The notes under the pieces were generated by a model. The model ran no database searches, was not told where the DNA came from, and worked only from the letters and a program-made list of their open reading frames with translations. Shown piece after piece: positions 1 through 64,000 of a stretch of 64,000 bases of DNA. The DNA comes from an uncultured virus (IMG/VR IMGVR_UViG_3300031813_000014) (lineage: Duplodnaviria; Heunggongvirae; Uroviricota; Caudoviricetes). The position numbers and the translations under genes were made by a program. How positions within the stretch are numbered: position 1 is the stretch's first letter; the number at the start of each line of letters is the position of its first letter. The stretch lies in IMG/VR virus record IMGVR_UViG_3300031813_000014; one strand, written 5' to 3'.

Positions 1-1
1 G

Positions 2-172
2 TCGCCGGAGGGCGGGCTCCTCACAGCAGCTTGGTTCTGGGTTAAGCACAACCTAAACTATCACGTTGATAATAATGACTTTGAGGGGCTGACAAAAGCC
101 ATTAATGGTGGCACAATTGGGTTAGAGGATCGCGTTGCTCGGTTTAACCACGCCATGTCCGTTTTAGCATGA
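2..172 (+). CDS. Glycoside hydrolase family 19 (chitinase-like) endolysin, C-terminal fragment truncated by window start
   Basis: Not in ORF track. Frame 2 reads SPEGGLLTAAWFWVKHNLNYHVDNNDFEGLTKAINGGTIGLEDRVARFNHAMSVLA*, the typical GH19 phage lysin C-terminus (AAWFW...TK.INGG..GL.DR). Confidence 0.85.
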   Translation, partial: SPEGGLLTAAWFWVKHNLNYHVDNNDFEGLTKAINGGTIGLEDRVARFNHAMSVLA

Positions 173-180
173 GGTAGATT

Positions 181-2505
181 GTGCCTTTAACCAAACTACA
201 GTTTAAACCAGGCGTAAACCGAGAAGCCACCTCCCTCGCTAATGAGGGGGGTTGGTTTGACTGCAACAATATTAGGTTTCGTTCTGGCTACCCTGAAAAA
301 GTAGGCGGTTGGGTAACTGATACTGGGGCTGAATCTACGACTCAAACGTCACCAGCGCCAGCAGCAGATTCTGGCTTGCCGACTGCCACCCCACCCACAA
401 ACGTTGCTGTTTTTTCTGGGAGTATTCTTGGAAAAGTCTTGACTGTTTATTCTGTAAGCAGTGGAACAATTAACGTCAATCAAACGCTTACGGGGACTGG
501 AATTCAGTCTGGCACAACAATTGTAGGGGGTAGCGCTACTTCTTGGATTGTTAGCATATCTCAGACTGTTACAACCACTACTATGACTGCGGGCAGTATT
601 CAATCTCCGTCGTTTTGGGGCGTATGTCGTAACCTTATCGCTTGGGTTAATCTCTCTGGGTTAAACCTGCTTGGGCTTGGAACACATCTAAAGTATTACA
701 TTCAGAACGGTGTTGGTGGTACATTTTACGATATAACTCCTATTAGAAACGTAGGGGTTCCAGGGTCTCCCATTTTTTCAGTGTTATCTAAGACTGGTAG
801 TGCCGGAGTAGGTACAACCATATTGACTGTTACCGACTCAAGTAATGGTGCGCAAGCTACTGATTTTGTAACTTTTAGTGGCTTTACAGCTACTTCAGAT
901 ACTTACATTACGGCGGCAATTCTTGCTGCTGAGTTTCAAATTCTAACCATTCAATCGGCAAATGCGTACACAATACAAGTTAATGTTTGCGCGTCTACGG
1001 CAGTAAGTTCCAATATTACTGTGACCGGTACGGCGGCATCTTATTATCAAATTACCACGGGTAGTTCAATATACACACAAGCGCTAGGCTGGGGCGCTGG
1101 TGGTTGGAGCGGTGTAACTGCTGGAGCTTCGTCTACAGGCTGGGGCCAAGCTGCTCCTGCTGGTCAAGGCGTTGGTGTTCAACTGCGTCTTTGGAACTCG
1201 GCGAACTACGGTCAAGATTTAATTATTAATCCCGCCGGTAGCGCAATGTACTATTGGGCAAACAGTGGCTCATCAACCGTATATAACCGTGCCGTTTTGC
1301 TTGGCGCAGGGCAAACAATTACTACTACTTCTGGCAGTTTTACTGTGGACAATAGTTGCCCTTCAGAAGTTAATTATTTGATGGTTTCGCCGACTTCGTA
1401 TTTTGTAATCGCTTTTGGTTGTAATGACCCATCTGGAGCGGTTACATCCAGTCAAATAGACCCTTTGCTTGTTAGGTGGACCGACCAGCAAGCAGTTCAA
1501 ACTTGGTTGCCAACTGCTACTAACCAAGCGGGTAGCTACCGATTATCTGAGGGTTCGTCTATTATTGTCGCTGCTAATGTGCAGCAGGGTATTATGGTTT
1601 GGACTGATACATCTGCATACATCATGCAGTACGTTGGGCCACCCTACGTTTGGGGTTTCCAGATTTTAGCCAGTAATATTTCAATTATTGGACCTAACGC
1701 TACGACCAACGTTAACAATACAACCTATTGGATGGGGTTCAATAAGTTCTACGCCTACAACGGTGTAGTACAAACTCTACCATGTGCGGTACGTCAGTAT
1801 GTGTTTGATAACATCAATTTAACTCAAGCAGCGCAGGTTTACTCTGGTAGCAATGAAGCTTTTAATGAAGTGTGGTGGTTCTACCCCTCAATTACTGGGC
1901 GTAATTCAGACGGCTCATTGGGCACTGGCACTGCGGCATCTCCCAATACTTTGACTGATTCCTATGTAGTTTATAACTATTTAGATCAGACTTGGTACTA
2001 TGGAGCATTGCAACGCACTTCTTGGTTGTATTCACCATTACGTTCAACACCTGTAGCGACTGATTACTACGGGCATTTGATTTACCATGAAAATGGTGTA
2101 AATGATGGAACAACAAACCCACCAACTTCAATTAGTTCTTATGTTCAAAGCTCTGACTTTGACATTGGAGATGGTAATAATTTTGGTTTTATTTATAGGG
2201 TTATCCCTGATATAAACTTTACTGGGTCCACTGGTAACAACCCAGTTGTCAATATGACGCTTTTACCCAGACAAAACTCTGGTGCGCCATATGGTGCTTC
2301 CGACAACGAACCGATTACAAGTACGCAGGATTACACAAACCAAAGAGAGTATATTGTTCAAACATTTACTCAACAAATTTACGTGCGGGCTAGAGGTCGG
2401 CAAATGGCCTTGGTAATTTCATCGCCTTCAGGCACAAGTGGCTTGAATGTTCAATGGCAAGCTGGCGTACAACGCCTTGATATTAGACCTGATGGAAGAA
2501 GATAA
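181..2505 (+). CDS. Virion tail hub / DNA stabilization protein (P22 gp10-like), with S/T/G-rich inserts
   Basis: 774 aa, GTG start. MPLTKLQFKPGVNRE N-terminus, beta-propeller-like W/D-rich repeats, C-terminal RGRQ...RLDIRPDGRR. Lies just upstream of the ejection genes. Confidence 0.6.
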   Translation: MPLTKLQFKPGVNREATSLANEGGWFDCNNIRFRSGYPEKVGGWVTDTGAESTTQTSPAPAADSGLPTATPPTNVAVFSGSILGKVLTVYSVSSGTINVNQTLTGTGIQSGTTIVGGSATSWIVSISQTVTTTTMTAGSIQSPSFWGVCRNLIAWVNLSGLNLLGLGTHLKYYIQNGVGGTFYDITPIRNVGVPGSPIFSVLSKTGSAGVGTTILTVTDSSNGAQATDFVTFSGFTATSDTYITAAILAAEFQILTIQSANAYTIQVNVCASTAVSSNITVTGTAASYYQITTGSSIYTQALGWGAGGWSGVTAGASSTGWGQAAPAGQGVGVQLRLWNSANYGQDLIINPAGSAMYYWANSGSSTVYNRAVLLGAGQTITTTSGSFTVDNSCPSEVNYLMVSPTSYFVIAFGCNDPSGAVTSSQIDPLLVRWTDQQAVQTWLPTATNQAGSYRLSEGSSIIVAANVQQGIMVWTDTSAYIMQYVGPPYVWGFQILASNISIIGPNATTNVNNTTYWMGFNKFYAYNGVVQTLPCAVRQYVFDNINLTQAAQVYSGSNEAFNEVWWFYPSITGRNSDGSLGTGTAASPNTLTDSYVVYNYLDQTWYYGALQRTSWLYSPLRSTPVATDYYGHLIYHENGVNDGTTNPPTSISSYVQSSDFDIGDGNNFGFIYRVIPDINFTGSTGNNPVVNMTLLPRQNSGAPYGASDNEPITSTQDYTNQREYIVQTFTQQIYVRARGRQMALVISSPSGTSGLNVQWQAGVQRLDIRPDGRR

Positions 2506-2702
2506 TGGCTGTTAAAGCACCTAATACTGTCGTTGTTCCTGCGGTACCACAACTTAATGTTCCGCCAATTAGTTACGACCAGCAATACGCAATGCAATTA
2601 AATAATGTATTACGTTTGTATTTTCAAGGTATGACTAATGCGGTACAAGTTAATGTGAACGCAAGCGGGTCTAATACTGTTTTGTCTTGGATGAACCTAT
2701 GA
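2505..2702 (+). CDS. Small virion-associated hypothetical protein
   Basis: 65 aa, translationally coupled to both neighbours (TAATG and ATGA overlaps). Confidence 0.6.
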   Translation: MAVKAPNTVVVPAVPQLNVPPISYDQQYAMQLNNVLRLYFQGMTNAVQVNVNASGSNTVLSWMNL

Positions 2703-3034
2703 GCTATCAAAATGTAATCCCCGCTCAGTTGGCTCTGACGCCTTTAACAACGACAATTGCAACGTTGTATACGGTGCCGACTAACACACGAACGTTTGTT
2801 AAAGACATTAATATTTGTAACACAACTGGATCCGCAGTCAGTGTCAGTGTGTATTTTGTACCATCGGGTAGCAGCTATGGAACAGCTAACGCGTTCCTTT
2901 TGTCTTACAGCATTGCTGCTAACACCACATATCACTGGACAGGATCGCAAATTCTTTTATCATCACAAACAATCCAAGGGCTCGCAAGTGCTACTGGATG
3001 CACAATTATCATTGGCGGTGGAGAAGCATCCTAA
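2699..3034 (+). CDS. Hypothetical virion protein (beta-rich)
   Basis: ATG at 2699 overlaps the upstream TGA. TLYTVP...INICN motif recurs in small phage structural proteins. Confidence 0.6.
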   Translation: MSYQNVIPAQLALTPLTTTIATLYTVPTNTRTFVKDINICNTTGSAVSVSVYFVPSGSSYGTANAFLLSYSIAANTTYHWTGSQILLSSQTIQGLASATGCTIIIGGGEAS

Positions 3035-3062
3035 TGAATAATATATCTCTTAAGGAAATATC

Positions 3063-4892
3063 ATGAGCTTTTGGACAAACCCAGGAAAAAGTATTAGCGA
3101 TGCTGTTAATGGCGTTGTGCAGGACATTTCAAGGATTCCACAAGATGTTCAAACCTTGGTAACTAACCCTGCTAAGTTTATTGACCAAACGCTTTCCAAT
3201 CCTGGAGCTTCTGCTCTTGCTGGCGCAGCTTTAACCGCTGTTGCTCCCGGTTTAGGAGCGCTTACAGATGCTGCAATTGTTGGTGGCACCGAAGCTCTTG
3301 CGACTGGTAATCTTCAAAAAGGTCTAATGACTGGTATTGGAGCTTACGGTGGATCAAATATTGCAACCGACGCTTTAACTGCAGCTGCTAATAATGGCAA
3401 CGCTAGTTTGTTAGCTAACGGTGATACTGCTGGCGGATTAAGCGACGCTTCACTTGCTTCTACAGGCAACAATCTTTCCGCTATGGGTTCAACATTGTTG
3501 AACAATCCCGGTTCTATATTAGCTGCTGCAAGTCCTGGTGGACTTGGTAAAGATGCTTTGGCGTTGGCTGGTAGCGTAATTCAATCTGGTTCAGGGCCTA
3601 ATGGTAATGCGGTTATTGGGTCCACAACCAATACTGGGACTGGGTCTACAACTAACAGTGGTACATCTAATACCACTTCGACTGGAGGCGGTAAAATAAC
3701 AGACCCCACAGGATATACAGCTACGCCGGGGGGAAATCCAACCGGATATTACTATAACCGTAACCCAGTATCGGCACAAAATTTAAATTTAATTGGTGCT
3801 AACTATACGCCCGGGGAAAATGTCGATACAAGTGAACGCACTTATTTCAGCCCTACGTACTCAACCACACAAGGTAACCCATACACAAATTATTCAAACT
3901 CGGATATGGCGTCGTATGCTAAAGATACGGGTTTAAATTTAAATGACCAAAATGCTGTAGCAAAGGCAGTAGCTACAAGTAATAGCAACCCCGCAGCTGT
4001 CGCAGATTTTATTGCTTCCCAAAATTTTGCTGCTCAGAATAGTAATTCTGGCCCAACGCTTAATTATGGTGACGTATCTAAATCTGCTATGGGTGGGTTG
4101 CAAGCAACTCCACAAGCCCAGATGGTTAACATGCCAAACCCAAATGCCCCTATGGTTCATAATTTAAGTGATGCATACCACAGGCCGTTTGCGCAAGCAC
4201 CAGTTCCGCAGCCCGTAATGATGGCTAGCGGCGGTTTACCCAAAGGCAAAGCAACTGCCGAGTCGTTACGTCCAACAGTAGCCACCATGCATGGTGTTGA
4301 GCATTTAATGAAGTTTGATGATGGTGGTTCAACTGATCCAATGGATTATGGTTCTGATCCTGTTACTAACCTACCCAGTGCGGGTGTTTACTCGGTAGAT
4401 CCAAGAACGCATACGCCCTATTCGCAGGACATAGGACGTGAAAATATGTCAGGCAATGCACTGCTCCAGCTTCTTGCTCAAGAGAAAGCAGCGCAAACTG
4501 CGGCGAGCCAATCCATTGCAAATGACCCTAACGCAGCCCCAAGTGTAACTGCGGCTAGAGGTGGTGCTATGGGTATCTCCGCATACGCAGATGGTGGAGG
4601 CATTTATAATCTTGGGGGTTATTCAGATGGTGGACGTTTACTACGTGGCCCGGGAGATGGGGTATCCGATTCGATACCTGCTACTATTGGTCATAAGCAA
4701 CCTGCTCGTTTGGCTGATGGTGAGTTTGTTGTCCCTGCTCGTATCGTATCTGAACTAGGTAATGGCTCTACGGAAGCCGGGGCTCGTAAACTTTACTCCA
4801 TGCTTGATCGTATTCAAGCAGCCCGCAATAAATCTGTGGGTAAGGGTAAAGTGGCTAAAGACACTAAAGCAGATAAATATTTACCTGCGTAA
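3063..4892 (+). CDS. Putative DNA ejection (pilot/internal virion) protein 1
   Basis: 609 aa, AAGGA RBS. G/A-rich hydrophobic N-terminal segment, low-complexity middle, C-terminal GPGDGVSDSIPA...LADGEFVVPA domain. Confidence 0.6.
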   Translation: MSFWTNPGKSISDAVNGVVQDISRIPQDVQTLVTNPAKFIDQTLSNPGASALAGAALTAVAPGLGALTDAAIVGGTEALATGNLQKGLMTGIGAYGGSNIATDALTAAANNGNASLLANGDTAGGLSDASLASTGNNLSAMGSTLLNNPGSILAAASPGGLGKDALALAGSVIQSGSGPNGNAVIGSTTNTGTGSTTNSGTSNTTSTGGGKITDPTGYTATPGGNPTGYYYNRNPVSAQNLNLIGANYTPGENVDTSERTYFSPTYSTTQGNPYTNYSNSDMASYAKDTGLNLNDQNAVAKAVATSNSNPAAVADFIASQNFAAQNSNSGPTLNYGDVSKSAMGGLQATPQAQMVNMPNPNAPMVHNLSDAYHRPFAQAPVPQPVMMASGGLPKGKATAESLRPTVATMHGVEHLMKFDDGGSTDPMDYGSDPVTNLPSAGVYSVDPRTHTPYSQDIGRENMSGNALLQLLAQEKAAQTAASQSIANDPNAAPSVTAARGGAMGISAYADGGGIYNLGGYSDGGRLLRGPGDGVSDSIPATIGHKQPARLADGEFVVPARIVSELGNGSTEAGARKLYSMLDRIQAARNKSVGKGKVAKDTKADKYLPA

Positions 4893-4905
4893 TTGGAGAA
4901 TATAA

Positions 4906-7900
4906 ATGACAACAACATTGACCACAGGCTCACCATCTACGACCTCAAGTACCACAGGTACGCCGTCGTATTTAACCCCGCTGTTAACGCAAAATCTTGC
5001 GAACATGTGGGGGCTTTCTCAAACGCCCTATCAACCATATCAAGGTCAGCAAAACGCTAACTTTACTGGGTTACAAAATCAGTCATTTCAAGAAGCAGCT
5101 AATCTAGGATCCGCTTCCCAGACAGCAATGGCTAGCCAAGATGCAAGCCAAGCAACTAACAATTTGTTGGGTACTAATTACAACGGCATGCAGGCCGGGT
5201 ATCAAAACGTTAATGCGCCCCAACTAAACAACTACCAGATGCAAGGGCCTGGTATGGTGGGCACGCAAGGGTTTAACAACGAAGCTGCTGCTCAGTTAAT
5301 GAATCCCTATGTCCAACAGTCATTAGATCCACAAATCCAACTGTTGCAACAGCAGCAAGGAATACAAGGGTCTCAATTAGCAGGTCAAGCTACTCAAGCT
5401 GGTGCTTTCGGCGGGTCTCGTTTTGGTATTCAGCAAGGTTTACAGAACCAATCTAACCAATTGGCAATGAGTAATTTAATTGGTCAAGGGTATAACACTG
5501 CGTTTAACAATGCTCAAAACCAATTCAATACACAGCAGGCTTTGGGTCTTCAAGCTCAACAATCTAACCAAGGTGCTAATCTTGCGACTGGTGAACAAAA
5601 CTTAGCCGCAGCTTTAGGTGTGCAGAGTTTAGGCGCACAACAAAACTTAGCTGCCCAACAAGCTAATCAACAAGCGGGTTTGACTGCGCAACAAGCTAAT
5701 ATTAACCAACAACAGTTTGGCGCAAACCTTGGGCAATCTGCTAACCAAGCTGCGATTAGCGGGGCAAATACTTTGGGTCAGTTAGGCCAAAATGCCTATG
5801 CTCAAAATATAGGAACAATTGGATTACAAAACCAAATGGGCGCACAACAACAAGCATACCAACAAGGTTTGCTTAACACGCAGTATCAGAACTATGTTAA
5901 CCAACTGAATTACCCTTACCAACAAGCATCGTATTTTCAAAATGCGATCAATGGGTATCCAACAACAAGTTCTACTTCTACTACACAACCAAGTAGCCCT
6001 TCGTATTTGCAAGACTTAGAAGCTGTTGGATTAGGTGGTTATGGGTTAAATAGTATTACTAATGGCGGTGTTACTAGTTTTCTTAGTTCCATTGGTAACT
6101 CTTTGGGTCTTTCAAATCTTGCAGAAGGTGGCGCTGTTGGATCATATAAAAAAGGTGGCGCTGTTAAAGGTTACGCTGGTTCTAATGGTTCTCTCACTAG
6201 CATTAGTAGTGCGTTAAGCCCTTTACCAACAAATAACCAATCAACGCTACAAAAAGCAATTACTGACGCTTCCGCTCGTGGCGATACAGAAACTGCCGCA
6301 GCATTACAAACTGAGTTAGATACCCAAGGTTACATTGGTCAGCAAACTGCAAAGCTAGGGCAGGTTGCAACACCAAATGCGCCACAAGCTGGCAGCTACG
6401 GCGTTAATCCTAATGCAAATCCAATTACACCAGGTACAGGCGCTGGGCGTTCTGGCGCTCCTAGTCCTTCATCAGCTTCAGGAAACTCTAATGCTTTGCC
6501 CAGTTTAGAAGATATTCTTAAACTGAAGCAAATGGCTAATGAGTCAAAGATCGCTGCTTCATTGCCAGACACACAAAGTATTGCGGCAGATGCTAGCAAC
6601 GTGCCTAGCTTAAACACAAGCCCACCCGCAGGATTAAAAATGCCTGGCGTGTCGGATAGCGCTCGTGGTGGATTGCAGTACGTACCGCTTAGCGATAGCG
6701 TATTGCCAACTGTATCTAAAAAACGTGGTGGTATTACTGACGTAGCTGGTTATGCTGGCGACGAAACAAGTTTGACTGAGTTGGATACTCCAGTTGAGAT
6801 GTTTAAAAGCCCAGAAGCTAAAGAAGCTGCATTGGCAAAAAGCATTTCTGATGCTGCTTCAGCAAGTGCTGCGCCCCAAGCTAGCTTTATAGTTCCTCCC
6901 CCACAACCAGCAATGCAAGCACCTGCACCTGCTTCGATGGGGCCTGGACCTGGACCAAGCAACGCACCCATGCCAGCACCCGCGCCTTCTCCCGCACCTA
7001 ATGCGCCAGCGCCAATGCTGGCTAGCACTAAGCCACAAGCGGTACAACAAGGTATTCAAGGTTTGTCCCAAGCCGTTGCTGCGCCCACTAGTTATGCGTC
7101 CATGATGACTCCTGAACAGCAAGCTGCTATGCGCCAACAGCTAGCAGCAGAACGTGCACAGTCTGCCGGACCAGCGCCTTATACTGATGCGCAAAAAGCA
7201 CTTGCCGCTAAGATAGCTGCGCATCCCGCAGAAGATCAACGCATGCAAGGATTTGCTGCGCTTATGGCTATACCTGGTATTTTGTCTGGCAATCAAGCCG
7301 GTCGTGGTACAGCTCAAGGGCTTAGTGACTACGCTAAGAACATGATGGCTCTGAAAGCTGACCAAGAAAAACGTGACCAAGCTGAAGTCGCAATGAACTT
7401 GCATTTGTCTGAGGCTGAGCGTGCCGACAAACTTGGCAACTGGACTTACGGTATGCAAGGTACCAAGGACTATGTTAAAGAAGGCCATGACGTTGATACG
7501 CTCAATGAAAAAATTCTCAAGGATAAAGCTGAGATGGCTAAGTGGGAGGCAGTTGTTGGCAAACCTGATAAGACCGGTGGTGCTGGGCATATGACTGCCG
7601 CTGAGTTAACATCGCAAAACCAAAAAGATATTCAGTACGCACTAGACCATCCCGAAGACAAAGCTGCGCAGACCAAAGCAAACTCCATCATGCAGCTTAC
7701 TCAGGCTAAACAGTTTGTTCCCGCTGAAACCAACAGAGATATTAATTTTGATAAGATAACGCAGAAAAATGCTGAAGAAGCGGAAAAAGCTTGGGCAGGA
7801 TATGAAAGCGCGTTGTTTGGCGCTAAGAAAGCAACTTATGAACGTTATTTGAAACAAGCAGGTAATGATCCATTAAAAGCCAAACAATTGTTCATTGCGG

Positions 7901-8112
7901 ACTTCGCTAAAGACCAAGCGCAGCCTGTAGCTACCCGTCCAACAAATACTCCCGTAACTCCTTCTGCAAAACCAGCTGCAGCTCAGCCGGTTACGGATAG
8001 GCACGTACCTGCTTCTCTGCCACCCTTAACAGTTATGTATCAAGGCAAACAATTTACATTCCCGGATAAAGCAAGCTATGATGCGTATATGGCTAAATTA
8101 AACGGGCGTTAA
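4906..8112 (+). CDS. Putative DNA ejection protein 2
   Basis: 1068 aa, GGAG RBS. Q/N/A-rich coiled-coil N-half (MNPYVQQ...AGAFGGSR), P/A-rich linker, helical C-terminus. Confidence 0.6.
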   Translation: MTTTLTTGSPSTTSSTTGTPSYLTPLLTQNLANMWGLSQTPYQPYQGQQNANFTGLQNQSFQEAANLGSASQTAMASQDASQATNNLLGTNYNGMQAGYQNVNAPQLNNYQMQGPGMVGTQGFNNEAAAQLMNPYVQQSLDPQIQLLQQQQGIQGSQLAGQATQAGAFGGSRFGIQQGLQNQSNQLAMSNLIGQGYNTAFNNAQNQFNTQQALGLQAQQSNQGANLATGEQNLAAALGVQSLGAQQNLAAQQANQQAGLTAQQANINQQQFGANLGQSANQAAISGANTLGQLGQNAYAQNIGTIGLQNQMGAQQQAYQQGLLNTQYQNYVNQLNYPYQQASYFQNAINGYPTTSSTSTTQPSSPSYLQDLEAVGLGGYGLNSITNGGVTSFLSSIGNSLGLSNLAEGGAVGSYKKGGAVKGYAGSNGSLTSISSALSPLPTNNQSTLQKAITDASARGDTETAAALQTELDTQGYIGQQTAKLGQVATPNAPQAGSYGVNPNANPITPGTGAGRSGAPSPSSASGNSNALPSLEDILKLKQMANESKIAASLPDTQSIAADASNVPSLNTSPPAGLKMPGVSDSARGGLQYVPLSDSVLPTVSKKRGGITDVAGYAGDETSLTELDTPVEMFKSPEAKEAALAKSISDAASASAAPQASFIVPPPQPAMQAPAPASMGPGPGPSNAPMPAPAPSPAPNAPAPMLASTKPQAVQQGIQGLSQAVAAPTSYASMMTPEQQAAMRQQLAAERAQSAGPAPYTDAQKALAAKIAAHPAEDQRMQGFAALMAIPGILSGNQAGRGTAQGLSDYAKNMMALKADQEKRDQAEVAMNLHLSEAERADKLGNWTYGMQGTKDYVKEGHDVDTLNEKILKDKAEMAKWEAVVGKPDKTGGAGHMTAAELTSQNQKDIQYALDHPEDKAAQTKANSIMQLTQAKQFVPAETNRDINFDKITQKNAEEAEKAWAGYESALFGAKKATYERYLKQAGNDPLKAKQLFIADFAKDQAQPVATRPTNTPVTPSAKPAAAQPVTDRHVPASLPPLTVMYQGKQFTFPDKASYDAYMAKLNGR

Positions 8113-8114
8113 TA

Positions 8115-11100
8115 ATGGCTGAACTTGATCCAACACAATTTGGTGCGGTAGCTGCGCCTACTGAACTTGATCCAACACAATTCGGTGCAGTTGAAGCACA
8201 ACCTGTAGCCCAGCCCGCAGTTGAACTTGACCCTACACAGTTTGGTGCAAAGCCAGCCGAAGGGCCTGGGTTTGTTACGCAATTGATCCAACACAGTGCA
8301 CTTGATCCACTCAAAGAGTTTGGTGCGCCTATAGTTGGGGGTATTGTTTCGTTACCACGTTCGCTTGAAGAAGCGGTAAGGGGTGGCATTCGTGGTGCAG
8401 CTAGAGGGGATGTTAGTAGTGTCATGGCTCCCGGTGCGTATATACCGGGGGTAGATACTGACGAAACAGTATATGGGCCAGAGACTGAGGAACAAAAAGC
8501 GCATAGGCAACTTGTAGCTGAACGCACTCTTAAGGCTATACCTCAAGTTCCCGGGCTTAAACCTTTGGCTGACATTGGGCATAAAGCCCAGACGTCAATA
8601 CTTAACAGTATTTCACCAGGCGCTAAGAAGGCATTACAAGATTCCCAGATCACCGGTAATATCTTTAAAGGTGAGATTGACTTTGGTAAAAACCCAAGCC
8701 TAGAAGGTTACGCACTGCAAACCGTTAACATCTTTGGTTCTATGGCGCCTGTGATTGTCGGTACGATGGTAACCAAGAATCCTGAAACAGGTGCGTTAAT
8801 TGGCGGCGGCATGGCTGCGGATGAGGCTATTGGCAACGCAGTGCAAGCAATTAACAGCTTAGATGACAAACAGCTAGCGCAACAAAGCCCGTTCTTTGCC
8901 CAGATGATGAAGGGTGGTGCAACTGCCAAAGAAGCTAGAGATCTAACTTTGCGAAAAGCTGCTGAGACTGGAGCAGCGCTTCAAGGCGTAGTGGGTATGT
9001 TTGGCGATGACGTGCTTGGTCGTTTTGTTTCTGGGGCTTTTGATAAAGCGCTAACAAAGTTTGCCGGTAAATCTATATTAGCGCACACTGCTGTCGGCAC
9101 TGGGCTTGCTGCTGCTGAACAGGGTCTTTCTGAAACCGCAGAAGGCGTAGCTTCTGATGTCGCCAATAAATCTGTTTTACCAAGTACAGAACTTGGTCAA
9201 GGTTCCGCTGCAAACTTCGTTGGAGGTATGTTAGGGGGGTTGCCTGCTGGTGCAGGTAGAGGGTTTGTAACTGGACTAAATGCTAAACTACAGCCCGACC
9301 CTAATGCACCCGCTGGTACACCTAAAATTATATCGCCCATAGACTTTGGTGCGGTAGAGGACCCAGCTACTGTCACAGACAGGGAAGCCGCAGTTAAACA
9401 AGAAACCCAAAGACTGATGTCTCAAAGAGGTTTCAGTGAAGAAGTTTCACGTGGTATGGCTGAAAAGTCCATTCCGTTAGCGGCGTTTGCCGAAGAAACT
9501 AACGAACCAGAGGAAGAAGAAAATGTTGCAGGACCTAACGCAGAACCAGCTGGAACAAGCGTTTCAGTACCTACAGGAACCGATACCACTGCCACCACCG
9601 GAGGGGCTGGAGAACCTGAACGAAATGGAGTGGTTTCTAATCAGCAGAATGTTGCAGCTCCTGTTGCAGGAGAAAGAGTCGAGCAACCTGCAATAAACCC
9701 ATTGCCCAAAGAAGAGTTTGAAGAAAAGTACAGGGACTTAACTGAGCGTATCAATGCGTACAACAAGATTGATCCTGAAGATAGAACTCCAAGGCAAAAC
9801 GCAAATTTAGAAGAAGCTCAAGGGCTACTTCAGAACTTAGTAGATGCTCAAGGATACTTTACGCCGCCTCCACAGGCTGCGAGTGTTGTTCCGACGGTTA
9901 ATGCAAACGAACCAATTCAAACTCCAGAAGGCCCAGTTGAGCACGCTAACCTATACGCGGCTAATGAATTTTCAAATGAAGTTACTCCAGAAGAACATGC
10001 TGGCGTAAACCAAGCTGCGGCTATAGTAGATAACCCACAAGCTGCGTATGACCAAGCGGTAAAAGATGCGGCTGCTGCCAAAGAAAACTTTAATCGACTA
10101 GATCAACTGTTTAAGTTCCCTGATATAACTGCTGAAGAACAAGTTACACAGGAGCAAAGGGACGAAGCCAAACAACAGTTGGACGATGCTTTACTAAAAG
10201 CTGACCAAGCACAAGCTGCGTTGGAGGAAGCACAAGCTGCTGCTAAAGAAGCTGCAAGACAAAGAGCACCTGGCGCTGGTCGTAAACCTGCGGAGCTTAC
10301 ACCTGAACAACAAGCGGCTAAAGCAAAAATAGCTGCGGATGAACAGGCTGCTAAAGCTGAGGTTGAAAAAGCTAGACGTGGTGTCAAAAAAGCAGAAGCG
10401 TTCTTGTCTGAAGGTCTTGCACCACTAACTGAAGAGCAAATGAAAGACCCCAAAGGGCAGGCTTTTCATGAGAACGACAAGACCGCAATGATTGATGAAG
10501 CCACTCGCATGTTGGCTGACATTGTTGATAATAGAAATCTTAGAAACAGACCAATCGGTAAAAGAGCAAAAGAGATTTTGCAGAACAATAACATAACTGC
10601 TGAAGACATCAAGCGAGCAAGAGCTAAAAAAGCAGCGTCTGAAAAAGCGATTGAAGATTTGTACAGGCAGAAACGAGATTTGCTTGGGTCTAGTTCTTAC
10701 GATCAAGTATTTGGTCCATCCTCAATGTCGGCAAGTAATGTTGGGCAAAGCGTACCTGCGTTTAGCGGAAACAAAACTGCGACTCAAGCAATCAGCACCA
10801 TTATGAAATTTGGTGATGAGATTCAACGTTATTTTGCTAATCACTTGCGTGGGTTTGTTAAGGACGTTAAATTTGTTGTGCTTGAAGTTGGTGATGAATT
10901 ACCACCCCAATTAAAAAAATACCAAGCATGGTGGGACTTATCTCGTGGCTTGTATATCCCTGAGAATGGAAACAAAACCATTTATGTTCGTGGTGAAAGT
11001 TTTGGGCCGCATAGAGGTAACGATATTACAACCGTGCTGCACGAGCTTATCCATGCTGCTTCGGTTGAGCGTATATATGTAGGGCAGAATTCACCTAACA

Positions 11101-14100
11101 ATACTGAGTTGTCCCGTGCTGTTGCAAGCATCGACGATATGCGTGAGCGAGCAGCAAAAGTTTTTGAGGCAGGTAAACGCAATCGTTTGTTGTCTCAGGA
11201 CTTAATTAATTTAATACAAGATGTGCCTGACATCTTTACCAATAACGACGAGTTTGTAGCTTACGGTTTATCTCAACCAGAAATGCAAAAGTTTTTGATG
11301 AGCATGCCATCAGATCCAAAGCATTTTACAGAGAGTATGTTTAACAGATTTACTCGTGGTTTGATGAACATCTTGGGTTTAAACTCAAGCTCCAAAGAAA
11401 GATTGAATGCGTTTACAGACTTGGCTATGGTGACAGACAAAGTTCTGCAAGCTAAGTATACAAATGCGGAGCGAGCAATTGCGCAGAAGTACAGAGAGAC
11501 GCCTATGCAAGCGTCTCCCGCAACTCAGCGGGAAATGTTTGGTAATCATCAGCGAATTAATTTAAGTCGACTCAAAGCCGACACTCTAGGTCACAAGACT
11601 CCAGAGCAACAGATTAAATTTTTTGAGAACGCTAAAGCCGAACTGGATGCCGAGCTTGCCAAAGGCGATGCTGGTAGGTTCAACGCTAACTGGGCAAGAG
11701 ACATCGGTAGTAGCAATATGCCCAAAGGCCAAGCTATTGCGCAAAGGGCTCAGCTTGCAGCTAAGCACGTAGAGGCTTTAAAAGAACATTACGATGATGT
11801 AATTAATGAGATTAATCGTGGGGTAGTAAAAGCACCTAGCCCTTCAGCTAAACGTAGCGAAGCAGTAACTGAAGCTAAAAAAATCCAAGCGGTTACAACC
11901 GAAGGACTTAAAGCAGTTCAAACTAGCCGTGAGGGTAATGAGTTAGGTAAAGCCGTTTCTGTTCTACAACAAGTTCGCCACCCCAATAATCTTTGGGGCG
12001 AGATAAATTTAATCCTTAGCAGCGGTAACGAGAAGCTCAATGACTTTTTGTCTTCTTTCTATGATGCCGACGGCTTAGCTAGAAGCGGTCCCAATCTGCA
12101 AATCAGTGCGCTGCAAGATATTTATAAAAATATGCAGTTGATGAACGGCACTACGCAGAGGATGCTGAGCAATGCGGCAAACGAGATCGACGCTTTGCAG
12201 ACGTTCTATAGAGAGAACCCAAGCCTCAAGAAACCGTTTGAAGACTTTGTTAACGCAACGACGTTTGATAAGTACAACCCTTTGAACCCAAAAGAGAAGG
12301 GCACTCCTAAAGCTAAGGTGTACGACGAGAAGTTTAAACAGCTCGGACCTGATGGGCAGGCTGCGTACAAAAGGCTTTATCAGTACTACAAAGATCTAAA
12401 CAACTACAAACAAGAGTTGCTGGAAAGATCTTTAAACGACCTCGACCTTGAAGGTGAAGATCGTCAAAAACTACTTAAGGGTTTTAGAGAAGCGTACGAA
12501 AGCAGTGATGTAATCGACCCCTATTTCCCATTGATGCGTTTTGGTGACTACGTTCTTAACCTTGGCAAAGGTAAAGATAGAGTTGCTTTGCGGTTTGAAA
12601 GCAGCAAGGAACGTAAGCGTGCGCTTAATGAATACGCCAAAAAACAAAACACAACGCCAGAAGCGTTAATCAATTCTGAAAAAGTTTCACTTGTAAACGA
12701 CACAGGCGGCGCAAAGATGCGGGGTACTATTGAAGGCACCAGCAAGCTGCTCAAAACTATTTACGACGGCATCAATAACTCTAAGTCGGATGAGTTGACC
12801 AAAGGTCGTTTGAAAGACATGGCTTATCAAGCCTACTTGCAGGCAATGCCCGAGCAAAGCGTTCGTAAATTATTCCTGCATCGTGAAGGCTATCCTGGAT
12901 TCTCCAGCGATTTGGTTCGTATCCTTGCATCTCACTCAGTAAAGGCATCGTCACAGTTCGCCAGGTTAGAGTATGCAAACCCCATGCGTAGAGAGCTGGA
13001 AAGAGCTTACAGACAACTCAAAGGAAACGAACAGTACACCCCGTTCGTAGACCGCATGGCTGAGTTTGTTAGCGAGATGGTTGCTCCTGTGCCAGCAGAC
13101 CGACTACAAAAAGCTGGGGAATGGTTTGTTAACAACTTGATTGTGCGCCCTTCGTTCCTGCACTCTCTTACTAGCTGGTCGTCGGCAATTATTCAACCTG
13201 CTGATATATTCTTAAAGGGTATACCCATACTTGCGGGTAACCACAGTACTGCGGCTGCTACTGCTGAAGTATCTAAAATGTTAAAAGTGTGGAACCAATT
13301 GGGGGTTATAGAAACTCTACCCGATGGAACCAAGCGTTATCGCGCGCCAAGTATTGCGTTTGCTGAAGGGTTGACTGCTGACGAAAGAGAAGCAGTTAGA
13401 GCTATGGAAGATGCGGGTGTAACTAGAGATACTGTTGCTAACTCCGTATACAACTTCAGTAATAAAGGTAACGTAAACGTGGATTCTAAAGGTTGGCAGA
13501 CTGCAAAGACTGTCGGTAAGAATGTATTGTTTGGTGGAATGATGCACCACACAGAACGTTTGTCACGCGAAGTTATATTTATGGCTGCGTACAGACTTAG
13601 CATGAAAGACTTGGCGACCACCAAGATGCCATTTAAAGAACGCCAGCAAGCGGCTATCAATCAAGCTATCTCAGAAACATTTGAGACCTTTGGTAACTAC
13701 TCAACATATAGCCGCCCCATGATTTTCCGTGGTCCTGTAGGTAAATTTACTTTGCTCTACAAGTTTTTCCCATACGTTACCACTAAAATTCTTTTGGGCA
13801 ACGGGCTTAAGATGCTGTCGTTGACAAACTCAAGGGTTGAAAAACAAGCGGCTGCTAAAAAGTTCTTTGGTACGTTGCTTACGCATTTGGTTGTAGGCGG
13901 ATACGCAGCGTTGCCAGCATTTGGTTTGGTTGTGACCGCTGTTAGCGCAGCGATGAGACACTTTGCCGACAGAGACCCAGACGCGCCTGAAGATATGCGG
14001 GACAAAGACGCGGTGCTTTGGTTCCGTGAAGTTTATATGCCAGAGCTTCTTGGTGATACAGGTTTGGCTAAACTTGTAGAACGTGGACCAATTAACTATT

Positions 14101-16766
14101 TAACTGGGTCTGATGTATCTAGCCGCATATCTTTAAACGACATGTGGTTTAAAGAGCCAGCACCGGGGGGTAACGACAACGCAACATTGTGGAACTGGGC
14201 ATTGGCACTTGGCGGCGCAGGACCCAACGCAGCACTGAGCTACTATCGCGGGTTTAAATCATTCCTCGATGGCGATTACCAAAAGGCTGTAGAGCAATTG
14301 GCACCGGGTTCTTTGGCTGGTCTTGCATCTACTGAAAGAATTCGTGAGCGTGGTTTAACAACCAGTCAAGGCGATCAAATTCCTGGTTACGAAAAAGGTA
14401 ACGTACCTACAAGCGTAATGGCTGGGCAGGCAATTGGATTTAGACCTGACGTAGTTACTAATCAGCAAAACAAAGCTTTTGAAACAACTGCCGTAGAAAG
14501 ACGCGTGGGCATGGAAAGGGCTAACATTAGCGCCAAGCTCAAGAACACGTTTATAAAGTCAAACGATTACAACTTGTCCGACGCAGAAAGACAAAGATGG
14601 GGTCAAAGATTCCAAGATGCAATTACAGAAGCTGGAGAGTGGAGTCAAAAGAATCCGACGCATGGGTACGAAGAGCAAGAGATTAACGACCTGCTCAACA
14701 AAGCCATGGAGGATAAAGCAAATAGAACAGAGAATGCTGGTATTGCTTTGAACCAAAAGAACGCTATGTTAGCTGCACAAATATCTGAACAACTTAAAGC
14801 CGAAAGAGAAGTTAAAAAAGCTGGCGGCGGTTCAGTACAGAGTTTTGCTGGGGGTGGTTTGGTTAGGCGTTTTGACGAAGGTGGGTCAACTAACAAATAT
14901 CCAACAGCGCATGAGATTCTTCAGCAAAAAATTAATGAGCTTAAAGAACAAAGCAAACAACCTTGGGACCCGGTACAGGAGTGGAACCAAAATGTTCAAG
15001 GCGCAATTAAAAGTACAGCAGATACTGTTAAAGGTTGGAAACAACTTGTAACTGATCCACGTGCGTATTGGGAAACTTTAAAAGAAAACGTTAGCAAAAC
15101 AACACCCGAACAAGTTGCAGCGGCGTTTAACCCTAGTCATATTGGTTTTGTTGGTGCAATGAGGCCAAATGTTTCTAACTTTGTGCAACCAAAGCCTACA
15201 CCTGCTTTTGTACCAGGTATTAATCAACCCGTTGGAACAATTGAAAAAGCTCTTGAAAACAATTTGCCACCTTATAGTAAAGAAGATTTACCCATGTTAG
15301 AAAGGGGAAAAAATAATGCTAAACAACAACTACAAGAACAATGGAATAGCGCTGAAATAGACCCTGAAAGAGAACAAGAATTGATGCACCATATAAGGGA
15401 TATGGAAGAACACATAAACAATATCCCTAAATATGAAGCACTTTCAAATTGGGTGAAAAAAAATTTATATAACTATGTTAAAAACGAAATGGGTACACCA
15501 GATGATCCCGTTCGTAAATTAGCGGATCAAGGCGTATTGCACACTGATGCGGCTTTTGGGTTAACCCACCCAATGTCATATATGACAGAAGCGAGAAGAA
15601 AAATAAGCGGGCTGCCAAAAGAAGGTTACGCTACTACTGCTTTAGGTAAACGTTGGGAAAATATAACCGACGATATGCTTATACCGGTGACTAAAAAAGA
15701 ATTAGAAGATGCTGCCGCAGTAGCTAACTCCAACCCAAATGCACCCATGATAAGAGGGGATCGGCAAAGAGCTTATACATACCAAGATAATCCTTGGATG
15801 AAAGATAGACCAGACGACAGTCGGTTTTTTATGCTGAACACAAATTTATTCAACAGGCTTGATTTTGACCATGTGGTTGATACACTTCGAGAACAGTTGC
15901 ATAACGGAACAGTTGCACCTGAAAATTTAAAAAATATTTCAGTACCACAAGCGGTGCGTAAAACTTTCGAAGCGCAAGAAAGAGATCGTAAACTAGAAGA
16001 ACAACAAAAGCAGGACGCATTAAAACAAGTTTTAGATGCTTCGCCCGTAAAACAATACGATAACGGGCATAAATGGATTGCTTTGCCTGACCCAAATGAA
16101 TCTGATACAAATATGAAATTTTGCAAAAATATTGGCGTGAGCGGTGGATGGTGTACAAAGGAAGAAGGTAATGCTAAGCATTACGGTAATTCTGCTCAAG
16201 GACGCCAGCTTTATGCATTGGTTGACCCAAAAGGTAAAGCCCATTTACAAATTCAAACAACAGCATACCCTTGGGAGCAAGATGATTTACTTAGCCGTTT
16301 GGGGGAACCAAAAGCTGAGGAGATATTAAACAAAGTAACTGATGGTATTATTTCCGATTCTCAACAACTTAATGAAGAAATGAACAAAGCATTTGGGCCA
16401 AGACCTCCAAATGTTACTGAAATAAAACCGCCAAGCAACAGTTGGGAAGGTTCTATATCTGAGGGTAGAATTGAAAAAGATCCCGACTATGTACAAAAAT
16501 ATAAACCGTACATTGCAGACTTTTTAAACTCGGGTGACTGGGGTAGAGTAAACAGAGCTGATTTATTTGAGCACGCAGATGTGTACGATTTAAATAATTA
16601 TGGCGAACTTGCAACGCATGGTGCTGGTTTGGGTTTAAATTTACCTAGGTTTATTGACAGACCCACACTTCTATCTTTAACAGATTCATTGTTGATGGGG
16701 GATGAAGCAGCACCCCAACCGATGCCTGATCCGCTAAGGCAATATCAAACGCCGCCGGCGCAATAG
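8115..16766 (+). CDS. Giant ejection / polyvalent protein with zincin-like metallopeptidase domain and C-terminal PcfJ-like domain
   Basis: 2883 aa, last gene of the late block. HELIH (11040-11054) followed by DEFVAYG (HExxH...E). C-terminal KWI...GGWCT...LYAL.D..G..H..I. Confidence 0.65.
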   Translation: MAELDPTQFGAVAAPTELDPTQFGAVEAQPVAQPAVELDPTQFGAKPAEGPGFVTQLIQHSALDPLKEFGAPIVGGIVSLPRSLEEAVRGGIRGAARGDVSSVMAPGAYIPGVDTDETVYGPETEEQKAHRQLVAERTLKAIPQVPGLKPLADIGHKAQTSILNSISPGAKKALQDSQITGNIFKGEIDFGKNPSLEGYALQTVNIFGSMAPVIVGTMVTKNPETGALIGGGMAADEAIGNAVQAINSLDDKQLAQQSPFFAQMMKGGATAKEARDLTLRKAAETGAALQGVVGMFGDDVLGRFVSGAFDKALTKFAGKSILAHTAVGTGLAAAEQGLSETAEGVASDVANKSVLPSTELGQGSAANFVGGMLGGLPAGAGRGFVTGLNAKLQPDPNAPAGTPKIISPIDFGAVEDPATVTDREAAVKQETQRLMSQRGFSEEVSRGMAEKSIPLAAFAEETNEPEEEENVAGPNAEPAGTSVSVPTGTDTTATTGGAGEPERNGVVSNQQNVAAPVAGERVEQPAINPLPKEEFEEKYRDLTERINAYNKIDPEDRTPRQNANLEEAQGLLQNLVDAQGYFTPPPQAASVVPTVNANEPIQTPEGPVEHANLYAANEFSNEVTPEEHAGVNQAAAIVDNPQAAYDQAVKDAAAAKENFNRLDQLFKFPDITAEEQVTQEQRDEAKQQLDDALLKADQAQAALEEAQAAAKEAARQRAPGAGRKPAELTPEQQAAKAKIAADEQAAKAEVEKARRGVKKAEAFLSEGLAPLTEEQMKDPKGQAFHENDKTAMIDEATRMLADIVDNRNLRNRPIGKRAKEILQNNNITAEDIKRARAKKAASEKAIEDLYRQKRDLLGSSSYDQVFGPSSMSASNVGQSVPAFSGNKTATQAISTIMKFGDEIQRYFANHLRGFVKDVKFVVLEVGDELPPQLKKYQAWWDLSRGLYIPENGNKTIYVRGESFGPHRGNDITTVLHELIHAASVERIYVGQNSPNNTELSRAVASIDDMRERAAKVFEAGKRNRLLSQDLINLIQDVPDIFTNNDEFVAYGLSQPEMQKFLMSMPSDPKHFTESMFNRFTRGLMNILGLNSSSKERLNAFTDLAMVTDKVLQAKYTNAERAIAQKYRETPMQASPATQREMFGNHQRINLSRLKADTLGHKTPEQQIKFFENAKAELDAELAKGDAGRFNANWARDIGSSNMPKGQAIAQRAQLAAKHVEALKEHYDDVINEINRGVVKAPSPSAKRSEAVTEAKKIQAVTTEGLKAVQTSREGNELGKAVSVLQQVRHPNNLWGEINLILSSGNEKLNDFLSSFYDADGLARSGPNLQISALQDIYKNMQLMNGTTQRMLSNAANEIDALQTFYRENPSLKKPFEDFVNATTFDKYNPLNPKEKGTPKAKVYDEKFKQLGPDGQAAYKRLYQYYKDLNNYKQELLERSLNDLDLEGEDRQKLLKGFREAYESSDVIDPYFPLMRFGDYVLNLGKGKDRVALRFESSKERKRALNEYAKKQNTTPEALINSEKVSLVNDTGGAKMRGTIEGTSKLLKTIYDGINNSKSDELTKGRLKDMAYQAYLQAMPEQSVRKLFLHREGYPGFSSDLVRILASHSVKASSQFARLEYANPMRRELERAYRQLKGNEQYTPFVDRMAEFVSEMVAPVPADRLQKAGEWFVNNLIVRPSFLHSLTSWSSAIIQPADIFLKGIPILAGNHSTAAATAEVSKMLKVWNQLGVIETLPDGTKRYRAPSIAFAEGLTADEREAVRAMEDAGVTRDTVANSVYNFSNKGNVNVDSKGWQTAKTVGKNVLFGGMMHHTERLSREVIFMAAYRLSMKDLATTKMPFKERQQAAINQAISETFETFGNYSTYSRPMIFRGPVGKFTLLYKFFPYVTTKILLGNGLKMLSLTNSRVEKQAAAKKFFGTLLTHLVVGGYAALPAFGLVVTAVSAAMRHFADRDPDAPEDMRDKDAVLWFREVYMPELLGDTGLAKLVERGPINYLTGSDVSSRISLNDMWFKEPAPGGNDNATLWNWALALGGAGPNAALSYYRGFKSFLDGDYQKAVEQLAPGSLAGLASTERIRERGLTTSQGDQIPGYEKGNVPTSVMAGQAIGFRPDVVTNQQNKAFETTAVERRVGMERANISAKLKNTFIKSNDYNLSDAERQRWGQRFQDAITEAGEWSQKNPTHGYEEQEINDLLNKAMEDKANRTENAGIALNQKNAMLAAQISEQLKAEREVKKAGGGSVQSFAGGGLVRRFDEGGSTNKYPTAHEILQQKINELKEQSKQPWDPVQEWNQNVQGAIKSTADTVKGWKQLVTDPRAYWETLKENVSKTTPEQVAAAFNPSHIGFVGAMRPNVSNFVQPKPTPAFVPGINQPVGTIEKALENNLPPYSKEDLPMLERGKNNAKQQLQEQWNSAEIDPEREQELMHHIRDMEEHINNIPKYEALSNWVKKNLYNYVKNEMGTPDDPVRKLADQGVLHTDAAFGLTHPMSYMTEARRKISGLPKEGYATTALGKRWENITDDMLIPVTKKELEDAAAVANSNPNAPMIRGDRQRAYTYQDNPWMKDRPDDSRFFMLNTNLFNRLDFDHVVDTLREQLHNGTVAPENLKNISVPQAVRKTFEAQERDRKLEEQQKQDALKQVLDASPVKQYDNGHKWIALPDPNESDTNMKFCKNIGVSGGWCTKEEGNAKHYGNSAQGRQLYALVDPKGKAHLQIQTTAYPWEQDDLLSRLGEPKAEEILNKVTDGIISDSQQLNEEMNKAFGPRPPNVTEIKPPSNSWEGSISEGRIEKDPDYVQKYKPYIADFLNSGDWGRVNRADLFEHADVYDLNNYGELATHGAGLGLNLPRFIDRPTLLSLTDSLLMGDEAAPQPMPDPLRQYQTPPAQ

Positions 16767-16768
16767 GT

Positions 16769-16799
16769 AAAAAATAGCCCCGACCAGCGGGGCTAAAAT
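16769..16799 (-). terminator. Rho-independent terminator between convergent late and replication blocks (possibly bidirectional)
   Basis: TAGCCCCG-ACCAG-CGGGGCTA hairpin (16775-16795) with an A6 tract at 16769-16774, a U-tract on the minus strand. Confidence 0.75.
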
Positions 16800-16845
16800 A
16801 AGAGAGGAAAGGAACAACTTGCAAAAAATCCAAGGTTAGTATAAC

Positions 16846-17040
16846 TCAGACCCTCCAGATTCGCAAGCCTTTCACCCCCTCTTCAATTACTACTTTTGTA
16901 ACATAATCAATCTTCAACCGTTTCATGGTTTGGGCTACGCTTTTTTTAGCGCCCACATGGTCAATGCAGGGTACAAAAAAAGAATAACCCACCCTAAACT
17001 TAGACCAATTAATGTTGTAATTCACCGACTCTATCTTCAT
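16846..17040 (-). CDS. Hypothetical protein
   Basis: 64 aa, overlaps the primase end. VGYSFFVPC...GLRIWRV. Confidence 0.65.
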   Translation of the reverse strand: MKIESVNYNINWSKFRVGYSFFVPCIDHVGAKKSVAQTMKRLKIDYVTKVVIEEGVKGLRIWRV

Positions 17041-19822
17041 TGTTAACGATCACATCCAAGTTAATCAAATCAGACTTATTTAAATTAAACTTTAAAGCAC
17101 GGATTGGGGGCGACACAACTGCCATGCCTTTGGACATGCGCTTATTAATACCCTCTACAAACACCTCGGCATCGGTCATTTCTTTAAGGATATTCTTGTA
17201 GTTGTATTGGTTTTTGACGCAGAAGTCTTTAAATGGTTTTGCGGCAATATACAGTTCTTTAGTATCTGGCTCGTAGCGTACGAGCAATTCACCCCTTGGT
17301 TCCCTGAGCGGCAAAGAATTTAAACCGCTTCGTGCGTCAACTACGCCATTTACTACGAGCATGTTGTTAGCAACGTGGGCATTAATAAACTCACCCAGTG
17401 GGGCTGTGGGTAAATCTTGTGGGGGCTTTACGTCTTCCTTAATACTCTTAAGGGTTTTTACGCACCACTTGTAAATAGCTGCCATATCAAAGTCGCATAG
17501 CCCTAGATGCTTGGCAATTAACCCTGCGGAAATAATACATGCACACTGCGCAGACCAAAACCTCTCGGCTGATGTGAACTGCACATCCTTGTCTAACCTA
17601 GCTTGGGTTTTTTTGAGTAAATCATCCTTGATGTACTCAAGATTGTTAACGCAGTATTGTATAAAAATCTCGCCAGCGTGTCCGTAATTCTCAAATAACT
17701 GGTGGTCAAACATTTGCTTGCCTTCGGAAACGCTAATAGCATCGCTTGGCTGGATTTCATACTCAAGCAACCGCAACTGTTCGGCGTTCGCTGCGCTTTT
17801 AAATGAACTCATCTTCTCGTAGAAGCTAGAGTTGGCTGAGCATAAAGTCATGCAGGCCCAAGTTACATCGTTAGGTCTAAGTGTATTTGTATGCGCTGAG
17901 GCTCTGTCTTTATCTTTGCCGCCTGACGTACTGTACGCATAGTTAGAAAAAGTGTCGGCGGTCATGTTTGTGATCTCGTCAACTAGATTAGGCATATGAC
18001 ACAGAATGCCCAACTTAATCATCTTAGCATTGATCGTGTCTTTAGGCGTAGATACCAAACTTCGGGGGTTGCCCCATATGCTAGCCGCCATGTTAAGGGT
18101 AGTTGTTTTACCAGACCCACCGTGCTTGTAGATTACGTTCACTATTGCGCCATTTAAACCTGTGAACTTGAATATGGGGGAAGCAAAACCCACCAATGCG
18201 GCAAACGCATTTGCCTCAAGCCCCGGTCTGGCGTACATGTTAAACACTTCTTTCCATTTTTCAAGCGTACCTTTGGGGTGTATATGGGGGACCATTGCCT
18301 TGGTTGCAGAAGATGGCGGGCTGTAAAACACACCATCCTTTGTTATTTCTTTATCACCCATAATGAATCGACTGTTATTGTCGCACCAACCAAATTGATT
18401 TCTCATGATCTCTGCCTTTCTTTGAAATTGCATATTCTTAATAACCGTTACAACATAACGAGCGAGTAGCTCGTATTCTTTAGCATGCGTAACAACCCCT
18501 TGTTGAGCTAACTGTTTGCGTAGCTCATCCTTTGACGATATAACACTCGTCGGTATCGTGAATTCTCGAACGCCATCATGCGGCAGGTGTAGACGAAACA
18601 ACGCAATCTCACCTAACGCAGTGTCGCTCATTCGTTTGACCACATAAAAATCGTGCTCATAAACTAAATCTGGGTCCTCTTCTTCATTCTTCTTATAGAT
18701 GCCGCCGTTCTTGCCCCTGAAGTACGGGAACGGATACTCTGGTATCTTGATGACTTTGTCTTTGACGACAACTTCGTTGTCCTCTTTGGTTGCTTCGGCT
18801 ATCTCAATACCCAAAACAATCGGTGATTTGATTTTTCCTTTGTGCACACACTCATCGCATCCAGTCGGATTAAGTTTCTCGAACTGTGCACATGAGTGGG
18901 GGCCACCTGTTTTGACGATGTAGTCAACTTTTTTATCCACTTCGGCTGGGTCATAGCCTTCGTGCTTGTTGGACATCTTATGAGATGCCCAATCTTTATC
19001 TACACAAAACGCTGTGATAGATAAGGCTGAACGCCACAATGGTTCCTCAATGCTATTTTGATTTTCATAGCAATGTATAAGCTGATTGCACTCAGCTTTA
19101 ATCATGATGGTCTTAAACCGTTTAAGTTTATTACCAATCATAGCCTCCATCATGGGGCTCATCTTACGAGCAAACTCAGGTACTTCATCCTCGGGATCAG
19201 GAGCACCGAGAATTTCTTTGACCTGCTCGTAAGTCATCCGTTTTGACTTCTCATTTATAACCATAACCTCAAGAGGCTCGGCTTTAAAGTTGAACGTACC
19301 CGGAATTCGTAACACGCGAGATGCTTCGAACACTGACGCATCAACGATGAGTCCATGCTCTTGGCTTAGATCACGCAGTCGGTGTGACAATGGTTGCCAA
19401 TCCCTGCGCTCTATAGTTTTATCAAGCAACCAATAGGCATGAATGCCGTTGCCTGAGTTGATGAGTACCGGCTTTGGTAAGCCGACCGTCATGCAGAACT
19501 TTTGAAGTTCAACCAACCCAATCTCTTGGGTCAGATAACCCTTGACTATGCCGTCTTCGTCGGGTATCCCCTTCTTTGGGCCACAATCAATATCCACCCA
19601 TAAAGCCCTAAAGTAAACAGCATTCTCATGCGTGCGGTTGTTGGCTGGTCCAAACTTAGCGCATCCATAATATGCATCGACTTTGTTCTCTACAAATTGT
19701 TTCGTTATCTCTTCAACTTCTTCTCTAGTATCTACAAATCTTTGGTCAGGAAATTTACCACCAAGCCCAAGTACACAATACCTACCCTCAGTGGGTAGAA
19801 CGGTGTCTAATAGGTCGAACAT
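17009..19822 (-). CDS. DNA primase-helicase (RepB/AEP-like primase + Cys cluster + DUF927-associated P-loop helicase)
   Basis: 937 aa. WVDID and SGNGIHAYW...SRVLRIPGTFN primase motifs, Cys cluster (CAQF...CDEC), Walker A GGSGKTT, Walker B LVDE. Confidence 0.85.
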   Translation of the reverse strand: MFDLLDTVLPTEGRYCVLGLGGKFPDQRFVDTREEVEEITKQFVENKVDAYYGCAKFGPANNRTHENAVYFRALWVDIDCGPKKGIPDEDGIVKGYLTQEIGLVELQKFCMTVGLPKPVLINSGNGIHAYWLLDKTIERRDWQPLSHRLRDLSQEHGLIVDASVFEASRVLRIPGTFNFKAEPLEVMVINEKSKRMTYEQVKEILGAPDPEDEVPEFARKMSPMMEAMIGNKLKRFKTIMIKAECNQLIHCYENQNSIEEPLWRSALSITAFCVDKDWASHKMSNKHEGYDPAEVDKKVDYIVKTGGPHSCAQFEKLNPTGCDECVHKGKIKSPIVLGIEIAEATKEDNEVVVKDKVIKIPEYPFPYFRGKNGGIYKKNEEEDPDLVYEHDFYVVKRMSDTALGEIALFRLHLPHDGVREFTIPTSVISSKDELRKQLAQQGVVTHAKEYELLARYVVTVIKNMQFQRKAEIMRNQFGWCDNNSRFIMGDKEITKDGVFYSPPSSATKAMVPHIHPKGTLEKWKEVFNMYARPGLEANAFAALVGFASPIFKFTGLNGAIVNVIYKHGGSGKTTTLNMAASIWGNPRSLVSTPKDTINAKMIKLGILCHMPNLVDEITNMTADTFSNYAYSTSGGKDKDRASAHTNTLRPNDVTWACMTLCSANSSFYEKMSSFKSAANAEQLRLLEYEIQPSDAISVSEGKQMFDHQLFENYGHAGEIFIQYCVNNLEYIKDDLLKKTQARLDKDVQFTSAERFWSAQCACIISAGLIAKHLGLCDFDMAAIYKWCVKTLKSIKEDVKPPQDLPTAPLGEFINAHVANNMLVVNGVVDARSGLNSLPLREPRGELLVRYEPDTKELYIAAKPFKDFCVKNQYNYKNILKEMTDAEVFVEGINKRMSKGMAVVSPPIRALKFNLNKSDLINLDVIVNNEDRVGELQH

Positions 19823-20072
19823 TTTGTTTGCGTTTCCTCAAGAATTCAATGTAATCTTTGATGCGTAGATGCTGATATTGGTAAGGCTGCGATGTGCCTT
19901 TAAACCAATTGTAGATAGTAGCCCTGCTCACGTTGAGCTCTAGGGCTACCTCCGAAACTGGAACACCTGCCTCAATACAATGTTTCCCCAAAGATACGCC
20001 AAGTTGCAACTTACGAAGGCTGGACGCCTTCTTGTTTGCTTTTACTAATTCTTGGCTGTATCCGTGACTCAT
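19788..20072 (-). CDS. XRE/Cro-type helix-turn-helix protein
   Basis: VSEVALELNVSRATIYNWFKG is a canonical HTH. Confidence 0.8.
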   Translation of the reverse strand: MSHGYSQELVKANKKASSLRKLQLGVSLGKHCIEAGVPVSEVALELNVSRATIYNWFKGTSQPYQYQHLRIKDYIEFLRKRKQNVRPIRHRSTH

Positions 20073-20073
20073 A

Positions 20074-20961
20074 TTAATCCTCTTCGCTCCATGCTTTTAC
20101 AACGGAATCCAAGTCGGGTTTAGCTTTGGGGGCTTCATCCTTTGTTGCACTTGGACGTTTCTTAGGTTCTTCAACTGCTTCGACTTCCACTTTTGGTGCA
20201 GCTTTAGGCGCTTCGATCTTAGGTGTACGACCAGACATGTCGGCTTGGTACGCAGTCATAACAACCATCTTCTGCACAAACGGTTCTTTAGCTTTAGCGC
20301 TAGAGATTTCATACTGATGCTTGTTGATGAAGCCCATGGGTGTAAACAACACAGATTGGTTATCGTTGTCTTCGTTGAAGCTAATCTGAGTAACAACGTA
20401 ATCCAAACTCCTGCCGTTGTTGGCTAAGTATTTGGAGTAGTTCTCAAATGTATGCGTATTCTCACCAACGCTATCACCAAACAAAGACTTAGATGCTAAG
20501 TTCATTTGGTAAACTTCACCCTCAGATGGAGTGTTGAAGTCTTCTTCAAGCATTATTGCGACCCTACGTGAGTAGCGGCAAGACTTAGATGTACCTTGGC
20601 CTGATCCTTTGATGTTGTGTTTGCAATTATCGCACTTGTCAGACTGTGGGTTGGTTGCTTTTTCATCGGGGGATTTACCATCGTTTGAGAAGCACTCAGG
20701 CGCTGTAGGTTCAGAATCTGGTGACCATGCTTGCGCATAATAGATGCGGCCTACATGAAGTGACGCATTGATAACGATGACGTTAATCTTCTCTTTAACT
20801 TTGCCCATTTCTTTGCCGCCAACTTCTTTGCGGAAGATGCCGTTTTTAGGGACAATACGTTTAACACCCCCGCCGTTACCTGCAAGTTGTTTAGTGAGTT
20901 CACTAATACCTGCATTCGCTAAAAAGTCTGGGAGTTCTTGGTTCAACACTAATGCTGTCAT
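20074..20961 (-). CDS. Putative ssDNA-binding / replication protein
   Basis: Probable ATG at 20961 (MTALVL) after AAAGGA. Cys motif C...CDNC...C, acidic C-terminus (WSEED), replication-cluster position. Confidence 0.5.
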   Translation of the reverse strand: MTALVLNQELPDFLANAGISELTKQLAGNGGGVKRIVPKNGIFRKEVGGKEMGKVKEKINVIVINASLHVGRIYYAQAWSPDSEPTAPECFSNDGKSPDEKATNPQSDKCDNCKHNIKGSGQGTSKSCRYSRRVAIMLEEDFNTPSEGEVYQMNLASKSLFGDSVGENTHTFENYSKYLANNGRSLDYVVTQISFNEDNDNQSVLFTPMGFINKHQYEISSAKAKEPFVQKMVVMTAYQADMSGRTPKIEAPKAAPKVEVEAVEEPKKRPSATKDEAPKAKPDLDSVVKAWSEED

Positions 20962-20962
20962 T

Positions 20963-21391
20963 TCAATTTTCCTTTGTACGTCTAACAACCACGGTATATT
21001 CCCTATCAATGTTCAAGCCCATTGGTAGTAAATCTGGATTCTCTTGGAGAAAATTCTTTGTATTGGTTTGCGCAATACGTTTCTCAAGTAGGCCGAATGC
21101 ATCATGTTCTTTAATGAACTTATACATTGAATCCCAATCGCTCGTCCAATACCGTGACTTAATCGAACGAATGATTGTGCCGCTTTTTGTTTTGATACTG
21201 TCGGCGTTGATCTGCTCACACTTGTTAAGCATCGTCGCCTCAATAACATCCATCTGTTCCTCAATACCCTTGTCGGTTTCTTCCCATTCTTTTTTAAGTC
21301 GGGCACGTTTATCCCGCATCTTCAAATAGATTTCAGCTAATTGGTCAAGGGGTACGTCTGGGGTAGCTTCGCTCTGAACTGTGTCGTCCAT
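20963..21391 (-). CDS. Hypothetical coiled-coil replication-region protein
   Basis: 142 aa, AAAGGA RBS. N-terminal coiled coil, then SIKTKSGT...DWD...FIKE. Confidence 0.65.
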   Translation of the reverse strand: MDDTVQSEATPDVPLDQLAEIYLKMRDKRARLKKEWEETDKGIEEQMDVIEATMLNKCEQINADSIKTKSGTIIRSIKSRYWTSDWDSMYKFIKEHDAFGLLEKRIAQTNTKNFLQENPDLLPMGLNIDREYTVVVRRTKEN

Positions 21392-21414
21392 GATATGTTC
21401 CTTTCTTTTTTAAC

Positions 21415-21442
21415 ACTATACACTGTCAAATGTTAATGTCAA
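21415..21442 (-). promoter_or_regulatory. Putative sigma70-type promoter (TTGACA-16-TATAGT)
   Basis: Minus strand TTGACA TTAACATTTGACAGTG TATAGT upstream of the 21391 gene. Confidence 0.5.
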
Positions 21443-22817
21443 GCTCTTTTTTAAATAAATTTATTGTTTCTGTGTGAACGTTGATATTATTACGCAAAAG
21501 CCAATAGACTCTAGACTCAATTGAACTTCCAGTAATATGTACCACTGTCATGTTGTTGACTTGGCCCGGCCTGTCGATGCGGGCGTTGGCTTGTAGATAC
21601 GTCTCTACACTGTTGCATGGAGCGTACCAAATAATTGTGTCGGCGGCAGTAAGGGTTAGCCCGTGTGATGCGGCCTTGGGTTGAATGATTAATACTTTAA
21701 CTTTATCGTTGGATTGAAACTCCTGTACGATCTCATTACGTTTATTAACATTCACAGAGCCGTTAATAACTTCACATGAAACATGGTGCTTGTTTAAATA
21801 CTTCTGTAGCATTTCTATCGTATGGGTATACGGTACAAACACCAGGACTTTATTTGATGTCTCGTCTATGACCTCATGCACAACTTTCAAGCGCGGAGTT
21901 ATGTCGAACTCTATGACTTCTCCAGTATCCGTATACACAGCCCCTCCAGAAATCTGGAGTAGTTTAGTCAACATTGATGCGGCGTTAACTGCGGAGACTT
22001 CTTCACCTGATGCGGCAATAAGCATCTCCTTCTTGAGCTTGGCGTAATACTTATCCTGTTGCGGTGTAAGAGGCGCATCACGATCAACAAAGGTCAACGG
22101 AGGCAAATCAATACACTGACGTTTCTCAAACCTGATTGCAGGTTGCAGAGCTTTGTGCACGATGTGGGTCGCCGTCGGTCTTGGTTTCCACTTGTATTGT
22201 GTAACCTGTTGCATCACAAGATCTTTGAAGTGCGTGAAGAACCGAGGCACGCCATCGGGATTGATGAGCTTAGCCAATCCATAAGCGTCGGCGGGGGATT
22301 GAGCCGCAGGTGTGCCTGTCAGCATCCACAAACCTTTGACCACTTTGTTTACATCACGGAGCGTAGCCCATCGGTCTGTCTGCGCGTTCTTGTACGCAGA
22401 TGCTTCGTCAACCACAATCAAATCAAACCCACCATCCATCACTTGTTCTTTGATGATGGATAGTCCGTCGAAGTTTGTGATGACAAACTCAGCCATGTGC
22501 TTGTTGACAATTTCTTTTCGCTTGCTTGCATCGTTATGATAGGCAATCGCTACTGTGCGGTGCATTGCAAACTTAAACAAATCGTTTTGCCACGCCGACT
22601 TCATGATCGACAAAGGGCACACAACTAACACTCTTCTAATTACGCCGAGAGTCATAAGATAATCAGCCGCCCAAATTACAGACGCAGTTTTGCCTGTACC
22701 TTGTTCGTTAAAGCAAAATGCTTTTCTCTTACTAATTAAAAACTCTGCGGTTGTCTTCTGATGCTCAAATGGTGTGAAGCCCGGGGGTCTGGGCCACGTA
22801 TACTCTGATAGTTTCAT
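21426..22817 (-). CDS. SNF2-family (SF2) helicase
   Basis: EQGTGKT (I), VVDEAS (II), LTGTP (III), HGLTLT (V), QANARIDRPGQ (VI). Confidence 0.9.
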   Translation of the reverse strand: MKLSEYTWPRPPGFTPFEHQKTTAEFLISKRKAFCFNEQGTGKTASVIWAADYLMTLGVIRRVLVVCPLSIMKSAWQNDLFKFAMHRTVAIAYHNDASKRKEIVNKHMAEFVITNFDGLSIIKEQVMDGGFDLIVVDEASAYKNAQTDRWATLRDVNKVVKGLWMLTGTPAAQSPADAYGLAKLINPDGVPRFFTHFKDLVMQQVTQYKWKPRPTATHIVHKALQPAIRFEKRQCIDLPPLTFVDRDAPLTPQQDKYYAKLKKEMLIAASGEEVSAVNAASMLTKLLQISGGAVYTDTGEVIEFDITPRLKVVHEVIDETSNKVLVFVPYTHTIEMLQKYLNKHHVSCEVINGSVNVNKRNEIVQEFQSNDKVKVLIIQPKAASHGLTLTAADTIIWYAPCNSVETYLQANARIDRPGQVNNMTVVHITGSSIESRVYWLLRNNINVHTETINLFKKELDINI

Positions 22818-23161
22818 TTTCCTCTAATCACTTTGCTGAGTTTTTTCTCCCCTTTCTCCTTGCCTTTTTTAACCTCTCGGATTAAGTTGTGCTTGGAGTC
22901 ACGGTCGAATGTTCGGTTGCCATGTGGCGTTTCAATGAATACGCCGTTCTTGTTTGAGCCTCCTTTGTCGAGAGCTTTGACGTGTGCAACGTCTTTGCCT
23001 TCTCTAATATCGGCTTTGCCGTTCTTATTCCGGTCAGGGAACTTCTTGTCAACTAACGCCCGAGCACGTTCTCTTTCAAGTCGGCGGGGGCCTTCACCAC
23101 GAGCCTTTTGCTCTTGGTATTCTTTTTTATAGTTGCGGTCAGCAGGGTTTTTGTAGGGCAT
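22814..23161 (-). CDS. HNH-type endonuclease-like protein
   Basis: RNYKKEY...GKDVAHVKALDKGGSN...HGNR, a beta-beta-alpha-Me/HNH-like pattern. Confidence 0.6.
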   Translation of the reverse strand: MPYKNPADRNYKKEYQEQKARGEGPRRLERERARALVDKKFPDRNKNGKADIREGKDVAHVKALDKGGSNKNGVFIETPHGNRTFDRDSKHNLIREVKKGKEKGEKKLSKVIRGK

Positions 23162-23464
23162 TTAGGTTCTCCATAATTCCTTTTCGATACGATGTTTATC
23201 AATATCTTCTTTGGTTAAGCCAATATCCTCTGGGGTTGTTTCCCACAAAGGTTTACGAGTTTCTTTATCAGTCTGTTGCAACACTTTACCAAGGGCAAGT
23301 GTGATTTCCATCATCATGGATTCTTTAGTTTTGTTGATTTCTTTTTTGACCAAGTCACCCACAGTTAGGGCTAACTCAGCACGTACAACTTCCTTAACTC
23401 TACGCTTTAATTCGTTTTCAAGCAATAGTGCGGTGTCGGTTTCTTGATTTGTCATTGCAGTCAT
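23162..23464 (-). CDS. Hypothetical protein
   Basis: 100 aa, coupled to neighbours. Confidence 0.6.
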   Translation of the reverse strand: MTAMTNQETDTALLLENELKRRVKEVVRAELALTVGDLVKKEINKTKESMMMEITLALGKVLQQTDKETRKPLWETTPEDIGLTKEDIDKHRIEKELWRT

Positions 23465-23667
23465 TAAAATTTCTCCATTTGTTTTTTGATAACGTCTTTA
23501 ATTCTTTGTTCTATCGAATAACTGCCAAGCACTGCGGTGATAATATGGTTATGTAAGGGGCTCCCATAGTTTTGTAATTCTTTATATATGGTGTCAATTA
23601 TCAGTTGTTTCACGTCTTCTTGCAGTTTTAAATAAGCCGCCGCTTGTTGTTCTTTATCTTCAGTCAT
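23464..23667 (-). CDS. Hypothetical protein (paralog of 23664-23897)
   Basis: MTEDKEQQAAAYLKLQEDVKQL. Confidence 0.6.
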   Translation of the reverse strand: MTEDKEQQAAAYLKLQEDVKQLIIDTIYKELQNYGSPLHNHIITAVLGSYSIEQRIKDVIKKQMEKF

Positions 23668-23897
23668 TTAATATTCTCCTTGTTCAATAGTCGCACATGG
23701 TTGGCAATCGCCGTACCCAAATATGATCTTGGGTCTTCTGTAATATTGTCTACCACCAAATCAAGAATGTAGCTAACAAAAGATGGTTCCATGATAATAG
23801 CTCGAATCTTTTTTTTTGCGATTTCTCCAACCAACTCTTCCACGTCGTCTTGTAGTTTTATGTAGGCTTCTGCCTGTTGTCTTTCTTCGTCAGTCAT
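23664..23897 (-). CDS. Hypothetical protein (paralog of 23464-23667)
   Basis: MTDEERQQAEAYIKLQDDVEEL. Confidence 0.6.
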   Translation of the reverse strand: MTDEERQQAEAYIKLQDDVEELVGEIAKKKIRAIIMEPSFVSYILDLVVDNITEDPRSYLGTAIANHVRLLNKENIK

Positions 23898-23898
23898 T

Positions 23899-24561
23899 TC
23901 AACTCCTGTTATATTCGCACGTTTTCACGGCACAGAATCGGCACAGAGGGCCTGTGCTTGGATTCCAAACTCCACTTTCTTTCGCTTTCTCAATCCGTTC
24001 TACATCTTGTGCAGACTTCTCAATATATTTTTCAGCCATTTCACGTTCGTGCGTAGCCTTAACGAACTCCTTCGATACGACATATAGAAGCGCCGACTTC
24101 ACCTTCTTTACTTGTGGGAATTTCGCAAAAAGCCCACAGGCTACAAGATCCAATTGCTTGACGTCCGCATATCTCGCATTCTTTGATGTCTTGTAATCCA
24201 CCGAGTGTGCCACCCCTGTCTTCGGATTGATAACCACCAAATCTGCTATCCCATGCCACCATACATTCGGTGCATCGAAGTCGCATGCTTCCAAATTTTT
24301 CGTCAAGCCAAGTCGAACTTCGCAATGTTTTTCTCCTTTAATCTTGTTTAGCTCATCGAGCAAAGGTTTAATAAAAATGTAGCGTTGCGGTATAGGTATG
24401 CCATCTTTTATGTATTCTTCAGCAACAAGATGCACTGCTTTACCGTACGTAGTCGCAGGTGTGTCTGGTTCGACAACATCCTTGGCAACTTTGGTGTGGT
24501 AATACTTACGAGGACATTGTTGAAACGTCTTCAAACTACTATATGACCATACTGTACTCAT
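23899..24561 (-). CDS. PD-(D/E)XK nuclease superfamily exonuclease (RecB/Cas4-like)
   Basis: WSYSSL..F..CPR, G..VH, GIADL, VDYKT, Q, C-terminal CRFC...C. Confidence 0.85.
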   Translation of the reverse strand: MSTVWSYSSLKTFQQCPRKYYHTKVAKDVVEPDTPATTYGKAVHLVAEEYIKDGIPIPQRYIFIKPLLDELNKIKGEKHCEVRLGLTKNLEACDFDAPNVWWHGIADLVVINPKTGVAHSVDYKTSKNARYADVKQLDLVACGLFAKFPQVKKVKSALLYVVSKEFVKATHEREMAEKYIEKSAQDVERIEKAKESGVWNPSTGPLCRFCAVKTCEYNRS

Positions 24562-24683
24562 TCTTCGTCCTCATCTGATGGTGGAAACCTAACCTCAAAA
24601 TAGCCCCAACGATCACCCTTGTCCCAACGAGTCCAAGAGTAATGCGCTTCGCCCTTTCTAATGTACTTCCAAAGTACTCTCAA
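24558..24683 (-). CDS. Small hypothetical protein (41 aa, TTG start)
   Basis: Below the ORF-track cutoff. Fills the gap exactly with 4-bp overlaps at both ends. Confidence 0.4.
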   Translation of the reverse strand: MRVLWKYIRKGEAHYSWTRWDKGDRWGYFEVRFPPSDEDEE

Positions 24684-24877
24684 CGTTTCATGTTCCTAAC
24701 AAAGATTGCAAACGAATGTGCGGTATCGCCACCATTCTTCATCTTGTCAAACTCTTTAGCAACTTCTTCAAGAACTTCATTTCGCTGAGAGATCTCGATG
24801 GCGTTCTTATCCACGCCATAATACATGCAAGAGCATCCGTTCTCAAAGCAATAGCGATCAATGTATGCGCAAGTCAT
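24680..24877 (-). CDS. Hypothetical protein
   Basis: 65 aa. RNEVLEEVAKEF...SFAIFVRNMK tail common in small phage ORFs. Confidence 0.6.
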   Translation of the reverse strand: MTCAYIDRYCFENGCSCMYYGVDKNAIEISQRNEVLEEVAKEFDKMKNGGDTAHSFAIFVRNMKR

Positions 24878-25014
24878 AATAATGCATCCTCCATTTCTTT
24901 AACACTCTGTTGTTTAACTCTTTTGTCGGCTATCGCAAGCAATTTGGGGTCCACTTGGTCAAAGGGCCACCACGTATTGTCAACCAGCTTCTGAATAATT
25001 TCTTCGTCAGTCAT
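24874..25014 (-). CDS. Small hypothetical protein (46 aa)
   Basis: Below cutoff. MTDEEIIQKLVDNTWWPFDQVDPKLL...EDALL*, ATGA overlaps at both ends. Confidence 0.55.
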   Translation of the reverse strand: MTDEEIIQKLVDNTWWPFDQVDPKLLAIADKRVKQQSVKEMEDALL

Positions 25015-25226
25015 TCTTGTCCCCTTGTTAACTTTTGCAACAAGTTTTTTTGGTTAATTTTTATATCAGCCCTAAGTTCAGCCGTTGCTTTTTCTGCTAC
25101 CAGTTTGGCAAAGATTTCCAAAAAGCGTTTAGGCACTGGGTGCGCCGTTTCTTCTGGCGTTGGATATTCTTTTGCCCATTCTTTACTGGTTTGATGAGCC
25201 ATCTTAATGATTTCTTCAGTATCCAT
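25011..25226 (-). CDS. Hypothetical protein
   Basis: 71 aa, AAGGAG RBS. Confidence 0.6.
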   Translation of the reverse strand: MDTEEIIKMAHQTSKEWAKEYPTPEETAHPVPKRFLEIFAKLVAEKATAELRADIKINQKNLLQKLTRGQE

Positions 25227-25473
25227 TTTTCTCCTTCAGCTTGGATTCAATTGCTTGATAAAGTTGATACGAATTCCCCCAAGGAAAAACTCCACACTTT
25301 ACAAGTTCCATTTTTGTCAATCCTACCCATGTGCGTTTTTGTTTGTTGTATTCAAGGATTGCTCTAGCAAACATTACAGGAAAGTCAGCCGTGCCATTCG
25401 CTTCAACCAGCCCCTCTGCTTTGCCACTCATGTGCAAATAAATGTTGTGTATTTCTTCGTTAGTCATCAGCAA
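25216..25473 (-). CDS. Hypothetical protein
   Basis: 85 aa. WVGLT...AIESKLKEKNG tail. Confidence 0.6.
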   Translation of the reverse strand: MLMTNEEIHNIYLHMSGKAEGLVEANGTADFPVMFARAILEYNKQKRTWVGLTKMELVKCGVFPWGNSYQLYQAIESKLKEKNGY

Positions 25474-27272
25474 TCTCCATAGCTATTTCCCGAACCGGAT
25501 TCACAGTTGAGCGGTAACTCCGAAGCCCAGTTGGGGCGCAGGCGCATACACAATTCAACATATTCTTTAGCAGTCTCAACTTCCTGCTCCGGGGCGATAC
25601 AAGCAATCGCATCGTGCACAGTCATGACGACTTTGTATTTCTTAGCGATCATTAGCATCTGCTCGCCAATCACAATACGAGCTAACGCCTGACATACGTT
25701 CTCAATGACTTTCCCACCATAGATACGTGTCGCTATCATCTGCCGACCCCGCTTGGTGTCGTAGACCAATTCACTTTTATCTTCGTTCTGAACCACACGC
25801 AGGTTTGGGTACTTGATGTAAAGTCCGTTGGGTAACTTGACACCCTTTTTACCCTCTACGTCCAGTATCCCAAGTTTTGTGTGCTTATCATTCATGATGG
25901 CTTTTAAGGCTAAAGCCCCTTCTTTCCATAACTCAACAATCTTAGGGTACGTCTCTCGATATGTCGTGATAATCCTTTTCGATTCAGCCTCCTCAATCTC
26001 CACGCCAAACGTTTTAAGTTGCGCTTTAAATTTAATTGCCCCCATGCCGTACCCCGCACCGAGAATTGTCGTTTTACCAACGAACCTTTCGTCTTTCGTG
26101 ATTTCTGCTTCTCCCTTAGAGTAGATAGCAGATGCCATGATCTTGTATACATCTTGTCCATTTTCAAATGCCTCGACTAAATCGTTTTGTTGAGCTAACC
26201 ATGCCAAAGTACGAGCTTCAATTTGAGATGAATCAGAATCAATCACTACGTAACCATGTGGAGCTAAGATAGCACCCTTAAGAAGTGATGTTCTTGGCAA
26301 GTTCTGAAGGTTAATCTTATCGTCGCCACCCCAACGCCCTGTGTGAGCTGCATAATAACGCAACATGACTGGTAACGTACCTCGATTCGCAATATCCAAA
26401 AACCTTTTTGTTCTTGTTTCTTCTATCGTAGACTTAGCGCCCAATCTGGCTGCCACAACCGCTTGCACAAATTGAGATGAGTGTTCAAGTAATGCTTTAA
26501 ATTCCTCGTCGGTCTTGGCGAATGCGTAAGTTTCTTTGCCAGTCGTTTTGCTAGTTTTGGTTGGGGGCACGACACCGAAAGATTTAAGTATTTCGGCAAA
26601 CTTATCGTTGCTCATCAACTCATCTTCGTTGTATTGAGCAATAGTATGGCGTCTAGCGTTTTGAACTGTGATGTAATAATCTGTGAGGAATAATTTATCC
26701 AACAAGAGCGCAGGCTCGGTAAACATCCGTATGGTTAAGTCGATTAGGTTATGTTCGAGCTTTGGCAACTGACCCTGCATCAATAGGAACAACTCCCACG
26801 TGAGCTTTACATCGTTCTTGCAGTACTCACCATAGGTTGCTAGATGTTGCGGGGTGAAATTAGCACGTCGGTATCCTTTCGCATCTTCAACCTCTGTGCC
26901 TTTGACGCCAACGCCATAATGCTCGGCTAATGTTTTAAGACTGCCTCCCACCTCTGTGCCGATGAGCGCCCGCCCCATACTGAGAGTGCAAGCCCACTTC
27001 TTAGGTTTAATCCCGAATCTCCAGTTTAAAATCGCCCCGTCGAACTGAGCGTTGTGAGCTATGACTACGGAGTTATCCCAATCGTATTGGGCAAGGAACT
27101 GGTGCAACTCGTTGAAAGATCCAGAGAACCACGTTGGCGCCCCATCGTTTACGGCTACGGCTACGCCAATAACCTCAAAGAGTTCATCTCTGATGTACTC
27201 CTCGGTCGTGAGCTTAGTCAAACTAAACTCAGACGAGTAGTATGTTTCAAAGTCTATGGTTAAAAAATTCAT
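25467..27272 (-). CDS. DNA polymerase I (family A) with 3'-5' exonuclease domain
   Basis: IDFET, AHNAQFD, YCKND (Exo I-III), HTGRW, DSSQIEAR (A), KTTILGAGYG (B), VHD (C). Confidence 0.92.
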   Translation of the reverse strand: MNFLTIDFETYYSSEFSLTKLTTEEYIRDELFEVIGVAVAVNDGAPTWFSGSFNELHQFLAQYDWDNSVVIAHNAQFDGAILNWRFGIKPKKWACTLSMGRALIGTEVGGSLKTLAEHYGVGVKGTEVEDAKGYRRANFTPQHLATYGEYCKNDVKLTWELFLLMQGQLPKLEHNLIDLTIRMFTEPALLLDKLFLTDYYITVQNARRHTIAQYNEDELMSNDKFAEILKSFGVVPPTKTSKTTGKETYAFAKTDEEFKALLEHSSQFVQAVVAARLGAKSTIEETRTKRFLDIANRGTLPVMLRYYAAHTGRWGGDDKINLQNLPRTSLLKGAILAPHGYVVIDSDSSQIEARTLAWLAQQNDLVEAFENGQDVYKIMASAIYSKGEAEITKDERFVGKTTILGAGYGMGAIKFKAQLKTFGVEIEEAESKRIITTYRETYPKIVELWKEGALALKAIMNDKHTKLGILDVEGKKGVKLPNGLYIKYPNLRVVQNEDKSELVYDTKRGRQMIATRIYGGKVIENVCQALARIVIGEQMLMIAKKYKVVMTVHDAIACIAPEQEVETAKEYVELCMRLRPNWASELPLNCESGSGNSYGDC

Positions 27273-27784
27273 TTTTTTCTTTTCTTTGGGATCAACTTAG
27301 TAAGTTGCTTGGCGTAGTCTTCGAGCTTGATACCCATCTTCTTGGCTACATGCACTTGAGCGGGGTTTAGGCTTATTGAACTAACAGGTTCCTCTTCGTG
27401 ATGTTGCAGGTCTAGGCGTTGCCCATATACCGCTCTTGGATCTGTCCAATGTCCAGCAGGTTGAAGAAGACCTTTTTGCACCATGCTTCTTAAAGCCATC
27501 TTTTCTTCTTCTCTAGATACATCCTCTTTAAATATGTCGGTCATGACGGTTTCATGCCATTTTTTTCGAACAAGCTCTTTGGCAGATTCCGTGAGTAACG
27601 CTTTCTCGGCATCATTCAGAAACCAAAACAACCTAGTAGGTTGACCTGATACAAACTCCTCTATATCTATTAAGGTATGTTTAAATTTACCAGTATAAAA
27701 ATCATCGGGGTTGGACTCCATGCGGTTAACTAGCGCTTGTACGCTAGGCATGATCTCATTTGAAAGCGTTTGTTCTTTTTGCAT
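27269..27784 (-). CDS. Hypothetical protein with scaffold-like C-terminal motif
   Basis: 171 aa, GAGGA RBS. N-half paralogous to 27756-28160. C-terminus resembles that of the 44397-45365 scaffold. Confidence 0.65.
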   Translation of the reverse strand: MQKEQTLSNEIMPSVQALVNRMESNPDDFYTGKFKHTLIDIEEFVSGQPTRLFWFLNDAEKALLTESAKELVRKKWHETVMTDIFKEDVSREEEKMALRSMVQKGLLQPAGHWTDPRAVYGQRLDLQHHEEEPVSSISLNPAQVHVAKKMGIKLEDYAKQLTKLIPKKRKK

Positions 27785-28160
27785 TGTGTAGTTCCTCTAA
27801 TGTTTTTGCCATTTCTTCAGTAACGCTAGTATTACCTAGCATCAAGTTATTAGCCGTATGCCAGCCTGTTGCACTACGATCCTCTTTAAATATGTGTGGG
27901 TGGGATGACATAGGCAAATGCAAATCATTTTGTGCATCGGTCTTGAGTATGGTCTTCATCACTTTGGTTTCAAACTCTTTGCGACGCACTGCCTTTAGCG
28001 CAGTATGTATAGCCGCTTTTTCTGGCTCAGTCATCACATCTCTGAACGACTCGCTATAAATAAACGACCATTCGCTTTCTTTCTTAGGATCAAAGAACTC
28101 CTCGGGGTTCGTATTCATTCTGCTCACTAACGCTTCTACACCTGCTGATATTTCACTCAT
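27756..28160 (-). CDS. Hypothetical protein
   Basis: 134 aa. GVEALVSRMNTNPEEF. Confidence 0.65.
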   Translation of the reverse strand: MSEISAGVEALVSRMNTNPEEFFDPKKESEWSFIYSESFRDVMTEPEKAAIHTALKAVRRKEFETKVMKTILKTDAQNDLHLPMSSHPHIFKEDRSATGWHTANNLMLGNTSVTEEMAKTLEELHNAKRTNAFK

Positions 28161-28392
28161 TGTTAATTCCTTTTAAAAGTTTCATAATCCCTTGTGCTTC
28201 TTCTTTTCTTAACCCTCTGGCTAGGGTTGTACTTATTCTTCTACGATCCTCATAATCCCATCGGTATATCGAGTATTTGCCGTATCTCGACCTCATGTGG
28301 TACTCGGTGGGTAAATGTGATTTGTAGACCTCTTCAAAAATTTTGGTCAATGCGTCAAGCGTACCTTCTTTAAATTCTTCAATTGGTGACAT
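28153..28392 (-). CDS. Hypothetical protein
   Basis: 79 aa, coupled to neighbours. Confidence 0.6.
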   Translation of the reverse strand: MSPIEEFKEGTLDALTKIFEEVYKSHLPTEYHMRSRYGKYSIYRWDYEDRRRISTTLARGLRKEEAQGIMKLLKGINNE

Positions 28393-28396
28393 TTCC

Positions 28397-28696
28397 CTAT
28401 ACCCCCTTGATTAGTTTTATCGTACCCTCTAGAAAATCTATGTTGCTCTCGTTAATGACAAGCGCATAGCCCTGTGCTTTGATAATGTTCTCTAGGTTTT
28501 TATACTGAAGTGCGGTTGGTTGGTTGCTACCAGCCTTGGCTTCAATACCCATGAACTTACCATTGACGCAACAAAGAAAGTCTGGCACGCCCGCATTGCC
28601 GTAGCCTGACCCAATCGGCATGGCGTAATATACGTCATACTTCTTGAGCATTGCTTTGATTTTGTTTTTAACTTTGACTTCGGGTGTTTGTGCCAT
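28397..28696 (-). CDS. VRR-NUC domain nuclease
   Basis: TPEVKVK...GVPDFL...GIEAKA...PTALQ. Probable start MAQTPE at 28696. Confidence 0.85.
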   Translation of the reverse strand: MAQTPEVKVKNKIKAMLKKYDVYYAMPIGSGYGNAGVPDFLCCVNGKFMGIEAKAGSNQPTALQYKNLENIIKAQGYALVINESNIDFLEGTIKLIKGV

Positions 28697-28701
28697 AACG
28701 T

Positions 28702-28729
28702 AATATAGCACTACTTTTGACTTTGTCAA
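28702..28729 (-). promoter_or_regulatory. Putative sigma70-type promoter (TTGACA-16-TATATT, extended -10)
   Basis: Minus strand TTGACA AAGTCAAAAGTAGTGC TATATT ACGTT ATG, immediately after the early terminator. Confidence 0.55.
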
Positions 28730-28740
28730 TAGTTAGGACG

Positions 28741-28764
28741 AAAAAAAGCCCACAAAAGTGGGCT
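28741..28764 (-). terminator. Rho-independent terminator ending the early transcription unit
   Basis: Minus strand AGCCCAC-TTTT-GTGGGCT followed by a T-run. Confidence 0.85.
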
Positions 28765-28773
28765 AGGGTTTTC

Positions 28774-28787
28774 CTGACATTTGTCAG
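28774..28787. repeat. 14-bp dyad CTGACATTTGTCAG, copy 1
   Basis: Exact copy between the DUF3310 stop and the terminator. Confidence 0.95.
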
Positions 28788-28792
28788 ATTTT

Positions 28793-29317
28793 TTATGTTG
28801 ATGCTATTGCACGATCAATATACCATCGAGCTTTCTTTAAGTCTTCTACTCGGTTGCCCTTGTGGTCTGCACGGCTTATGTATTTCACCGCATTGCCAAG
28901 GTTGTAGTCCAGCTTCTTCGCTTCGATAAAGTCAATCGTTTCAATACCGCCAACTTTATAGTGCGATGGGTGATTGACCATATCACTTGGCTCATGAACC
29001 ACGGGTACAGTCTGAGGTACACCCTTCACACCCTCACTTGTTTCTACAAGCACACCCACAGGTGGTTGCCATTCTTTAGCAATCTCTGTCGGCACAATAG
29101 AATGTGTATGAGTGATGAGCTTGTTCAACTCAGCGAAAGACTTTACCGACTTGGGTGTTTCGACTGGCTTAAACAGCTTCTTTGCTTTGTACATAACTTG
29201 ATATACAAAATCAGAAGTTTCGCCCAACTCTTTAGCCACTTCCGCTAAGGTCATAGTGGGGTGACCCGCTACAAATTTACGCACGATACCTGATCTAGAA
29301 TTAGCTTGTAATCCCAT
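28793..29317 (-). CDS. DUF3310 (T7 gp1.7-like nucleotide kinase) domain protein with N-terminal HTH-like region
   Basis: DMVNHPSHY..GGIETIDFI...GNAVKYISR...KG..EDLKKARWY. Probable start MGLQ at 29317. Confidence 0.8.
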   Translation of the reverse strand: MGLQANSRSGIVRKFVAGHPTMTLAEVAKELGETSDFVYQVMYKAKKLFKPVETPKSVKSFAELNKLITHTHSIVPTEIAKEWQPPVGVLVETSEGVKGVPQTVPVVHEPSDMVNHPSHYKVGGIETIDFIEAKKLDYNLGNAVKYISRADHKGNRVEDLKKARWYIDRAIAST

Positions 29318-29501
29318 TTTCTCTCTCCTTTTGGTTGTTAACATAGTTAGTAAGAATTTCTCTCATTTTGGCTTGCTTGGTAAACGGGTGATGCTCAGAA
29401 AAATAATCCATTATCTCTTTGCTCAACCGAATACTTGTACAAGTGAGAGCGGGCTTCTTACCTGCGCCCCTACCCTTACGTCTTAGTTGTTCTGACATCA
29501 A
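29301..29501 (-). CDS. Small ribbon-helix-helix-like (BrnA-like) DNA-binding protein
   Basis: GRGAGKKP..TSIRLSKEIMDYF...MREIL. Confidence 0.55.
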   Translation of the reverse strand: MMSEQLRRKGRGAGKKPALTCTSIRLSKEIMDYFSEHHPFTKQAKMREILTNYVNNQKERENGITS

Positions 29502-29758
29502 CGTTCCAACCCATTCGCTAATAGGTATTGTTGAATGGCCTCAGCCAAAGTTTGTCCTGCCTGTACGATGTAATACTCTTTGGTCCAATCAGGCCCACGA
29601 TTACTAGGTTTGTACTTAGCAATTTCTAAAACTTTGCCGTTTGACGCGTTGATTACACCTATCTTAATATCCGATATAGAATCAGGCTCAGAACTCGAAA
29701 GTATTTCAGATACTGCTATTGATGGCAGTCCCATCAGTCTTCTTAATGCGCTATTCAT
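29498..29758 (-). CDS. Hypothetical protein
   Basis: 86 aa, ATGA-coupled. Confidence 0.6.
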   Translation of the reverse strand: MNSALRRLMGLPSIAVSEILSSSEPDSISDIKIGVINASNGKVLEIAKYKPSNRGPDWTKEYYIVQAGQTLAEAIQQYLLANGLER

Positions 29759-29970
29759 TTTGATTTGTCCTTTGCTTGGTTATAAATATCTTTGACTACT
29801 GAAGTGAAACGATTAATCGCTTCGTGCTGAGACAGCCCTTGTTGTTCAAACGCAATCGCTAAATCCATTGCCAGTATGAACGTACCCTCACCTACTGTAA
29901 ACCCACCATCATGAAATTGTTGGGCGATTGTCTCGCCCATCTCCTTCATCTCTTGCATAGTTTTACTCAT
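29755..29970 (-). CDS. Hypothetical protein
   Basis: 71 aa, ATGA-coupled. Confidence 0.6.
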   Translation of the reverse strand: MSKTMQEMKEMGETIAQQFHDGGFTVGEGTFILAMDLAIAFEQQGLSQHEAINRFTSVVKDIYNQAKDKSK

Positions 29971-30149
29971 ATCTTTTCCCCTGTATAGATGTGATTAAAA
30001 AAATAACTGATTACTGTTGTCGGCACTTGAAATGCTTCCGCAATCTCTCGATACGACATACCTCTTTTGCGTAGAGTGATAGCTCTACTCTCGTTAATCG
30101 GAGTCCGCTTTCGACCCGATCCTTTCCTCGCTCCCCCCTTTGTGTGCAT
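29967..30149 (-). CDS. Small HTH DNA-binding protein
   Basis: GGARKGSGRK arm followed by LRKRGMSYREIAEAFQVPTTVI. Confidence 0.7.
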   Translation of the reverse strand: MHTKGGARKGSGRKRTPINESRAITLRKRGMSYREIAEAFQVPTTVISYFFNHIYTGEKI

Positions 30150-30285
30150 GTGTTTCGCTTTCCTGTTTTGTTAATAAATACAATTTACAAACTGTACATA
30201 GCCAAGCAGGTTTAACCAAAGTTACGACCCACCCTTCATGCACATTGACCAACCTACCTTCGTAGGTGTTCACCTGTTTAATCAT
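30094..30285 (-). CDS. Hypothetical protein (possible zinc finger)
   Basis: WLCTVCK...HAH. Confidence 0.5.
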   Translation of the reverse strand: MIKQVNTYEGRLVNVHEGWVVTLVKPAWLCTVCKLYLLTKQESETHAHKGGSEERIGSKADSD

Positions 30286-30390
30286 GGTTCAACAATAGCC
30301 ACGTGATCCAACCCATTGCCAATGCTATGATTGCTAAGACAATCGACTGGACAATTGCAAATATAATTATGATTAAATCGAGTGTAGTCA

Positions 30391-30597
30391 TTACCATACC
30401 CTTAACATTAGACAGAGTATAAAGTATACCGCAAATAGTGTGCAAGCTATTTCGATAATATCTTTTACCTCGATCTCACGCTTTATACCTAGTAACGCAC
30501 TCTGTAACCAGTCTTGATCTGGACTGTAATAGACCTGCTTGGGCTCGTAGTACTTACCGATCTCAAGACCTGATCTGGTTTTATACACATTCTTCAT
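30391..30597 (-). CDS. Small membrane protein
   Basis: Probable start MKNVY. C-terminal hydrophobic helix. Confidence 0.55.
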   Translation of the reverse strand: MKNVYKTRSGLEIGKYYEPKQVYYSPDQDWLQSALLGIKREIEVKDIIEIACTLFAVYFILCLMLRVW

Positions 30598-31441
30598 CGT
30601 CACCCCCCAATGCAATTAAAAATGATGTGGCATTCATGCGATAGCCAACTGTGGATACAAAGTCATTGTCGCTAGCCAACTTCATAAAGCCGATCTTAGA
30701 TTTTATGTCTTGTGGTAAGTCATCATCGTTATACATACGTGCGCCTTTGTTAACATACTTGCAGAGATACCTACCATTGTCAATTACGACAATCACGTAG
30801 TGCTTAGCTTCGGCAATAGCATTCATCATGTTGTATTTCTCCATTAACTCACCTTGCTTATCTAGATGGAATTTACATTGTTGAAACATGTATGTATTAT
30901 TCTCTTTCAAAAAGTTCATAAACATACTGAATCCGTCAGTACCAACAGCCCAACTTCTTGCATGGTCATGCACAACTCTAGCTTCTGCGTTCGCATCGCT
31001 ACGATAGCGCCTGAGTGCTAAGTTTATTTCGTGTACTATTTTGTTGCTTGCAGTTTCTACACGTTCGTTGATAGTTGTAGGAAAGAAGTTCTTCTTAATT
31101 ACACTAACCGCTTTGTTGGCATCTTTTGTCGCATAGCCCGATCCATTTGATCTGCTAGCTCTAATACGTGGATTATCAACCTCAATTTTCCAGTCGCCAC
31201 GGGCGTATCGTCTTACGATAATACCAAGAGATTCGTTGGTAGAGTCAAAGAAAACTTCGACCGCTTGTATCTTTTGGTTGTACTCGCTCGCCATCTCAAA
31301 ACGCCACATTGGATATAGCTTTGCCACTTTCTCAACGACTTCGCCTAAGTCCGCATACATCTCTAAGTTCTCTTTGGTTGCAGTCGGCATATGCGCAAGT
31401 AGTTTCTTGCTTACGATCACATTGGGTAAATATTCAAACAT
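30581..31441 (-). CDS. Hypothetical early protein
   Basis: 286 aa, GAAAGGAAA RBS directly after a dyad. Confidence 0.75.
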   Translation of the reverse strand: MFEYLPNVIVSKKLLAHMPTATKENLEMYADLGEVVEKVAKLYPMWRFEMASEYNQKIQAVEVFFDSTNESLGIIVRRYARGDWKIEVDNPRIRASRSNGSGYATKDANKAVSVIKKNFFPTTINERVETASNKIVHEINLALRRYRSDANAEARVVHDHARSWAVGTDGFSMFMNFLKENNTYMFQQCKFHLDKQGELMEKYNMMNAIAEAKHYVIVVIDNGRYLCKYVNKGARMYNDDDLPQDIKSKIGFMKLASDNDFVSTVGYRMNATSFLIALGGDDEECV

Positions 31442-31454
31442 GTTGTTTCCTTTC

Positions 31455-31468
31455 CTGACATTTGTCAG
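31455..31468. repeat. 14-bp dyad, copy 2 (contains the TGA stop of the upstream gene)
   Basis: Exact copy. The 24-bp context 31446-31469 is identical to 32321-32344. Confidence 0.95.
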
Positions 31469-32316
31469 AAATCAAATTTGTTGAGGATTGCATCGACCTT
31501 CTTCTTGAGTTCTTCACGCTCGTATCCGCTATCTTTGATAGCCTCAACGTGCACACCCACCATGGTGCGCTCAAGCTCTTGCCTTGCCTGTTCTAACTTA
31601 GGATCATTGGTCACGTTCAGCTTAGTCAATAGCTCGCACAGTTCTACTGGGTTAGACACAAACGAATCGTGGAACCGCTTCTTCTCGTCGTCCCCATTGT
31701 CCTTTAGCTTTTCTGACATATCCGTAAGCACACGATGTAGCTTCTCCCATGGAGCCTTCATTGCATCGGCTAACCGTTCCTCAAACTTAGTCTCGTAGTC
31801 CCGCTTCAGATCTTCTAAATCATGCGACGGTATATCTAAGCGAAAGTCACCAGACTCGGGCAAGGGGTTGACGCTACGTCTGAACCCAAACTTATCTTTC
31901 ACCTCGTCAAGACTGGGGTAGTCACTCGCTTTGAACATAGAACCTAAGTGCATCGGTGCTTCAGCCACCAATCGGTCATAGTCGGCAAAGAAGTTCATGC
32001 ACATACTGTTGAACGTGGCTTCGTATGCTTTGATGTTAGTCAAGTATTCCATCACTAACTTAGTAGGCAGTAAGCGTTCGCCTTTGTCAGCCCAAGGTAG
32101 TGTGTGCTGATTGTGATACAAGCGTGCTCTCGCAGCGAACTTCTCGATTTCCTTGCGTGCACCAGTTCCTGCAAACAGATTCTTCTTGGTCTGCGATGCG
32201 TCTCTGCTTGCTGACGCATTGGCATTTACCTGTTCGGTAATATCCCTATCCACCTTCGTGGCGGGCCATACGCTGATATTCAACTCTACTAATAACGCTG
32301 ATTCACTAATACTCAT
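31465..32316 (-). CDS. DUF3150-like protein
   Basis: Probable start MSISE at 32316 after AAAGGA. TLPW...RLLP...F...Y...YPS..EV..KF pattern. Follows the VWA gene. Confidence 0.55.
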   Translation of the reverse strand: MSISESALLVELNISVWPATKVDRDITEQVNANASASRDASQTKKNLFAGTGARKEIEKFAARARLYHNQHTLPWADKGERLLPTKLVMEYLTNIKAYEATFNSMCMNFFADYDRLVAEAPMHLGSMFKASDYPSLDEVKDKFGFRRSVNPLPESGDFRLDIPSHDLEDLKRDYETKFEERLADAMKAPWEKLHRVLTDMSEKLKDNGDDEKKRFHDSFVSNPVELCELLTKLNVTNDPKLEQARQELERTMVGVHVEAIKDSGYEREELKKKVDAILNKFDF

Positions 32317-32329
32317 GATTTTTCCTTTC

Positions 32330-32343
32330 CTGACATTTGTCAG
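32330..32343. repeat. 14-bp dyad, copy 3
   Basis: Exact copy 1 bp beyond the VWA gene stop. Confidence 0.95.
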
Positions 32344-32344
32344 A

Positions 32345-33544
32345 TTAATTAAGATAAATTGTTTTGCCGTTGTCCGCAGTAGCGTGGTTGGCTTGTGTGA
32401 TTGCCCATATGGTTGGTGCAGTCCAGTCACTACCCCAGTCATCGCCCACATAACCATCGGTCAACATAATGACGCACTCGGGTACGATCTTCTGTTCGTT
32501 GAGATATGTGGATACGCAACTAGGTGAAGTCCCGCCCCCGCCAGCGGGCCTTGTTGATTCGATGATTGTGGATACTGTTGATTCATCATACGTCTCGTGC
32601 GATGCTACTTCGCTATCCCAATAGATTAGATCTACTGCGCTAGGATTAACCTCCTCGGCAATAGCTTTAACCTCAGATAAAAACTCAGCCAACTCATCGT
32701 TACCGATAGAGCCTGATGTGTCGATACCAATTACCAAGTGACCGACCTTCTGTCCAATCATGCTTGGCATGTACGTACCTGTGCCCAAGAACCTACGATT
32801 GACACGACGCCATGACGATGTGTCTTTGGCTTTGCATGTAGACTTAACGAACTCACGCAGTAGATCTCGCCAGTCCACTTTGGGTTGCATAAGATCCCCA
32901 AGCTCACGATCCATTCCACCTGCGCCACTACCCACATTCTTCTGATGTGCCATGAGTCCTTGGCGAATAGCTTGGTCAACCTCACGCTCAAGAACCTTCT
33001 TCTCCTCGTCGGTTAGATTCTTCGCACCTTCCCAGTCGTGAATGTCGAACCCTTCATCGTCACCACCCTCACCTTGCTCCTCCCTGAGTATGTCAAAGAC
33101 CTGCTTGGTGTTCATGCCTTTGAACCGCTCGTCGATAAGACCCATGAACTTACCCTTGTTCGGTCCGCTCTTGAAACGTGGCATAGCAATGACACTCGCA
33201 GTCGGATCCAGATCACAGAGCATCAGGTTAATAACGTAGTCACAAGCCGCATTGGTTAATGCTGGATCAATCTCATGCAACTTAGTCCACGTTGTTAAGT
33301 GTCGATACATTTTGTGTGCAGTCTCGTGAGCAATCACAAAACATAACTCAGCATCGGATAACTCTTTGACAAACTGCCTACCATAGATCTCGTCACGACC
33401 ATTGGTACATGCACTTGATACGTCATCACGTACGTGCGTACGACCAATCATCATCACGCCCTGCAATAAAGCAAACTTTGGGTTACGCATTAGTGCGATT
33501 TTGCACTTCTGCAACTTACGTTCTTCGTTCATAATTTCCTCCAT
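32345..33544 (-). CDS. DUF2201-type metallopeptidase + VWA domain protein
   Basis: ACTNG...HETAH (HExxH)...NAACDYVIN, then IDTSGS (MIDAS), GGGGT, LTDGY. Confidence 0.85.
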   Translation of the reverse strand: MEEIMNEERKLQKCKIALMRNPKFALLQGVMMIGRTHVRDDVSSACTNGRDEIYGRQFVKELSDAELCFVIAHETAHKMYRHLTTWTKLHEIDPALTNAACDYVINLMLCDLDPTASVIAMPRFKSGPNKGKFMGLIDERFKGMNTKQVFDILREEQGEGGDDEGFDIHDWEGAKNLTDEEKKVLEREVDQAIRQGLMAHQKNVGSGAGGMDRELGDLMQPKVDWRDLLREFVKSTCKAKDTSSWRRVNRRFLGTGTYMPSMIGQKVGHLVIGIDTSGSIGNDELAEFLSEVKAIAEEVNPSAVDLIYWDSEVASHETYDESTVSTIIESTRPAGGGGTSPSCVSTYLNEQKIVPECVIMLTDGYVGDDWGSDWTAPTIWAITQANHATADNGKTIYLN

Positions 33545-33767
33545 ACCAACTAATTTCTTCAGTTACTTCTTGTTTTGTGCGACCGTTTATCAGTAAGCAC
33601 ATGTTGAGGGCTTCGTCTTTCGTATCGTGAATTGATACTAATTTGCCTACTTGCCCCCAACCAGATTCGGTAACTACCACTTCGTACTTACCTGTAAAAT
33701 ACAAACCGTTCGATGTTTCATCAATGCCAGTCTGTCGTCTAACCCATGCAGTTCTTACTTCTGACAT
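33516..33767 (-). CDS. Hypothetical protein starting inside a dyad
   Basis: 83 aa. ATG lies in dyad copy 4. C-terminus resembles 33771-33998. Confidence 0.55.
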   Translation of the reverse strand: MSEVRTAWVRRQTGIDETSNGLYFTGKYEVVVTESGWGQVGKLVSIHDTKDEALNMCLLINGRTKQEVTEEISWYGGNYERRT

Positions 33768-33774
33768 TTGTCAG
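33761..33774. repeat. 14-bp dyad, copy 4 (contains both the upstream TGA and the downstream ATG)
   Basis: Minus strand C-TGA-CAA-ATG-TCA-G. Confidence 0.95.
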
Positions 33775-33998
33775 GATCCTGAGTCAATAAGTAACCTAAC
33801 CATATTTGCTAACTCCTCTTTGGTTTTGAATTTGGCTATCGTCTCGGGCTTAACGCTACCCGAGTCTTGGTGTGGTACACGCACAAGCAAATACTCATCG
33901 CCAACTATACCCACGGAGTAACCCGCTCTGTATAGCTCCATTAAGTATGGTGTTTGTGTTATCCAACCATCTATAGAGTAATCAAATAATTCTGACAT
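33771..33998 (-). CDS. Hypothetical protein bounded by two dyads
   Basis: 75 aa. ATG in copy 5, TGA in copy 4. Confidence 0.55.
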   Translation of the reverse strand: MSELFDYSIDGWITQTPYLMELYRAGYSVGIVGDEYLLVRVPHQDSGSVKPETIAKFKTKEELANMVRLLIDSGS

Positions 33999-34005
33999 TT
34001 GTCAG
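33992..34005. repeat. 14-bp dyad, copy 5
   Basis: Exact copy 2 bp beyond the AAA gene stop. Confidence 0.95.
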
Positions 34006-34007
34006 CT

Positions 34008-35072
34008 TTACAGTAAGTCTTGATTCTTAGCAACCCAATCAGCGAACGCTTTGCATGAGAACGCAATGCTCTGCTTAATTGGAGTCTTCGCAATGTTGAT
34101 AGCGAACACGGCTTGCCACTCGGCATCGAACCGCTCTAAGTAGTCCATGAATGGAGTAATGGTGTTTTTGTCCACTCTACTGATAGCAGAGAACACAGTA
34201 ATCGCACAAGCCCCAGGTGATGTGGGAACCTTTGTGACTGTTGGCGTAGCTATAACTTGCTCCCATGTTGGCAGTTGATCTGCGAACTCGATATACGCTT
34301 GCATATCACGAGCACCAGCTTCACCGATTGCACCTGACAATGCAGATATAACAGAGTCGGCATCATTTTCTCTGCGAGACTTCACGATATTCGAAGCAGT
34401 CTCAAGTGAACGTGGAGATACAAATGCTCCAGTTGTTTTCTTGGGGTTATAGATGTAGGGGTTATCATTTTGTCCACCATCGGTATACGATGCTAGAACC
34501 TGTGGGAACCGAGACACCCATGCACACACCTCGGGCTCGATGCCTTTGTTGATAGCCCATGATAACCACTCGTCAGCAGTTGGTTTGGATATTTGAATAG
34601 GCACAAGACGGTTTCTGCTGTGCGCTTTCATCGTGTCCCCTACTCCGTCAGAGCTAAGGTTACCAGTCAGAAACACAATACAGTCTTTATGCAATGACAC
34701 ATCACCGCATCGTGGGTTAGCCTTCTCAAGCATTGGGTGTAGCATATTCTTTACTGGGTCAGCACCCTTGGTAAACTCGTCGAGCATAATTACCAATGGT
34801 TTGCCCTCATGCAACTTGAACCTAGCATTAGGATAGTACCTAGTAGTCTTGGTATCGTGGTCAATGACTGGCATCGCAATGTCGCCTAAGTCCATGTTGG
34901 GTACGTCAATGTATGCGTACTCATATCCAAGCCCCTCGGCAACGTCTTTGAGCAATGAACTCTTACCGATACCTGGCTCGCCTAATAGACAGAATCGAGT
35001 CTCAGGATTGGTGCGAATCAATGTGGCTGCTTGCTTAAGGGTAACTGTTTTACCGAATCTAACTTCTGACAT
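34008..35072 (-). CDS. AAA+ ATPase (MoxR/CbbQ/dynein-related clade)
   Basis: GEPGIGKS, IMLDEF, TGN sensor, SPRS. Probable start MSEVRF at 35072 after GAGGAG. Confidence 0.85.
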   Translation of the reverse strand: MSEVRFGKTVTLKQAATLIRTNPETRFCLLGEPGIGKSSLLKDVAEGLGYEYAYIDVPNMDLGDIAMPVIDHDTKTTRYYPNARFKLHEGKPLVIMLDEFTKGADPVKNMLHPMLEKANPRCGDVSLHKDCIVFLTGNLSSDGVGDTMKAHSRNRLVPIQISKPTADEWLSWAINKGIEPEVCAWVSRFPQVLASYTDGGQNDNPYIYNPKKTTGAFVSPRSLETASNIVKSRRENDADSVISALSGAIGEAGARDMQAYIEFADQLPTWEQVIATPTVTKVPTSPGACAITVFSAISRVDKNTITPFMDYLERFDAEWQAVFAINIAKTPIKQSIAFSCKAFADWVAKNQDLL

Positions 35073-35093
35073 TTCTAACTCCTCTAATAAAAT

Positions 35094-35107
35094 CTGACAT
35101 TTGTCAG
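35094..35107. repeat. 14-bp dyad, copy 6
   Basis: Exact copy. The 33-bp context 35075-35107 is identical to 37146-37178. Confidence 0.95.
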
Positions 35108-35145
35108 GAAAAATATATAGCAGACGAATTTCTACTATATATAAC

Positions 35146-35174
35146 ATTGTAACACAGTATAATAACTATGTCAA
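35146..35174 (-). promoter_or_regulatory. Early sigma70 promoter P3 (TTGACA-17-TACAAT, TG extended -10)
   Basis: Minus strand TTGACA TAGTTATTATACTGTGT TACAAT. Confidence 0.85.
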
Positions 35175-35184
35175 GCATTTTGGC

Positions 35185-36147
35185 TCATTCTTGGGGCAAC
35201 CAACCGTCGTACCTGTTGTGTGGGAGTTTGCCAATCGGCAACTTAACCCATTCGAGGCATTCTTTACGATAGTGGTAGTAAATAGGCTCAGTCACTATTG
35301 ATTTGAGTCTAGCCACAGTCACGTTGAACGATGTCAATTCTCTGCGTATCGCATGATTAAGTGAAGTAATTGCTAACTGCAACATGGCTTCGTGATACTT
35401 AGAAGTGTCACCGCTCTCCAATAACTCCATGAATCTGAACGTATGCAGTTCTCGATCCGCACCACCCAATAGATATTTGCAATGGCTACGATCTAAGTGA
35501 AAATATGCGTTACCTGCTGATGATGGTGATAAGTCAAAGTAATCTTTTAGTTCATCATAGTAAAATGTAACAATCTCTTGGTCCACTTGCCTTGCATAGT
35601 ACTGATGGCTTGAATGTGTAAGTGTGTGCTTGCGCAACTTAATCATATTTCTGACATATGTCAGAAACGGAGCATAACGCTTACGCAAATCACGAGCTAC
35701 GTCCTTCTTCAGTACCAAGTCAATCACGGCCTTTGGGTCAATCACGCTCAGCCGATCTTTGCTCAACACGTTCTCCTCAACCTTCAGATTGACCTCGTGC
35801 TTGTAGATGTACTTATTGCCGTTGGGCAATTGAATGACGTTGTTAAAATCCTCCTGATACGCACGCAGAGCCAAAACCTGTTCAAAGAGCTGATTACAGT
35901 TCGCACTATCGTAGTACATATTGAGCTTGATGGTGTTGTCGGGTCTAAACGTAATGACTGGGCGACGATAGTGCACTATCTGTACGTTTTCGCCTTCCAT
36001 GCGAATGTTGTATGCGTCGGCATCTCTGCGATTACCGAGTGGGCGCATGTCAGGTCTACCTCGTAAGGGCTTGATAACACTGTGGAAATGCAATGCTTCC
36101 GAATAGTTCCGTATAAACGGACACGCTTGTACTGTTCTATATCCCAT
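35185..36147 (-). CDS. Hypothetical early protein
   Basis: 320 aa, GAGGA RBS. Confidence 0.75.
   Translation of the reverse strand: MGYRTVQACPFIRNYSEALHFHSVIKPLRGRPDMRPLGNRRDADAYNIRMEGENVQIVHYRRPVITFRPDNTIKLNMYYDSANCNQLFEQVLALRAYQEDFNNVIQLPNGNKYIYKHEVNLKVEENVLSKDRLSVIDPKAVIDLVLKKDVARDLRKRYAPFLTYVRNMIKLRKHTLTHSSHQYYARQVDQEIVTFYYDELKDYFDLSPSSAGNAYFHLDRSHCKYLLGGADRELHTFRFMELLESGDTSKYHEAMLQLAITSLNHAIRRELTSFNVTVARLKSIVTEPIYYHYRKECLEWVKLPIGKLPHNRYDGWLPQE
35648..35667. repeat. Dyad variant, copy 7 (perfect 20-bp palindrome TTTCTGACATATGTCAGAAA), intragenic
   Basis: Core CTGACATATGTCAG at 35651-35664. Confidence 0.85.
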
Positions 36148-36148
36148 G

Positions 36149-36349
36149 TTAAATATCCTCTGTTATAGCTTGCGCTAGTCTTTGTGTTAATAAACTACGA
36201 ACCTTTTTGATGGCTTGCATCGGATCTGACGCATAAACGTGCATCTCACGAAAACTCGATTCAGTTTCCCATTGCACAATATGTAGAACCTCGCCCTCTT
36301 TGCCCATGTCGCTCTTGTTAGCGACTCGTGCGTAAAACTGTGTCATCAT
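36149..36349 (-). CDS. Hypothetical protein
   Basis: Probable start MMTQF at 36349 after GGAGG, not the longer ORF-track start. Confidence 0.6.
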   Translation of the reverse strand: MMTQFYARVANKSDMGKEGEVLHIVQWETESSFREMHVYASDPMQAIKKVRSLLTQRLAQAITEDI

Positions 36350-36441
36350 GTCCTCCAAATAAATACATCTAATAGCACCACGATAATGGCAACTAAGAAA
36401 ACAATGCGCATGATGCGCTCCTCGTGCGTGAATAAACTCAT
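36346..36441 (-). CDS. 31-aa membrane peptide
   Basis: Below cutoff. MSLFTHEERIMRIVFLVAIIVVLLDVFIWRT*, GAGGAGG RBS, ATGA overlaps. Confidence 0.6.
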   Translation of the reverse strand: MSLFTHEERIMRIVFLVAIIVVLLDVFIWRT

Positions 36442-36617
36442 AACTGAACCTCCTCGTGTTTAATGACAATGTTAACTTCCATGTTCTTGATCTTGGTCAA
36501 GTCGTCACGGGTCAACGTCTTCTGACCTAGCATGTCGGCAAATTGATGAGCCAATTTGCACTCAGGATAAAAAACCGTTTTGCCGTATGTGTTCTTAACT
36601 CTTACTGTAATGTCCAT
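36438..36617 (-). CDS. Hypothetical protein (59 aa)
   Basis: Below cutoff. MDITVRVKNTYGKTVFYPECKLAHQFADMLGQKTLT..., AAAGGA RBS. Confidence 0.7.
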   Translation of the reverse strand: MDITVRVKNTYGKTVFYPECKLAHQFADMLGQKTLTRDDLTKIKNMEVNIVIKHEEVQL

Positions 36618-36645
36618 GTTGTTCCTTTACTGATGTTATGCTTTC

Positions 36646-36659
36646 CTGACATTTGTCAG
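36646..36659. repeat. 14-bp dyad, copy 8
   Basis: Exact intergenic copy. Confidence 0.95.
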
Positions 36660-36666
36660 ATTTTTG

Positions 36667-36918
36667 TTAATCATTCTCTGCACCGATATAGCACCCTGCA
36701 AAGTAGTGCGTATGTCCGAACGCTCTAATCACGCCAATCGGCATTCTTCTGTTGAGTTTTCTAGAACTCCGCTCAAGTTCAAGTTCGTACTTGTATGCAG
36801 ATACAGAACGTCGTTTCAAGTCACGCTTGTATGGCTTTAATGCTTTGACCAAGTACTTATGGGGTATTTGTGCCTGACCTAGCAATGGTTGTGTTGAGGT
36901 AAATTTAAAATGTGCCAT
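36667..36918 (-). CDS. Hypothetical basic protein
   Basis: 83 aa, co-oriented, fills the gap. Confidence 0.5.
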   Translation of the reverse strand: MAHFKFTSTQPLLGQAQIPHKYLVKALKPYKRDLKRRSVSAYKYELELERSSRKLNRRMPIGVIRAFGHTHYFAGCYIGAEND

Positions 36919-36922
36919 GATG

Positions 36923-37141
36923 TTAAATCTTTTTGGGGTTAATCTGTTTCACAGTTGTAGGTGCTTGCGTAGATGTAACAAACATGTAGCCACCTTTGTT
37001 GTACTCTTGGACTATCGTCCATGATGCACGTTCGGCACGAGCGTGGTCTTCACCACAAAATAAGCAATGACGATAACCTAATGACCATCGTTCTATGTGT
37101 ATGTCGTCACCGCAAGTGTGACATTCTTTCCAGTTGTCCAT
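36923..37141 (-). CDS. C4 zinc-finger protein (DksA/TraR-like finger)
   Basis: CHTCGDDIHIER...CLFC. Probable start MDNWK at 37141 after GAGGAG. Confidence 0.6.
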   Translation of the reverse strand: MDNWKECHTCGDDIHIERWSLGYRHCLFCGEDHARAERASWTIVQEYNKGGYMFVTSTQAPTTVKQINPKKI

Positions 37142-37164
37142 GGTACTAACTCCTCTAATAAAAT

Positions 37165-37178
37165 CTGACATTTGTCAG
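37165..37178. repeat. 14-bp dyad, copy 9
   Basis: Exact copy. Confidence 0.95.
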
Positions 37179-37226
37179 AAAAACTAACTGCTCTGATTAT
37201 GATGGGTGATCTCCCACCATCTATAT

Positions 37227-37255
37227 AGTATAACACAATGTTATAGTTATGTCAA
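37227..37255 (-). promoter_or_regulatory. Early sigma70 promoter P2 (TTGACA-17-TATACT)
   Basis: Minus strand TTGACA TAACTATAACATTGTGT TATACT. Confidence 0.85.
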
Positions 37256-37379
37256 GTGTTTTGAGCCGTTTTTGGCGCAACACGATGTTACGCATATGCA
37301 ATGTGAGCGTAGGGCTAAATCACGGAACTGGTTCAGGTTGTTACAAAATGAATAGGGTCGATGTGATAATGTTATGTAA

Positions 37380-37680
37380 CATTAGGGTAAAACGTAACGC
37401 AAAACGTAACGCCGTAAGTTGTTGATTTGTAAGGTGAAAATATGTGTTTAGGTATGTAATGTAATAAAGTTATAAAAAATAGAAAATAGAGAAAACGGCG
37501 CCAAAATTAAGTTATGCAGATTTGCTCCGCACTTGCCGAGAAGGTCGAGCGATTACCCGCTTATTCAATTTCAAAAAAAAACGTAACATATAACATTGCT
37601 TTAAAATCAACAACTTAGCAAAAACAAAACGTAACAAAGCCCTAAAAAACGTAACAAAGCATGAGCTAAAACATAACATG
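37380..37680. repeat. Iteron-like AAAACGTAAC repeats with two inverted IHF-consensus sites (putative origin)
   Basis: AAAACGTAAC at 37389, 37401, 37578, 37626 and 37646, variant at 37668. TAAGTTGTTGATT at 37415-37427 and AATCAACAACTTA at 37605-37617. Confidence 0.65.
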
Positions 37681-37785
37681 CGGTAAGGCCAAGCCCGAGC
37701 GCTGGCTTGGGAACTGGTGCAACATAGTAAACCGAGTCACCATGTAAATCAATAGCACAAAGAATGACGATGTTACAGAAACGAC

Positions 37786-37806
37786 AAAAGCCCACCGAAG
37801 TGGGCT
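37786..37806 (-). terminator. Putative terminator hairpin
   Basis: Minus strand AGCCCAC-TTCG-GTGGGCT-TTT. Same stem as the 28741 terminator, short U-tract. Confidence 0.65.
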
Positions 37807-37829
37807 AAATGTAACAGAATAAATTTTAG

Positions 37830-38096
37830 TTAAACTCGATTCGCAATTTGCGCTCGATTGTGCAGGTTTCTATCAAAACGCAAATCGTCAGCGAATGCAA
37901 TCCAAAACGACGTGACGTAACTGTAAGGCAAACCATGGATTTTGAAAAACTGAGCCACCTTTGCACGATATGGATTAGTTCTTGTATTACCTTGCAAACC
38001 TTCAGACTTTGTTGCGCTCATTCTAATGTCATCAAGCAGTGCTTGAATCATTCTATCCTGAGCATTACGCTCTGCTATATTTACTCTGTTACGCAT
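37830..38096 (-). CDS. Hypothetical early protein
   Basis: 88 aa, AAAGGGG RBS after a dyad. Confidence 0.6.
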   Translation of the reverse strand: MRNRVNIAERNAQDRMIQALLDDIRMSATKSEGLQGNTRTNPYRAKVAQFFKIHGLPYSYVTSFWIAFADDLRFDRNLHNRAQIANRV

Positions 38097-38111
38097 AGTT
38101 TCCCCTTTGAA

Positions 38112-38139
38112 CTAGAATCTGACATTTGTCAGATTCTAG
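38112..38139. repeat. 14-bp dyad, copy 10, extended to 13-bp arms
   Basis: CTAGAATCTGACA-TT-TGTCAGATTCTAG, core at 38119-38132. Confidence 0.95.
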
Positions 38140-38150
38140 AGAGTGGTTAA

Positions 38151-38711
38151 TTAGTCCTTGTATACGTCAGCCAATGAACCAAAACATACAAACGCATTCT
38201 CTAAAGCTTCCAAAGCTTTGAGTGACTTAGGCATATACTCTTTGCCCTGTTCGGCTTTCTGTATGCGACGTAATATCGTAGCTAGCTCTTTCATTGTCAC
38301 GGTATCGCAAGATTTATCGGCTTCGCTAGAATCAGACTCTGACTTTTCTTTGCCCGCCTGTTCTTGTATCCTTTGCCATACTTTGTAAGCATTATTAGCA
38401 GTTAAACCCGATTCATCTTGCAAACGTCTTTGTAATATTTTCTTGTACTCTGCGACACCTTTGCCAAGATTACCAGTCAAAGCAAACCAAGCTTTAAACA
38501 CTTTCCCATTTTCAATGCCTGCCTTGTAATCCTCGATTGTCTTAAACTCAGCACGATTAGCGCCCTCAGTTAACATAGTGAAACGATGGTGCATGGATAG
38601 CGCCACGTTACGCTGTAACTCGCCAGTCTTACCAAACGCTTTAACTAACTCATTGGTATCTTTCTCAAGCATACCGTCGTTAATTGACGATGTTGTATTT
38701 TCTACTTGCAT
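38151..38711 (-). CDS. First early gene, hypothetical
   Basis: 186 aa, GAGGA RBS, downstream of P1. Confidence 0.7.
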   Translation of the reverse strand: MQVENTTSSINDGMLEKDTNELVKAFGKTGELQRNVALSMHHRFTMLTEGANRAEFKTIEDYKAGIENGKVFKAWFALTGNLGKGVAEYKKILQRRLQDESGLTANNAYKVWQRIQEQAGKEKSESDSSEADKSCDTVTMKELATILRRIQKAEQGKEYMPKSLKALEALENAFVCFGSLADVYKD

Positions 38712-38750
38712 TTTCTAATCCTCTAATGTTGATTAACTTACTTTGTAAAT

Positions 38751-38764
38751 CTGACATTTGTCAG
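38751..38764. repeat. 14-bp dyad, copy 11
   Basis: Exact copy, arms extend to AAAT...ATTT (38747-38768). Confidence 0.95.
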
Positions 38765-38803
38765 ATTTTCTTTTATGATGCTTTTGTTTCGCATCATGAC
38801 TAT

Positions 38804-38832
38804 ATTATAACACAATGTAATGATAATTGCAA
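38804..38832 (-). promoter_or_regulatory. Early sigma70 promoter P1 (TTGCAA-17-TATAAT)
   Basis: Minus strand TTGCAA TTATCATTACATTGTGT TATAAT. Confidence 0.8.
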
Positions 38833-39104
38833 ACATTTCGTGTTTCATAATTAGCTTAGGCAAAAAAAATCTTTCTCCGACTAAACCACGAAAAAAAAAC
38901 CGTTTTCGCCGACTAGACCGCGTAAATACCCCCATCACCCCTTTTTATGGAAAGGGACTCCAGCAGTGACATACACTCTAATCCGCTCAAACGATTACAT
39001 CAAAAAGTTTTCCAAACACCCCCCCGTCACTTTTTATTTTGGTACCATTTGCGTACTATATATTTCTATGTTATATTTCGCCCAACCCATTAAACTTGGT
39101 GCAT

Positions 39105-39695
39105 ATGATTAACGTAGAACCTACTGCCGATCACCCGATGCCGTTCGACATGTCCGATGAGGAACCAAAGACTCATAAGGACGCCGTGTCTATTGCTGTT
39201 AACACAGTAGACCTAATGGAGAACTTGGGACCTTCGATCGACTTTGAGAATTCTGATCTATTTGCAGCACAAGATTTAATAACGGGCGCGGAGAAAAAAT
39301 CCAAGCCTGCAACTACTACAGTACTAGCACAGGCCAAAGCTGCCCAGGTGCTCATTCGAGAATTTGATTTCCAAGCATTCGCAGACGTACATCAAGCCCG
39401 AAACTTTGTAACAAATAAACTCATTCAGTTAGCTGACTGCGGTGACATCAAAGTTGAACTCAAGGCATTAGAATTGCTTGGCAAACATTCCGACATTGGA
39501 CTCTTTACAGAACGCAGTGAAATCACCGTCCACCACACAACCTCCGAATCCCTTGAGAAGTCTATTAAGGAACGCATCAAACGTTTGCTTAATTCTGACG
39601 TAACAGATGTGACACCCTTGGATGACCTAGATGCACAGTTAGGTCCACCCATCGAACAAGAATCCATTCCTCAAAGTGAGGACAACATTGAGTAA
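39105..39695 (+). CDS. Putative terminase small subunit
   Basis: Directly upstream of TerL. ELKALELLGK..DIGLFTERSE motif. Probable ATG at 39105. Confidence 0.55.
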   Translation: MINVEPTADHPMPFDMSDEEPKTHKDAVSIAVNTVDLMENLGPSIDFENSDLFAAQDLITGAEKKSKPATTTVLAQAKAAQVLIREFDFQAFADVHQARNFVTNKLIQLADCGDIKVELKALELLGKHSDIGLFTERSEITVHHTTSESLEKSIKERIKRLLNSDVTDVTPLDDLDAQLGPPIEQESIPQSEDNIE

Positions 39696-41211
39696 TCTTA
39701 CGCTTAAGGATATTGAAGCAGCCATAAACTCTGGCAAGCTTTCGGAATCCGATTTGCGGGTGTTGGAAGCGTCTCTCGATAAACTTGAGAAGCTCAAAGA
39801 AAAAGAATTAGCTCAAGAAAAGTTCTTGAAGTTTGTCAACCGTTGTTGGCCCACGTTTATTTCAGGGAGACACCATGCGCGTATGGCTGATGCTTTTGAG
39901 CGTGTTGCTCGTGGTGAGTGTAAGCGCCTTATTATTAATATGCCTCCTCGACACACTAAGTCAGAGTTCGCGTCTTATCTACTTCCGGCTTGGTTCTTAG
40001 GTAGATTCCCACACAAAAAGGTGATTCAAGTTGCGCACACTAGCGAATTGTCTACGGGTTTTGGTCGTAAGGTTCGAAATCTGGTTGATACTGAAGTGTT
40101 TAAAGAAACATTCCCAGGTCTAAACCTGCGAGCAGACTCAAAAGCTGCGGGTCGCTGGAACACCAGCGAGGGCGGAGACTATTTTGCTATCGGTGTCGGG
40201 GGAGCAGTGACTGGTAAAGGTGCTGACCTACTAATAATAGACGACCCACACAGCGAACAAGAGGCGACGATGGCGGCTTCGAACCCCGAAATCTTCGATA
40301 AAGTCTACGAATACTATACATCTGGACCTCGCCAACGTTTGCAACCTGGTGGTTCCATTGTAATCGTGATGACTCGCTGGGCGGCAAGAGATTTAACGGG
40401 TCAAGTGCTAAAAGCTGCGGCTTTAGGCGCTGATAAGTGGGAAGTTATTGAGTTTCCAGCCATATTGCCCTCGGGAAATCCGCTTTGGCCCGAGTTTTGG
40501 AAGCTATCAGAGCTCGAAGCCATCAAGAAAACCATTCCAAACAGTAAATGGCAGGCCCAATACCAGCAAAATCCCATCGGAAATGAGTCCGCGATCGTCA
40601 AAAGGGATTGGTGGCAGTGGTGGGAAGAGGAAGATCCACCCGAATGCGAGTTTATTTTGCAGACTTGGGACACGGCGTTCGAGAAAAACAACCGTGCTGA
40701 CTACTCTGCAGGCACAACTTGGGGTATTTTTAGCCACCGTAAGGACTATAACCTCCCAAATATCATACTTTTAAACACTTATAAGAAGCGTGTTGAGTAT
40801 CCAGAGCTCAAAAAAGACGTGCTAAATGAGTACAAAAACTTCGATCCAGACGCTGTTTTGGTCGAAAAAAAGGCTTCTGGGGCCCCATTAATCTACGATT
40901 TAAGGGCCATGGGCATCCCTGTACAAGATTACACACCGTCAAAAGGTCAAGACAAAATTGCCCGTTTGAACTCGGTTTCCGACATAATTGCATCTGGAAA
41001 AGTATGGGTTCCACGGACCCGTTGGGCTGAAGAATTAGTTGATGAGATTGCGGCGTTCCCCTCCGGCGAGCATGATGACTTGGTGGATGCTACTACGCTT
41101 GCGTTAATGAGATTTAGGCAGGGCGGCTTTCTGCGTTTACCGACTGACGAGCCCGAAGATATTCAATGGTTTAAAGGCCGTCGCAACAGCGAACGGTACT
41201 ACACAGTTTAA
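39676..41211 (+). CDS. terL: Terminase large subunit
   Basis: INMPPRHTKS (Walker A), LLIIDDPH (Walker B), VMTRW, WDTA, VEKKASG, HDDLVDA nuclease motif. Confidence 0.95.
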   Translation: MRTTLSNLTLKDIEAAINSGKLSESDLRVLEASLDKLEKLKEKELAQEKFLKFVNRCWPTFISGRHHARMADAFERVARGECKRLIINMPPRHTKSEFASYLLPAWFLGRFPHKKVIQVAHTSELSTGFGRKVRNLVDTEVFKETFPGLNLRADSKAAGRWNTSEGGDYFAIGVGGAVTGKGADLLIIDDPHSEQEATMAASNPEIFDKVYEYYTSGPRQRLQPGGSIVIVMTRWAARDLTGQVLKAAALGADKWEVIEFPAILPSGNPLWPEFWKLSELEAIKKTIPNSKWQAQYQQNPIGNESAIVKRDWWQWWEEEDPPECEFILQTWDTAFEKNNRADYSAGTTWGIFSHRKDYNLPNIILLNTYKKRVEYPELKKDVLNEYKNFDPDAVLVEKKASGAPLIYDLRAMGIPVQDYTPSKGQDKIARLNSVSDIIASGKVWVPRTRWAEELVDEIAAFPSGEHDDLVDATTLALMRFRQGGFLRLPTDEPEDIQWFKGRRNSERYYTV

Positions 41212-41219
41212 GGACTATC

Positions 41220-43805
41220 ATGGCAACAAGTAGTATTGACAAATCTCCGTATCAAGCACCGATGGGTATTGGTATGGCACAAGAACCTGACATCGAGATT
41301 GAGATCGAAGACCCCGAGTCAGTTAAGATGCACTTGGGCGAGTTTGAGATCGACCTCGACCCCAAAGCAAACAAAGAGAAAAAAGGCGCAGATAAATTTG
41401 ACGCCAACTTAGCTGAGTACGTTGATGACAGCGCGCTTCAATCTTTGGGCATGGATCTTGTCGAAGATTTTGATAAAGACATGGGTGACAGGCGTGATTG
41501 GATCAAGACTTACGTTGAAGGTTTAAAGCTATTGGGCCTTAAGTATGAGGACCGCACTGAACCATGGCAAGGCGCGTGTGGCGTGTTTCACCCCATGTTA
41601 ACTGAATCAGTTGTGCGCTTCCAGTCTGAGGCAATGATGGAGACCTTCCCCGCCATGGGGCCTGTGAAAACAAAGATCCTTGGATTTGATACGCTTGAGA
41701 CGCAAGAGGCCGCTGCGCGCGTGCAAGAGGACATGAACTACGAGCTCATGGAGGTGATGTCTGAGTATCGCACCGAGCATGAAAAGATGTTGTGGAATTT
41801 GCCATTGGCTGGGTCTGCATTCAAGAAGGTCTACTACGATCCTGCTCGTGGTCGTCAAGTAGCGATGTTCATTCCCGCTGAAGACATAGTTGTACCTTAC
41901 GGCGTGTCAAATCTTGAGACCGCCGAGCGCGTCACGCACGTGATGCGTAAGACTGAGAACGATGTTAGAAAACTGCAAGAAGCAGGGTTCTATATGGACA
42001 TTGAGTTGGGCGATCCATCTTACGACATTGATGACATTGAGAAACAAAAGAACGAAGAGATGGGCATCACCGCGTTGAACGATGACCGCTATCACATCTT
42101 AGAGATGCACGTCCACTTGGACTTGGATGGCTTTGAGCACAAGAACAAGAAGGGTGAGATGACCAAGATTGCTCTGCCTTATGTTGTGACTGTCGAAAAG
42201 GGCAGCCGTAAAGTTTTATCCATCAGGAGAAATTGGCTTGAGGAAGACAAACTACAACTTAAGCGACAGCATTTTGTCCATTATCAATACATCCCTGGAT
42301 TTGGTTTTTATGGCTACGGTCTTATCCATCTTATCGGTGGTTACGCTAAGTCAGCTACTATGCTTATTCGTCAGTTGGTTGACGCTGGAACTTTATCGAA
42401 TCTGCCGGGCGGTCTTAAGTCGCGTGGCCTCAGAGTTAAAGGCGATGACACACCGATAGCACCTGGAGAGTTTAGAGATGTAGACGTACCCAGTGGTTCA
42501 ATCAGGGACAACATTCTTCCGCTCCCATACAAAGAACCCAGTCAAGTTCTGTTTGCACTGTTCCAAAACATCGTGCAAGAAGGCCGTGCGTTTGCATCAT
42601 CTGGCGACATTAAAGTTAGTGACATGTCAAGTCAAGCCCCTGTGGGTACGACGTTAGCCATATTGGAGCGCACGCTTAAAGTCATGACGGCTGTTCAAAG
42701 CCGACTGCATTATGCGATGAAGATGGAGTTTAGACTCTTGAAAGAGTTGATCGCTGCCGACACTCCAGAAGATTATGACTATGAGCCTGAGTATGGTACG
42801 AAATCAGCCAAGCGTGCTGACTATGACTTGGTGGACATCATCCCCGTGTCAGATCCCAACGCAGCAACCATGGCTCAGAAGATTACGCAGTACCAAGCGG
42901 TTCTTCAGTTGGCTCAGTCAGCTCCCCAGTTGTACAACTTGCCACTCTTGCATCGTCAGATGATTGAGGTGTTGGGCGTGAAGAACGCAGCCAAACTTGT
43001 ACCAACAGAGGACGATGAGGTACCAACAGATCCTATTCAAGAGAACCAAGACTTGTTGACCATGAAGCCAGTCAAGGCGTTCATGGAGCAAAATCATCAA
43101 GCTCACATCACAGCGCATATGTCATTGATGCAGGATCCACATATGCAGCAGTTGATGGCAAACAACCCACAAGCTCCTCAGATCCAAGCTGCATTGATGG
43201 CCCACGTCAACGAGCACTTAGGCTTCGAGTACCGCAGACAAATCGAGCAGTCACTGGGCGCTACGTTGCCAGCTAAAGATAAAGAGGGTAACTATCCCAA
43301 GGTTGATCCAGCAATGGCAGACCAGATCGCGGCGATGGCAGCTCAAGCTGCACAACAGTTGACTCAACAGAATCAGCAAGCAGCAGCTCAACAGCAGGCC
43401 CAACAACAAGCTCAAGATCCGATCGTTCAGATGCAACAGCAAGAGCTTCAACTCAAGGCGCAAGATCTTCAGCTCAAAGCTCAGAAGCAACAAGCAGACG
43501 CGCAAGAGAAACAAGCACGCTTGGCAATCGAGCAGGCTCGCATTGAGACTCAAAAGCAGATTGCTCAGATGCAGGTCGCTGCTCAGACTACGATCCAGCA
43601 AGAGAAAAATATCAGAGACTACGACATCAACCGCGCCAGATTGACTTCAAGCAACAAGCTAGAGGGCATGAGAATTGGCATTGATATGCAGAAGCACAAA
43701 CACTCAATGGCTGTGCAGAAGCACAACATTGACAAACAGTCTGAAGATAGAAAAGCTCAAGCTAAAGCAGCGGCTAAAAAACCAGAACCAAAAGGTGAAG
43801 AATGA
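41220..43805 (+). CDS. Portal protein with long Q-rich coiled-coil (barrel) C-terminus
   Basis: 861 aa after TerL. GSAFKKVYYD, GFYGYG motifs, P22-like Q/A-rich tail. Confidence 0.85.
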   Translation: MATSSIDKSPYQAPMGIGMAQEPDIEIEIEDPESVKMHLGEFEIDLDPKANKEKKGADKFDANLAEYVDDSALQSLGMDLVEDFDKDMGDRRDWIKTYVEGLKLLGLKYEDRTEPWQGACGVFHPMLTESVVRFQSEAMMETFPAMGPVKTKILGFDTLETQEAAARVQEDMNYELMEVMSEYRTEHEKMLWNLPLAGSAFKKVYYDPARGRQVAMFIPAEDIVVPYGVSNLETAERVTHVMRKTENDVRKLQEAGFYMDIELGDPSYDIDDIEKQKNEEMGITALNDDRYHILEMHVHLDLDGFEHKNKKGEMTKIALPYVVTVEKGSRKVLSIRRNWLEEDKLQLKRQHFVHYQYIPGFGFYGYGLIHLIGGYAKSATMLIRQLVDAGTLSNLPGGLKSRGLRVKGDDTPIAPGEFRDVDVPSGSIRDNILPLPYKEPSQVLFALFQNIVQEGRAFASSGDIKVSDMSSQAPVGTTLAILERTLKVMTAVQSRLHYAMKMEFRLLKELIAADTPEDYDYEPEYGTKSAKRADYDLVDIIPVSDPNAATMAQKITQYQAVLQLAQSAPQLYNLPLLHRQMIEVLGVKNAAKLVPTEDDEVPTDPIQENQDLLTMKPVKAFMEQNHQAHITAHMSLMQDPHMQQLMANNPQAPQIQAALMAHVNEHLGFEYRRQIEQSLGATLPAKDKEGNYPKVDPAMADQIAAMAAQAAQQLTQQNQQAAAQQQAQQQAQDPIVQMQQQELQLKAQDLQLKAQKQQADAQEKQARLAIEQARIETQKQIAQMQVAAQTTIQQEKNIRDYDINRARLTSSNKLEGMRIGIDMQKHKHSMAVQKHNIDKQSEDRKAQAKAAAKKPEPKGEE

Positions 43806-43996
43806 GAGAACGTGCTAATTTCTCTGCCCTGATGCACATAGAACGCCAAAAACAGGTGGACTTTGTAGCGAGTGGCAGATGCGTTGATTTCGCCGAATAT
43901 CGGCACATCTGTGGGATTATCCGGGGTCTAGAACTCGCAGATCAAATTGTAGACGACCTCGTGCAAAAAATGGAGAAAGACGATGACGAGTTTTGA
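43802..43996 (+). CDS. Hypothetical protein
   Basis: 64 aa. DFAEYRHICGIIRGL, between portal and GroES. Confidence 0.65.
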   Translation: MRERANFSALMHIERQKQVDFVASGRCVDFAEYRHICGIIRGLELADQIVDDLVQKMEKDDDEF

Positions 43997-44387
43997 CGTA
44001 TCCGCTGTGGACTTATCTGGGATCCTTAACAAGGGCACCGAGGATAAAGCCAAACAGTTGCCAGACCCTAAGCGATTTCATTTGCTCTGCGTGGTTCCCG
44101 AAGCTATTGAGGAATATGCGGACTCTGGGATTGTAAAGTCTAGTCAAACAATGCACTATGAAGAAGTACTGACCCCAGTGTTATTCGTAGTCAAAATGGG
44201 CCCCGACGCTTATAAAGATACGACTCGCTTTCCTAGCGGTCCGTCTTGTAAAGAAGGGGATTTTGTTATCACCAGACCTAACTCAGGCACCCGCCTGAAA
44301 ATTCACGGTCGTGAATTCAGAATCATCAACGATGATTCTGTTGAGGCCGTTGTAGAAGATCCACGCGGAATTTCCCGCGCTGCTTAA
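43983..44387 (+). CDS. groES: Co-chaperonin GroES (Cpn10)-like protein
   Basis: SGIV mobile loop, VVKMGPDAY...CKEGDFV...G.EFRIINDDSVEAVV. Confidence 0.85.
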   Translation: MTSFDVSAVDLSGILNKGTEDKAKQLPDPKRFHLLCVVPEAIEEYADSGIVKSSQTMHYEEVLTPVLFVVKMGPDAYKDTTRFPSGPSCKEGDFVITRPNSGTRLKIHGREFRIINDDSVEAVVEDPRGISRAA

Positions 44388-44396
44388 GGAAAAACC

Positions 44397-45365
44397 ATGG
44401 CAACATCATTTGAAGAGTTTAAGTTCCCCGACGACGAAGTACCAAAGGTTACTGCAAAGGAACCCGAGGATAAGTTTGAAGTAGAGATTGAAGACGATAC
44501 ACCTCCCGAAGATCGCGGTCGCAAGCCTATGGCTAAACCTCCCGAGGATCCAACGGAAGATGAACTGTCTAGCTACGACGAAAAAGTTCAAGCCAGAATC
44601 AAGAAGTTTACTCGTGGTTATCACGACGAACGTAGAGCTAAAGAAGAAGCGCTTCGTGAACGCCAAGCCGCTGAAGCCTATGCACGTCAAGTGCTGGAGG
44701 AAAACAAACGTCTACAGCAACAGTTGGCTAACGGTAGCAAAGAGTACATTGAGACTTTTAAACAAGCCGCAGAAGCTCAGCTTGCCGCAGCCAAAGACAA
44801 ATTTACCAAAGCATATGAATCAGGTGATGCACAAGCGCAAGCTGAAGCTCAAGCCATGATTGCAGCGGCAACAGTAAAAGCTAGTCGTGTACAGGATATG
44901 AGACCTGTGCAGGTCGAGGAACGTGAATTTAAACCAGCGCCTCAACAACCCGAAGCACCACGCTTGCATCCGCGCACTCAACAGTGGGTAGACAACAACA
45001 GCGATTGGTACGGGGTGGATGAAGAGATGACTGCATCTGCCGTGGGGCTTGACAAGAAACTCCAGCGGGAGTATGGTCAAGACTTCATTGGTACTGAAAA
45101 GTACTTTCAGCTCATTGATAAAACAATGCGCAAAAGATTTCCTGAGCACTTTGAAGACGCTCAGAGCCGTTACTCCGACGAAGAGGATGATGAACCACCT
45201 CAACGCCGTGCCTCAAAACCCGCGTCTGTTGTAGCTCCCGCTACACGCAGTACGCCGCCGAGTCGTATTAGATTGAAAGCCTCAGAAGCCGAGATTGCTC
45301 GAAGACTTGGAGTGCCCATTGAACAATACGCAAAACAGGTTGCTTTACTTAGAAAAGGTGCTTAA
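44397..45365 (+). CDS. Capsid scaffolding protein
   Basis: Acidic N-terminus, long coiled coil, C-terminal L...EAEIARRLGVPIEQYAKQ, upstream of the capsid genes. Confidence 0.7.
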   Translation: MATSFEEFKFPDDEVPKVTAKEPEDKFEVEIEDDTPPEDRGRKPMAKPPEDPTEDELSSYDEKVQARIKKFTRGYHDERRAKEEALRERQAAEAYARQVLEENKRLQQQLANGSKEYIETFKQAAEAQLAAAKDKFTKAYESGDAQAQAEAQAMIAAATVKASRVQDMRPVQVEEREFKPAPQQPEAPRLHPRTQQWVDNNSDWYGVDEEMTASAVGLDKKLQREYGQDFIGTEKYFQLIDKTMRKRFPEHFEDAQSRYSDEEDDEPPQRRASKPASVVAPATRSTPPSRIRLKASEAEIARRLGVPIEQYAKQVALLRKGA

Positions 45366-45367
45366 TC

Positions 45368-45826
45368 ATGTCAGATAAACAAAACCGCTTAGACCGTGAA
45401 CTCGATGACCGAAAAGCTGTTGCTTTTCGCCCAGAAATGTGGAAGCCCCCGGAGCTTCTGCCCGAACCTAAACCAAGGGACGGCTGGAAACATCGTTGGA
45501 TTCGTATAAGTATGTTAGGTGGAGCTGACGCGACTAACATTTCATCTAGGTTACGCGAGGGATACGAGCCTGTTAAGGCGGAAGATTATCCCGAGTTAAT
45601 GATGCACGCCACTCAAGAAGGCCGATTTAAAGGCAATATTGAAGTAGGTGGTTTGTTGTTATGCCGTATTCCAGCAGAGTTTGAGAAGCAGCGTGATGAA
45701 TATTACGCCAAGCAGAATCAAGCACAAATGGAGTCCGTGGATAACAGTTTTATGCGCCAGAATGATCCTCGTATGCCTTTGTTTGCAGAGCGCAGATCGA
45801 ACGTAAGTTTTGGCAAAGGCTCTTAA
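45368..45826 (+). CDS. Conserved head-module hypothetical protein
   Basis: WKPP.LLP.P...RWIR...REGYEPV...GGLLLCRIP. Confidence 0.7.
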   Translation: MSDKQNRLDRELDDRKAVAFRPEMWKPPELLPEPKPRDGWKHRWIRISMLGGADATNISSRLREGYEPVKAEDYPELMMHATQEGRFKGNIEVGGLLLCRIPAEFEKQRDEYYAKQNQAQMESVDNSFMRQNDPRMPLFAERRSNVSFGKGS

Positions 45827-45843
45827 ATTTTTAAGGAAATAAA

Positions 45844-46725
45844 ATGGCTTATCCAGCAATTTCAGCCCCTTATGGGTTCAAGCCAGTCAATTTGATTGGC
45901 GGGCAGCTATTCGCAGGTTCAACCCGCATGCTGCCAATTCAGTACGGTTACGCAAGTAACTTGTACAACGGTGACTTAGTTGAGTTGGTTCAAGGATTTG
46001 TTAATCAATCCACGATCACTAGCTCTAACGGTCAAACCACTCCTGGTACTACAGCTCCTACAAATAACATCGTTGGTGTTTTCTTGGGTTGTAACTACAC
46101 TAACCCCAGCAACAAGCAGAAACAATATGCACAATATTGGGCTGCTAGTACATTGGCTGGTGATGGTGTAGCTGTTGTAGCTGATGATCCTGACCAAGTC
46201 TTTAAGATGGTTGCACTCACTTCTGGTGGTGCTTTGGCTTCTGCCGCCGTCCCCATGATCGGTCAAAACATCGCTATTAACCGTAGCTGGGCCGCTGGCA
46301 CAGGTAACATTAATACAGGTGACTCTTATGTTGGCGCAACTTCTCCATCTTCACTCAGCACAGCAGCTCAACTGCCTTTGCGTATAGTTGGTTTGGTGCC
46401 TGATACAGCTTACGCTGTTTCTGCAACAGGTTCTTCAAGTTCAACAACCATCACTTTGACTGGCGCTGGCTTGCCCTCCGCCATCCTCCAAGGTGCTGAC
46501 GTTGCTTACTTGGCTCCTAATGGTCAATTGATTGAGACTGGATCTTTTGTGACTTCAGCTTATGCTGCTGGTACAACTTCCATCACAATTAACGTGGCTA
46601 TTGCAGTCCCTGGTGGTGTCACTGCTATTCCTAGCGGTTCTACTATCGTGTTCACTAATTATCCTGAAGTTTTGGTTAAATTTAACCAAGGCACACACGG
46701 ATACTATTATCCAGTTTCAGTATAA
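45844..46725 (+). CDS. Putative capsid decoration / minor capsid protein
   Basis: APYGFKPV...GVFLGC.Y...DDP, directly before the major capsid gene. Confidence 0.55.
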   Translation: MAYPAISAPYGFKPVNLIGGQLFAGSTRMLPIQYGYASNLYNGDLVELVQGFVNQSTITSSNGQTTPGTTAPTNNIVGVFLGCNYTNPSNKQKQYAQYWAASTLAGDGVAVVADDPDQVFKMVALTSGGALASAAVPMIGQNIAINRSWAAGTGNINTGDSYVGATSPSSLSTAAQLPLRIVGLVPDTAYAVSATGSSSSTTITLTGAGLPSAILQGADVAYLAPNGQLIETGSFVTSAYAAGTTSITINVAIAVPGGVTAIPSGSTIVFTNYPEVLVKFNQGTHGYYYPVSV

Positions 46726-46737
46726 GGAGTAACATAA

Positions 46738-47640
46738 ATGGCTATTTCACGCGCACAACTATTGAAAGAACTGCTCCCAGGCTTGAACGCATTGTTCGGT
46801 TTAGAGTATGCACGTTACGGCGAAGAGCACAAAGAGATCTACGAAACAGAAACCTCTGAGCGTTCTTTTGAAGAAGAAACGAAACTGTCAGGTTTCTCTG
46901 CAGCACCTGTTAAAAACGAGGGTTCAGCCATCGCTTATGACAATGCTCAGGAAGCATGGACAACTCGCTATAACCACGAAACCATCGCCCTTGGTTTCTC
47001 GATCACTGAAGAAGCGATCGAAGATAACTTGTATGACTCTTTGTCTGCTCGTTATACCAAAGGCTTGGCTCGCGCCATGGCATACACCAAGCAAGTTAAA
47101 GCTGCTGCCGTTTTGAACAACGGCTTCAACGCAGCCTACACTGGCGGTGACGGACAGTCTTTGTTCTCTACTGCTCATCCCTTGGTGAATGGTGGTAACA
47201 ACGCCAACACTCCTTCTACTCCTGCTGATTTGAACGAGACTTCTCTTGAGAATGCCGTTATTCAGATCGCTGCATGGACAGATGAGCGTGGCCTCTTGAT
47301 CGCCGCTAAACCCAAGAAGTTGGTTGTTCCTCCTGCACTCATGTTCGTTGCAACTCGTTTGCTCGACACTGAATTGCGTGTTGGTACAAACAACAACGAC
47401 ATCAATGCAATTAAAAACAATGGTGCCGTTCCTGAAGGTTATACAGTTAACCACTTCTTGACCACACCTAATGCTTGGTTCTTGACCACAGACGTGCCAA
47501 ACGGACTTAAACACTTCGTTCGTACACCTCTGCAAAACAGCATGGATGGTGACTTTGACACTGGTAACGTACGTTACAAGTCTCGTGAGCGTTACAGCTT
47601 CGGCTGGTCAGATCCATTGGGAATCTACGGTTCCTATTGA
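46738..47640 (+). CDS. Major capsid protein
   Basis: 300 aa. MAISRAQLLKELLPGLNALFG...KLVVPPAL...RERYSFGWSD. Strong RBS, followed by a terminator. Confidence 0.9.
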   Translation: MAISRAQLLKELLPGLNALFGLEYARYGEEHKEIYETETSERSFEEETKLSGFSAAPVKNEGSAIAYDNAQEAWTTRYNHETIALGFSITEEAIEDNLYDSLSARYTKGLARAMAYTKQVKAAAVLNNGFNAAYTGGDGQSLFSTAHPLVNGGNNANTPSTPADLNETSLENAVIQIAAWTDERGLLIAAKPKKLVVPPALMFVATRLLDTELRVGTNNNDINAIKNNGAVPEGYTVNHFLTTPNAWFLTTDVPNGLKHFVRTPLQNSMDGDFDTGNVRYKSRERYSFGWSDPLGIYGSY

Positions 47641-47644
47641 TCGG

Positions 47645-47673
47645 AAAGGGGCCCCCAAAAGGGGCCCTTTTTT
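47645..47673 (+). terminator. Rho-independent terminator after the capsid gene
   Basis: GGGCCCC-CAAAA-GGGGCCC followed by T6. Confidence 0.85.
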
Positions 47674-47677
47674 ATTG

Positions 47678-47705
47678 TTGACAACACTAAAAAATAGTGT
47701 ATATT
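47678..47705 (+). promoter_or_regulatory. Putative sigma70-type promoter (TTGACA-16-TATATT)
   Basis: TTGACA ACACTAAAAAATAGTG TATATT right after the capsid terminator. Confidence 0.55.
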
Positions 47706-47793
47706 GTGAGTGTCTGGGATTTTTTTCTCTTGTTGCGACTGGCCCAGCAGACGATGCAACGATTAACAAGAGACTTTTGCATAAGGAATTATC

Positions 47794-48516
47794 ATGGCAC
47801 GTTCCACGTTTTCTGGCCCAGTCATATCTGGTGACCAACGCTTTGGCCCCCTCCGTAACATCGGTTACACAGTTTTAGAGCAAGACGCTTACATTGACTT
47901 CGCTGTTACCACAGGTAGCGGTACACCCGGTTATGCTGGTGGTTCTGGTCAATTCGTCAACAGCAACACAATCCCCAATTTGCCTGGTCAGCTTTATACA
48001 CCCCAAGCTGGTGTGTTTAGCGCTTCTGGCCCCACAACTGCAAATCCTCCCGCAGATACAGCTACTAACGTCTATCGTGGCGTTATCATGTATTTGCCAC
48101 AGAATTGCCAGATTTTTGACTTTATTGTTGACATGCCAACAGTAATGTCAGGTATTACAGCAACTCCTACTGGGGTAAACCTGTATATTTCTAGCGGTAT
48201 TACAGCAAACGGTGGTACTCCCACATACGCTTCTGTTGCCCTTGGAACGACAACTACAGGTTCTGCTGGTCGTCAAACCGTTACATATTCAGCAACTCAG
48301 TTGAATAACCTGTTGTCTACAACTCAAGACATCCAGAACCCCCAAGTTGGTACACAACCCGCATGGTTTTCTCAGTTGGTATTCACAGTTGGTATTGCTG
48401 CAGCATCTGGATTGACTGCTCCTACAGCAGGTCAATTTAATTTTGTCGTACGCTATGTACAACCTGATTTGAATATCGGTAACACTACAACTTACCCCTA
48501 CGGTAACTTCGATTAA
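47794..48516 (+). CDS. Putative virion structural protein
   Basis: 240 aa, MARSTFSGPV N-terminus, AAGGA RBS. Confidence 0.6.
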   Translation: MARSTFSGPVISGDQRFGPLRNIGYTVLEQDAYIDFAVTTGSGTPGYAGGSGQFVNSNTIPNLPGQLYTPQAGVFSASGPTTANPPADTATNVYRGVIMYLPQNCQIFDFIVDMPTVMSGITATPTGVNLYISSGITANGGTPTYASVALGTTTTGSAGRQTVTYSATQLNNLLSTTQDIQNPQVGTQPAWFSQLVFTVGIAAASGLTAPTAGQFNFVVRYVQPDLNIGNTTTYPYGNFD

Positions 48517-48521
48517 TTTCC

Positions 48522-48544
48522 TGGGGGCTTCGGCCCCCATCTTT
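48522..48544 (+). terminator. Terminator hairpin
   Basis: TGGGGGC-TTCG-GCCCCCA-TCTTT. Confidence 0.7.
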
Positions 48545-48563
48545 GAATTTAAAGGAGATTAAT

Positions 48564-49343
48564 ATGGCAAATGCTGCTTTATCGTCAATGACCCGCATGG
48601 GTAAATACGAGCCATTTGACTTGCAAGTTGCACGCGGGCAAGTTTATGGGCACTCAACACTGAGTCTTTTTGGGTATCAACCTTCAGTTGGTACAACTTC
48701 TATTCCCATTTGGGAAAATGCAACAACATATACCTACCCAGTTTCTGCTGCCGCAGTGACTATAGCGAGTAGTTCTGCATCTGATGTAGCACCTGCAGCC
48801 GTGCTGATTAATGGTTTGGATGCTAACTTTAACCCCATTTCAGAAGTTATTACGCTTACTGGTCAAACAGGCGTGGTAACTACAAAGTCGTATTTGCGGG
48901 TCAACAGTTTGTTTATGGTTGGCGTGGCCTCGGGTCAAACGTCAAATGTAGGTACGATTACTGCTAAAAATTCAGGCGGAACTGCGACTTACGCACAGAT
49001 TAATGCGGCTATTGGTAAAAGCCAAAGCACCATTTACACTGTTCCAGCAGGGTACAGTTTTTATTTGGATCTCGCAGAAGCTAATACTTCTAACAGCTAC
49101 ACAGGTAGTACGATCGTTACTTACAGTGTGCAGGCTACCAATAATGTAACTGGAGTTACGATTAACGTTTTGCAACAACCTTTTGTCTCTATTTATACAG
49201 TTAATAGAGCTTCTGAACCATTTGTTTATACAGAAAAAACTGATGTTCAATGGCAGTTGAAAGCTAGTACAGGCACAATTGCTGCTGGTATTGTTATTGC
49301 TGGTAAGTTGATTAAGAATTCTGCTGATGCAGGAAGCACCTAA
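48564..49343 (+). CDS. Putative virion structural protein
   Basis: ATG at 48564 after AAGGAG. Beta-rich, GLDANF...YTVPAG. Confidence 0.6.
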   Translation: MANAALSSMTRMGKYEPFDLQVARGQVYGHSTLSLFGYQPSVGTTSIPIWENATTYTYPVSAAAVTIASSSASDVAPAAVLINGLDANFNPISEVITLTGQTGVVTTKSYLRVNSLFMVGVASGQTSNVGTITAKNSGGTATYAQINAAIGKSQSTIYTVPAGYSFYLDLAEANTSNSYTGSTIVTYSVQATNNVTGVTINVLQQPFVSIYTVNRASEPFVYTEKTDVQWQLKASTGTIAAGIVIAGKLIKNSADAGST

Positions 49344-49345
49344 TC

Positions 49346-49591
49346 ATGGCAAAGTCACCAGCATGGCAACGCAAAGAAGGGAAGAATCCGAATGGCGGTC
49401 TAAACGCCAAAGGTCGTGCTTCAGCAAAGAAGGAGGGGATGAATTTAAAGCCTCCCCAACCCGAGGGCGGCTCAAGGAAAAAATCCTTTTGCGCAAGAAT
49501 GTCAGGGATGAAGGCCAAGTTGACGTCAGAAAAGACGGCAAAAGACCCGAATTCAAGGATTAACAAATCACTAAGAGCATGGAAGTGTTAA
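49346..49591 (+). CDS. Small basic protein
   Basis: AWQRKEGKNPNGGLNAKGR...RKKSFCARM...SLRAWKC. Confidence 0.7.
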   Translation: MAKSPAWQRKEGKNPNGGLNAKGRASAKKEGMNLKPPQPEGGSRKKSFCARMSGMKAKLTSEKTAKDPNSRINKSLRAWKC

Positions 49592-49837
49592 ATGGACACG
49601 ACGATGTGGAATGCAGTTCTCTCTTTGCTTGTCGCCTTGCTAGGTTGGGTGTTGAGAGAGAAATCAGCAGAATTGCAACGCGTAACTATTTTGCTAAATC
49701 GGACGAGGGAAGAGATGGCAAAAGAGTATGTGAGCAGAGCCGAAGCCCATGCCGATATAGGCAGAGTGCTGGATCGGCTGGACCGGTTGGAAGCAAAGAT
49801 TGATAGATTGATGGAGGCCCAGCATGCCCTCAACTAG
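49592..49837 (+). CDS. Small membrane-anchored coiled-coil protein (holin/spanin-like?)
   Basis: N-terminal transmembrane segment, then LDRLDRLEAKIDRL. Confidence 0.55.
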   Translation: MDTTMWNAVLSLLVALLGWVLREKSAELQRVTILLNRTREEMAKEYVSRAEAHADIGRVLDRLDRLEAKIDRLMEAQHALN

Positions 49838-50249
49838 CAAGAAGCAGCATAATTTCATGGAAGCAATTGCGCACAATGCGCAGTTTGCAAAGAAGGCTGG
49901 GGTACCCCAGTCAGTTGGTAAGGACTTTAGCGCCGCCGACAAGGGTAAAAAGTTTGGGAGCGGCGGAGTGTCCCGTCCGGATTTAGAAGGTGTTAACAAA
50001 GCCAAAACGAGACACGGCGCGATGGCTCTCTTTAAAGAAGGTGGACTTATGAAAAAGAAAATGGCTATGGGTGGCGGCGTTAAAGAAAAGAACGGCCTGA
50101 CCACAGAGAAAATGGGCGCAGTTCGCACTGGCGCTCCTAGCAAAGACGGTATTGCTGAACGCGGCAAAACCAAAGGCACAGAAGTCAAAATGAATGGCAG
50201 TACCGGCATGAAAAAAGGCGGTATGGCTATGAAAAAAATGAAAAAATAA
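49824..50249 (+). CDS. Small basic K/M/G-rich protein
   Basis: MPSTSKKQHNFM..., four [FM]xxGG motifs. Confidence 0.7.
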   Translation: MPSTSKKQHNFMEAIAHNAQFAKKAGVPQSVGKDFSAADKGKKFGSGGVSRPDLEGVNKAKTRHGAMALFKEGGLMKKKMAMGGGVKEKNGLTTEKMGAVRTGAPSKDGIAERGKTKGTEVKMNGSTGMKKGGMAMKKMKK

Positions 50250-50259
50250 GGAGAACTTT

Positions 50260-50457
50260 ATGAAGATGGATCATCCCCCACTCATGAAAGAAGAGACCCC
50301 CAAGCACATGCATCATGTGCACCATGTGGAAAAAAACCACAAGGCTGGAGGTCATGTTCATCATCACCACCACTATGGTCAGCACGCCGCTGGTCATATG
50401 AAAGAGCATGAAAAAGTTGAAAAACTTTGCGGCGGTGGAATGGGTAAATACAAATGA
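50260..50457 (+). CDS. Histidine-rich small protein
   Basis: 16 His in 65 aa, AAGGAG RBS. Confidence 0.65.
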   Translation: MKMDHPPLMKEETPKHMHHVHHVEKNHKAGGHVHHHHHYGQHAAGHMKEHEKVEKLCGGGMGKYK

Positions 50458-50720
50458 AAAAGAAAAAAATCTCTGGTGTTAGTCCAGCCCTTGTGCAAGC
50501 TATGATTGCGCGTAAAAACGCAGTAGCTCCTGCTGGTAATATGCCCGCAGAAGCACCAGCGGTTGGTCCCGCTGGAGGTCCACCTGCTGGGCCTATGCCC
50601 CAAGCTCAACCTGGTGCTGGTGGTCCACCCGCTATGCCTGGTATGAAAAAAGGTGGTTCAGCTCATTCCCGTGCTGATGGCTGTGCTGAGCGAGGTCATA
50701 CAAAAGGTACTTACCTATGA
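50454..50720 (+). CDS. Small P/G/K-rich protein
   Basis: MKKGGSA.SRADGCAERGHTKG tail, similar to DGIAERGKTKG in 49824-50249. Confidence 0.65.
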   Translation: MKKKKISGVSPALVQAMIARKNAVAPAGNMPAEAPAVGPAGGPPAGPMPQAQPGAGGPPAMPGMKKGGSAHSRADGCAERGHTKGTYL

Positions 50721-50965
50721 TGGCAAGTCGTGGCATGGGTGACATCAGCCCGTCAAAAATGCCTGGTAAAAAGACTATACATCGCAAGGATAAACCCCAA
50801 GATGTAGATATGTATAAGCGCGGCGGTGAAGTGTGGGACACACCTAACCCTGCGAAGAAACATAAAAAGCTGAACCCAGCCAAGAAAGCCGCAGCGAAAG
50901 CCGCAGCTAAACGGGCAGGGAGACCGTACCCTAACCTAATTGATAACATGAGGATGTCAAAATGA
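50717..50965 (+). CDS. Small basic protein
   Basis: SRGMGDISPSK...YKRGG...AKRAGRPYPNLIDNM. Confidence 0.65.
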   Translation: MMASRGMGDISPSKMPGKKTIHRKDKPQDVDMYKRGGEVWDTPNPAKKHKKLNPAKKAAAKAAAKRAGRPYPNLIDNMRMSK

Positions 50966-51360
50966 GTTTATTAGCCAGACTAGAAGCCGAAGCCGAGCAT
51001 TTGTATCAATTGCTTGACCATATGGCAAACTTCCAACGTATAAACTATGGTGGAGTTCAATCCAAAACACAGGCGTTGTTAGATGATGTTAAAGCACATA
51101 TGGATGCAACTAGAGCCCCAGATGCAGATCCTATGGTTCTCACCATTTATGGACCTGAAGGCGCTACTGTTAATAGCCCTATTGAGCCTGCTCCTGCTCC
51201 TGCTCCTGTGGACCCTGTACCTGCTCCTACGCCTGACGTGGTGCCTGCAGCACCAGCCGCAGTACAAGAACCTGCAGCACTTCCTGCAGCAACAGACACC
51301 ACTGCACCAGCCGCAGTACAAGAACCTGCAGCAACAGGCACCACTGCACCAGCAGCTTAA
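50962..51360 (+). CDS. Hypothetical protein with P/A-rich repetitive tail
   Basis: 30-bp direct repeat at 51250-51279 and 51304-51333. Confidence 0.6.
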   Translation: MSLLARLEAEAEHLYQLLDHMANFQRINYGGVQSKTQALLDDVKAHMDATRAPDADPMVLTIYGPEGATVNSPIEPAPAPAPVDPVPAPTPDVVPAAPAAVQEPAALPAATDTTAPAAVQEPAATGTTAPAA

Positions 51361-51363
51361 AAA

Positions 51364-52338
51364 ATGAGCTTAACACCCACGCCCGGTCAATATACCTCTG
51401 GTTCGTCTTCGTTCAATCTTCAACTGACAGAGTTGGTTGAGGAAGCATACGAGCGGGCCGGGCGTGAGTTACGCACAGGTTATGACTTGCGTACTGCAAG
51501 ACGTAGCCTCAACATTATGTTTGCTGATTGGGCCAATAGAGGCATCAACATGTGGACGATTGAACCCGGGACAATCTCCTTGGTTCAGGGTCAAAACACT
51601 TACGCGCTTCCTAGCGATACGATTGATTTGCTTGAGCATGTGATTAGGACTGGGGCAAATGTTGCTTCAACCCAAGCAGACTTAACAATTACTCGTATCA
51701 GTGTTTCTACATACGCTACTATACCTAACAAGATTCAACAAGCTCGTCCAATTCAAGTTTGGATTCAAAGATACGATGCTGCTTCAACCCCAACCGACGG
51801 GTTATTGGTGAATAATGGGGTATCAACTACCCCCGGAATTACTGCGACTGACACCACCATTCAGTTATCTGCAGTTGATATGCTCCCCGCATCTGGGTTT
51901 ATCCAGCTTGACAACGAGATTATCAACTACAGCTATATAGTAGGGACTACCCTATACAACTGTTTTAGAGGTCAAGCCAATACAACAGCCGCAGCACATA
52001 CGGCTGGCGCTGTTGCAGTTTGGGCCCAACTCCCAGCCATTACTGTTTGGCCTACTCCTGACAATGCTCAGCAGTACACATTTGCCTACTGGAGACTGCG
52101 CAGAACTCAAGACGCATCCCAGTATGGTGGCTTGGTTATGGACGTACCTTTTAGATTTATTCCTTGCATGGCAGCAGGATTGGCTTACTATATTGCTCAA
52201 AAAATTCCCGAAGGTATGCCCCGTCTGCAAATGCTCAAAGCTGAGTATAACGAGGCGTGGGGTTTGGCTAGCGATGAAGATCGAGAAAAAGCCGCTGTTA
52301 GATTTGTACCAAGACAACAGTATATTGGTGGGTCGTAA
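51364..52338 (+). CDS. Putative head-tail adaptor protein
   Basis: EEAYERAG...TARRSLN..WANRG.N.W...P.RF.PCM.AGLAYY. Confidence 0.6.
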   Translation: MSLTPTPGQYTSGSSSFNLQLTELVEEAYERAGRELRTGYDLRTARRSLNIMFADWANRGINMWTIEPGTISLVQGQNTYALPSDTIDLLEHVIRTGANVASTQADLTITRISVSTYATIPNKIQQARPIQVWIQRYDAASTPTDGLLVNNGVSTTPGITATDTTIQLSAVDMLPASGFIQLDNEIINYSYIVGTTLYNCFRGQANTTAAAHTAGAVAVWAQLPAITVWPTPDNAQQYTFAYWRLRRTQDASQYGGLVMDVPFRFIPCMAAGLAYYIAQKIPEGMPRLQMLKAEYNEAWGLASDEDREKAAVRFVPRQQYIGGS

Positions 52339-52775
52339 TGGGTAATAGATTTGCATCAGGTAAATGGGCAATCGCTGAGTGTGATCGGTGTGCGCAAAGG
52401 TATCTGTTGAAAGAACTTAGACGTGAGATCATAAAAACAAAAAATTATGATCTTTTGGTTTGCCCAGAATGTTGGGATCCTGACCATCCACAACTACAAT
52501 TGGGTATGTACCCAGTTGATGATCCTCAAGGGTTGCGTAACCCAAGACCTGATCGCAGTTATGTGGTGTCTGGTACAAGCGGATTACAGATTGATACGCA
52601 GGTTAATCCAAACGATACATCAATCCTAGGTACGGGTACGAATGAAGGCGGTAGTCGAATTTTCCAATGGGGATGGAATCCAGTTGGTGGGTCTCAACTT
52701 TTTGACCGGGCTTTGACTCCAAACAATCTCGCCTTGACCGTTTCATTGGGTACAGTTACAGTTGCTATTACTTAG
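52338..52775 (+). CDS. Hypothetical protein with CxxC...CxxC
   Basis: ECDRC...VCPECWDPDHPQL...RNPRPD. Confidence 0.65.
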   Translation: MGNRFASGKWAIAECDRCAQRYLLKELRREIIKTKNYDLLVCPECWDPDHPQLQLGMYPVDDPQGLRNPRPDRSYVVSGTSGLQIDTQVNPNDTSILGTGTNEGGSRIFQWGWNPVGGSQLFDRALTPNNLALTVSLGTVTVAIT

Positions 52776-52784
52776 GAGTAAATC

Positions 52785-52955
52785 ATGAAAAAACACGATG
52801 ACGAAGCACAAGATAAAAAGCTTTTCAATAAGCTCATCAAAAAGGAAGAGAAAAAACTCGCTCCTAAAAAGATGGCAAAGGGTGGTGTAACAGGTCAACA
52901 AATGCGTGCAGTTGGACGCAATATGGCCCGCGCCAACAATCAAAGGGGTAGATAA
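52785..52955 (+). CDS. Small basic protein (56 aa)
   Basis: Below cutoff. AGGAG RBS, MKKHDDEAQDKK...KMAKGGVTG...GRNMARANNQRGR*. Confidence 0.7.
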   Translation: MKKHDDEAQDKKLFNKLIKKEEKKLAPKKMAKGGVTGQQMRAVGRNMARANNQRGR

Positions 52956-53215
52956 TGGGTAAGTTTAGCAAAAAAATGGGCGGTAAAGAAGTTGGTCAAG
53001 CCGACGTCTATGCCAAGCCCCATACTTCAGGGGGTAAAGACCTTGAAGAAAAAGACATTGGTTTTTCTGTTGAAATGCCAACCCGTAAGAACTGGACACC
53101 TTTGAACGGTACAGTTTCTATTGGGCACATGGACAACATTGAATCAACCGGTATTGAGACTCGCGGTAACGGTGCTGCTACCAAAGGCCGCATAGCTAGA
53201 GGACCGATGGCGTGA
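52955..53215 (+). CDS. Small hypothetical protein
   Basis: C-terminal RGNGAATKG...RGPMA. Confidence 0.65.
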   Translation: MGKFSKKMGGKEVGQADVYAKPHTSGGKDLEEKDIGFSVEMPTRKNWTPLNGTVSIGHMDNIESTGIETRGNGAATKGRIARGPMA

Positions 53216-54174
53216 CTTACACTGAACTTGTAACTGCAATACAGTCGTACACTGAGAATCAGTTTCCAGTCGTCTATTTGGCGGATGGAACAACTGAGTC
53301 TACTACTTCGCAGATTAACAGGTTCATTGAGCAAGCCGAACTAGGTATTTACAACACGATTCAGTTCCCCAGTTTAAGGTCTAGCAAAATAGGTACTTTA
53401 ACTGCGGGGGTTGGGTATTTGTCTTGCCCAGATGACTTTTTGTCAGTGTATTCTTTGGCTGTATATCCAACCACAGGCCCTAATGCCAACACCTATACGT
53501 TTTTAATTAATAAAGATGTTAATTTTATACGTGAGGCTTACCCAAATACTGGGTCTCTTTACTATTCAATGCCGCAGTACTATGCGCTGTTTGGCCCCCA
53601 ATCAAATAATATTAACGAGCTTAGTTTTATTCTTGGGCCAACTCCAGATCAAGCGTACGCTACTGAGTTAAATTATTACTACTACCCGCCATCAATTATC
53701 CAAGGTAATGTGACATCTTTGAATTTGGTCACGGCGGGTTCGGGGTACGTAAATGGAACTTATTATGACGTGCCTCTCACAGGTGGTAATGGTAACTCTT
53801 GTATTGCGATTATAAAAGTAACAGCCGGTGCTGTTGCATCTGTGACAGTTACCAGCGGTGGAGCTTTGTATATTGTTGGAGATACGTTGTCCGTAGCTTC
53901 ATCATATATTGGAGCCAGCGGTTCAGGTTTTACCGCAAGTGTAATTAGTGTTGGTAATGCAACGGGTACTAGCTGGCTTGGGGATAATTTTGACTCTGTA
54001 CTTTTGTATGGTTCTTTGGTTGAAGCATACACTTTCATGAAGGGCGAACAAGATTTGCTTGCTTTGTATGAGACTAAGTACAAAGAATCCCTTATGGAAG
54101 CTAAACGTCTTGGCGATGGCCTTGAAAGACAGGATGCCTACAGGTCTGGTCAATATCGTCAACCTGTTACCTGA
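53212..54174 (+). CDS. Putative head-tail connector / tail tubular protein with inserted beta domain
   Basis: MTYTEL..AIQSYTEN...FI.QAE...GPTPD..Y...LLYGSLVEAYTFMKG. G/T/V-rich insert in the middle. Confidence 0.6.
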   Translation: MTYTELVTAIQSYTENQFPVVYLADGTTESTTSQINRFIEQAELGIYNTIQFPSLRSSKIGTLTAGVGYLSCPDDFLSVYSLAVYPTTGPNANTYTFLINKDVNFIREAYPNTGSLYYSMPQYYALFGPQSNNINELSFILGPTPDQAYATELNYYYYPPSIIQGNVTSLNLVTAGSGYVNGTYYDVPLTGGNGNSCIAIIKVTAGAVASVTVTSGGALYIVGDTLSVASSYIGASGSGFTASVISVGNATGTSWLGDNFDSVLLYGSLVEAYTFMKGEQDLLALYETKYKESLMEAKRLGDGLERQDAYRSGQYRQPVT

Positions 54175-54186
54175 TAGGAACAAACA

Positions 54187-54624
54187 ATGGCTTTTACGGG
54201 TAACTGGGTATGTAATACGTTTTTATCGGGCTTAATGAGTGGGGTGTATAACTTCAACACGGGCACGACGGAGACGTTTTACATTGCGTTGTACACCAAC
54301 GCAGCAACACTCAACCAAAACACAACAGCATATACTTCCGTAGGTGAAGTGTCTGCAACAGGCTACACAGCAGGTGGTCAGTTATTGACCATCAACCAGG
54401 TACCAGCAGTAGATGTAAATACGCAGATTGCGTATATTTCATTTGCTAACGCTGTGTGGAATGGTGCTTTCACTGCAAGGGGAGCTTTGATATACTTAAA
54501 GAATGGAACAACAAACCCAACAGTTTGCGTTCTTGACTTTGGGTCTGATAAGACTTCGAACAGTACTTTCACGGTTCAATTTCCAGCGCCGACAAGTTCA
54601 TCGGCAATCATTACAATTTCTTAA
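54187..54624 (+). CDS. Putative tail protein
   Basis: IALYT.AA...GYTAGG...ARGALIY...VLDFGSDK...FTVQFP. Confidence 0.6.
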   Translation: MAFTGNWVCNTFLSGLMSGVYNFNTGTTETFYIALYTNAATLNQNTTAYTSVGEVSATGYTAGGQLLTINQVPAVDVNTQIAYISFANAVWNGAFTARGALIYLKNGTTNPTVCVLDFGSDKTSNSTFTVQFPAPTSSSAIITIS

Positions 54625-54633
54625 GGAGCTATC

Positions 54634-55257
54634 ATGACTATCGAACATCAAGGATGCGGAGACTTTGCAGTTGCATCATATCAAGCAAATGCACAGATCG
54701 AAAATTCAGTGGGTATTGAAGGTTTTTGGACAATGACTTGTTTAGACGAAAACGGCGACGTTAAGTGGGAACAAGGGTTTGAGAACCAAGTCATGCAGGT
54801 TGGAAAAATCCTCATGATGAACACAACTTTGTATACTTCTTCAGGCTATACATTGACTGGTCCTTACCTTGGTTTGATTACTTCAAGCACAGGGTATTCA
54901 CCTACAGACACAATGGCATCGCATTCTGACTGGGTGGAGTTTACTAACTACACTTACAGTGGTTCTGCTGTTCGTGCTACGATCGCTTGGAACTCAGGTG
55001 GTTCAACAGGTAACAACAGCACCACAGCAGGTTCTAACGTTGTGACTTTGTCCAACTCTTCAGCTCCCGCCGTGTACACCATCACAGGTGCTGGTGGTAC
55101 AGTGACAGGTTGTTTCTTGGTGACGGGTTCAGGCGCTTCTAGTGCTCAAAGCTCGACCACAGGAACATTGTGGAGCGCTGGTGGATTTTCTACTGCTAAG
55201 ACTACAACAGCAGGTGACACTGTAACTGTTACATACAACACAACAGCTACATCCTGA
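54634..55257 (+). CDS. Putative tail protein
   Basis: 207 aa, beta-rich, ends GDTVTVTY. Confidence 0.6.
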   Translation: MTIEHQGCGDFAVASYQANAQIENSVGIEGFWTMTCLDENGDVKWEQGFENQVMQVGKILMMNTTLYTSSGYTLTGPYLGLITSSTGYSPTDTMASHSDWVEFTNYTYSGSAVRATIAWNSGGSTGNNSTTAGSNVVTLSNSSAPAVYTITGAGGTVTGCFLVTGSGASSAQSSTTGTLWSAGGFSTAKTTTAGDTVTVTYNTTATS

Positions 55258-55269
55258 TTGGGGTCTTGA

Positions 55270-57264
55270 ATGGCTCTTCAACTTGCCGATAGAGTCCAAG
55301 TAACCAGCTCAACGTACACAACGAGTAGTTTTACTCTTGGGTCCGCTGTTGCTGGCTATCAAAGCTTTACCGCATTAACAAGCGGAAACACAACCTATTA
55401 TGCGGCTACTGATGGTAGCGGCAATTGGGAGGTGGGACTCGGCACGTACACTACGGGCGCACTCGCGCGAACAACCATTCTTTCGTCCAGTAATTCTGGA
55501 AGCGTAGTTACATTTAGTGGAACAGTTAACGTATTTATTACATACCCTGCTGAGTACGCTATTTATACAGGTGGCCCTCTTGGTACACCCAGTTCAGGCA
55601 CGCTAACTAATGCAACGGGTTTACCCATATCAAGTGGCGTATCTGGTTTGGGTACAGGCGTAGCAACCGCGCTAGCAGTTAACACAGGTTCTAGTGGTGC
55701 GTTTGTTGTCAATGGCGGTGCTTTGGGTACACCAAGCTCTGGAACACTTACAAACGCTTCAGGATTGCCTTTAACAACAGGTGTAACTGGAACTTTGCCA
55801 ATTGCAAATGGTGGAACGGGTCAAATAACTGCTTCATCTGCTTTTAATGCTCTTTCACCAATCACCACTACGGGTGATTTGATCATTGGAAATGGTACAA
55901 ACAGTGCAACAAAACTTGGAATTGGCACTAGCACTTACGTACTTACTTCAAACGGTACAACAGCGAGTTGGCAGCCAGCTTCTAGTAGCGGTGTATCTAC
56001 TTTTTCTGCTGGGACAACAGGCTTTACCCCTAGTACTGCAACAAGTGGGGCAGTAACTCTTTCTGGTACTTTAAATACCGGAAACGGGGGTACAGGTTTA
56101 ACTACGTTTACTGCTGCAAACTATGCCCTTTATTCAACATCCAGCTCAGCTTTAACAGCAGGTACTTTACCTGTTGCAGCAGGTGGTACTGGCACAACAT
56201 CATTAACTGCAGGGTACATACCTTACGGTAATGGCACTTCACCTCATGCATCATCATCTGCATTTACCTATACATCAACAGGTTTATCTCTCACAGGATA
56301 TACGGCAAATACCGCTACCAGCGTTGGTTGGTTAAACGTTGGTAGCGGTGGGTACAGCAATTCGTTTAGCGGTCAAGTTGCATCATTTTCTGGTGGCGAC
56401 ACAGGAAACTTAAACGTAAGTTTGGTCAACACCAGCAGCGCAAATACAGCATATGCAGCTTATGCCGTGGGTAATAATAACTACGGTGCTACATACTATA
56501 TGGAGATGGGTACTAACTCGTCTGCTTATAGCTACTCAGCAGCAGGTTATCCTAATAATTCTTTTAGTTTAGCTAATGCTAACTTTATTGAATCTGGTGG
56601 TGGCGACTTAGTTATTGGTACTTGGAGCAGTAATCCAATTCATTTTTTGATTAATGGTAATACCAATACAACCGATGCAATGACTATTAATACGTCAGGG
56701 GCTTTTGCATTTAACGGGTCATATGGTAGTTCCAACCAAGCTTTGGTCTCTGCTGGTAGTGCAAGCCCTCCAACATGGACTTCAGTGCCTTTGTTAAGCG
56801 CTGCAAATACTTGGACTGCCACTCAAACATTTAGTGGATCGACAAGCACTTTTGCTTCCGTGTTACTAAACACCGCTGAGACAGTTAACGTTCAATCTGG
56901 CGCCCCAACGTCTACTGATACTTTTTACTTACAAAGCGGAAGCGTGTTGTATTTTCAAACTGCAACATCTACTTCATGGACACTCAACGTTTCTTTTAGT
57001 AGCGGTACAACTTTAAATTCTGCTTTGGCAGTTGGACAGTCAACCACTTGTGCTTTATTAATTACACAAGGTTCTGGTGGTGCAAGTTATTACCAAACGG
57101 GTTTTCAAATTGATGGAAGCACCTCTGGTGTGACAGTGTATTGGCAGGGTGGGTCTGCGCCTGCAAAAGGGTATGCGAGCGGTATTGACGTATATACTTT
57201 TACCATTATTAAAACTGCAAGTACGCCTACATATACTGTACTTGCTTCACAAACTCAGTTTTAA
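55270..57264 (+). CDS. Tail fibre protein
   Basis: MALQLADRV...WEVGLGT...VFITYPA anchor, LGTPSSGTLTN and LPIANGGTG fibre repeats. Confidence 0.8.
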   Translation: MALQLADRVQVTSSTYTTSSFTLGSAVAGYQSFTALTSGNTTYYAATDGSGNWEVGLGTYTTGALARTTILSSSNSGSVVTFSGTVNVFITYPAEYAIYTGGPLGTPSSGTLTNATGLPISSGVSGLGTGVATALAVNTGSSGAFVVNGGALGTPSSGTLTNASGLPLTTGVTGTLPIANGGTGQITASSAFNALSPITTTGDLIIGNGTNSATKLGIGTSTYVLTSNGTTASWQPASSSGVSTFSAGTTGFTPSTATSGAVTLSGTLNTGNGGTGLTTFTAANYALYSTSSSALTAGTLPVAAGGTGTTSLTAGYIPYGNGTSPHASSSAFTYTSTGLSLTGYTANTATSVGWLNVGSGGYSNSFSGQVASFSGGDTGNLNVSLVNTSSANTAYAAYAVGNNNYGATYYMEMGTNSSAYSYSAAGYPNNSFSLANANFIESGGGDLVIGTWSSNPIHFLINGNTNTTDAMTINTSGAFAFNGSYGSSNQALVSAGSASPPTWTSVPLLSAANTWTATQTFSGSTSTFASVLLNTAETVNVQSGAPTSTDTFYLQSGSVLYFQTATSTSWTLNVSFSSGTTLNSALAVGQSTTCALLITQGSGGASYYQTGFQIDGSTSGVTVYWQGGSAPAKGYASGIDVYTFTIIKTASTPTYTVLASQTQF

Positions 57265-57275
57265 AGGGTAATCGG

Positions 57276-58361
57276 ATGCCAACGATTATTACCGCCGGAA
57301 ACGCTGCAGCAAGAGGATATGGGTTTGCAGGCGCCGCTGCCGTTGTACCGGGCCTGTTTACTTTTACAAATTTTTCAGCTGTGAACGGTAGTGGTACCGT
57401 CAACTATTTGTGCGGTATTAGCTATAACCCATATTATGGTAGATGGGTTATTGGCGGTCGAAGTAGCGGTAATTTACCTTCATGGGCTGGTTCGGCTGAC
57501 GGTGTTACTTGGACAACACCTGCAACTGTTGGGTCTGTTCAGTTACCCAACATGACTGGCGTTAGCCAAAACTCCAGTACAACTACTAATTACATGGCAG
57601 TTTTTGGAGCTACTGCTACGGGTACTGGGGAATACATATATACAAGTAATGGCGGAACAAGTTTTGTAGCATCATCATCTATTATTTCTAACGCTTTTTT
57701 AGTTACACCAACGGTTGCTACTAATTCTGCTTCTGGATCGGGTTTTGTAGGTCGTGGTAGTTCTAACGGGCTGCCATACTTTGTTCAAAGTGGATTCAGT
57801 GGCACTGCTGGAAGCTGGGCAGCTATCTCGTCGACCGCGTACACATTTAATTGTGGAACACCCACAAGTACTCGTGGAAGTATATTTTATGGAAACAGCC
57901 CATCAACGGGTTATGTGTATTACACGCAAACAACTCTCTATTCCACATTTACTGCGCCTGCGATAATAAACTCAAATACCGCAGTGGCTCCTATGGTAGC
58001 CGCAACAAATAATGGATACTCAAGTGGTACCCAAATGGCAATCTCGTCTAACGGCTATGTTGTAAGTGTGGGTGCTTCTGGCGGTTTCAGCGGTCCAACA
58101 TTAGCACTTCCTAGCGGTGTTACTTGGTCTAAACTTGTTTATTGCAGCGTTTCTGGCACTGGGTATTGGGTGGCTATTGGGATAAATTCTAGTAGTTATC
58201 CTGTATATAGCTATTCAAGTAACACGGGTTCTACTTGGTCCGCTGCCGTTGTTGTGCAAGCTACCAACACTGTGACTGTTACTGGGGCTGCATCAGATGG
58301 TTCAAAAATAGTTATAGTTGGATATAATTCTAGCGGTATACCTGTATATTCACATTCATAA
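57276..58361 (+). CDS. Tail fibre-associated beta-propeller (BNR/Asp-box) protein
   Basis: SADGVTW, TSNGGTSF, SSNTGSTW Asp-box motifs. Confidence 0.6.
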   Translation: MPTIITAGNAAARGYGFAGAAAVVPGLFTFTNFSAVNGSGTVNYLCGISYNPYYGRWVIGGRSSGNLPSWAGSADGVTWTTPATVGSVQLPNMTGVSQNSSTTTNYMAVFGATATGTGEYIYTSNGGTSFVASSSIISNAFLVTPTVATNSASGSGFVGRGSSNGLPYFVQSGFSGTAGSWAAISSTAYTFNCGTPTSTRGSIFYGNSPSTGYVYYTQTTLYSTFTAPAIINSNTAVAPMVAATNNGYSSGTQMAISSNGYVVSVGASGGFSGPTLALPSGVTWSKLVYCSVSGTGYWVAIGINSSSYPVYSYSSNTGSTWSAAVVVQATNTVTVTGAASDGSKIVIVGYNSSGIPVYSHS

Positions 58362-58376
58362 ATAGGAGGTACGTAA

Positions 58377-61300
58377 ATGTTCGGCACCTCCGCATTCGCC
58401 CAAACGCCGTTTGCGGCATTAGTAAAAACAAGTACTAACTACGCTCTTAGTATTTCGGAGGACGCTGGTTGGTCTGAATCTGAAACGGGAACGTTTAGTC
58501 TTTTATTTAGCACATCAGAGGATGCTGGTTGGGCTGAAACCGAGTCAGGCGCATTTAGTTTTTTATTTAGTACTTCAGAAAACGCTGGCTGGGCTGAATC
58601 TGAAACGGGAACGTTTAGTCTTTTATTTAGCACATCAGAGAACGCTGGTTGGGCTGAAACAGATTCAGCTTCTGCAAACTTTCCGCTCAGCAAATCCGAA
58701 GATGCTGGCTGGGCTGAAACAGATTTAGCAACAGCTAATTTCCCGCTAAGCAGATCTGAGGATGCAAGTTGGGCTGAAACGGATTCGGCTGCGTTTGTTT
58801 TTTCTTTTAGTGTTTTTGAAAATACAAATTGGGCGGAGTCAGAATCTGCAAGTATTAGTTTTAGGTTTAGTACAACAGAAGATGCTGGTTGGGCCGACGC
58901 TGAATCTGTCGCGGAAATATTTTCTGTATCTGTATCAGAGAATGTTGGCTGGGCTGAATCTGAATTTATATCAGAAGTATTCTTTGTATCTATATCAGAG
59001 AATGCGGGATGGGACGATACCCGAGTTATTTCGGAAGCGTTCTCTTTGTCTGTATCAGAAAGCGTTGGTTGGATTGATTCAGAATCTGCAAGTATTAGCT
59101 TTGTATTTAGTACATCAGAAGATGTTAGCTGGGCTGATACTAAATCTTTAATCGAAGCTTATTTTGTATCTATATCAGAAAATACTGGTTGGGCTGATTC
59201 TGAGTCTTTAGCCGCTGAGTTTTCTGAATCTATTTCAGAAGATGCTAGCTGGGCTGATTCTGAAACCAATACTGCAACGTTAAGTGTATCAATCTCAGAA
59301 CCCACAAATTGGGCTGAATCAGATTCCGCAACGGCTAACTTCCCACTAAGCAGGTCTGAAAACACGGGTTGGGCTGAGTCTGAGTCTTTTACAATTTATT
59401 TTTCAGCGTCTGTATCTGAAGACGTTGCTTGGGCTGATTCTAATTCTGCTGGCAACAGTATTGCCTTAAGTATTTCCGAAGACGCAAATTGGGCTGAATC
59501 GGAAACCATAACCGCTTCGTTTGCAGCGTCTGTATCTGAAGACGTTGCTTGGGCTGAAGCTGCAACAACATTTGCTGTTATTCTATTCACAGCAGCTGAA
59601 GATGTTGGATTTATAGCTTCAAATTCATTCCAAGAGCTTTTACAGTTTTTTATTACTGAGGGGTTGCAAGTAGATGACTCAGAGTCAAATACTGCATCGC
59701 TTAATGTATCAATCTCGGAAGACAGTCAATATAGCGACTCGGAGTCTAGTAGCAATCAATTCACTGCTTCAATCACTGAAGACCAACAGTTTGCAGATTT
59801 TTCATCGCTTCAGTTCCTGTATTTCCTTAGTGTTACTGAAGATCAACAGTACAACAATTCTGAGTCTAATACTGCAAACCTCAATGTATCAATCACTGAA
59901 GACCAACAACTCGCAGATTTTTCAGCGCTTCAGTTCCTGTATTTCTTCAGCATCACTGAGGCCAATCAATTAGCTGAGACTGAAGCTAATATAAACACAT
60001 TCCCATTTTCAATCACTGAAGACCAACAGTTTGCAGATTTTTCAACGCTGCAATTCTTGTACTTCCTCAGTATTACTGAAGACCAACAATACAACAATAC
60101 TGAGTCAAATGCAGTCGCATATAGCGCTTCAATTGTTGAAGCTCAACAACTCGCAGATTTTTCAGCTCTTAACTTCTTGTATTTCCTTAGCATTACTGAG
60201 GACAACCAACTAGCTGAAACCGAGTTCAACATTAGTTTCTACACCGATTCAATTACTGAAGACCAACAGTTTGCAGAAACCGACGTAATTAATTCTTTGT
60301 ATTTTCTTAGTGTTACAGAAAATGCTCAATGGGCAGATGCTGAAGACGTGCTTGGGGAATTCAACGTTTCAATTTCTGAGGACAGCCAATATAACGATAA
60401 TTCGTCTACATCAAACGCTTTTGTAGCTTCTATTACTGAAAACAACCAACCCGCAGAATTTTCAGCTCTTCAGTTTTTATACTTCTTAAGTATTACTGAA
60501 GATAATGAATTAGCGGATGCAGAATCAAACACTGCAACACTAAACGTATCAGTATCTGAAAATACCCAACTAGCTGACACAGAAAGCGTTCTTGGTGAAT
60601 TTTATGTTTCTGTTTTTGAGGATGCTCAGTATGCAGATACTGAATCTAATAACGCGACGCTTGATTTGTCGATTACTGAAGACCAACAGTTCACAGATTT
60701 CTCGGCCCTTCAGTTTTTGTACTTCTTAAGTATTATTGAAGACAACCAATTGGCGGATTCGGAGTCAAATACTGCCACCCTTAATTTGTCAATCACTGAA
60801 GACACCAAATGGGGAGACACAGTATTTGTTTCTGCTGGATTTGCCGGTTCCGTTACAGAAGGCCAACAATTTGCTGAATCTTCAGACCTGCACTTTATAT
60901 ACTATTTGAGTGTTAGCGAAGATGCCCAGTACGCAGATACAAATGCGACAAGGTGGGACTGGGTTAATTCAATCGAAGAATCGTACAATATTTATGATGC
61001 GCCGTTATACTTAAATTTAGCTGCAATTGCGAGCATAACTGAAAACGCTGGGTGGGCTGAGACTGAATCAAATTTAACTAAATTCTATGCTAATGTAACA
61101 GAAACCATTACACTTGCAGATGTTTTAAGTTTGATTGTAATTTGGAACGTCACAGATGGCATGTCCATGGGTGATGCTGTTTTCATATCGGTTGCAACAG
61201 CGCTTTCGATTGTTGAAGATTTTCAATCAATTGAGACAATGGATGAGACAGGCTTTGGGACAGTGGTGAACGTGCAAAACGCTGATTGGCCTACAGGTAA

Positions 61301-61439
61301 TGGTGGCGCGCCATCCCAGTCTGCTGGTTGGCCTACAGGTGGCGGCGGTGCGCCAGCTCAATCTGCTGGTTGGCCTGATACTTTTGGTGGAGCGCCTGCG
61401 CAGTCAGCAGGATGGCAAGCGGTTAACAACAGTACTTAG
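58377..61439 (+). CDS. Highly acidic 20-aa-repeat virion protein
   Basis: MFGTSAFAQTPFA start, then tandem 20-aa units (S.SEDAGWAE.E, later SITEDQQ.AD), then WPTGGGGAPAQSAG-type repeats. Confidence 0.8.
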   Translation: MFGTSAFAQTPFAALVKTSTNYALSISEDAGWSESETGTFSLLFSTSEDAGWAETESGAFSFLFSTSENAGWAESETGTFSLLFSTSENAGWAETDSASANFPLSKSEDAGWAETDLATANFPLSRSEDASWAETDSAAFVFSFSVFENTNWAESESASISFRFSTTEDAGWADAESVAEIFSVSVSENVGWAESEFISEVFFVSISENAGWDDTRVISEAFSLSVSESVGWIDSESASISFVFSTSEDVSWADTKSLIEAYFVSISENTGWADSESLAAEFSESISEDASWADSETNTATLSVSISEPTNWAESDSATANFPLSRSENTGWAESESFTIYFSASVSEDVAWADSNSAGNSIALSISEDANWAESETITASFAASVSEDVAWAEAATTFAVILFTAAEDVGFIASNSFQELLQFFITEGLQVDDSESNTASLNVSISEDSQYSDSESSSNQFTASITEDQQFADFSSLQFLYFLSVTEDQQYNNSESNTANLNVSITEDQQLADFSALQFLYFFSITEANQLAETEANINTFPFSITEDQQFADFSTLQFLYFLSITEDQQYNNTESNAVAYSASIVEAQQLADFSALNFLYFLSITEDNQLAETEFNISFYTDSITEDQQFAETDVINSLYFLSVTENAQWADAEDVLGEFNVSISEDSQYNDNSSTSNAFVASITENNQPAEFSALQFLYFLSITEDNELADAESNTATLNVSVSENTQLADTESVLGEFYVSVFEDAQYADTESNNATLDLSITEDQQFTDFSALQFLYFLSIIEDNQLADSESNTATLNLSITEDTKWGDTVFVSAGFAGSVTEGQQFAESSDLHFIYYLSVSEDAQYADTNATRWDWVNSIEESYNIYDAPLYLNLAAIASITENAGWAETESNLTKFYANVTETITLADVLSLIVIWNVTDGMSMGDAVFISVATALSIVEDFQSIETMDETGFGTVVNVQNADWPTGNGGAPSQSAGWPTGGGGAPAQSAGWPDTFGGAPAQSAGWQAVNNST

Positions 61440-61451
61440 TAAGGGGAAAAA

Positions 61452-63317
61452 ATGTCAAGTACATATTCACAAGATCTTAGAATTCAGTTAATGGGTACTG
61501 GGGACCAGGCTGGAACCTGGGGTGCAACCACAAACAATAACTTTCAGTATATCTTAGAACAGGCGATTGCTGGTTACCAACAAGTATCAATTACTTCAAG
61601 TAATCAAGTTCTAACTTACTTGAATGGTGCTTCAAGCACTGCGTCACAAAATCAATCCATCTATGCTGCACTTCAATTAATTGGAGCAACAGGCGCCTTT
61701 AATGTATTTACTCCTAACTCTGCAACCAAGTTGTACATTTTTAATAATGCAACGTCTTATGCAGCAACCATAGCTGTTAGCTCTTCTGGGTCCCCAACAA
61801 CTCCTGCTGGTACTACGATAACTATACCTGCTGGCCTCACAGCAGCAGTGTATACCGACGGTACCAATTTTTACACTCAACATAATTATCTGCCCGGTAA
61901 TGTATCAGTTGGCGGTGTGGCTAGCGCTACTTCTTTTAGTGGGGCTGGTACTGGGCTGACTGGTACAGCTGCATCGTTGAGTATTGGTGGTAACGCAGCC
62001 ACTGCAACAACAGCAACTTCTGTAGCCAATCTTTCTGGCGGCGCTGCGGGTGAAGTTCTTTATCAATCAGCTGCTAATACAACAGCATTTACAACGGTTG
62101 GTACTAATGGACAGGTTTTAGCTTCGGCTGGCGCTGGCACTCCATATTGGACAACCAACATAAGCGGTAACGCAACTAATGTTACCGGTACTGTAGCAAT
62201 TGCTAATGGCGGTACAGGTCAAATAACTGCAACTGCAGCTTTCACTGCATTATCCCCGATAACCACAAATGGTGATTTGATTATTGGTAACGTTTCAAAC
62301 GTACCAGCCAGATTGCCAATTGGTGCAAACGGTTATGTATTAACCTCCAACGGAACTACAGCAAGTTGGCAGCCTTCTAGTACAGGCGGCACTGTGCCAA
62401 TATCTCTTGGCGGTACAGGCCAAACAACCGCAACTGCAGCTTTTAATGCGCTTTCTCCCATCACCACAATAGGCGATTTAATTATTGGAAACAACACCAA
62501 TAGTGCGGGTAGACTTGCTATTGGTGCCAGTGGTTATGTGTTAACTTCAAACGGAAGCAGCGCAACTTGGCAGCCAGTCAGCGTAAGCGGAACCGTACCA
62601 ATATCTAACGGTGGTACAGGTCAAACAACTGCTTCAGCAGGTTTTAATGCGCTTTCCCCAATCACTACAACAGGTGATTTGATTATTGGAAATGGAACCA
62701 ATAGCGCCACAAGGCTTGGAATTGGTACAAATGGGTACGTACTAACATCTAATGGAAGCACTGCAACTTGGCAACCATCTTCTGGCGGTGGTGGTGGTGT
62801 AACTTATTTCAGTGCAGGAACCACAGGGTTTACACCTAATTCTTCTACTTCAGGTTCTGTAACGCTTGCAGGCACTTTAAATGTTGCTAACGGTGGTACT
62901 GGATTAACTTCAACCCCTGTAAACGGCGCTATCGACATTGGTAACGGTACGGGATTTACACGTACTACGTTAACGGCTGGTGCAAATGTAACCATTACAA
63001 ACGGCGCAGGTTCCATCACAATTGCAGCGTCAGGTAGTGGCGGCGGCGGTGTGCCATCGGTTACAGGTACTGCAAATCAAGTTCTTGTTAACGGTGGTTC
63101 CGGCACAGCCGTTACCACTGCGGCTACATTAACTTTAGCTTCTACCATAAACGTTAATACGACTGGTAATGCTGCTGGTGTTTCAAGCGGCAGCTGGACT
63201 ATTAGCATAAGTGGTACGAAAATATATTTTGCTTACGGCGGAACTAATAAAGGTTCGCTGGATTCTTCTGGCAACTTTATTGTGACTGGTAACGTAACAG
63301 CATACGGAACACCATAA
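61452..63317 (+). CDS. Tail fibre protein
   Basis: MSSTYS..L...GTWG.TTN.N anchor, three PIxxGGTG modules, C-terminal GNFIVTGNVTAYG. Confidence 0.8.
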   Translation: MSSTYSQDLRIQLMGTGDQAGTWGATTNNNFQYILEQAIAGYQQVSITSSNQVLTYLNGASSTASQNQSIYAALQLIGATGAFNVFTPNSATKLYIFNNATSYAATIAVSSSGSPTTPAGTTITIPAGLTAAVYTDGTNFYTQHNYLPGNVSVGGVASATSFSGAGTGLTGTAASLSIGGNAATATTATSVANLSGGAAGEVLYQSAANTTAFTTVGTNGQVLASAGAGTPYWTTNISGNATNVTGTVAIANGGTGQITATAAFTALSPITTNGDLIIGNVSNVPARLPIGANGYVLTSNGTTASWQPSSTGGTVPISLGGTGQTTATAAFNALSPITTIGDLIIGNNTNSAGRLAIGASGYVLTSNGSSATWQPVSVSGTVPISNGGTGQTTASAGFNALSPITTTGDLIIGNGTNSATRLGIGTNGYVLTSNGSTATWQPSSGGGGGVTYFSAGTTGFTPNSSTSGSVTLAGTLNVANGGTGLTSTPVNGAIDIGNGTGFTRTTLTAGANVTITNGAGSITIAASGSGGGGVPSVTGTANQVLVNGGSGTAVTTAATLTLASTINVNTTGNAAGVSSGSWTISISGTKIYFAYGGTNKGSLDSSGNFIVTGNVTAYGTP

Positions 63318-63325
63318 GGATTACT

Positions 63326-64000
63326 ATGACACTACCAAGTTACGGAGTCTCTTTGGGGATGCAACAAATTGCTAACGAGTTTAGCAGTGGTACTGTGTAC
63401 CCAATGAATCAATATTATGCTGGTGGTAGTTATGTACCTTCAGGTACAAACGGTTACCCAAGCGGTGGCTCAGCTACCCCAATACCAACAAGCGGAACGA
63501 TCACCATAAATAATTTTTATGGGTCGGCAAAAAGCACTGCTGTTCGTTGGGAGTATGCATTTGAAGGTATAACAGGCGCTGATAGCTACTACAACACCAT
63601 TAACACTGTTGGGGTTGACACTACTGGTAACTCATATGCGACAGGATTTGCTGCTGGAAATACCTCAAGTAATAATATTTCAGGTTTGTGGGTAAAGATT
63701 TCACCTTCGGGGTCCATACTCGCTGCTAATAGGCTGACAAGTGCTCAGAATTACCAAGTGGTTGCGGGGGCAACTGCGCCTTCTGGTAATACTTATGTGG
63801 CTATGGCCCAATCAGTTACTTATGCTGGTAATACCTACATACTTAAAATTGATTCTAGCGGTAACATTGTGTGGGAATATTCAATTATTAATAACCAGCC
63901 TCAATTTTTAGGCTTTGTAGTTGCACCATCGTCAGAAAATATTTATTTTTTGACATTTAACACAGTGCCGTTGTCTATATTTTTAACTAAAGTAAATAGT
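63326..64000 (+). CDS. Tail fibre tip adhesin, truncated by window end
   Basis: Not in ORF track. AAGGA RBS, MTLPSYG.SL...I.NEF...YYAGG...IPTSGTI....FYG attachment domain, then beta-propeller-like VDTTGNSYATG. Confidence 0.7.
   Translation, partial: MTLPSYGVSLGMQQIANEFSSGTVYPMNQYYAGGSYVPSGTNGYPSGGSATPIPTSGTITINNFYGSAKSTAVRWEYAFEGITGADSYYNTINTVGVDTTGNSYATGFAAGNTSSNNISGLWVKISPSGSILAANRLTSAQNYQVVAGATAPSGNTYVAMAQSVTYAGNTYILKIDSSGNIVWEYSIINNQPQFLGFVVAPSSENIYFLTFNTVPLSIFLTKVNS

Follow-up and report, generated by a model that had tools for sequence, protein, structure and literature searches.

Why would a small protein encoded beside a phage DNA polymerase gene end in a sequence that resembles the C-terminus of the head scaffolding protein of the same phage? 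The stretch of DNA analysed here, 64,000 nucleotides long and referred to as the window, belongs to an uncultured virus (IMG/VR IMGVR_UViG_3300031813_000014) whose genome is a complete 67,171-base record with terminal repeats and with its own portal, scaffold-like gene, and capsid. The gene that raises the question, ORF A (27269..27784, minus strand), encodes a 171-residue protein in which a helical carrier N-domain is followed by a tail that bears the mimic. The ORF A stop overlaps with the start of the gene for a Family A DNA polymerase (25467..27272, minus strand), and 4 IMG/VR contigs carry it at 100% identity.

The likeness was first pointed out in an earlier first-pass annotation of this DNA, which aligned the end of ORF A with that of a 322-residue protein encoded at 44397..45365 (plus strand). 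Both reading frames and both peptides that it quoted are where it had placed them, and only its description of the peptides as protein ends has to be amended, in that ORF A continues for 7 residues beyond the quoted peptide and the scaffold for 4. Its consensus fits without gaps to residues 133-164 of ORF A (27293..27388, minus strand) and to residues 287-318 of the scaffold (45255..45350, plus strand). Over these segments, 12 of 32 residues are identical and 21 of 32 similar (BLASTP E 4e-6), and none of 5000 shuffled versions of ORF A reached the alignment score. When 1063 frames were searched with the scaffold tail, ORF A was the best match other than the scaffold itself (E 1.4e-4), and a profile built from 30 scaffold tails finds no place in the whole 67,171-base genome besides the scaffold and ORF A (E 8.5e-9). 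To judge from these alignments, the tail of ORF A is a true copy of the tail of the likely scaffold.

The age of the copy can be read from its codons. Base identity between the two tails is 14, 25, and 7 of 32 at the first, second, and third codon positions, and hence the likeness has been held at the protein level and does not reflect a recent DNA duplication. A recent duplication from the phage's own scaffold gene was considered separately and rejected, with 38 of 75 bases identical and silent sites 0.95 diverged. Ranked by likeness, the phage's own scaffold comes 19 of 58 for the ORF A tail and 34 of 58 for that of the related locus L010, and the scaffold-tail copies appear not to be tuned to self, the ORF A tail being nearer to the scaffolds of other phages than to its own. 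In a strain with 44 differences over 3001 bases, one of those listed falls in ORF A, at position 27293, a third codon position, and we read it as silent.

The source of the motif is likely a scaffolding protein, a role that we infer from its gene position between the portal and the HK97-fold coat, its shape, and a terminal motif that is conserved across 60 distinct tails; the helix-loop-helix of this conserved C-terminus is predicted on the ORF A copy rather than on the scaffold itself. The best PHROG is one of unknown function, no solved relative was found, and none of the libraries searched gives the protein a scaffold name; the Mu-like I protein matches 2 of 32 scaffold tails weakly (E 0.068). 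Among 50,697 phage records, the 322-residue protein matches 7, including HTVC023P, HTVC027P, and DSL-LC04, and the gene order GroES, scaffold-like gene, two small genes, capsid is identical in HTVC023P. From these matches and this gene order the phage is HTVC023P-like and not P22-like. Most of the runs that match it best are metagenomes from lakes and fresh water; no RNA run is among those listed, which tells nothing about expression. A gene for a phage GroES-like co-chaperonin (43983..44387), part of the core set of HTVC023P-type phages, immediately precedes the scaffold-like gene. In G005 (L255, L259-L262), the scaffold gene matches in several frames with stops, which are probably sequencing errors or a broken gene, and it was omitted from our counts.

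Might the tail of ORF A be a convergent DNA-binding helix-turn-helix, unrelated to any scaffold? This objection had been foreseen in the first-pass annotation, and a profile search finds no match between the ORF A tail and the helix-turn-helix families, so that it is not a generic DNA-binding motif of this kind. Some aligned tails do resemble such families, 8 of 32 matching HTH_Crp_2 and 8 matching HTH_3, weakly in each case (best E 2.7e-4), and the A-K-K-L-G turn at their centre is a cap with which helices commonly begin or end, designed repeat proteins included. However, when run over five bacterial assemblies (19.6 Mb), the scaffold-tail profile yields 4 strong sites and one weak site (E 0.068, as against 8.5e-9 for ORF A). 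From their position beside capsid loci we read the 4 strong sites as phage scaffold genes, and a loose first look at the candidates revealed no regulators among these assemblies. Convergence would also leave the capsid pieces found in the same neighbourhood, described below, unexplained, and we consider it very improbable.

The predicted structure of ORF A consists of a helical N-domain, a low-confidence linker, and a confidently modelled two-helix tail, with helices at residues 141-150 and 154-164 (pLDDT ~91). Of the roles suggested earlier, that of a mimic is the likely one. The carrier N-domain (approximately residues 9-89; 27518..27760, minus strand) is a helical bundle for which no clear fold match emerged: a fold search of the PDB gave 0 matches at E<=0.001 and one of BFVD gave 0, a wide PDB search gave a best Z of 5.7, which is in the ordinary range for helical bundles, and the ESM Atlas returned unnamed clusters only (best score 0.86). 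P0054, a repeat protein from a eukaryote, was set aside as a chance match. Between the domain and the scaffold-tail copy, residues 113-121 (27422..27448, minus strand) form a W-x-DP-x-x-x-YG motif that resembles the last residues of the capsid protein (290-298), such that ORF A bears two pieces, a scaffold tail and a capsid C-terminal piece.

ORF A has a tandem paralog, ORF B (27756..28160, minus strand, 134 aa), which, as had been noted before, has the N-domain in common (31% identity over 83 aa, E 6e-8) and a different tail that lacks the scaffold motif. In 59 of 64 loci, the last N-domain paralog is found no more than 100 bases from the polymerase start. Some relatives (L064:9163-9585, L159:3973-4404, and L124:1074-1493) have an additional, divergent N-domain paralog between the usual two, and at its end the capsid C-terminal motif takes the form Y-x-DPR-x-x-Y. 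The nearest distinct relative of ORF A, P0002, is 86% identical across 72% of ORF A and carries an unrelated tail. Its first residues are of the ORF B type and are followed by an ORF A-type domain, which suggests that P0002 may be the product of recombination between tandem paralogs.

How far do such tails vary? We assembled 160 distinct tails from database proteins and from 167 related loci, the latter being best-hit sets of capped size that lean towards close kin. The scaffold motif is present in 20 of the 160, as compared with 1 match in 1015 shuffled sequences. On a quick N-domain tree, the scaffold label needs 9 changes, at least 6 of them forced by well-supported branches. L015 and L095 have the same sequence as far as the W-I-D-P codons, then diverge in their tails and become alike again at the polymerase start. 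L005, L009, and L015 carry a near-identical scaffold cassette on different carriers; the W-x-DP-x-x-x-YG motif is the swap point of the tails in relatives of ORF A. As far as these comparisons of sequence go, the tails are swapped as DNA cassettes on a common helical N-domain. No tail swap among close strains was seen in the contigs of four runs.

Other tail types were noted in passing. The motif L-x-I-G-x-x-x-L-T-E-x-D recurs in 18 of 160 tails (L058:9362-9781, L079:9986-10432, L145:102-476, and others); no source for it was found among the proteins of the window, and it is perhaps present in degenerate form at the end of 27756-28160. The tail types of L105:911-1345, L038:10336-10833, and L071:3714-4172 end in short amphipathic-looking helices, which presumably recall the membrane-targeting sequences of FtsA or MinD.

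What, then, is the scaffold tail doing on this carrier? In the first-pass annotation it was taken for a coat-binding tag gained by one protein, which may be loaded into procapsids; the N-domain would then be delivered in heads to the next host. Scaffold-tail fusions serve to load P22 particles, and the motif and its basic residues are intact in the ORF A tail; in addition, the C-terminus of the P22 scaffold binds coat (PMC9965877). A tag acquired by a single protein is nevertheless not what the wider pattern supports: the tail belongs to a set of cassettes that replace one another, most of them copied from the capsid protein. The motif is found in only 20 of 160 tails, and it also sits mid-protein in a DUF3310 family that is unrelated to the N-domain family. 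Because the 86%-identical relative lacks the tail, and because the phage's own scaffold ranks only 19 of 58 for it, a fixed loading tag is unlikely, and delivery of the N-domain in heads seems to us quite improbable.

The second donor of cassettes is the major capsid protein (46738..47640, plus strand), whose model shows the HK97 fold. When profiles of the window's proteins (>=70 aa) were run against the 160 tails at E<0.01, the scaffold matched 20 tails and the capsid 7, and no other protein matched any; reversed tails gave 0 matches for scaffold and 0 for capsid. We also ran sliding 20-residue capsid profiles over 203 variable regions, for which shuffles gave at most 0.4 matches per window. 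Capsid window 51-70 matches 30 of 160 tails and capsid window 281-300 matches 9 of 160, ORF A among them. Capsid window 1-20 matches the start of a neighbouring protein family of 79 residues, where the N-arm is copied near-verbatim in 4 of 10 distinct N-termini, with E values down to 1e-9 among 4797 ORFs. In the capsid model, the copied pieces correspond to the helix of the N-arm (residues 1-30), the tip of the E-loop (46-75), and the final strands at the C-terminus (271-300). The E-loop copies (n=22) retain the capsid-invariant residues F53, A56, K59, E61, and G62 in 82-100% of cases, a figure that is partly circular in that the capsid profile chose them. Apparent copies of capsid residues 90-127 and 210-228 failed the sliding-window test and were rejected. 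A search for short capsid homologs gave, among the 120 of 3156 matches listed, partial capsids of ~150 aa, which were probably cut at contig ends and are uninformative. Of 23 members scanned, 2 bear tail-fibre-like pieces, with E values of 4.5e-4 and 1.6e-3.

Two further genes upstream of ORF A and ORF B belong to families that carry such pieces. In the window's own 79-residue ORF (28153..28392, minus strand), the N-terminus fails the N-arm test and looks degenerate, and its family displays a graded decay of the N-arm copy. The next carrier (28793..29344, minus strand) combines a helix-turn-helix-like region with a DUF3310 protein. The linkers of its relatives hold the scaffold tail in 11 of 33 cases and, in 5 of 33, a proline-rich piece from the N-terminus of ORF 45368 (45368..45826, plus strand), the conserved gene that follows the scaffold; the scaffold piece comes first and the piece of the next gene second, matching genome order. 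The DUF3310 protein of the window is without the scaffold tail, and its residues 92-95 read W-Q-P-P, perhaps a worn ORF 45368 piece. An N-domain gene and a DUF3310 gene occur together in 73 distinct loci, of which 41 contain one piece or more, 22 the scaffold motif, and 32 no copy above threshold. With ORF B as query, the fragment-bearing early genes found no match among 50,697 phage records.

An alternative that requires no mimicry is that illegitimate recombination puts bits of late genes into the tolerant ends of accessory genes, where they are kept for folding, stability, or oligomerisation. The tails are indeed very variable, some members of the N-domain family end shortly past the N-domain (98-100 aa), the N-arm copy of the 79-residue family decays by degrees, and the DUF3310 linker pieces keep their genome order. 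However, hardly any sources occur other than the scaffold, the capsid, and ORF 45368: profiles of the portal (48 homologs), GroES, and ORF 45844 give no copies at E<0.05, although for most tail proteins the profiles were built on one to four sequences and are a weak test, and capsid windows 81-115, although equally conserved, were not copied in the sliding-window test. The same pieces moreover recur over lineages and carriers. We hold this explanation to be unlikely.

The copies also bear marks of selection. Among 256 carrier genes searched at E<0.05, the capsid gives 12 matches, the scaffold 26, and ORF 45368 8, and all 46 are in the coding frame, with 0 matches in the other five frames. Close pairs of scaffold copies, pre-selected at >=60% amino-acid identity, differ mostly by silent change, as in one pair with changes at 7 of 17.8 silent sites versus 2 of 57.2 replacement sites; the exception is the pair L064/L145, in which silent and replacement change are equal (0.28 each). 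Judged by these substitution counts, the scaffold copies are under purifying selection. Thus, the pattern is real, selected, and wider than was first described.

If the copies are selected, on what do they act? One candidate is the assembling head. The pieces may bind coat or scaffold competitively, as CpmB does, and so delay the phage's own assembly or poison the heads of co-infecting relatives. In P22 and 80alpha, the C-terminal helices of the scaffold bind the N-arm of the coat (PMC9965877 and PMC5644958), and both halves of this contact have been copied into early genes here. The retention of invariant residues by the E-loop copies, with the circularity mentioned, is in keeping with such binding, the non-self likeness of the scaffold tails would suit the targeting of rivals, and the phage group is abundant, with an estimated ~14,000 stored stretches that match its capsid patterns. 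Yet the 80 nearest capsids of IMG/VR show 87-95% identity, and a poison could therefore hardly spare the phage that makes it. In addition, the tail-fibre-like pieces are not head contacts, and many relatives are without any copy. We regard modulation of assembly as rather unlikely.

The speed of the shuffling, the mixture of sources, and the early location of these genes are best accommodated by a decoy aimed at the host, and we tentatively propose, while judging it somewhat short of probable, that ORF A and its kin are shuffled virion-peptide decoys against host sensors. Small early-operon proteins would display short, swappable copies of virion arms on a helical carrier domain, in the case of ORF A the tail of the likely scaffold together with the capsid C-terminal motif. 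Because the genes sit in the early/replication operon, the carriers would be made ahead of the head proteins. The copies may bind whatever binds the real virion arms. Their partner would be a host sensor, chaperone, or protease that recognises linear motifs of the capsid or scaffold, and a copy would engage it without setting it off; as recognition by the host changed, phages would recombine the cassettes anew. Since relatives swap the tail for short capsid copies, a decoy role is likelier than a simple capsid-loading tag.

In support of decoys, the comparisons above show copies on three neighbouring early gene families, held in reading frame, under apparent purifying selection (scaffold copies), and swapped as cassettes. 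The non-self likeness of the copies also counts for a decoy, as do the tail-fibre-like pieces, which a role in head assembly would not need. Hosts are known to sense capsid proteins (PMC13581612), and the TAC chaperone sensor reads short aromatic patterns (10.1101/2024.02.24.581848). Several points weigh against a decoy. Avs7, 8, and 10 recognise the folded core of the capsid through extensive contacts with its A-domain (PMC13581612) and not the arms copied here, and a copied trigger could fire a sensor instead of blocking it. The 32 of 73 loci without a copy above threshold and the equal silent and replacement change of L064/L145, in a set of pairs pre-selected by identity, also speak against it, and the copied capsid pieces appear in the model to be arm-like and of the assembly-contact kind, which fits modulation of assembly equally well. 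No sensor of scaffolding proteins is named in the literature searched, and no description of virion-fragment decoys or of shuffled virion-fragment genes was found in it (mostly freely accessible texts).

A bolder form of the decoy proposal, which we consider possible but doubtful, is that next to the DNA polymerase gene of an abundant freshwater phage group lies a combinatorial decoy locus, in which three carriers display recombining capsid, scaffold, and tail-fibre cassettes and thereby blind host pattern-recognition receptors. If this were true, the copied segments would chart which linear motifs of the virion are read by bacterial sensors, an undescribed scaffold sensor among them. Decoys would amount to a phage counter-defence made from the phage's own triggers, with the capsid N-arm, E-loop tip, and C-terminus and the scaffold tail pointing to host targets. 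Were the pieces assembly competitors instead, satellite-style scaffold mimicry would be in use by lytic phages against their kin or themselves. On either reading, the natural tail swaps on near-identical carriers are ready-made test pairs.

Where does this locus stand among known systems? CapRel is reportedly a capsid-sensing host defence. Together with Avs7/8/10 (PMC13581612) and TAC HigBAC (10.1101/2024.02.24.581848), it exemplifies the receptors at which a decoy made of virion peptides would be aimed. These are however host sensors and not phage decoys, and the Avs proteins read folded cores; the portions consulted of the capsid-sensing defence literature describe no phage decoy built of virion fragments. 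With regard to the phage itself, PMC9599517 assigns HTVC023P-type phages by a PolA similarity of at least 45% to cultured phages and contains no mention of scaffolds. The present phage has the same capsid-region gene order and possesses PolA, helicase, and GroES, but is a freshwater relative.

Its likely scaffold resembles P22 gp8 (PMC9965877) in being long and probably flexible, in ending with a two-helix motif that has basic residues, and in having its gene ahead of the coat gene. It differs in that it has no sequence match to solved scaffolds and in that two genes lie between scaffold and coat. The closest parallel in form to ORF A is CpmB of SaPI1, which is encoded by a satellite, targets a helper phage, competes for coat, and shrinks capsids (PMC5644958). 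Like CpmB, ORF A is a small non-scaffold protein with a copy of a scaffold C-terminal motif on an unrelated helical N-domain. In contrast to CpmB, ORF A sits in a complete phage genome with its own scaffold, portal, and capsid rather than in a satellite, and its tail is one of several swappable cassettes, most of which copy the capsid. Hence, by its sequence, ORF A resembles CpmB in form and is not a member of that system. What this locus adds is a cassette structure: tails are exchanged at defined points, the pieces come from several donor proteins, and three carriers lie next to one another.

Follow-up and report, generated by a model that had tools for sequence, protein, structure and literature searches.

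The dyad array of the early region

The early region of the window (the whole 64-kb stretch of DNA analysed, from a lake phage) is read from sigma70-like promoters on the minus strand, and ten exact copies of the dyad CTGACATTTGTCAG, together with a single variant, CTGACATATGTCAG, are distributed along it (Table 1). A scan of both strands of the entire window at up to two mismatches returned 22 strand-hits, equivalent to these 11 sites; 100 shuffled windows gave a mean of 0.65 strand-hits and a maximum of 4 at the same threshold. The positions listed in a preliminary description, and its claim that no copies lie elsewhere, are thus borne out. TGACA-N2-TGTCA occurs 11 times in the window and the same half-sites separated by N1, N3 or N4 have zero occurrences; the outer bases of the 14-bp dyads are C/G. 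The arms extend over 13 bp at 38119 and over 10 bp at each of 38751 and 35651, and on the minus strand the left flank is a pyrimidine at 10 of 11 sites and the right flank a purine at all 11, in agreement with the Y...R flanks and 10-13-bp arms described earlier. The co-orientation first noticed also holds within the window, where all ten exact copies carry the centre AA on the transcribed (minus) strand.

Three of the 11 dyads sit downstream of a promoter and one upstream of a terminator. As the same description had it, the first follows P1 (38832-38804), about 33-46 nt past it, and the last ends 9 nt short of the early terminator stem (28764-28747). TGA stops lie within two dyads and ATG starts within two, and the in-frame codons of the variant read L-T-Y-V-R. 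The window scan found no dyad downstream of the replication-gene promoter. A repeat of about 33 nt is common to the P2 and P3 leaders.

Table 1. Promoters, terminators, dyads and gp1 in the early region of the window.
Feature	Coordinates	Strand	Remarks
P1, sigma70-like promoter of gp1 unit	38804..38832	-	TTGCAA-17-TATAAT, extended TG
Dyad, gp1 leader, 10-bp arms; putative auto-operator	38751..38764	.	Motif scan
gp1 (our label), first early gene, 186 aa; candidate cognate binder	38151..38711	-	
Dyad, 18 nt past gp1 stop, 13-bp arms	38119..38132	.	Centre flipped in close strain
Terminator ending P1 unit (gp1 and 88-aa ORF 37830-38096)	37789..37806	-	
P2 promoter	37227..37255	-	TTGACA-17-TATACT
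Dyad, P2 leader, immediately before RBS	37165..37178	.	
Dyad, gene junction	36646..36659	.	
Variant dyad, centre TA, within CDS 35185-36147	35651..35664	.	
P3 promoter	35146..35174	-	TTGACA-17-TACAAT
Dyad, P3 leader, before RBS of AAA ATPase (34008-35075)	35094..35107	.	
Dyad holding ATG of ORF 33771-33998	33992..34005	.	
Dyad holding TGA of ORF 33771-33998 and ATG of ORF 33516-33767	33761..33774	.	
Dyad between DUF2201/vWA gene and following RBS	32330..32343	.	
Dyad holding TGA stop of ORF ending at 31465	31455..31468	.	
Last dyad, 9 nt before early terminator, about -86 of replication-gene promoter	28774..28787	.	
Early-region terminator	28747..28764	-	
Replication-gene promoter	28702..28729	-	TTGACA-16-TATATT

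Dyads in related phages

At least three dyads of one class are present in 79 of 80 related loci. The classes comprise a 13-bp form, CTAACA-W-TGTTAG, and the 14-bp forms CTAACA-NN-TGTTAG, CTGACA-NN-TGTCAG and CTTATA-NN-TATAAG. In the four complete genomes with fully listed sites the array is limited to 10-15 kb, with one outlier among 58 sites. The preliminary description had proposed an undescribed early-region operator array for a phage dimer, to be sought in relatives: the conserved array and its confinement to the early region stand, binding by a dimer is a prediction, and the three proteins it put forward as binders did not hold (see below). Neither the dyad motifs nor the concept of the array is described in the main texts of the literature searched.

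Sites follow one another about every 600 bp (median distance 619), with no clear helical phasing of the spacings. Among 742 sites, 193 lie inside conserved genes, 104 overlap a stop codon and 83 fall within 30 nt past one. The association with promoters is close: a site lies no farther than 150 bp from 112 of the 114 strong promoters, and 69 site-promoter pairs lie at +30 to +59. Overlap with promoter cores is seldom seen (7 pairs, all with the 3-nt-spacer motif between -35 and -10), which argues against simple occlusion as the mechanism. Within coding sequence, the peptide TASNIVR/K is encoded with an exact 13-bp site in 25 of 29 13-bp loci versus 4 of 19 14-bp loci, and YPx(L/I)TxV with a site in 17 of 18 14-bp loci versus none of 26 13-bp loci. 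The same peptide thus takes class-specific codons, and the dyads are selected for even inside genes.

Half-site base frequencies are mirror-symmetric in the relatives, and the orientation of the centres is mixed: AAT 230 versus ATT 157 among 411 sites of the 13-bp class, and AAAT 170 versus ATTT 37 among 290 of the 14-bp class. The centre of site 38119 is itself inverted in a close strain, so co-orientation is not supported as a functional feature. One locus (L008) has a first gene unrelated to gp1 and no array. Two others (L049 and L071) carry a divergent gp1, one N4 site and otherwise relic sites only, and their persistence indicates that these phages can do without a full array. Scanning for sites with a 4-nt spacer gave chance matches only, without a gp1 match.

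Dyad class co-varies with gp1

The gp1 protein consists of a helical N-domain with a W-x-R-I/V-K/Q helix, a flexible linker and a C-terminal helical hairpin; the N-domain is not strongly basic (17 K+R versus 15 D+E). At 50% identity the family falls into 333 clusters. No match to gp1 is listed in the Pfam, PHROG, PDB-sequence or fold searches, and 150 members gave no match to MatP or to the phiC31-repressor family PF25746 in Pfam. Fold searches with models of the whole protein and of the N-domain returned nothing significant (best Z 6.0 and 6.8, generic helical bundles), a null result that does not amount to proof of a new fold. Phage_int_SAM_4 was rejected as an identity for gp1, as it matched only 2 of 150 members at E 0.035 and the fold search gave it no backing. 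The Atlas leads DUF3102, phiC31 repressor c and closterovirus coat (0.83-0.87) lay under the Atlas's bar and were also set aside; the lead to PF25746 is weak at 0.83. The phiC31 repressor c acts at many conserved inverted-repeat operators in a temperate, integrating phage. gp1 is absent from the cultured phages searched, as is a close relative of the AAA protein (best 27%, N4 gp24-like). Word-seeded scans of GTDB genomes, which are weak, found no relative of either and hence no host or prophage lead.

Among the genes compared on same-locus trees, spacer length changes once on the gp1 tree versus 3 times for f6, 4 for vWA, 5 each for AAA, terS, RHH and HTH-DUF3310, and 6 for the Zn-finger gene. 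A 14-bp clade is rejected on the AAA tree (AU test, p=0.016). When the five dyad classes are placed on 72 gp1 rows, 7 changes are required, with a minimum of 4 and a shuffled mean of 28 (lowest 22); in shared loci class changes number 13 for terS versus 5 for gp1, and 10 for AAA versus 4 for gp1, on trees made mostly with FastTree and with many loci being close kin. The gp1 subfamily f33 is found in all 30 gp1-holding 13-bp loci, and f48 in 19 loci, all 14-bp. In 4 of 54 loci the gp1-adjacent sites differ from the distant majority, and in 4 of 4 they match the gp1 clade; L287 behaves likewise. A gp1-to-site rule set beforehand held in the nearest homolog of the window, newly fetched by protein alone. 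A rule based on the N-domain helix has exceptions in L201 and L287, where T-I-D-T-Y-W is paired with a G-type site, and in L237 and L240, which combine an f48 gp1 with 13-bp sites and have no perfect flanking site.

The site class therefore co-varies with gp1 and not with the other genes, which answers the suggestion, made with the first description of the array, that a DNA-binding gene co-varying with the motif be looked for in relatives. None of the three binders put forward at that time tracks the dyads. The helix of the HTH protein at 19788-20072 (S-R-x-T/A-I/V-Y-N/S-W-F) is near-constant across all dyad classes, with 6 spacer changes; the RHH protein at 29301-29501 shows 5; and homologs of the HTH protein at 29967-30149 occur in just 14 of 81 sequences. 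The HTH motif of the DUF3310 gene does not track the class either. gp1 lies inside the array, so linkage adds to its co-variation; terS and the Zn-finger gene, linked to the same degree, show no co-variation.

A candidate early regulator and its alternatives

From these sequence comparisons we infer that gp1 very probably binds the dyads, with CTGACAAATGTCAG as its proposed target. If it does, its task is probably to lower early transcription. Taken as a whole, we lean towards a model in which a gp1 dimer, acting at leader and roadblock operators, would damp early transcription in phages that lack an integrase. Expressed from a separate, terminated P1 unit, gp1 would be the first protein made by the phage. 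Each half-site may be read by the N-domain helix that ends in W-x-R-V/I-K/Q, and two subunits of the putative dimer, joined via the C-terminal hairpin, would span the palindrome, with gp1 clades preferring spacers of 1, 2 or 3 nt. gp1 may limit itself through the dyad in its own leader; leader sites at +30 to +59 would then allow it to damp transcripts from P2 and P3, helped by further sites, spaced at roughly 600 bp as far as the early terminator, that would act as roadblocks or by looping. The replication promoter would stay on, the outcome being an early shut-off. gp1 and the sites that flank it may travel between phages as one cassette; after a swap, conversion would begin at leader sites and reach coding sites later.

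It is unlikely that gp1 instead organises the domain as MatP does at matS, bridging, compacting, tethering or shielding the 10-15-kb early segment (once the DNA has entered, for instance) while hardly affecting transcription. matS is a similarly shaped 13-bp palindrome, with 23 repeats in one genome domain; in the part of its description drawn on here it is chromosomal and differs in its outer and third bases and, relative to the window, in length (PMC3116907). The window dyads do not fit the 13-bp matS consensus, and TGACA-N1-TGTCA is not found in the window. Regular spacing, sites inside conserved genes, free orientation, the bracketing of a single domain and a C-terminal hairpin set apart by a flexible linker would all suit an organiser. 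The strong link of sites to promoter leaders and the presence of sites flanking gp1 itself speak against it, the repeated switching of specificity is unexplained by an architectural role, and Pfam lists MatP for none of the 150 members.

We consider it improbable that gp1 is an activator, or an anti-terminator or processivity factor loaded at the dyads, that raises transcription of early or replication genes. In many relatives the last site lies at about -81 to -86 of the replication promoter and the first upstream of P1, at about -64 to -104, as might be expected of an activator; however, these distances vary by at least half a helical turn, the majority of sites lie within genes or downstream of a promoter, and the promoters themselves are already near-consensus. 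Slightly less credible is that gp1 hitch-hikes while the dyads are bound by a protein of the host or by a different phage protein: gp1 lacks a known DNA-binding fold, but a host factor would not switch class with gp1 in mosaic genomes, and the class is not tracked by eight further phage genes, of which three are HTH/RHH.

A role as recombination or cassette-shuffling sites, PeSL- or integron-like, which the preliminary description had also raised, is very improbable. The PeSL of T4-type phages are cassettes of a promoter and a GC-rich terminator hairpin, exchanged by homologous recombination, which between repeats gives rise to deletions and minicircles; in the published account as used here they resemble the dyads as regulatory repeats of a hyper-variable early region, beside sigma70-like promoters and with variable gene content between repeats (PMC2839356). 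The dyad, by contrast, is not a promoter or a terminator, and copies of it occur inside conserved genes too. Sites at gene boundaries, the apparent mobility of gp1 with its flanking sites and the repeat common to the P2 and P3 leaders would fit shuffling, whereas crossing over at sites embedded in conserved genes would do harm. A search of 12 near-complete relatives for tyrosine and serine recombinases found none in any of the 12, and none of the six listed joints in contigs of four runs, which do not reveal rare products, falls at a dyad. As a side effect, some incidental homologous exchange at the repeats is likely. The weakest proposal is a hairpin, formed in RNA or in extruded single-strand DNA, that would signal processing or antitermination or be used by a virion RNA polymerase (as the N4-type hairpin promoters are): the co-oriented window copies form stems of at least 5 bp (-6 to -18 kcal/mol in context) and the 14-bp class is biased to AAAT, but folding yields just -2.2 kcal/mol in the 13-bp class and -1.2 kcal/mol in the T-type, 152 of 178 variant outer pairs break pairing with wobble variants rare, some sites lie upstream of P1 and outside transcripts, Rfam gave no match, and the 2883-aa (DarB-like) and 1068-aa virion proteins have no polymerase match in Pfam or PHROGs. 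Given the mixed centres and the variants that break RNA pairing, the dyads are double-stranded DNA sites and not hairpins.

Damping by gp1 at dyad operators invites comparison with two mycobacteriophage systems. In Cluster A (L5/Bxb1), one phage protein acts at many stoperators in promoters and short intergenic gaps, and repressor and motif co-diverge across relatives; in the portions of the accounts relied on here, the stoperators are asymmetric, strictly oriented 13-mers to which a two-domain repressor (HTH and stoperator domain) binds as a monomer, and the phages are temperate, with an integrase or parA (PMC9283540, PMC6550527). The bound stoperator repressor stops elongation. Here the sites are palindromic and free in orientation, gp1 is unrelated by every search run, and all 12 near-complete relatives lack integrase, resolvase and ParA (PF00589, PF00239 and PF13614, for which positive controls matched in 14/14, 12/14 and 14/14). 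Cluster O phages, not obviously temperate, carry 17-bp dyad repeats (TGTTCGG-N3) that are likewise present in many copies, with an A/T-rich variable centre, intergenic and in genes, with orientation lacking meaning and a dimeric binder predicted; they differ in sequence and length, are genome-wide and mostly not promoter-linked, and have no binder identified in the part of the source used (PMC4351075). The array described here is confined to the early region and promoter-linked, with a co-varying candidate protein, which suggests a route to the missing Cluster O binder: to seek a co-varying gene.

The model gives the abundant orphan family gp1 a testable function, and the natural series of protein-site pairs, in which spacer and half-site change jointly, could help to derive a recognition code and to build orthogonal repressors. 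Repressor-operator pairs that diversify are the hallmark of immunity in temperate phages; in phages that have no integrase, resolvase or ParA, such pairs may point to early shut-off among competing co-infecting phages or to an unrecognised carrier state. More tentatively, and with considerable doubt, the pairs could form a self/non-self code shared by a large family of freshwater phages that do not integrate, in which gp1, as a new DNA-binding fold, would silence the early region of co- or super-infecting phages of the same site class. Escape would come by a swap of the gp1 cassette that brings another spacer (1, 2, 3 or perhaps 4 nt) or half-site, after which leaders and then codons would be rewritten over 10-15 kb. 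A distant sister clade has an unrelated first gene, not detectably homologous to gp1 (1.0% and 1.6%), and other dyads, which on the immunity reading would imply a repeated origin, or refilling, of the design.

The dyad array in the window and in related phages

The ten exact copies and one variant (35651) claimed in the preliminary description were confirmed at their positions, and no further site was found in the window at up to two mismatches; at this threshold there were 22 strand-hits against a shuffled mean of 0.65, and the spacer was 2 nt only. The early region, encoded on the minus strand, extends from promoter P1 to its terminator, with P2 and P3 within it and a small P1 unit closed by an inner terminator. 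Three dyads lie in the P1-P3 leaders, seven at gene junctions or ends, two of these supplying a stop codon and two a start codon, and one within a gene. The window covers the greater part of a podovirus-like genome, including genes for PolA, SNF2 helicase, DUF927 primase, terminase, portal, capsid and a DarB-like virion protein of 2883 aa; complete relatives measure 62-67 kb, and the records derive from lake and freshwater metagenomes.

Of 307 loci containing the early AAA ATPase gene, the best 80 formed the comparison set; four of these 80 are the window phage or a close strain. A class was called from at least three sites per locus. On this basis 48 loci carry the 13-bp site CTAACA-W-TGTTAG, 26 the 14-bp CTAACA-NN-TGTTAG (A-type) and one CTTATA-NN-TATAAG (T-type); four close loci carry CTGACA-NN-TGTCAG (G-type), as the window does, and in L008 alone no class reaches three sites. 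Motif search alone yielded further G-type phages (L091, L107, L129, L134, L180 and L201). Thirteen of 14 whole records contain 11-20 sites each, where the reversed pattern gives 0, and the remaining one is the T-type phage; in four whole records with complete site lists, 57/58 sites are confined to 10-15 kb.

After exclusion of ten ambiguous, weak or redundant loci, the same AAA peptide is encoded with an exact 13-bp site in 25/29 13-bp loci versus 4/19 14-bp loci. In the conserved gene that follows, such a site is used in 22/23 of the 13-bp loci that have the peptide ELTMLG and in 0/5 of the 14-bp loci that have LELTMLG, and a protein-changing 14-bp site is present in 17/18 14-bp loci versus 0/26 13-bp loci. 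The sites therefore matter even at places that are not promoters, terminators or junctions. The array is real, selected and common to the family.

Features of the window and of related loci
Feature	Position	Strand	Remarks
P1	38832	-	start of early region
Early terminator	28764-28747	-	end of early region
gp1	38151-38711	-	first early gene; f48
A/T-rich non-coding stretch	37260-37790		between P1-unit terminator and P2; repeated (AA)CGTAAC(A/G) units
P2 spacer	37227-37245		TAACA-N3-TGTTA overlapping extended -10; likewise in 6 promoters of relatives
Conserved early module	31465-35075	-	AAA ATPase (N4 gp24-like, about 22-27%), DUF2201/vWA protein, 283-aa protein
Primase-side HTH	19788-20072	-	in 38/43 records
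GroES-like gene	43983-44387	+	after portal
1020-aa gene	58377-61439	+	contains 60-nt (20-aa) repeat
201-nt repeats	61452-63317		also at 55783-55993
Divergent gp1	L071:5661-6248; L049:190-771		W-x-R helix absent
Unrelated first gene, long leader	L008:5158-5350, 6115-6600		array absent
19-bp tandem repeats	L049:1038-1640; L054:6722-6880; L071:6535-7100		3' of first gene
12-bp tandem repeats	L035:139-190		upstream of AAA promoter; L035-L037

Association of gp1 with site class

Clustering of all ORFs showed that two mutually exclusive families, alignable with each other, occupy the position of the first gene: all 30 loci with f33 are 13-bp, and all 19 with f48, the family to which the window's gp1 belongs, are 14-bp. 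Among 43 sequences reaching the terminase boundary, f33 is present in 27/28 13-bp loci and f48 in 14/14 14-bp loci, with L008 carrying neither. On matched loci, with nine ambiguous ones excluded, the gp1 tree requires 1 change of spacer class and those of seven other genes, including adjacent terS, require 3-6, and a 14-bp clade is rejected on the AAA tree (p-AU 0.016). The RHH and HTH-DUF3310 proteins fall within this range of 3-6 and were rejected as binders, as was the primase-side HTH, the helix of which is constant or nearly so across all classes (6 changes on 28 rows).

A search with the f48 profile gave 43 loci, partly overlapping the first set. The array is 14-bp A-type in 37 of them, and the remaining six comprise a mosaic, the T-type phage, one truncated contig, one mixed locus and two 13-bp exceptions. 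On a five-class gp1 tree of 72 rows, labelled by the site adjoining gp1 and excluding L237 and L240, which lack a flanking site, there are 7 changes (minimum 4; shuffled mean 28, lowest 22). Shared loci gave 13 changes for terS versus 5 for gp1, and 10 for AAA versus 4. In 4/54 loci the sites at gp1 are unlike the distant majority and match the gp1 clade, a pattern suggesting that a cassette was exchanged and the other sites were rewritten later.

Six residues ahead of a conserved tryptophan in gp1 are class-dependent: N-P-S-x-x-W accompanies 13 bp, T-I/V-D-V/T-Y-W the 14-bp A-type, N-A/I-Y/D-K/Q-x-W the G-type and V-E-Y-T/E-Y-W a 15-bp site. Because N-V/K-H/Y-V-Y-W again pairs with 13 bp, the short spacer seems to have arisen a second time, in L237, L240 and L292. 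L201/L287 are exceptions, combining T-I-D-T-Y-W with a G-type site. The rule, set beforehand, held for the window's nearest homolog (two contigs, one phage), later fetched by protein, which has N-I-D-K-I-W and flanking G-type sites.

In an AlphaFold2 model of gp1 (pLDDT 87.8; 91.6 for a relative's N-domain) the N-domain is helical and predicted with confidence; it is followed by a linker of low confidence (121-130) and a hairpin at the C-terminus. The family numbers 333 clusters at 50% identity, and gp1 had no match to any family, solved sequence or fold searched.

Nature and possible function of the sites

Site centres are AAT in 230 and ATT in 157 of 411 13-bp sites, and AAAT in 170 and ATTT in 37 of 290 14-bp sites; the centre of site 38119 is inverted in a close strain. 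The bias towards the ATG-containing orientation, and the 10/10 in the window, may originate in start-codon overlap and leader copying. Across 633 distinct sites the outer bases mirror each other (left C.83, A.10, G.06; right G.85, T.10, C.04), pairing is impossible in 152/178 non-C/G sites, and the hairpin energy of the 13-bp class is -2.2 kcal/mol. Judged from their sequence, the dyads are DNA sites, not RNA signals.

In 51 non-redundant loci, a site lies within 150 bp of 112/114 strong promoters, chiefly at +30 to +59, immediately before the RBS. Relative to the replication promoter, which has no site downstream of it, the last site of the array is placed at about -81 to -86, ahead of the early terminator. 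Many relatives have an additional site upstream of P1, and the median spacing between sites is 619 bp. This geometry fits auto-regulation and early shut-off better than promoter occlusion: gp1 would regulate itself, and early genes would be shut off through leader sites and auxiliary operators of lac/gal type. A structural role, activation, recombination and RNA signalling were weighed as rival readings. Integrase, resolvase and ParA were found in 0/12 near-complete relatives, which therefore do not follow ordinary lysogeny. Our best guess for the repeated change of specificity is competition among same-class phages.

The nearest array is that of the Cluster O repeats (PMC4351075), for which no binder is known, and the nearest in logic are the Cluster A stoperators (PMC9283540, PMC6550527), from which the present system differs in symmetry, orientation and lifestyle; PeSLs (PMC2839356) and matS (PMC3116907) are partly alike. 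The motif strings had no match in the literature searched. We infer that the dyads are a variant form of the dispersed operators seen in phages, and gp1 is a new candidate for the protein that binds them.

Divergent relatives and other repeats

A distant clade (L273-L284; AAA 34% to the window family) has the same layout with several different dyad types, CCTGAC-N4-GTCAGG, TTCCAC-N6-GTGGAA, TTCAC-N6-GTGAA and TCTTG-N5-CAAGA; its first gene belongs to its own family (199 homologs), with no detectable relation to gp1. The divergent gp1 of L071 and L049 (profile E 9e-12 and 1.7e-9, in a partly circular comparison) has one CTGACA-N4-TGTCAG in its leader, and far downstream these loci have only relic 13-bp sites. 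L008 carries TTGTTACGTAAT three times upstream of P1. Stretches like the A/T-rich one of the window, a candidate replication origin or genome end, are present in L240, L008 and L071, relatives of differing dyad class, and the primase-side HTH may bind this candidate origin. The 19-bp repeats, TGCCTATTTTTTAAGCA(AC/GT) in 7-9 copies, and the 12-bp repeats are iteron-like.
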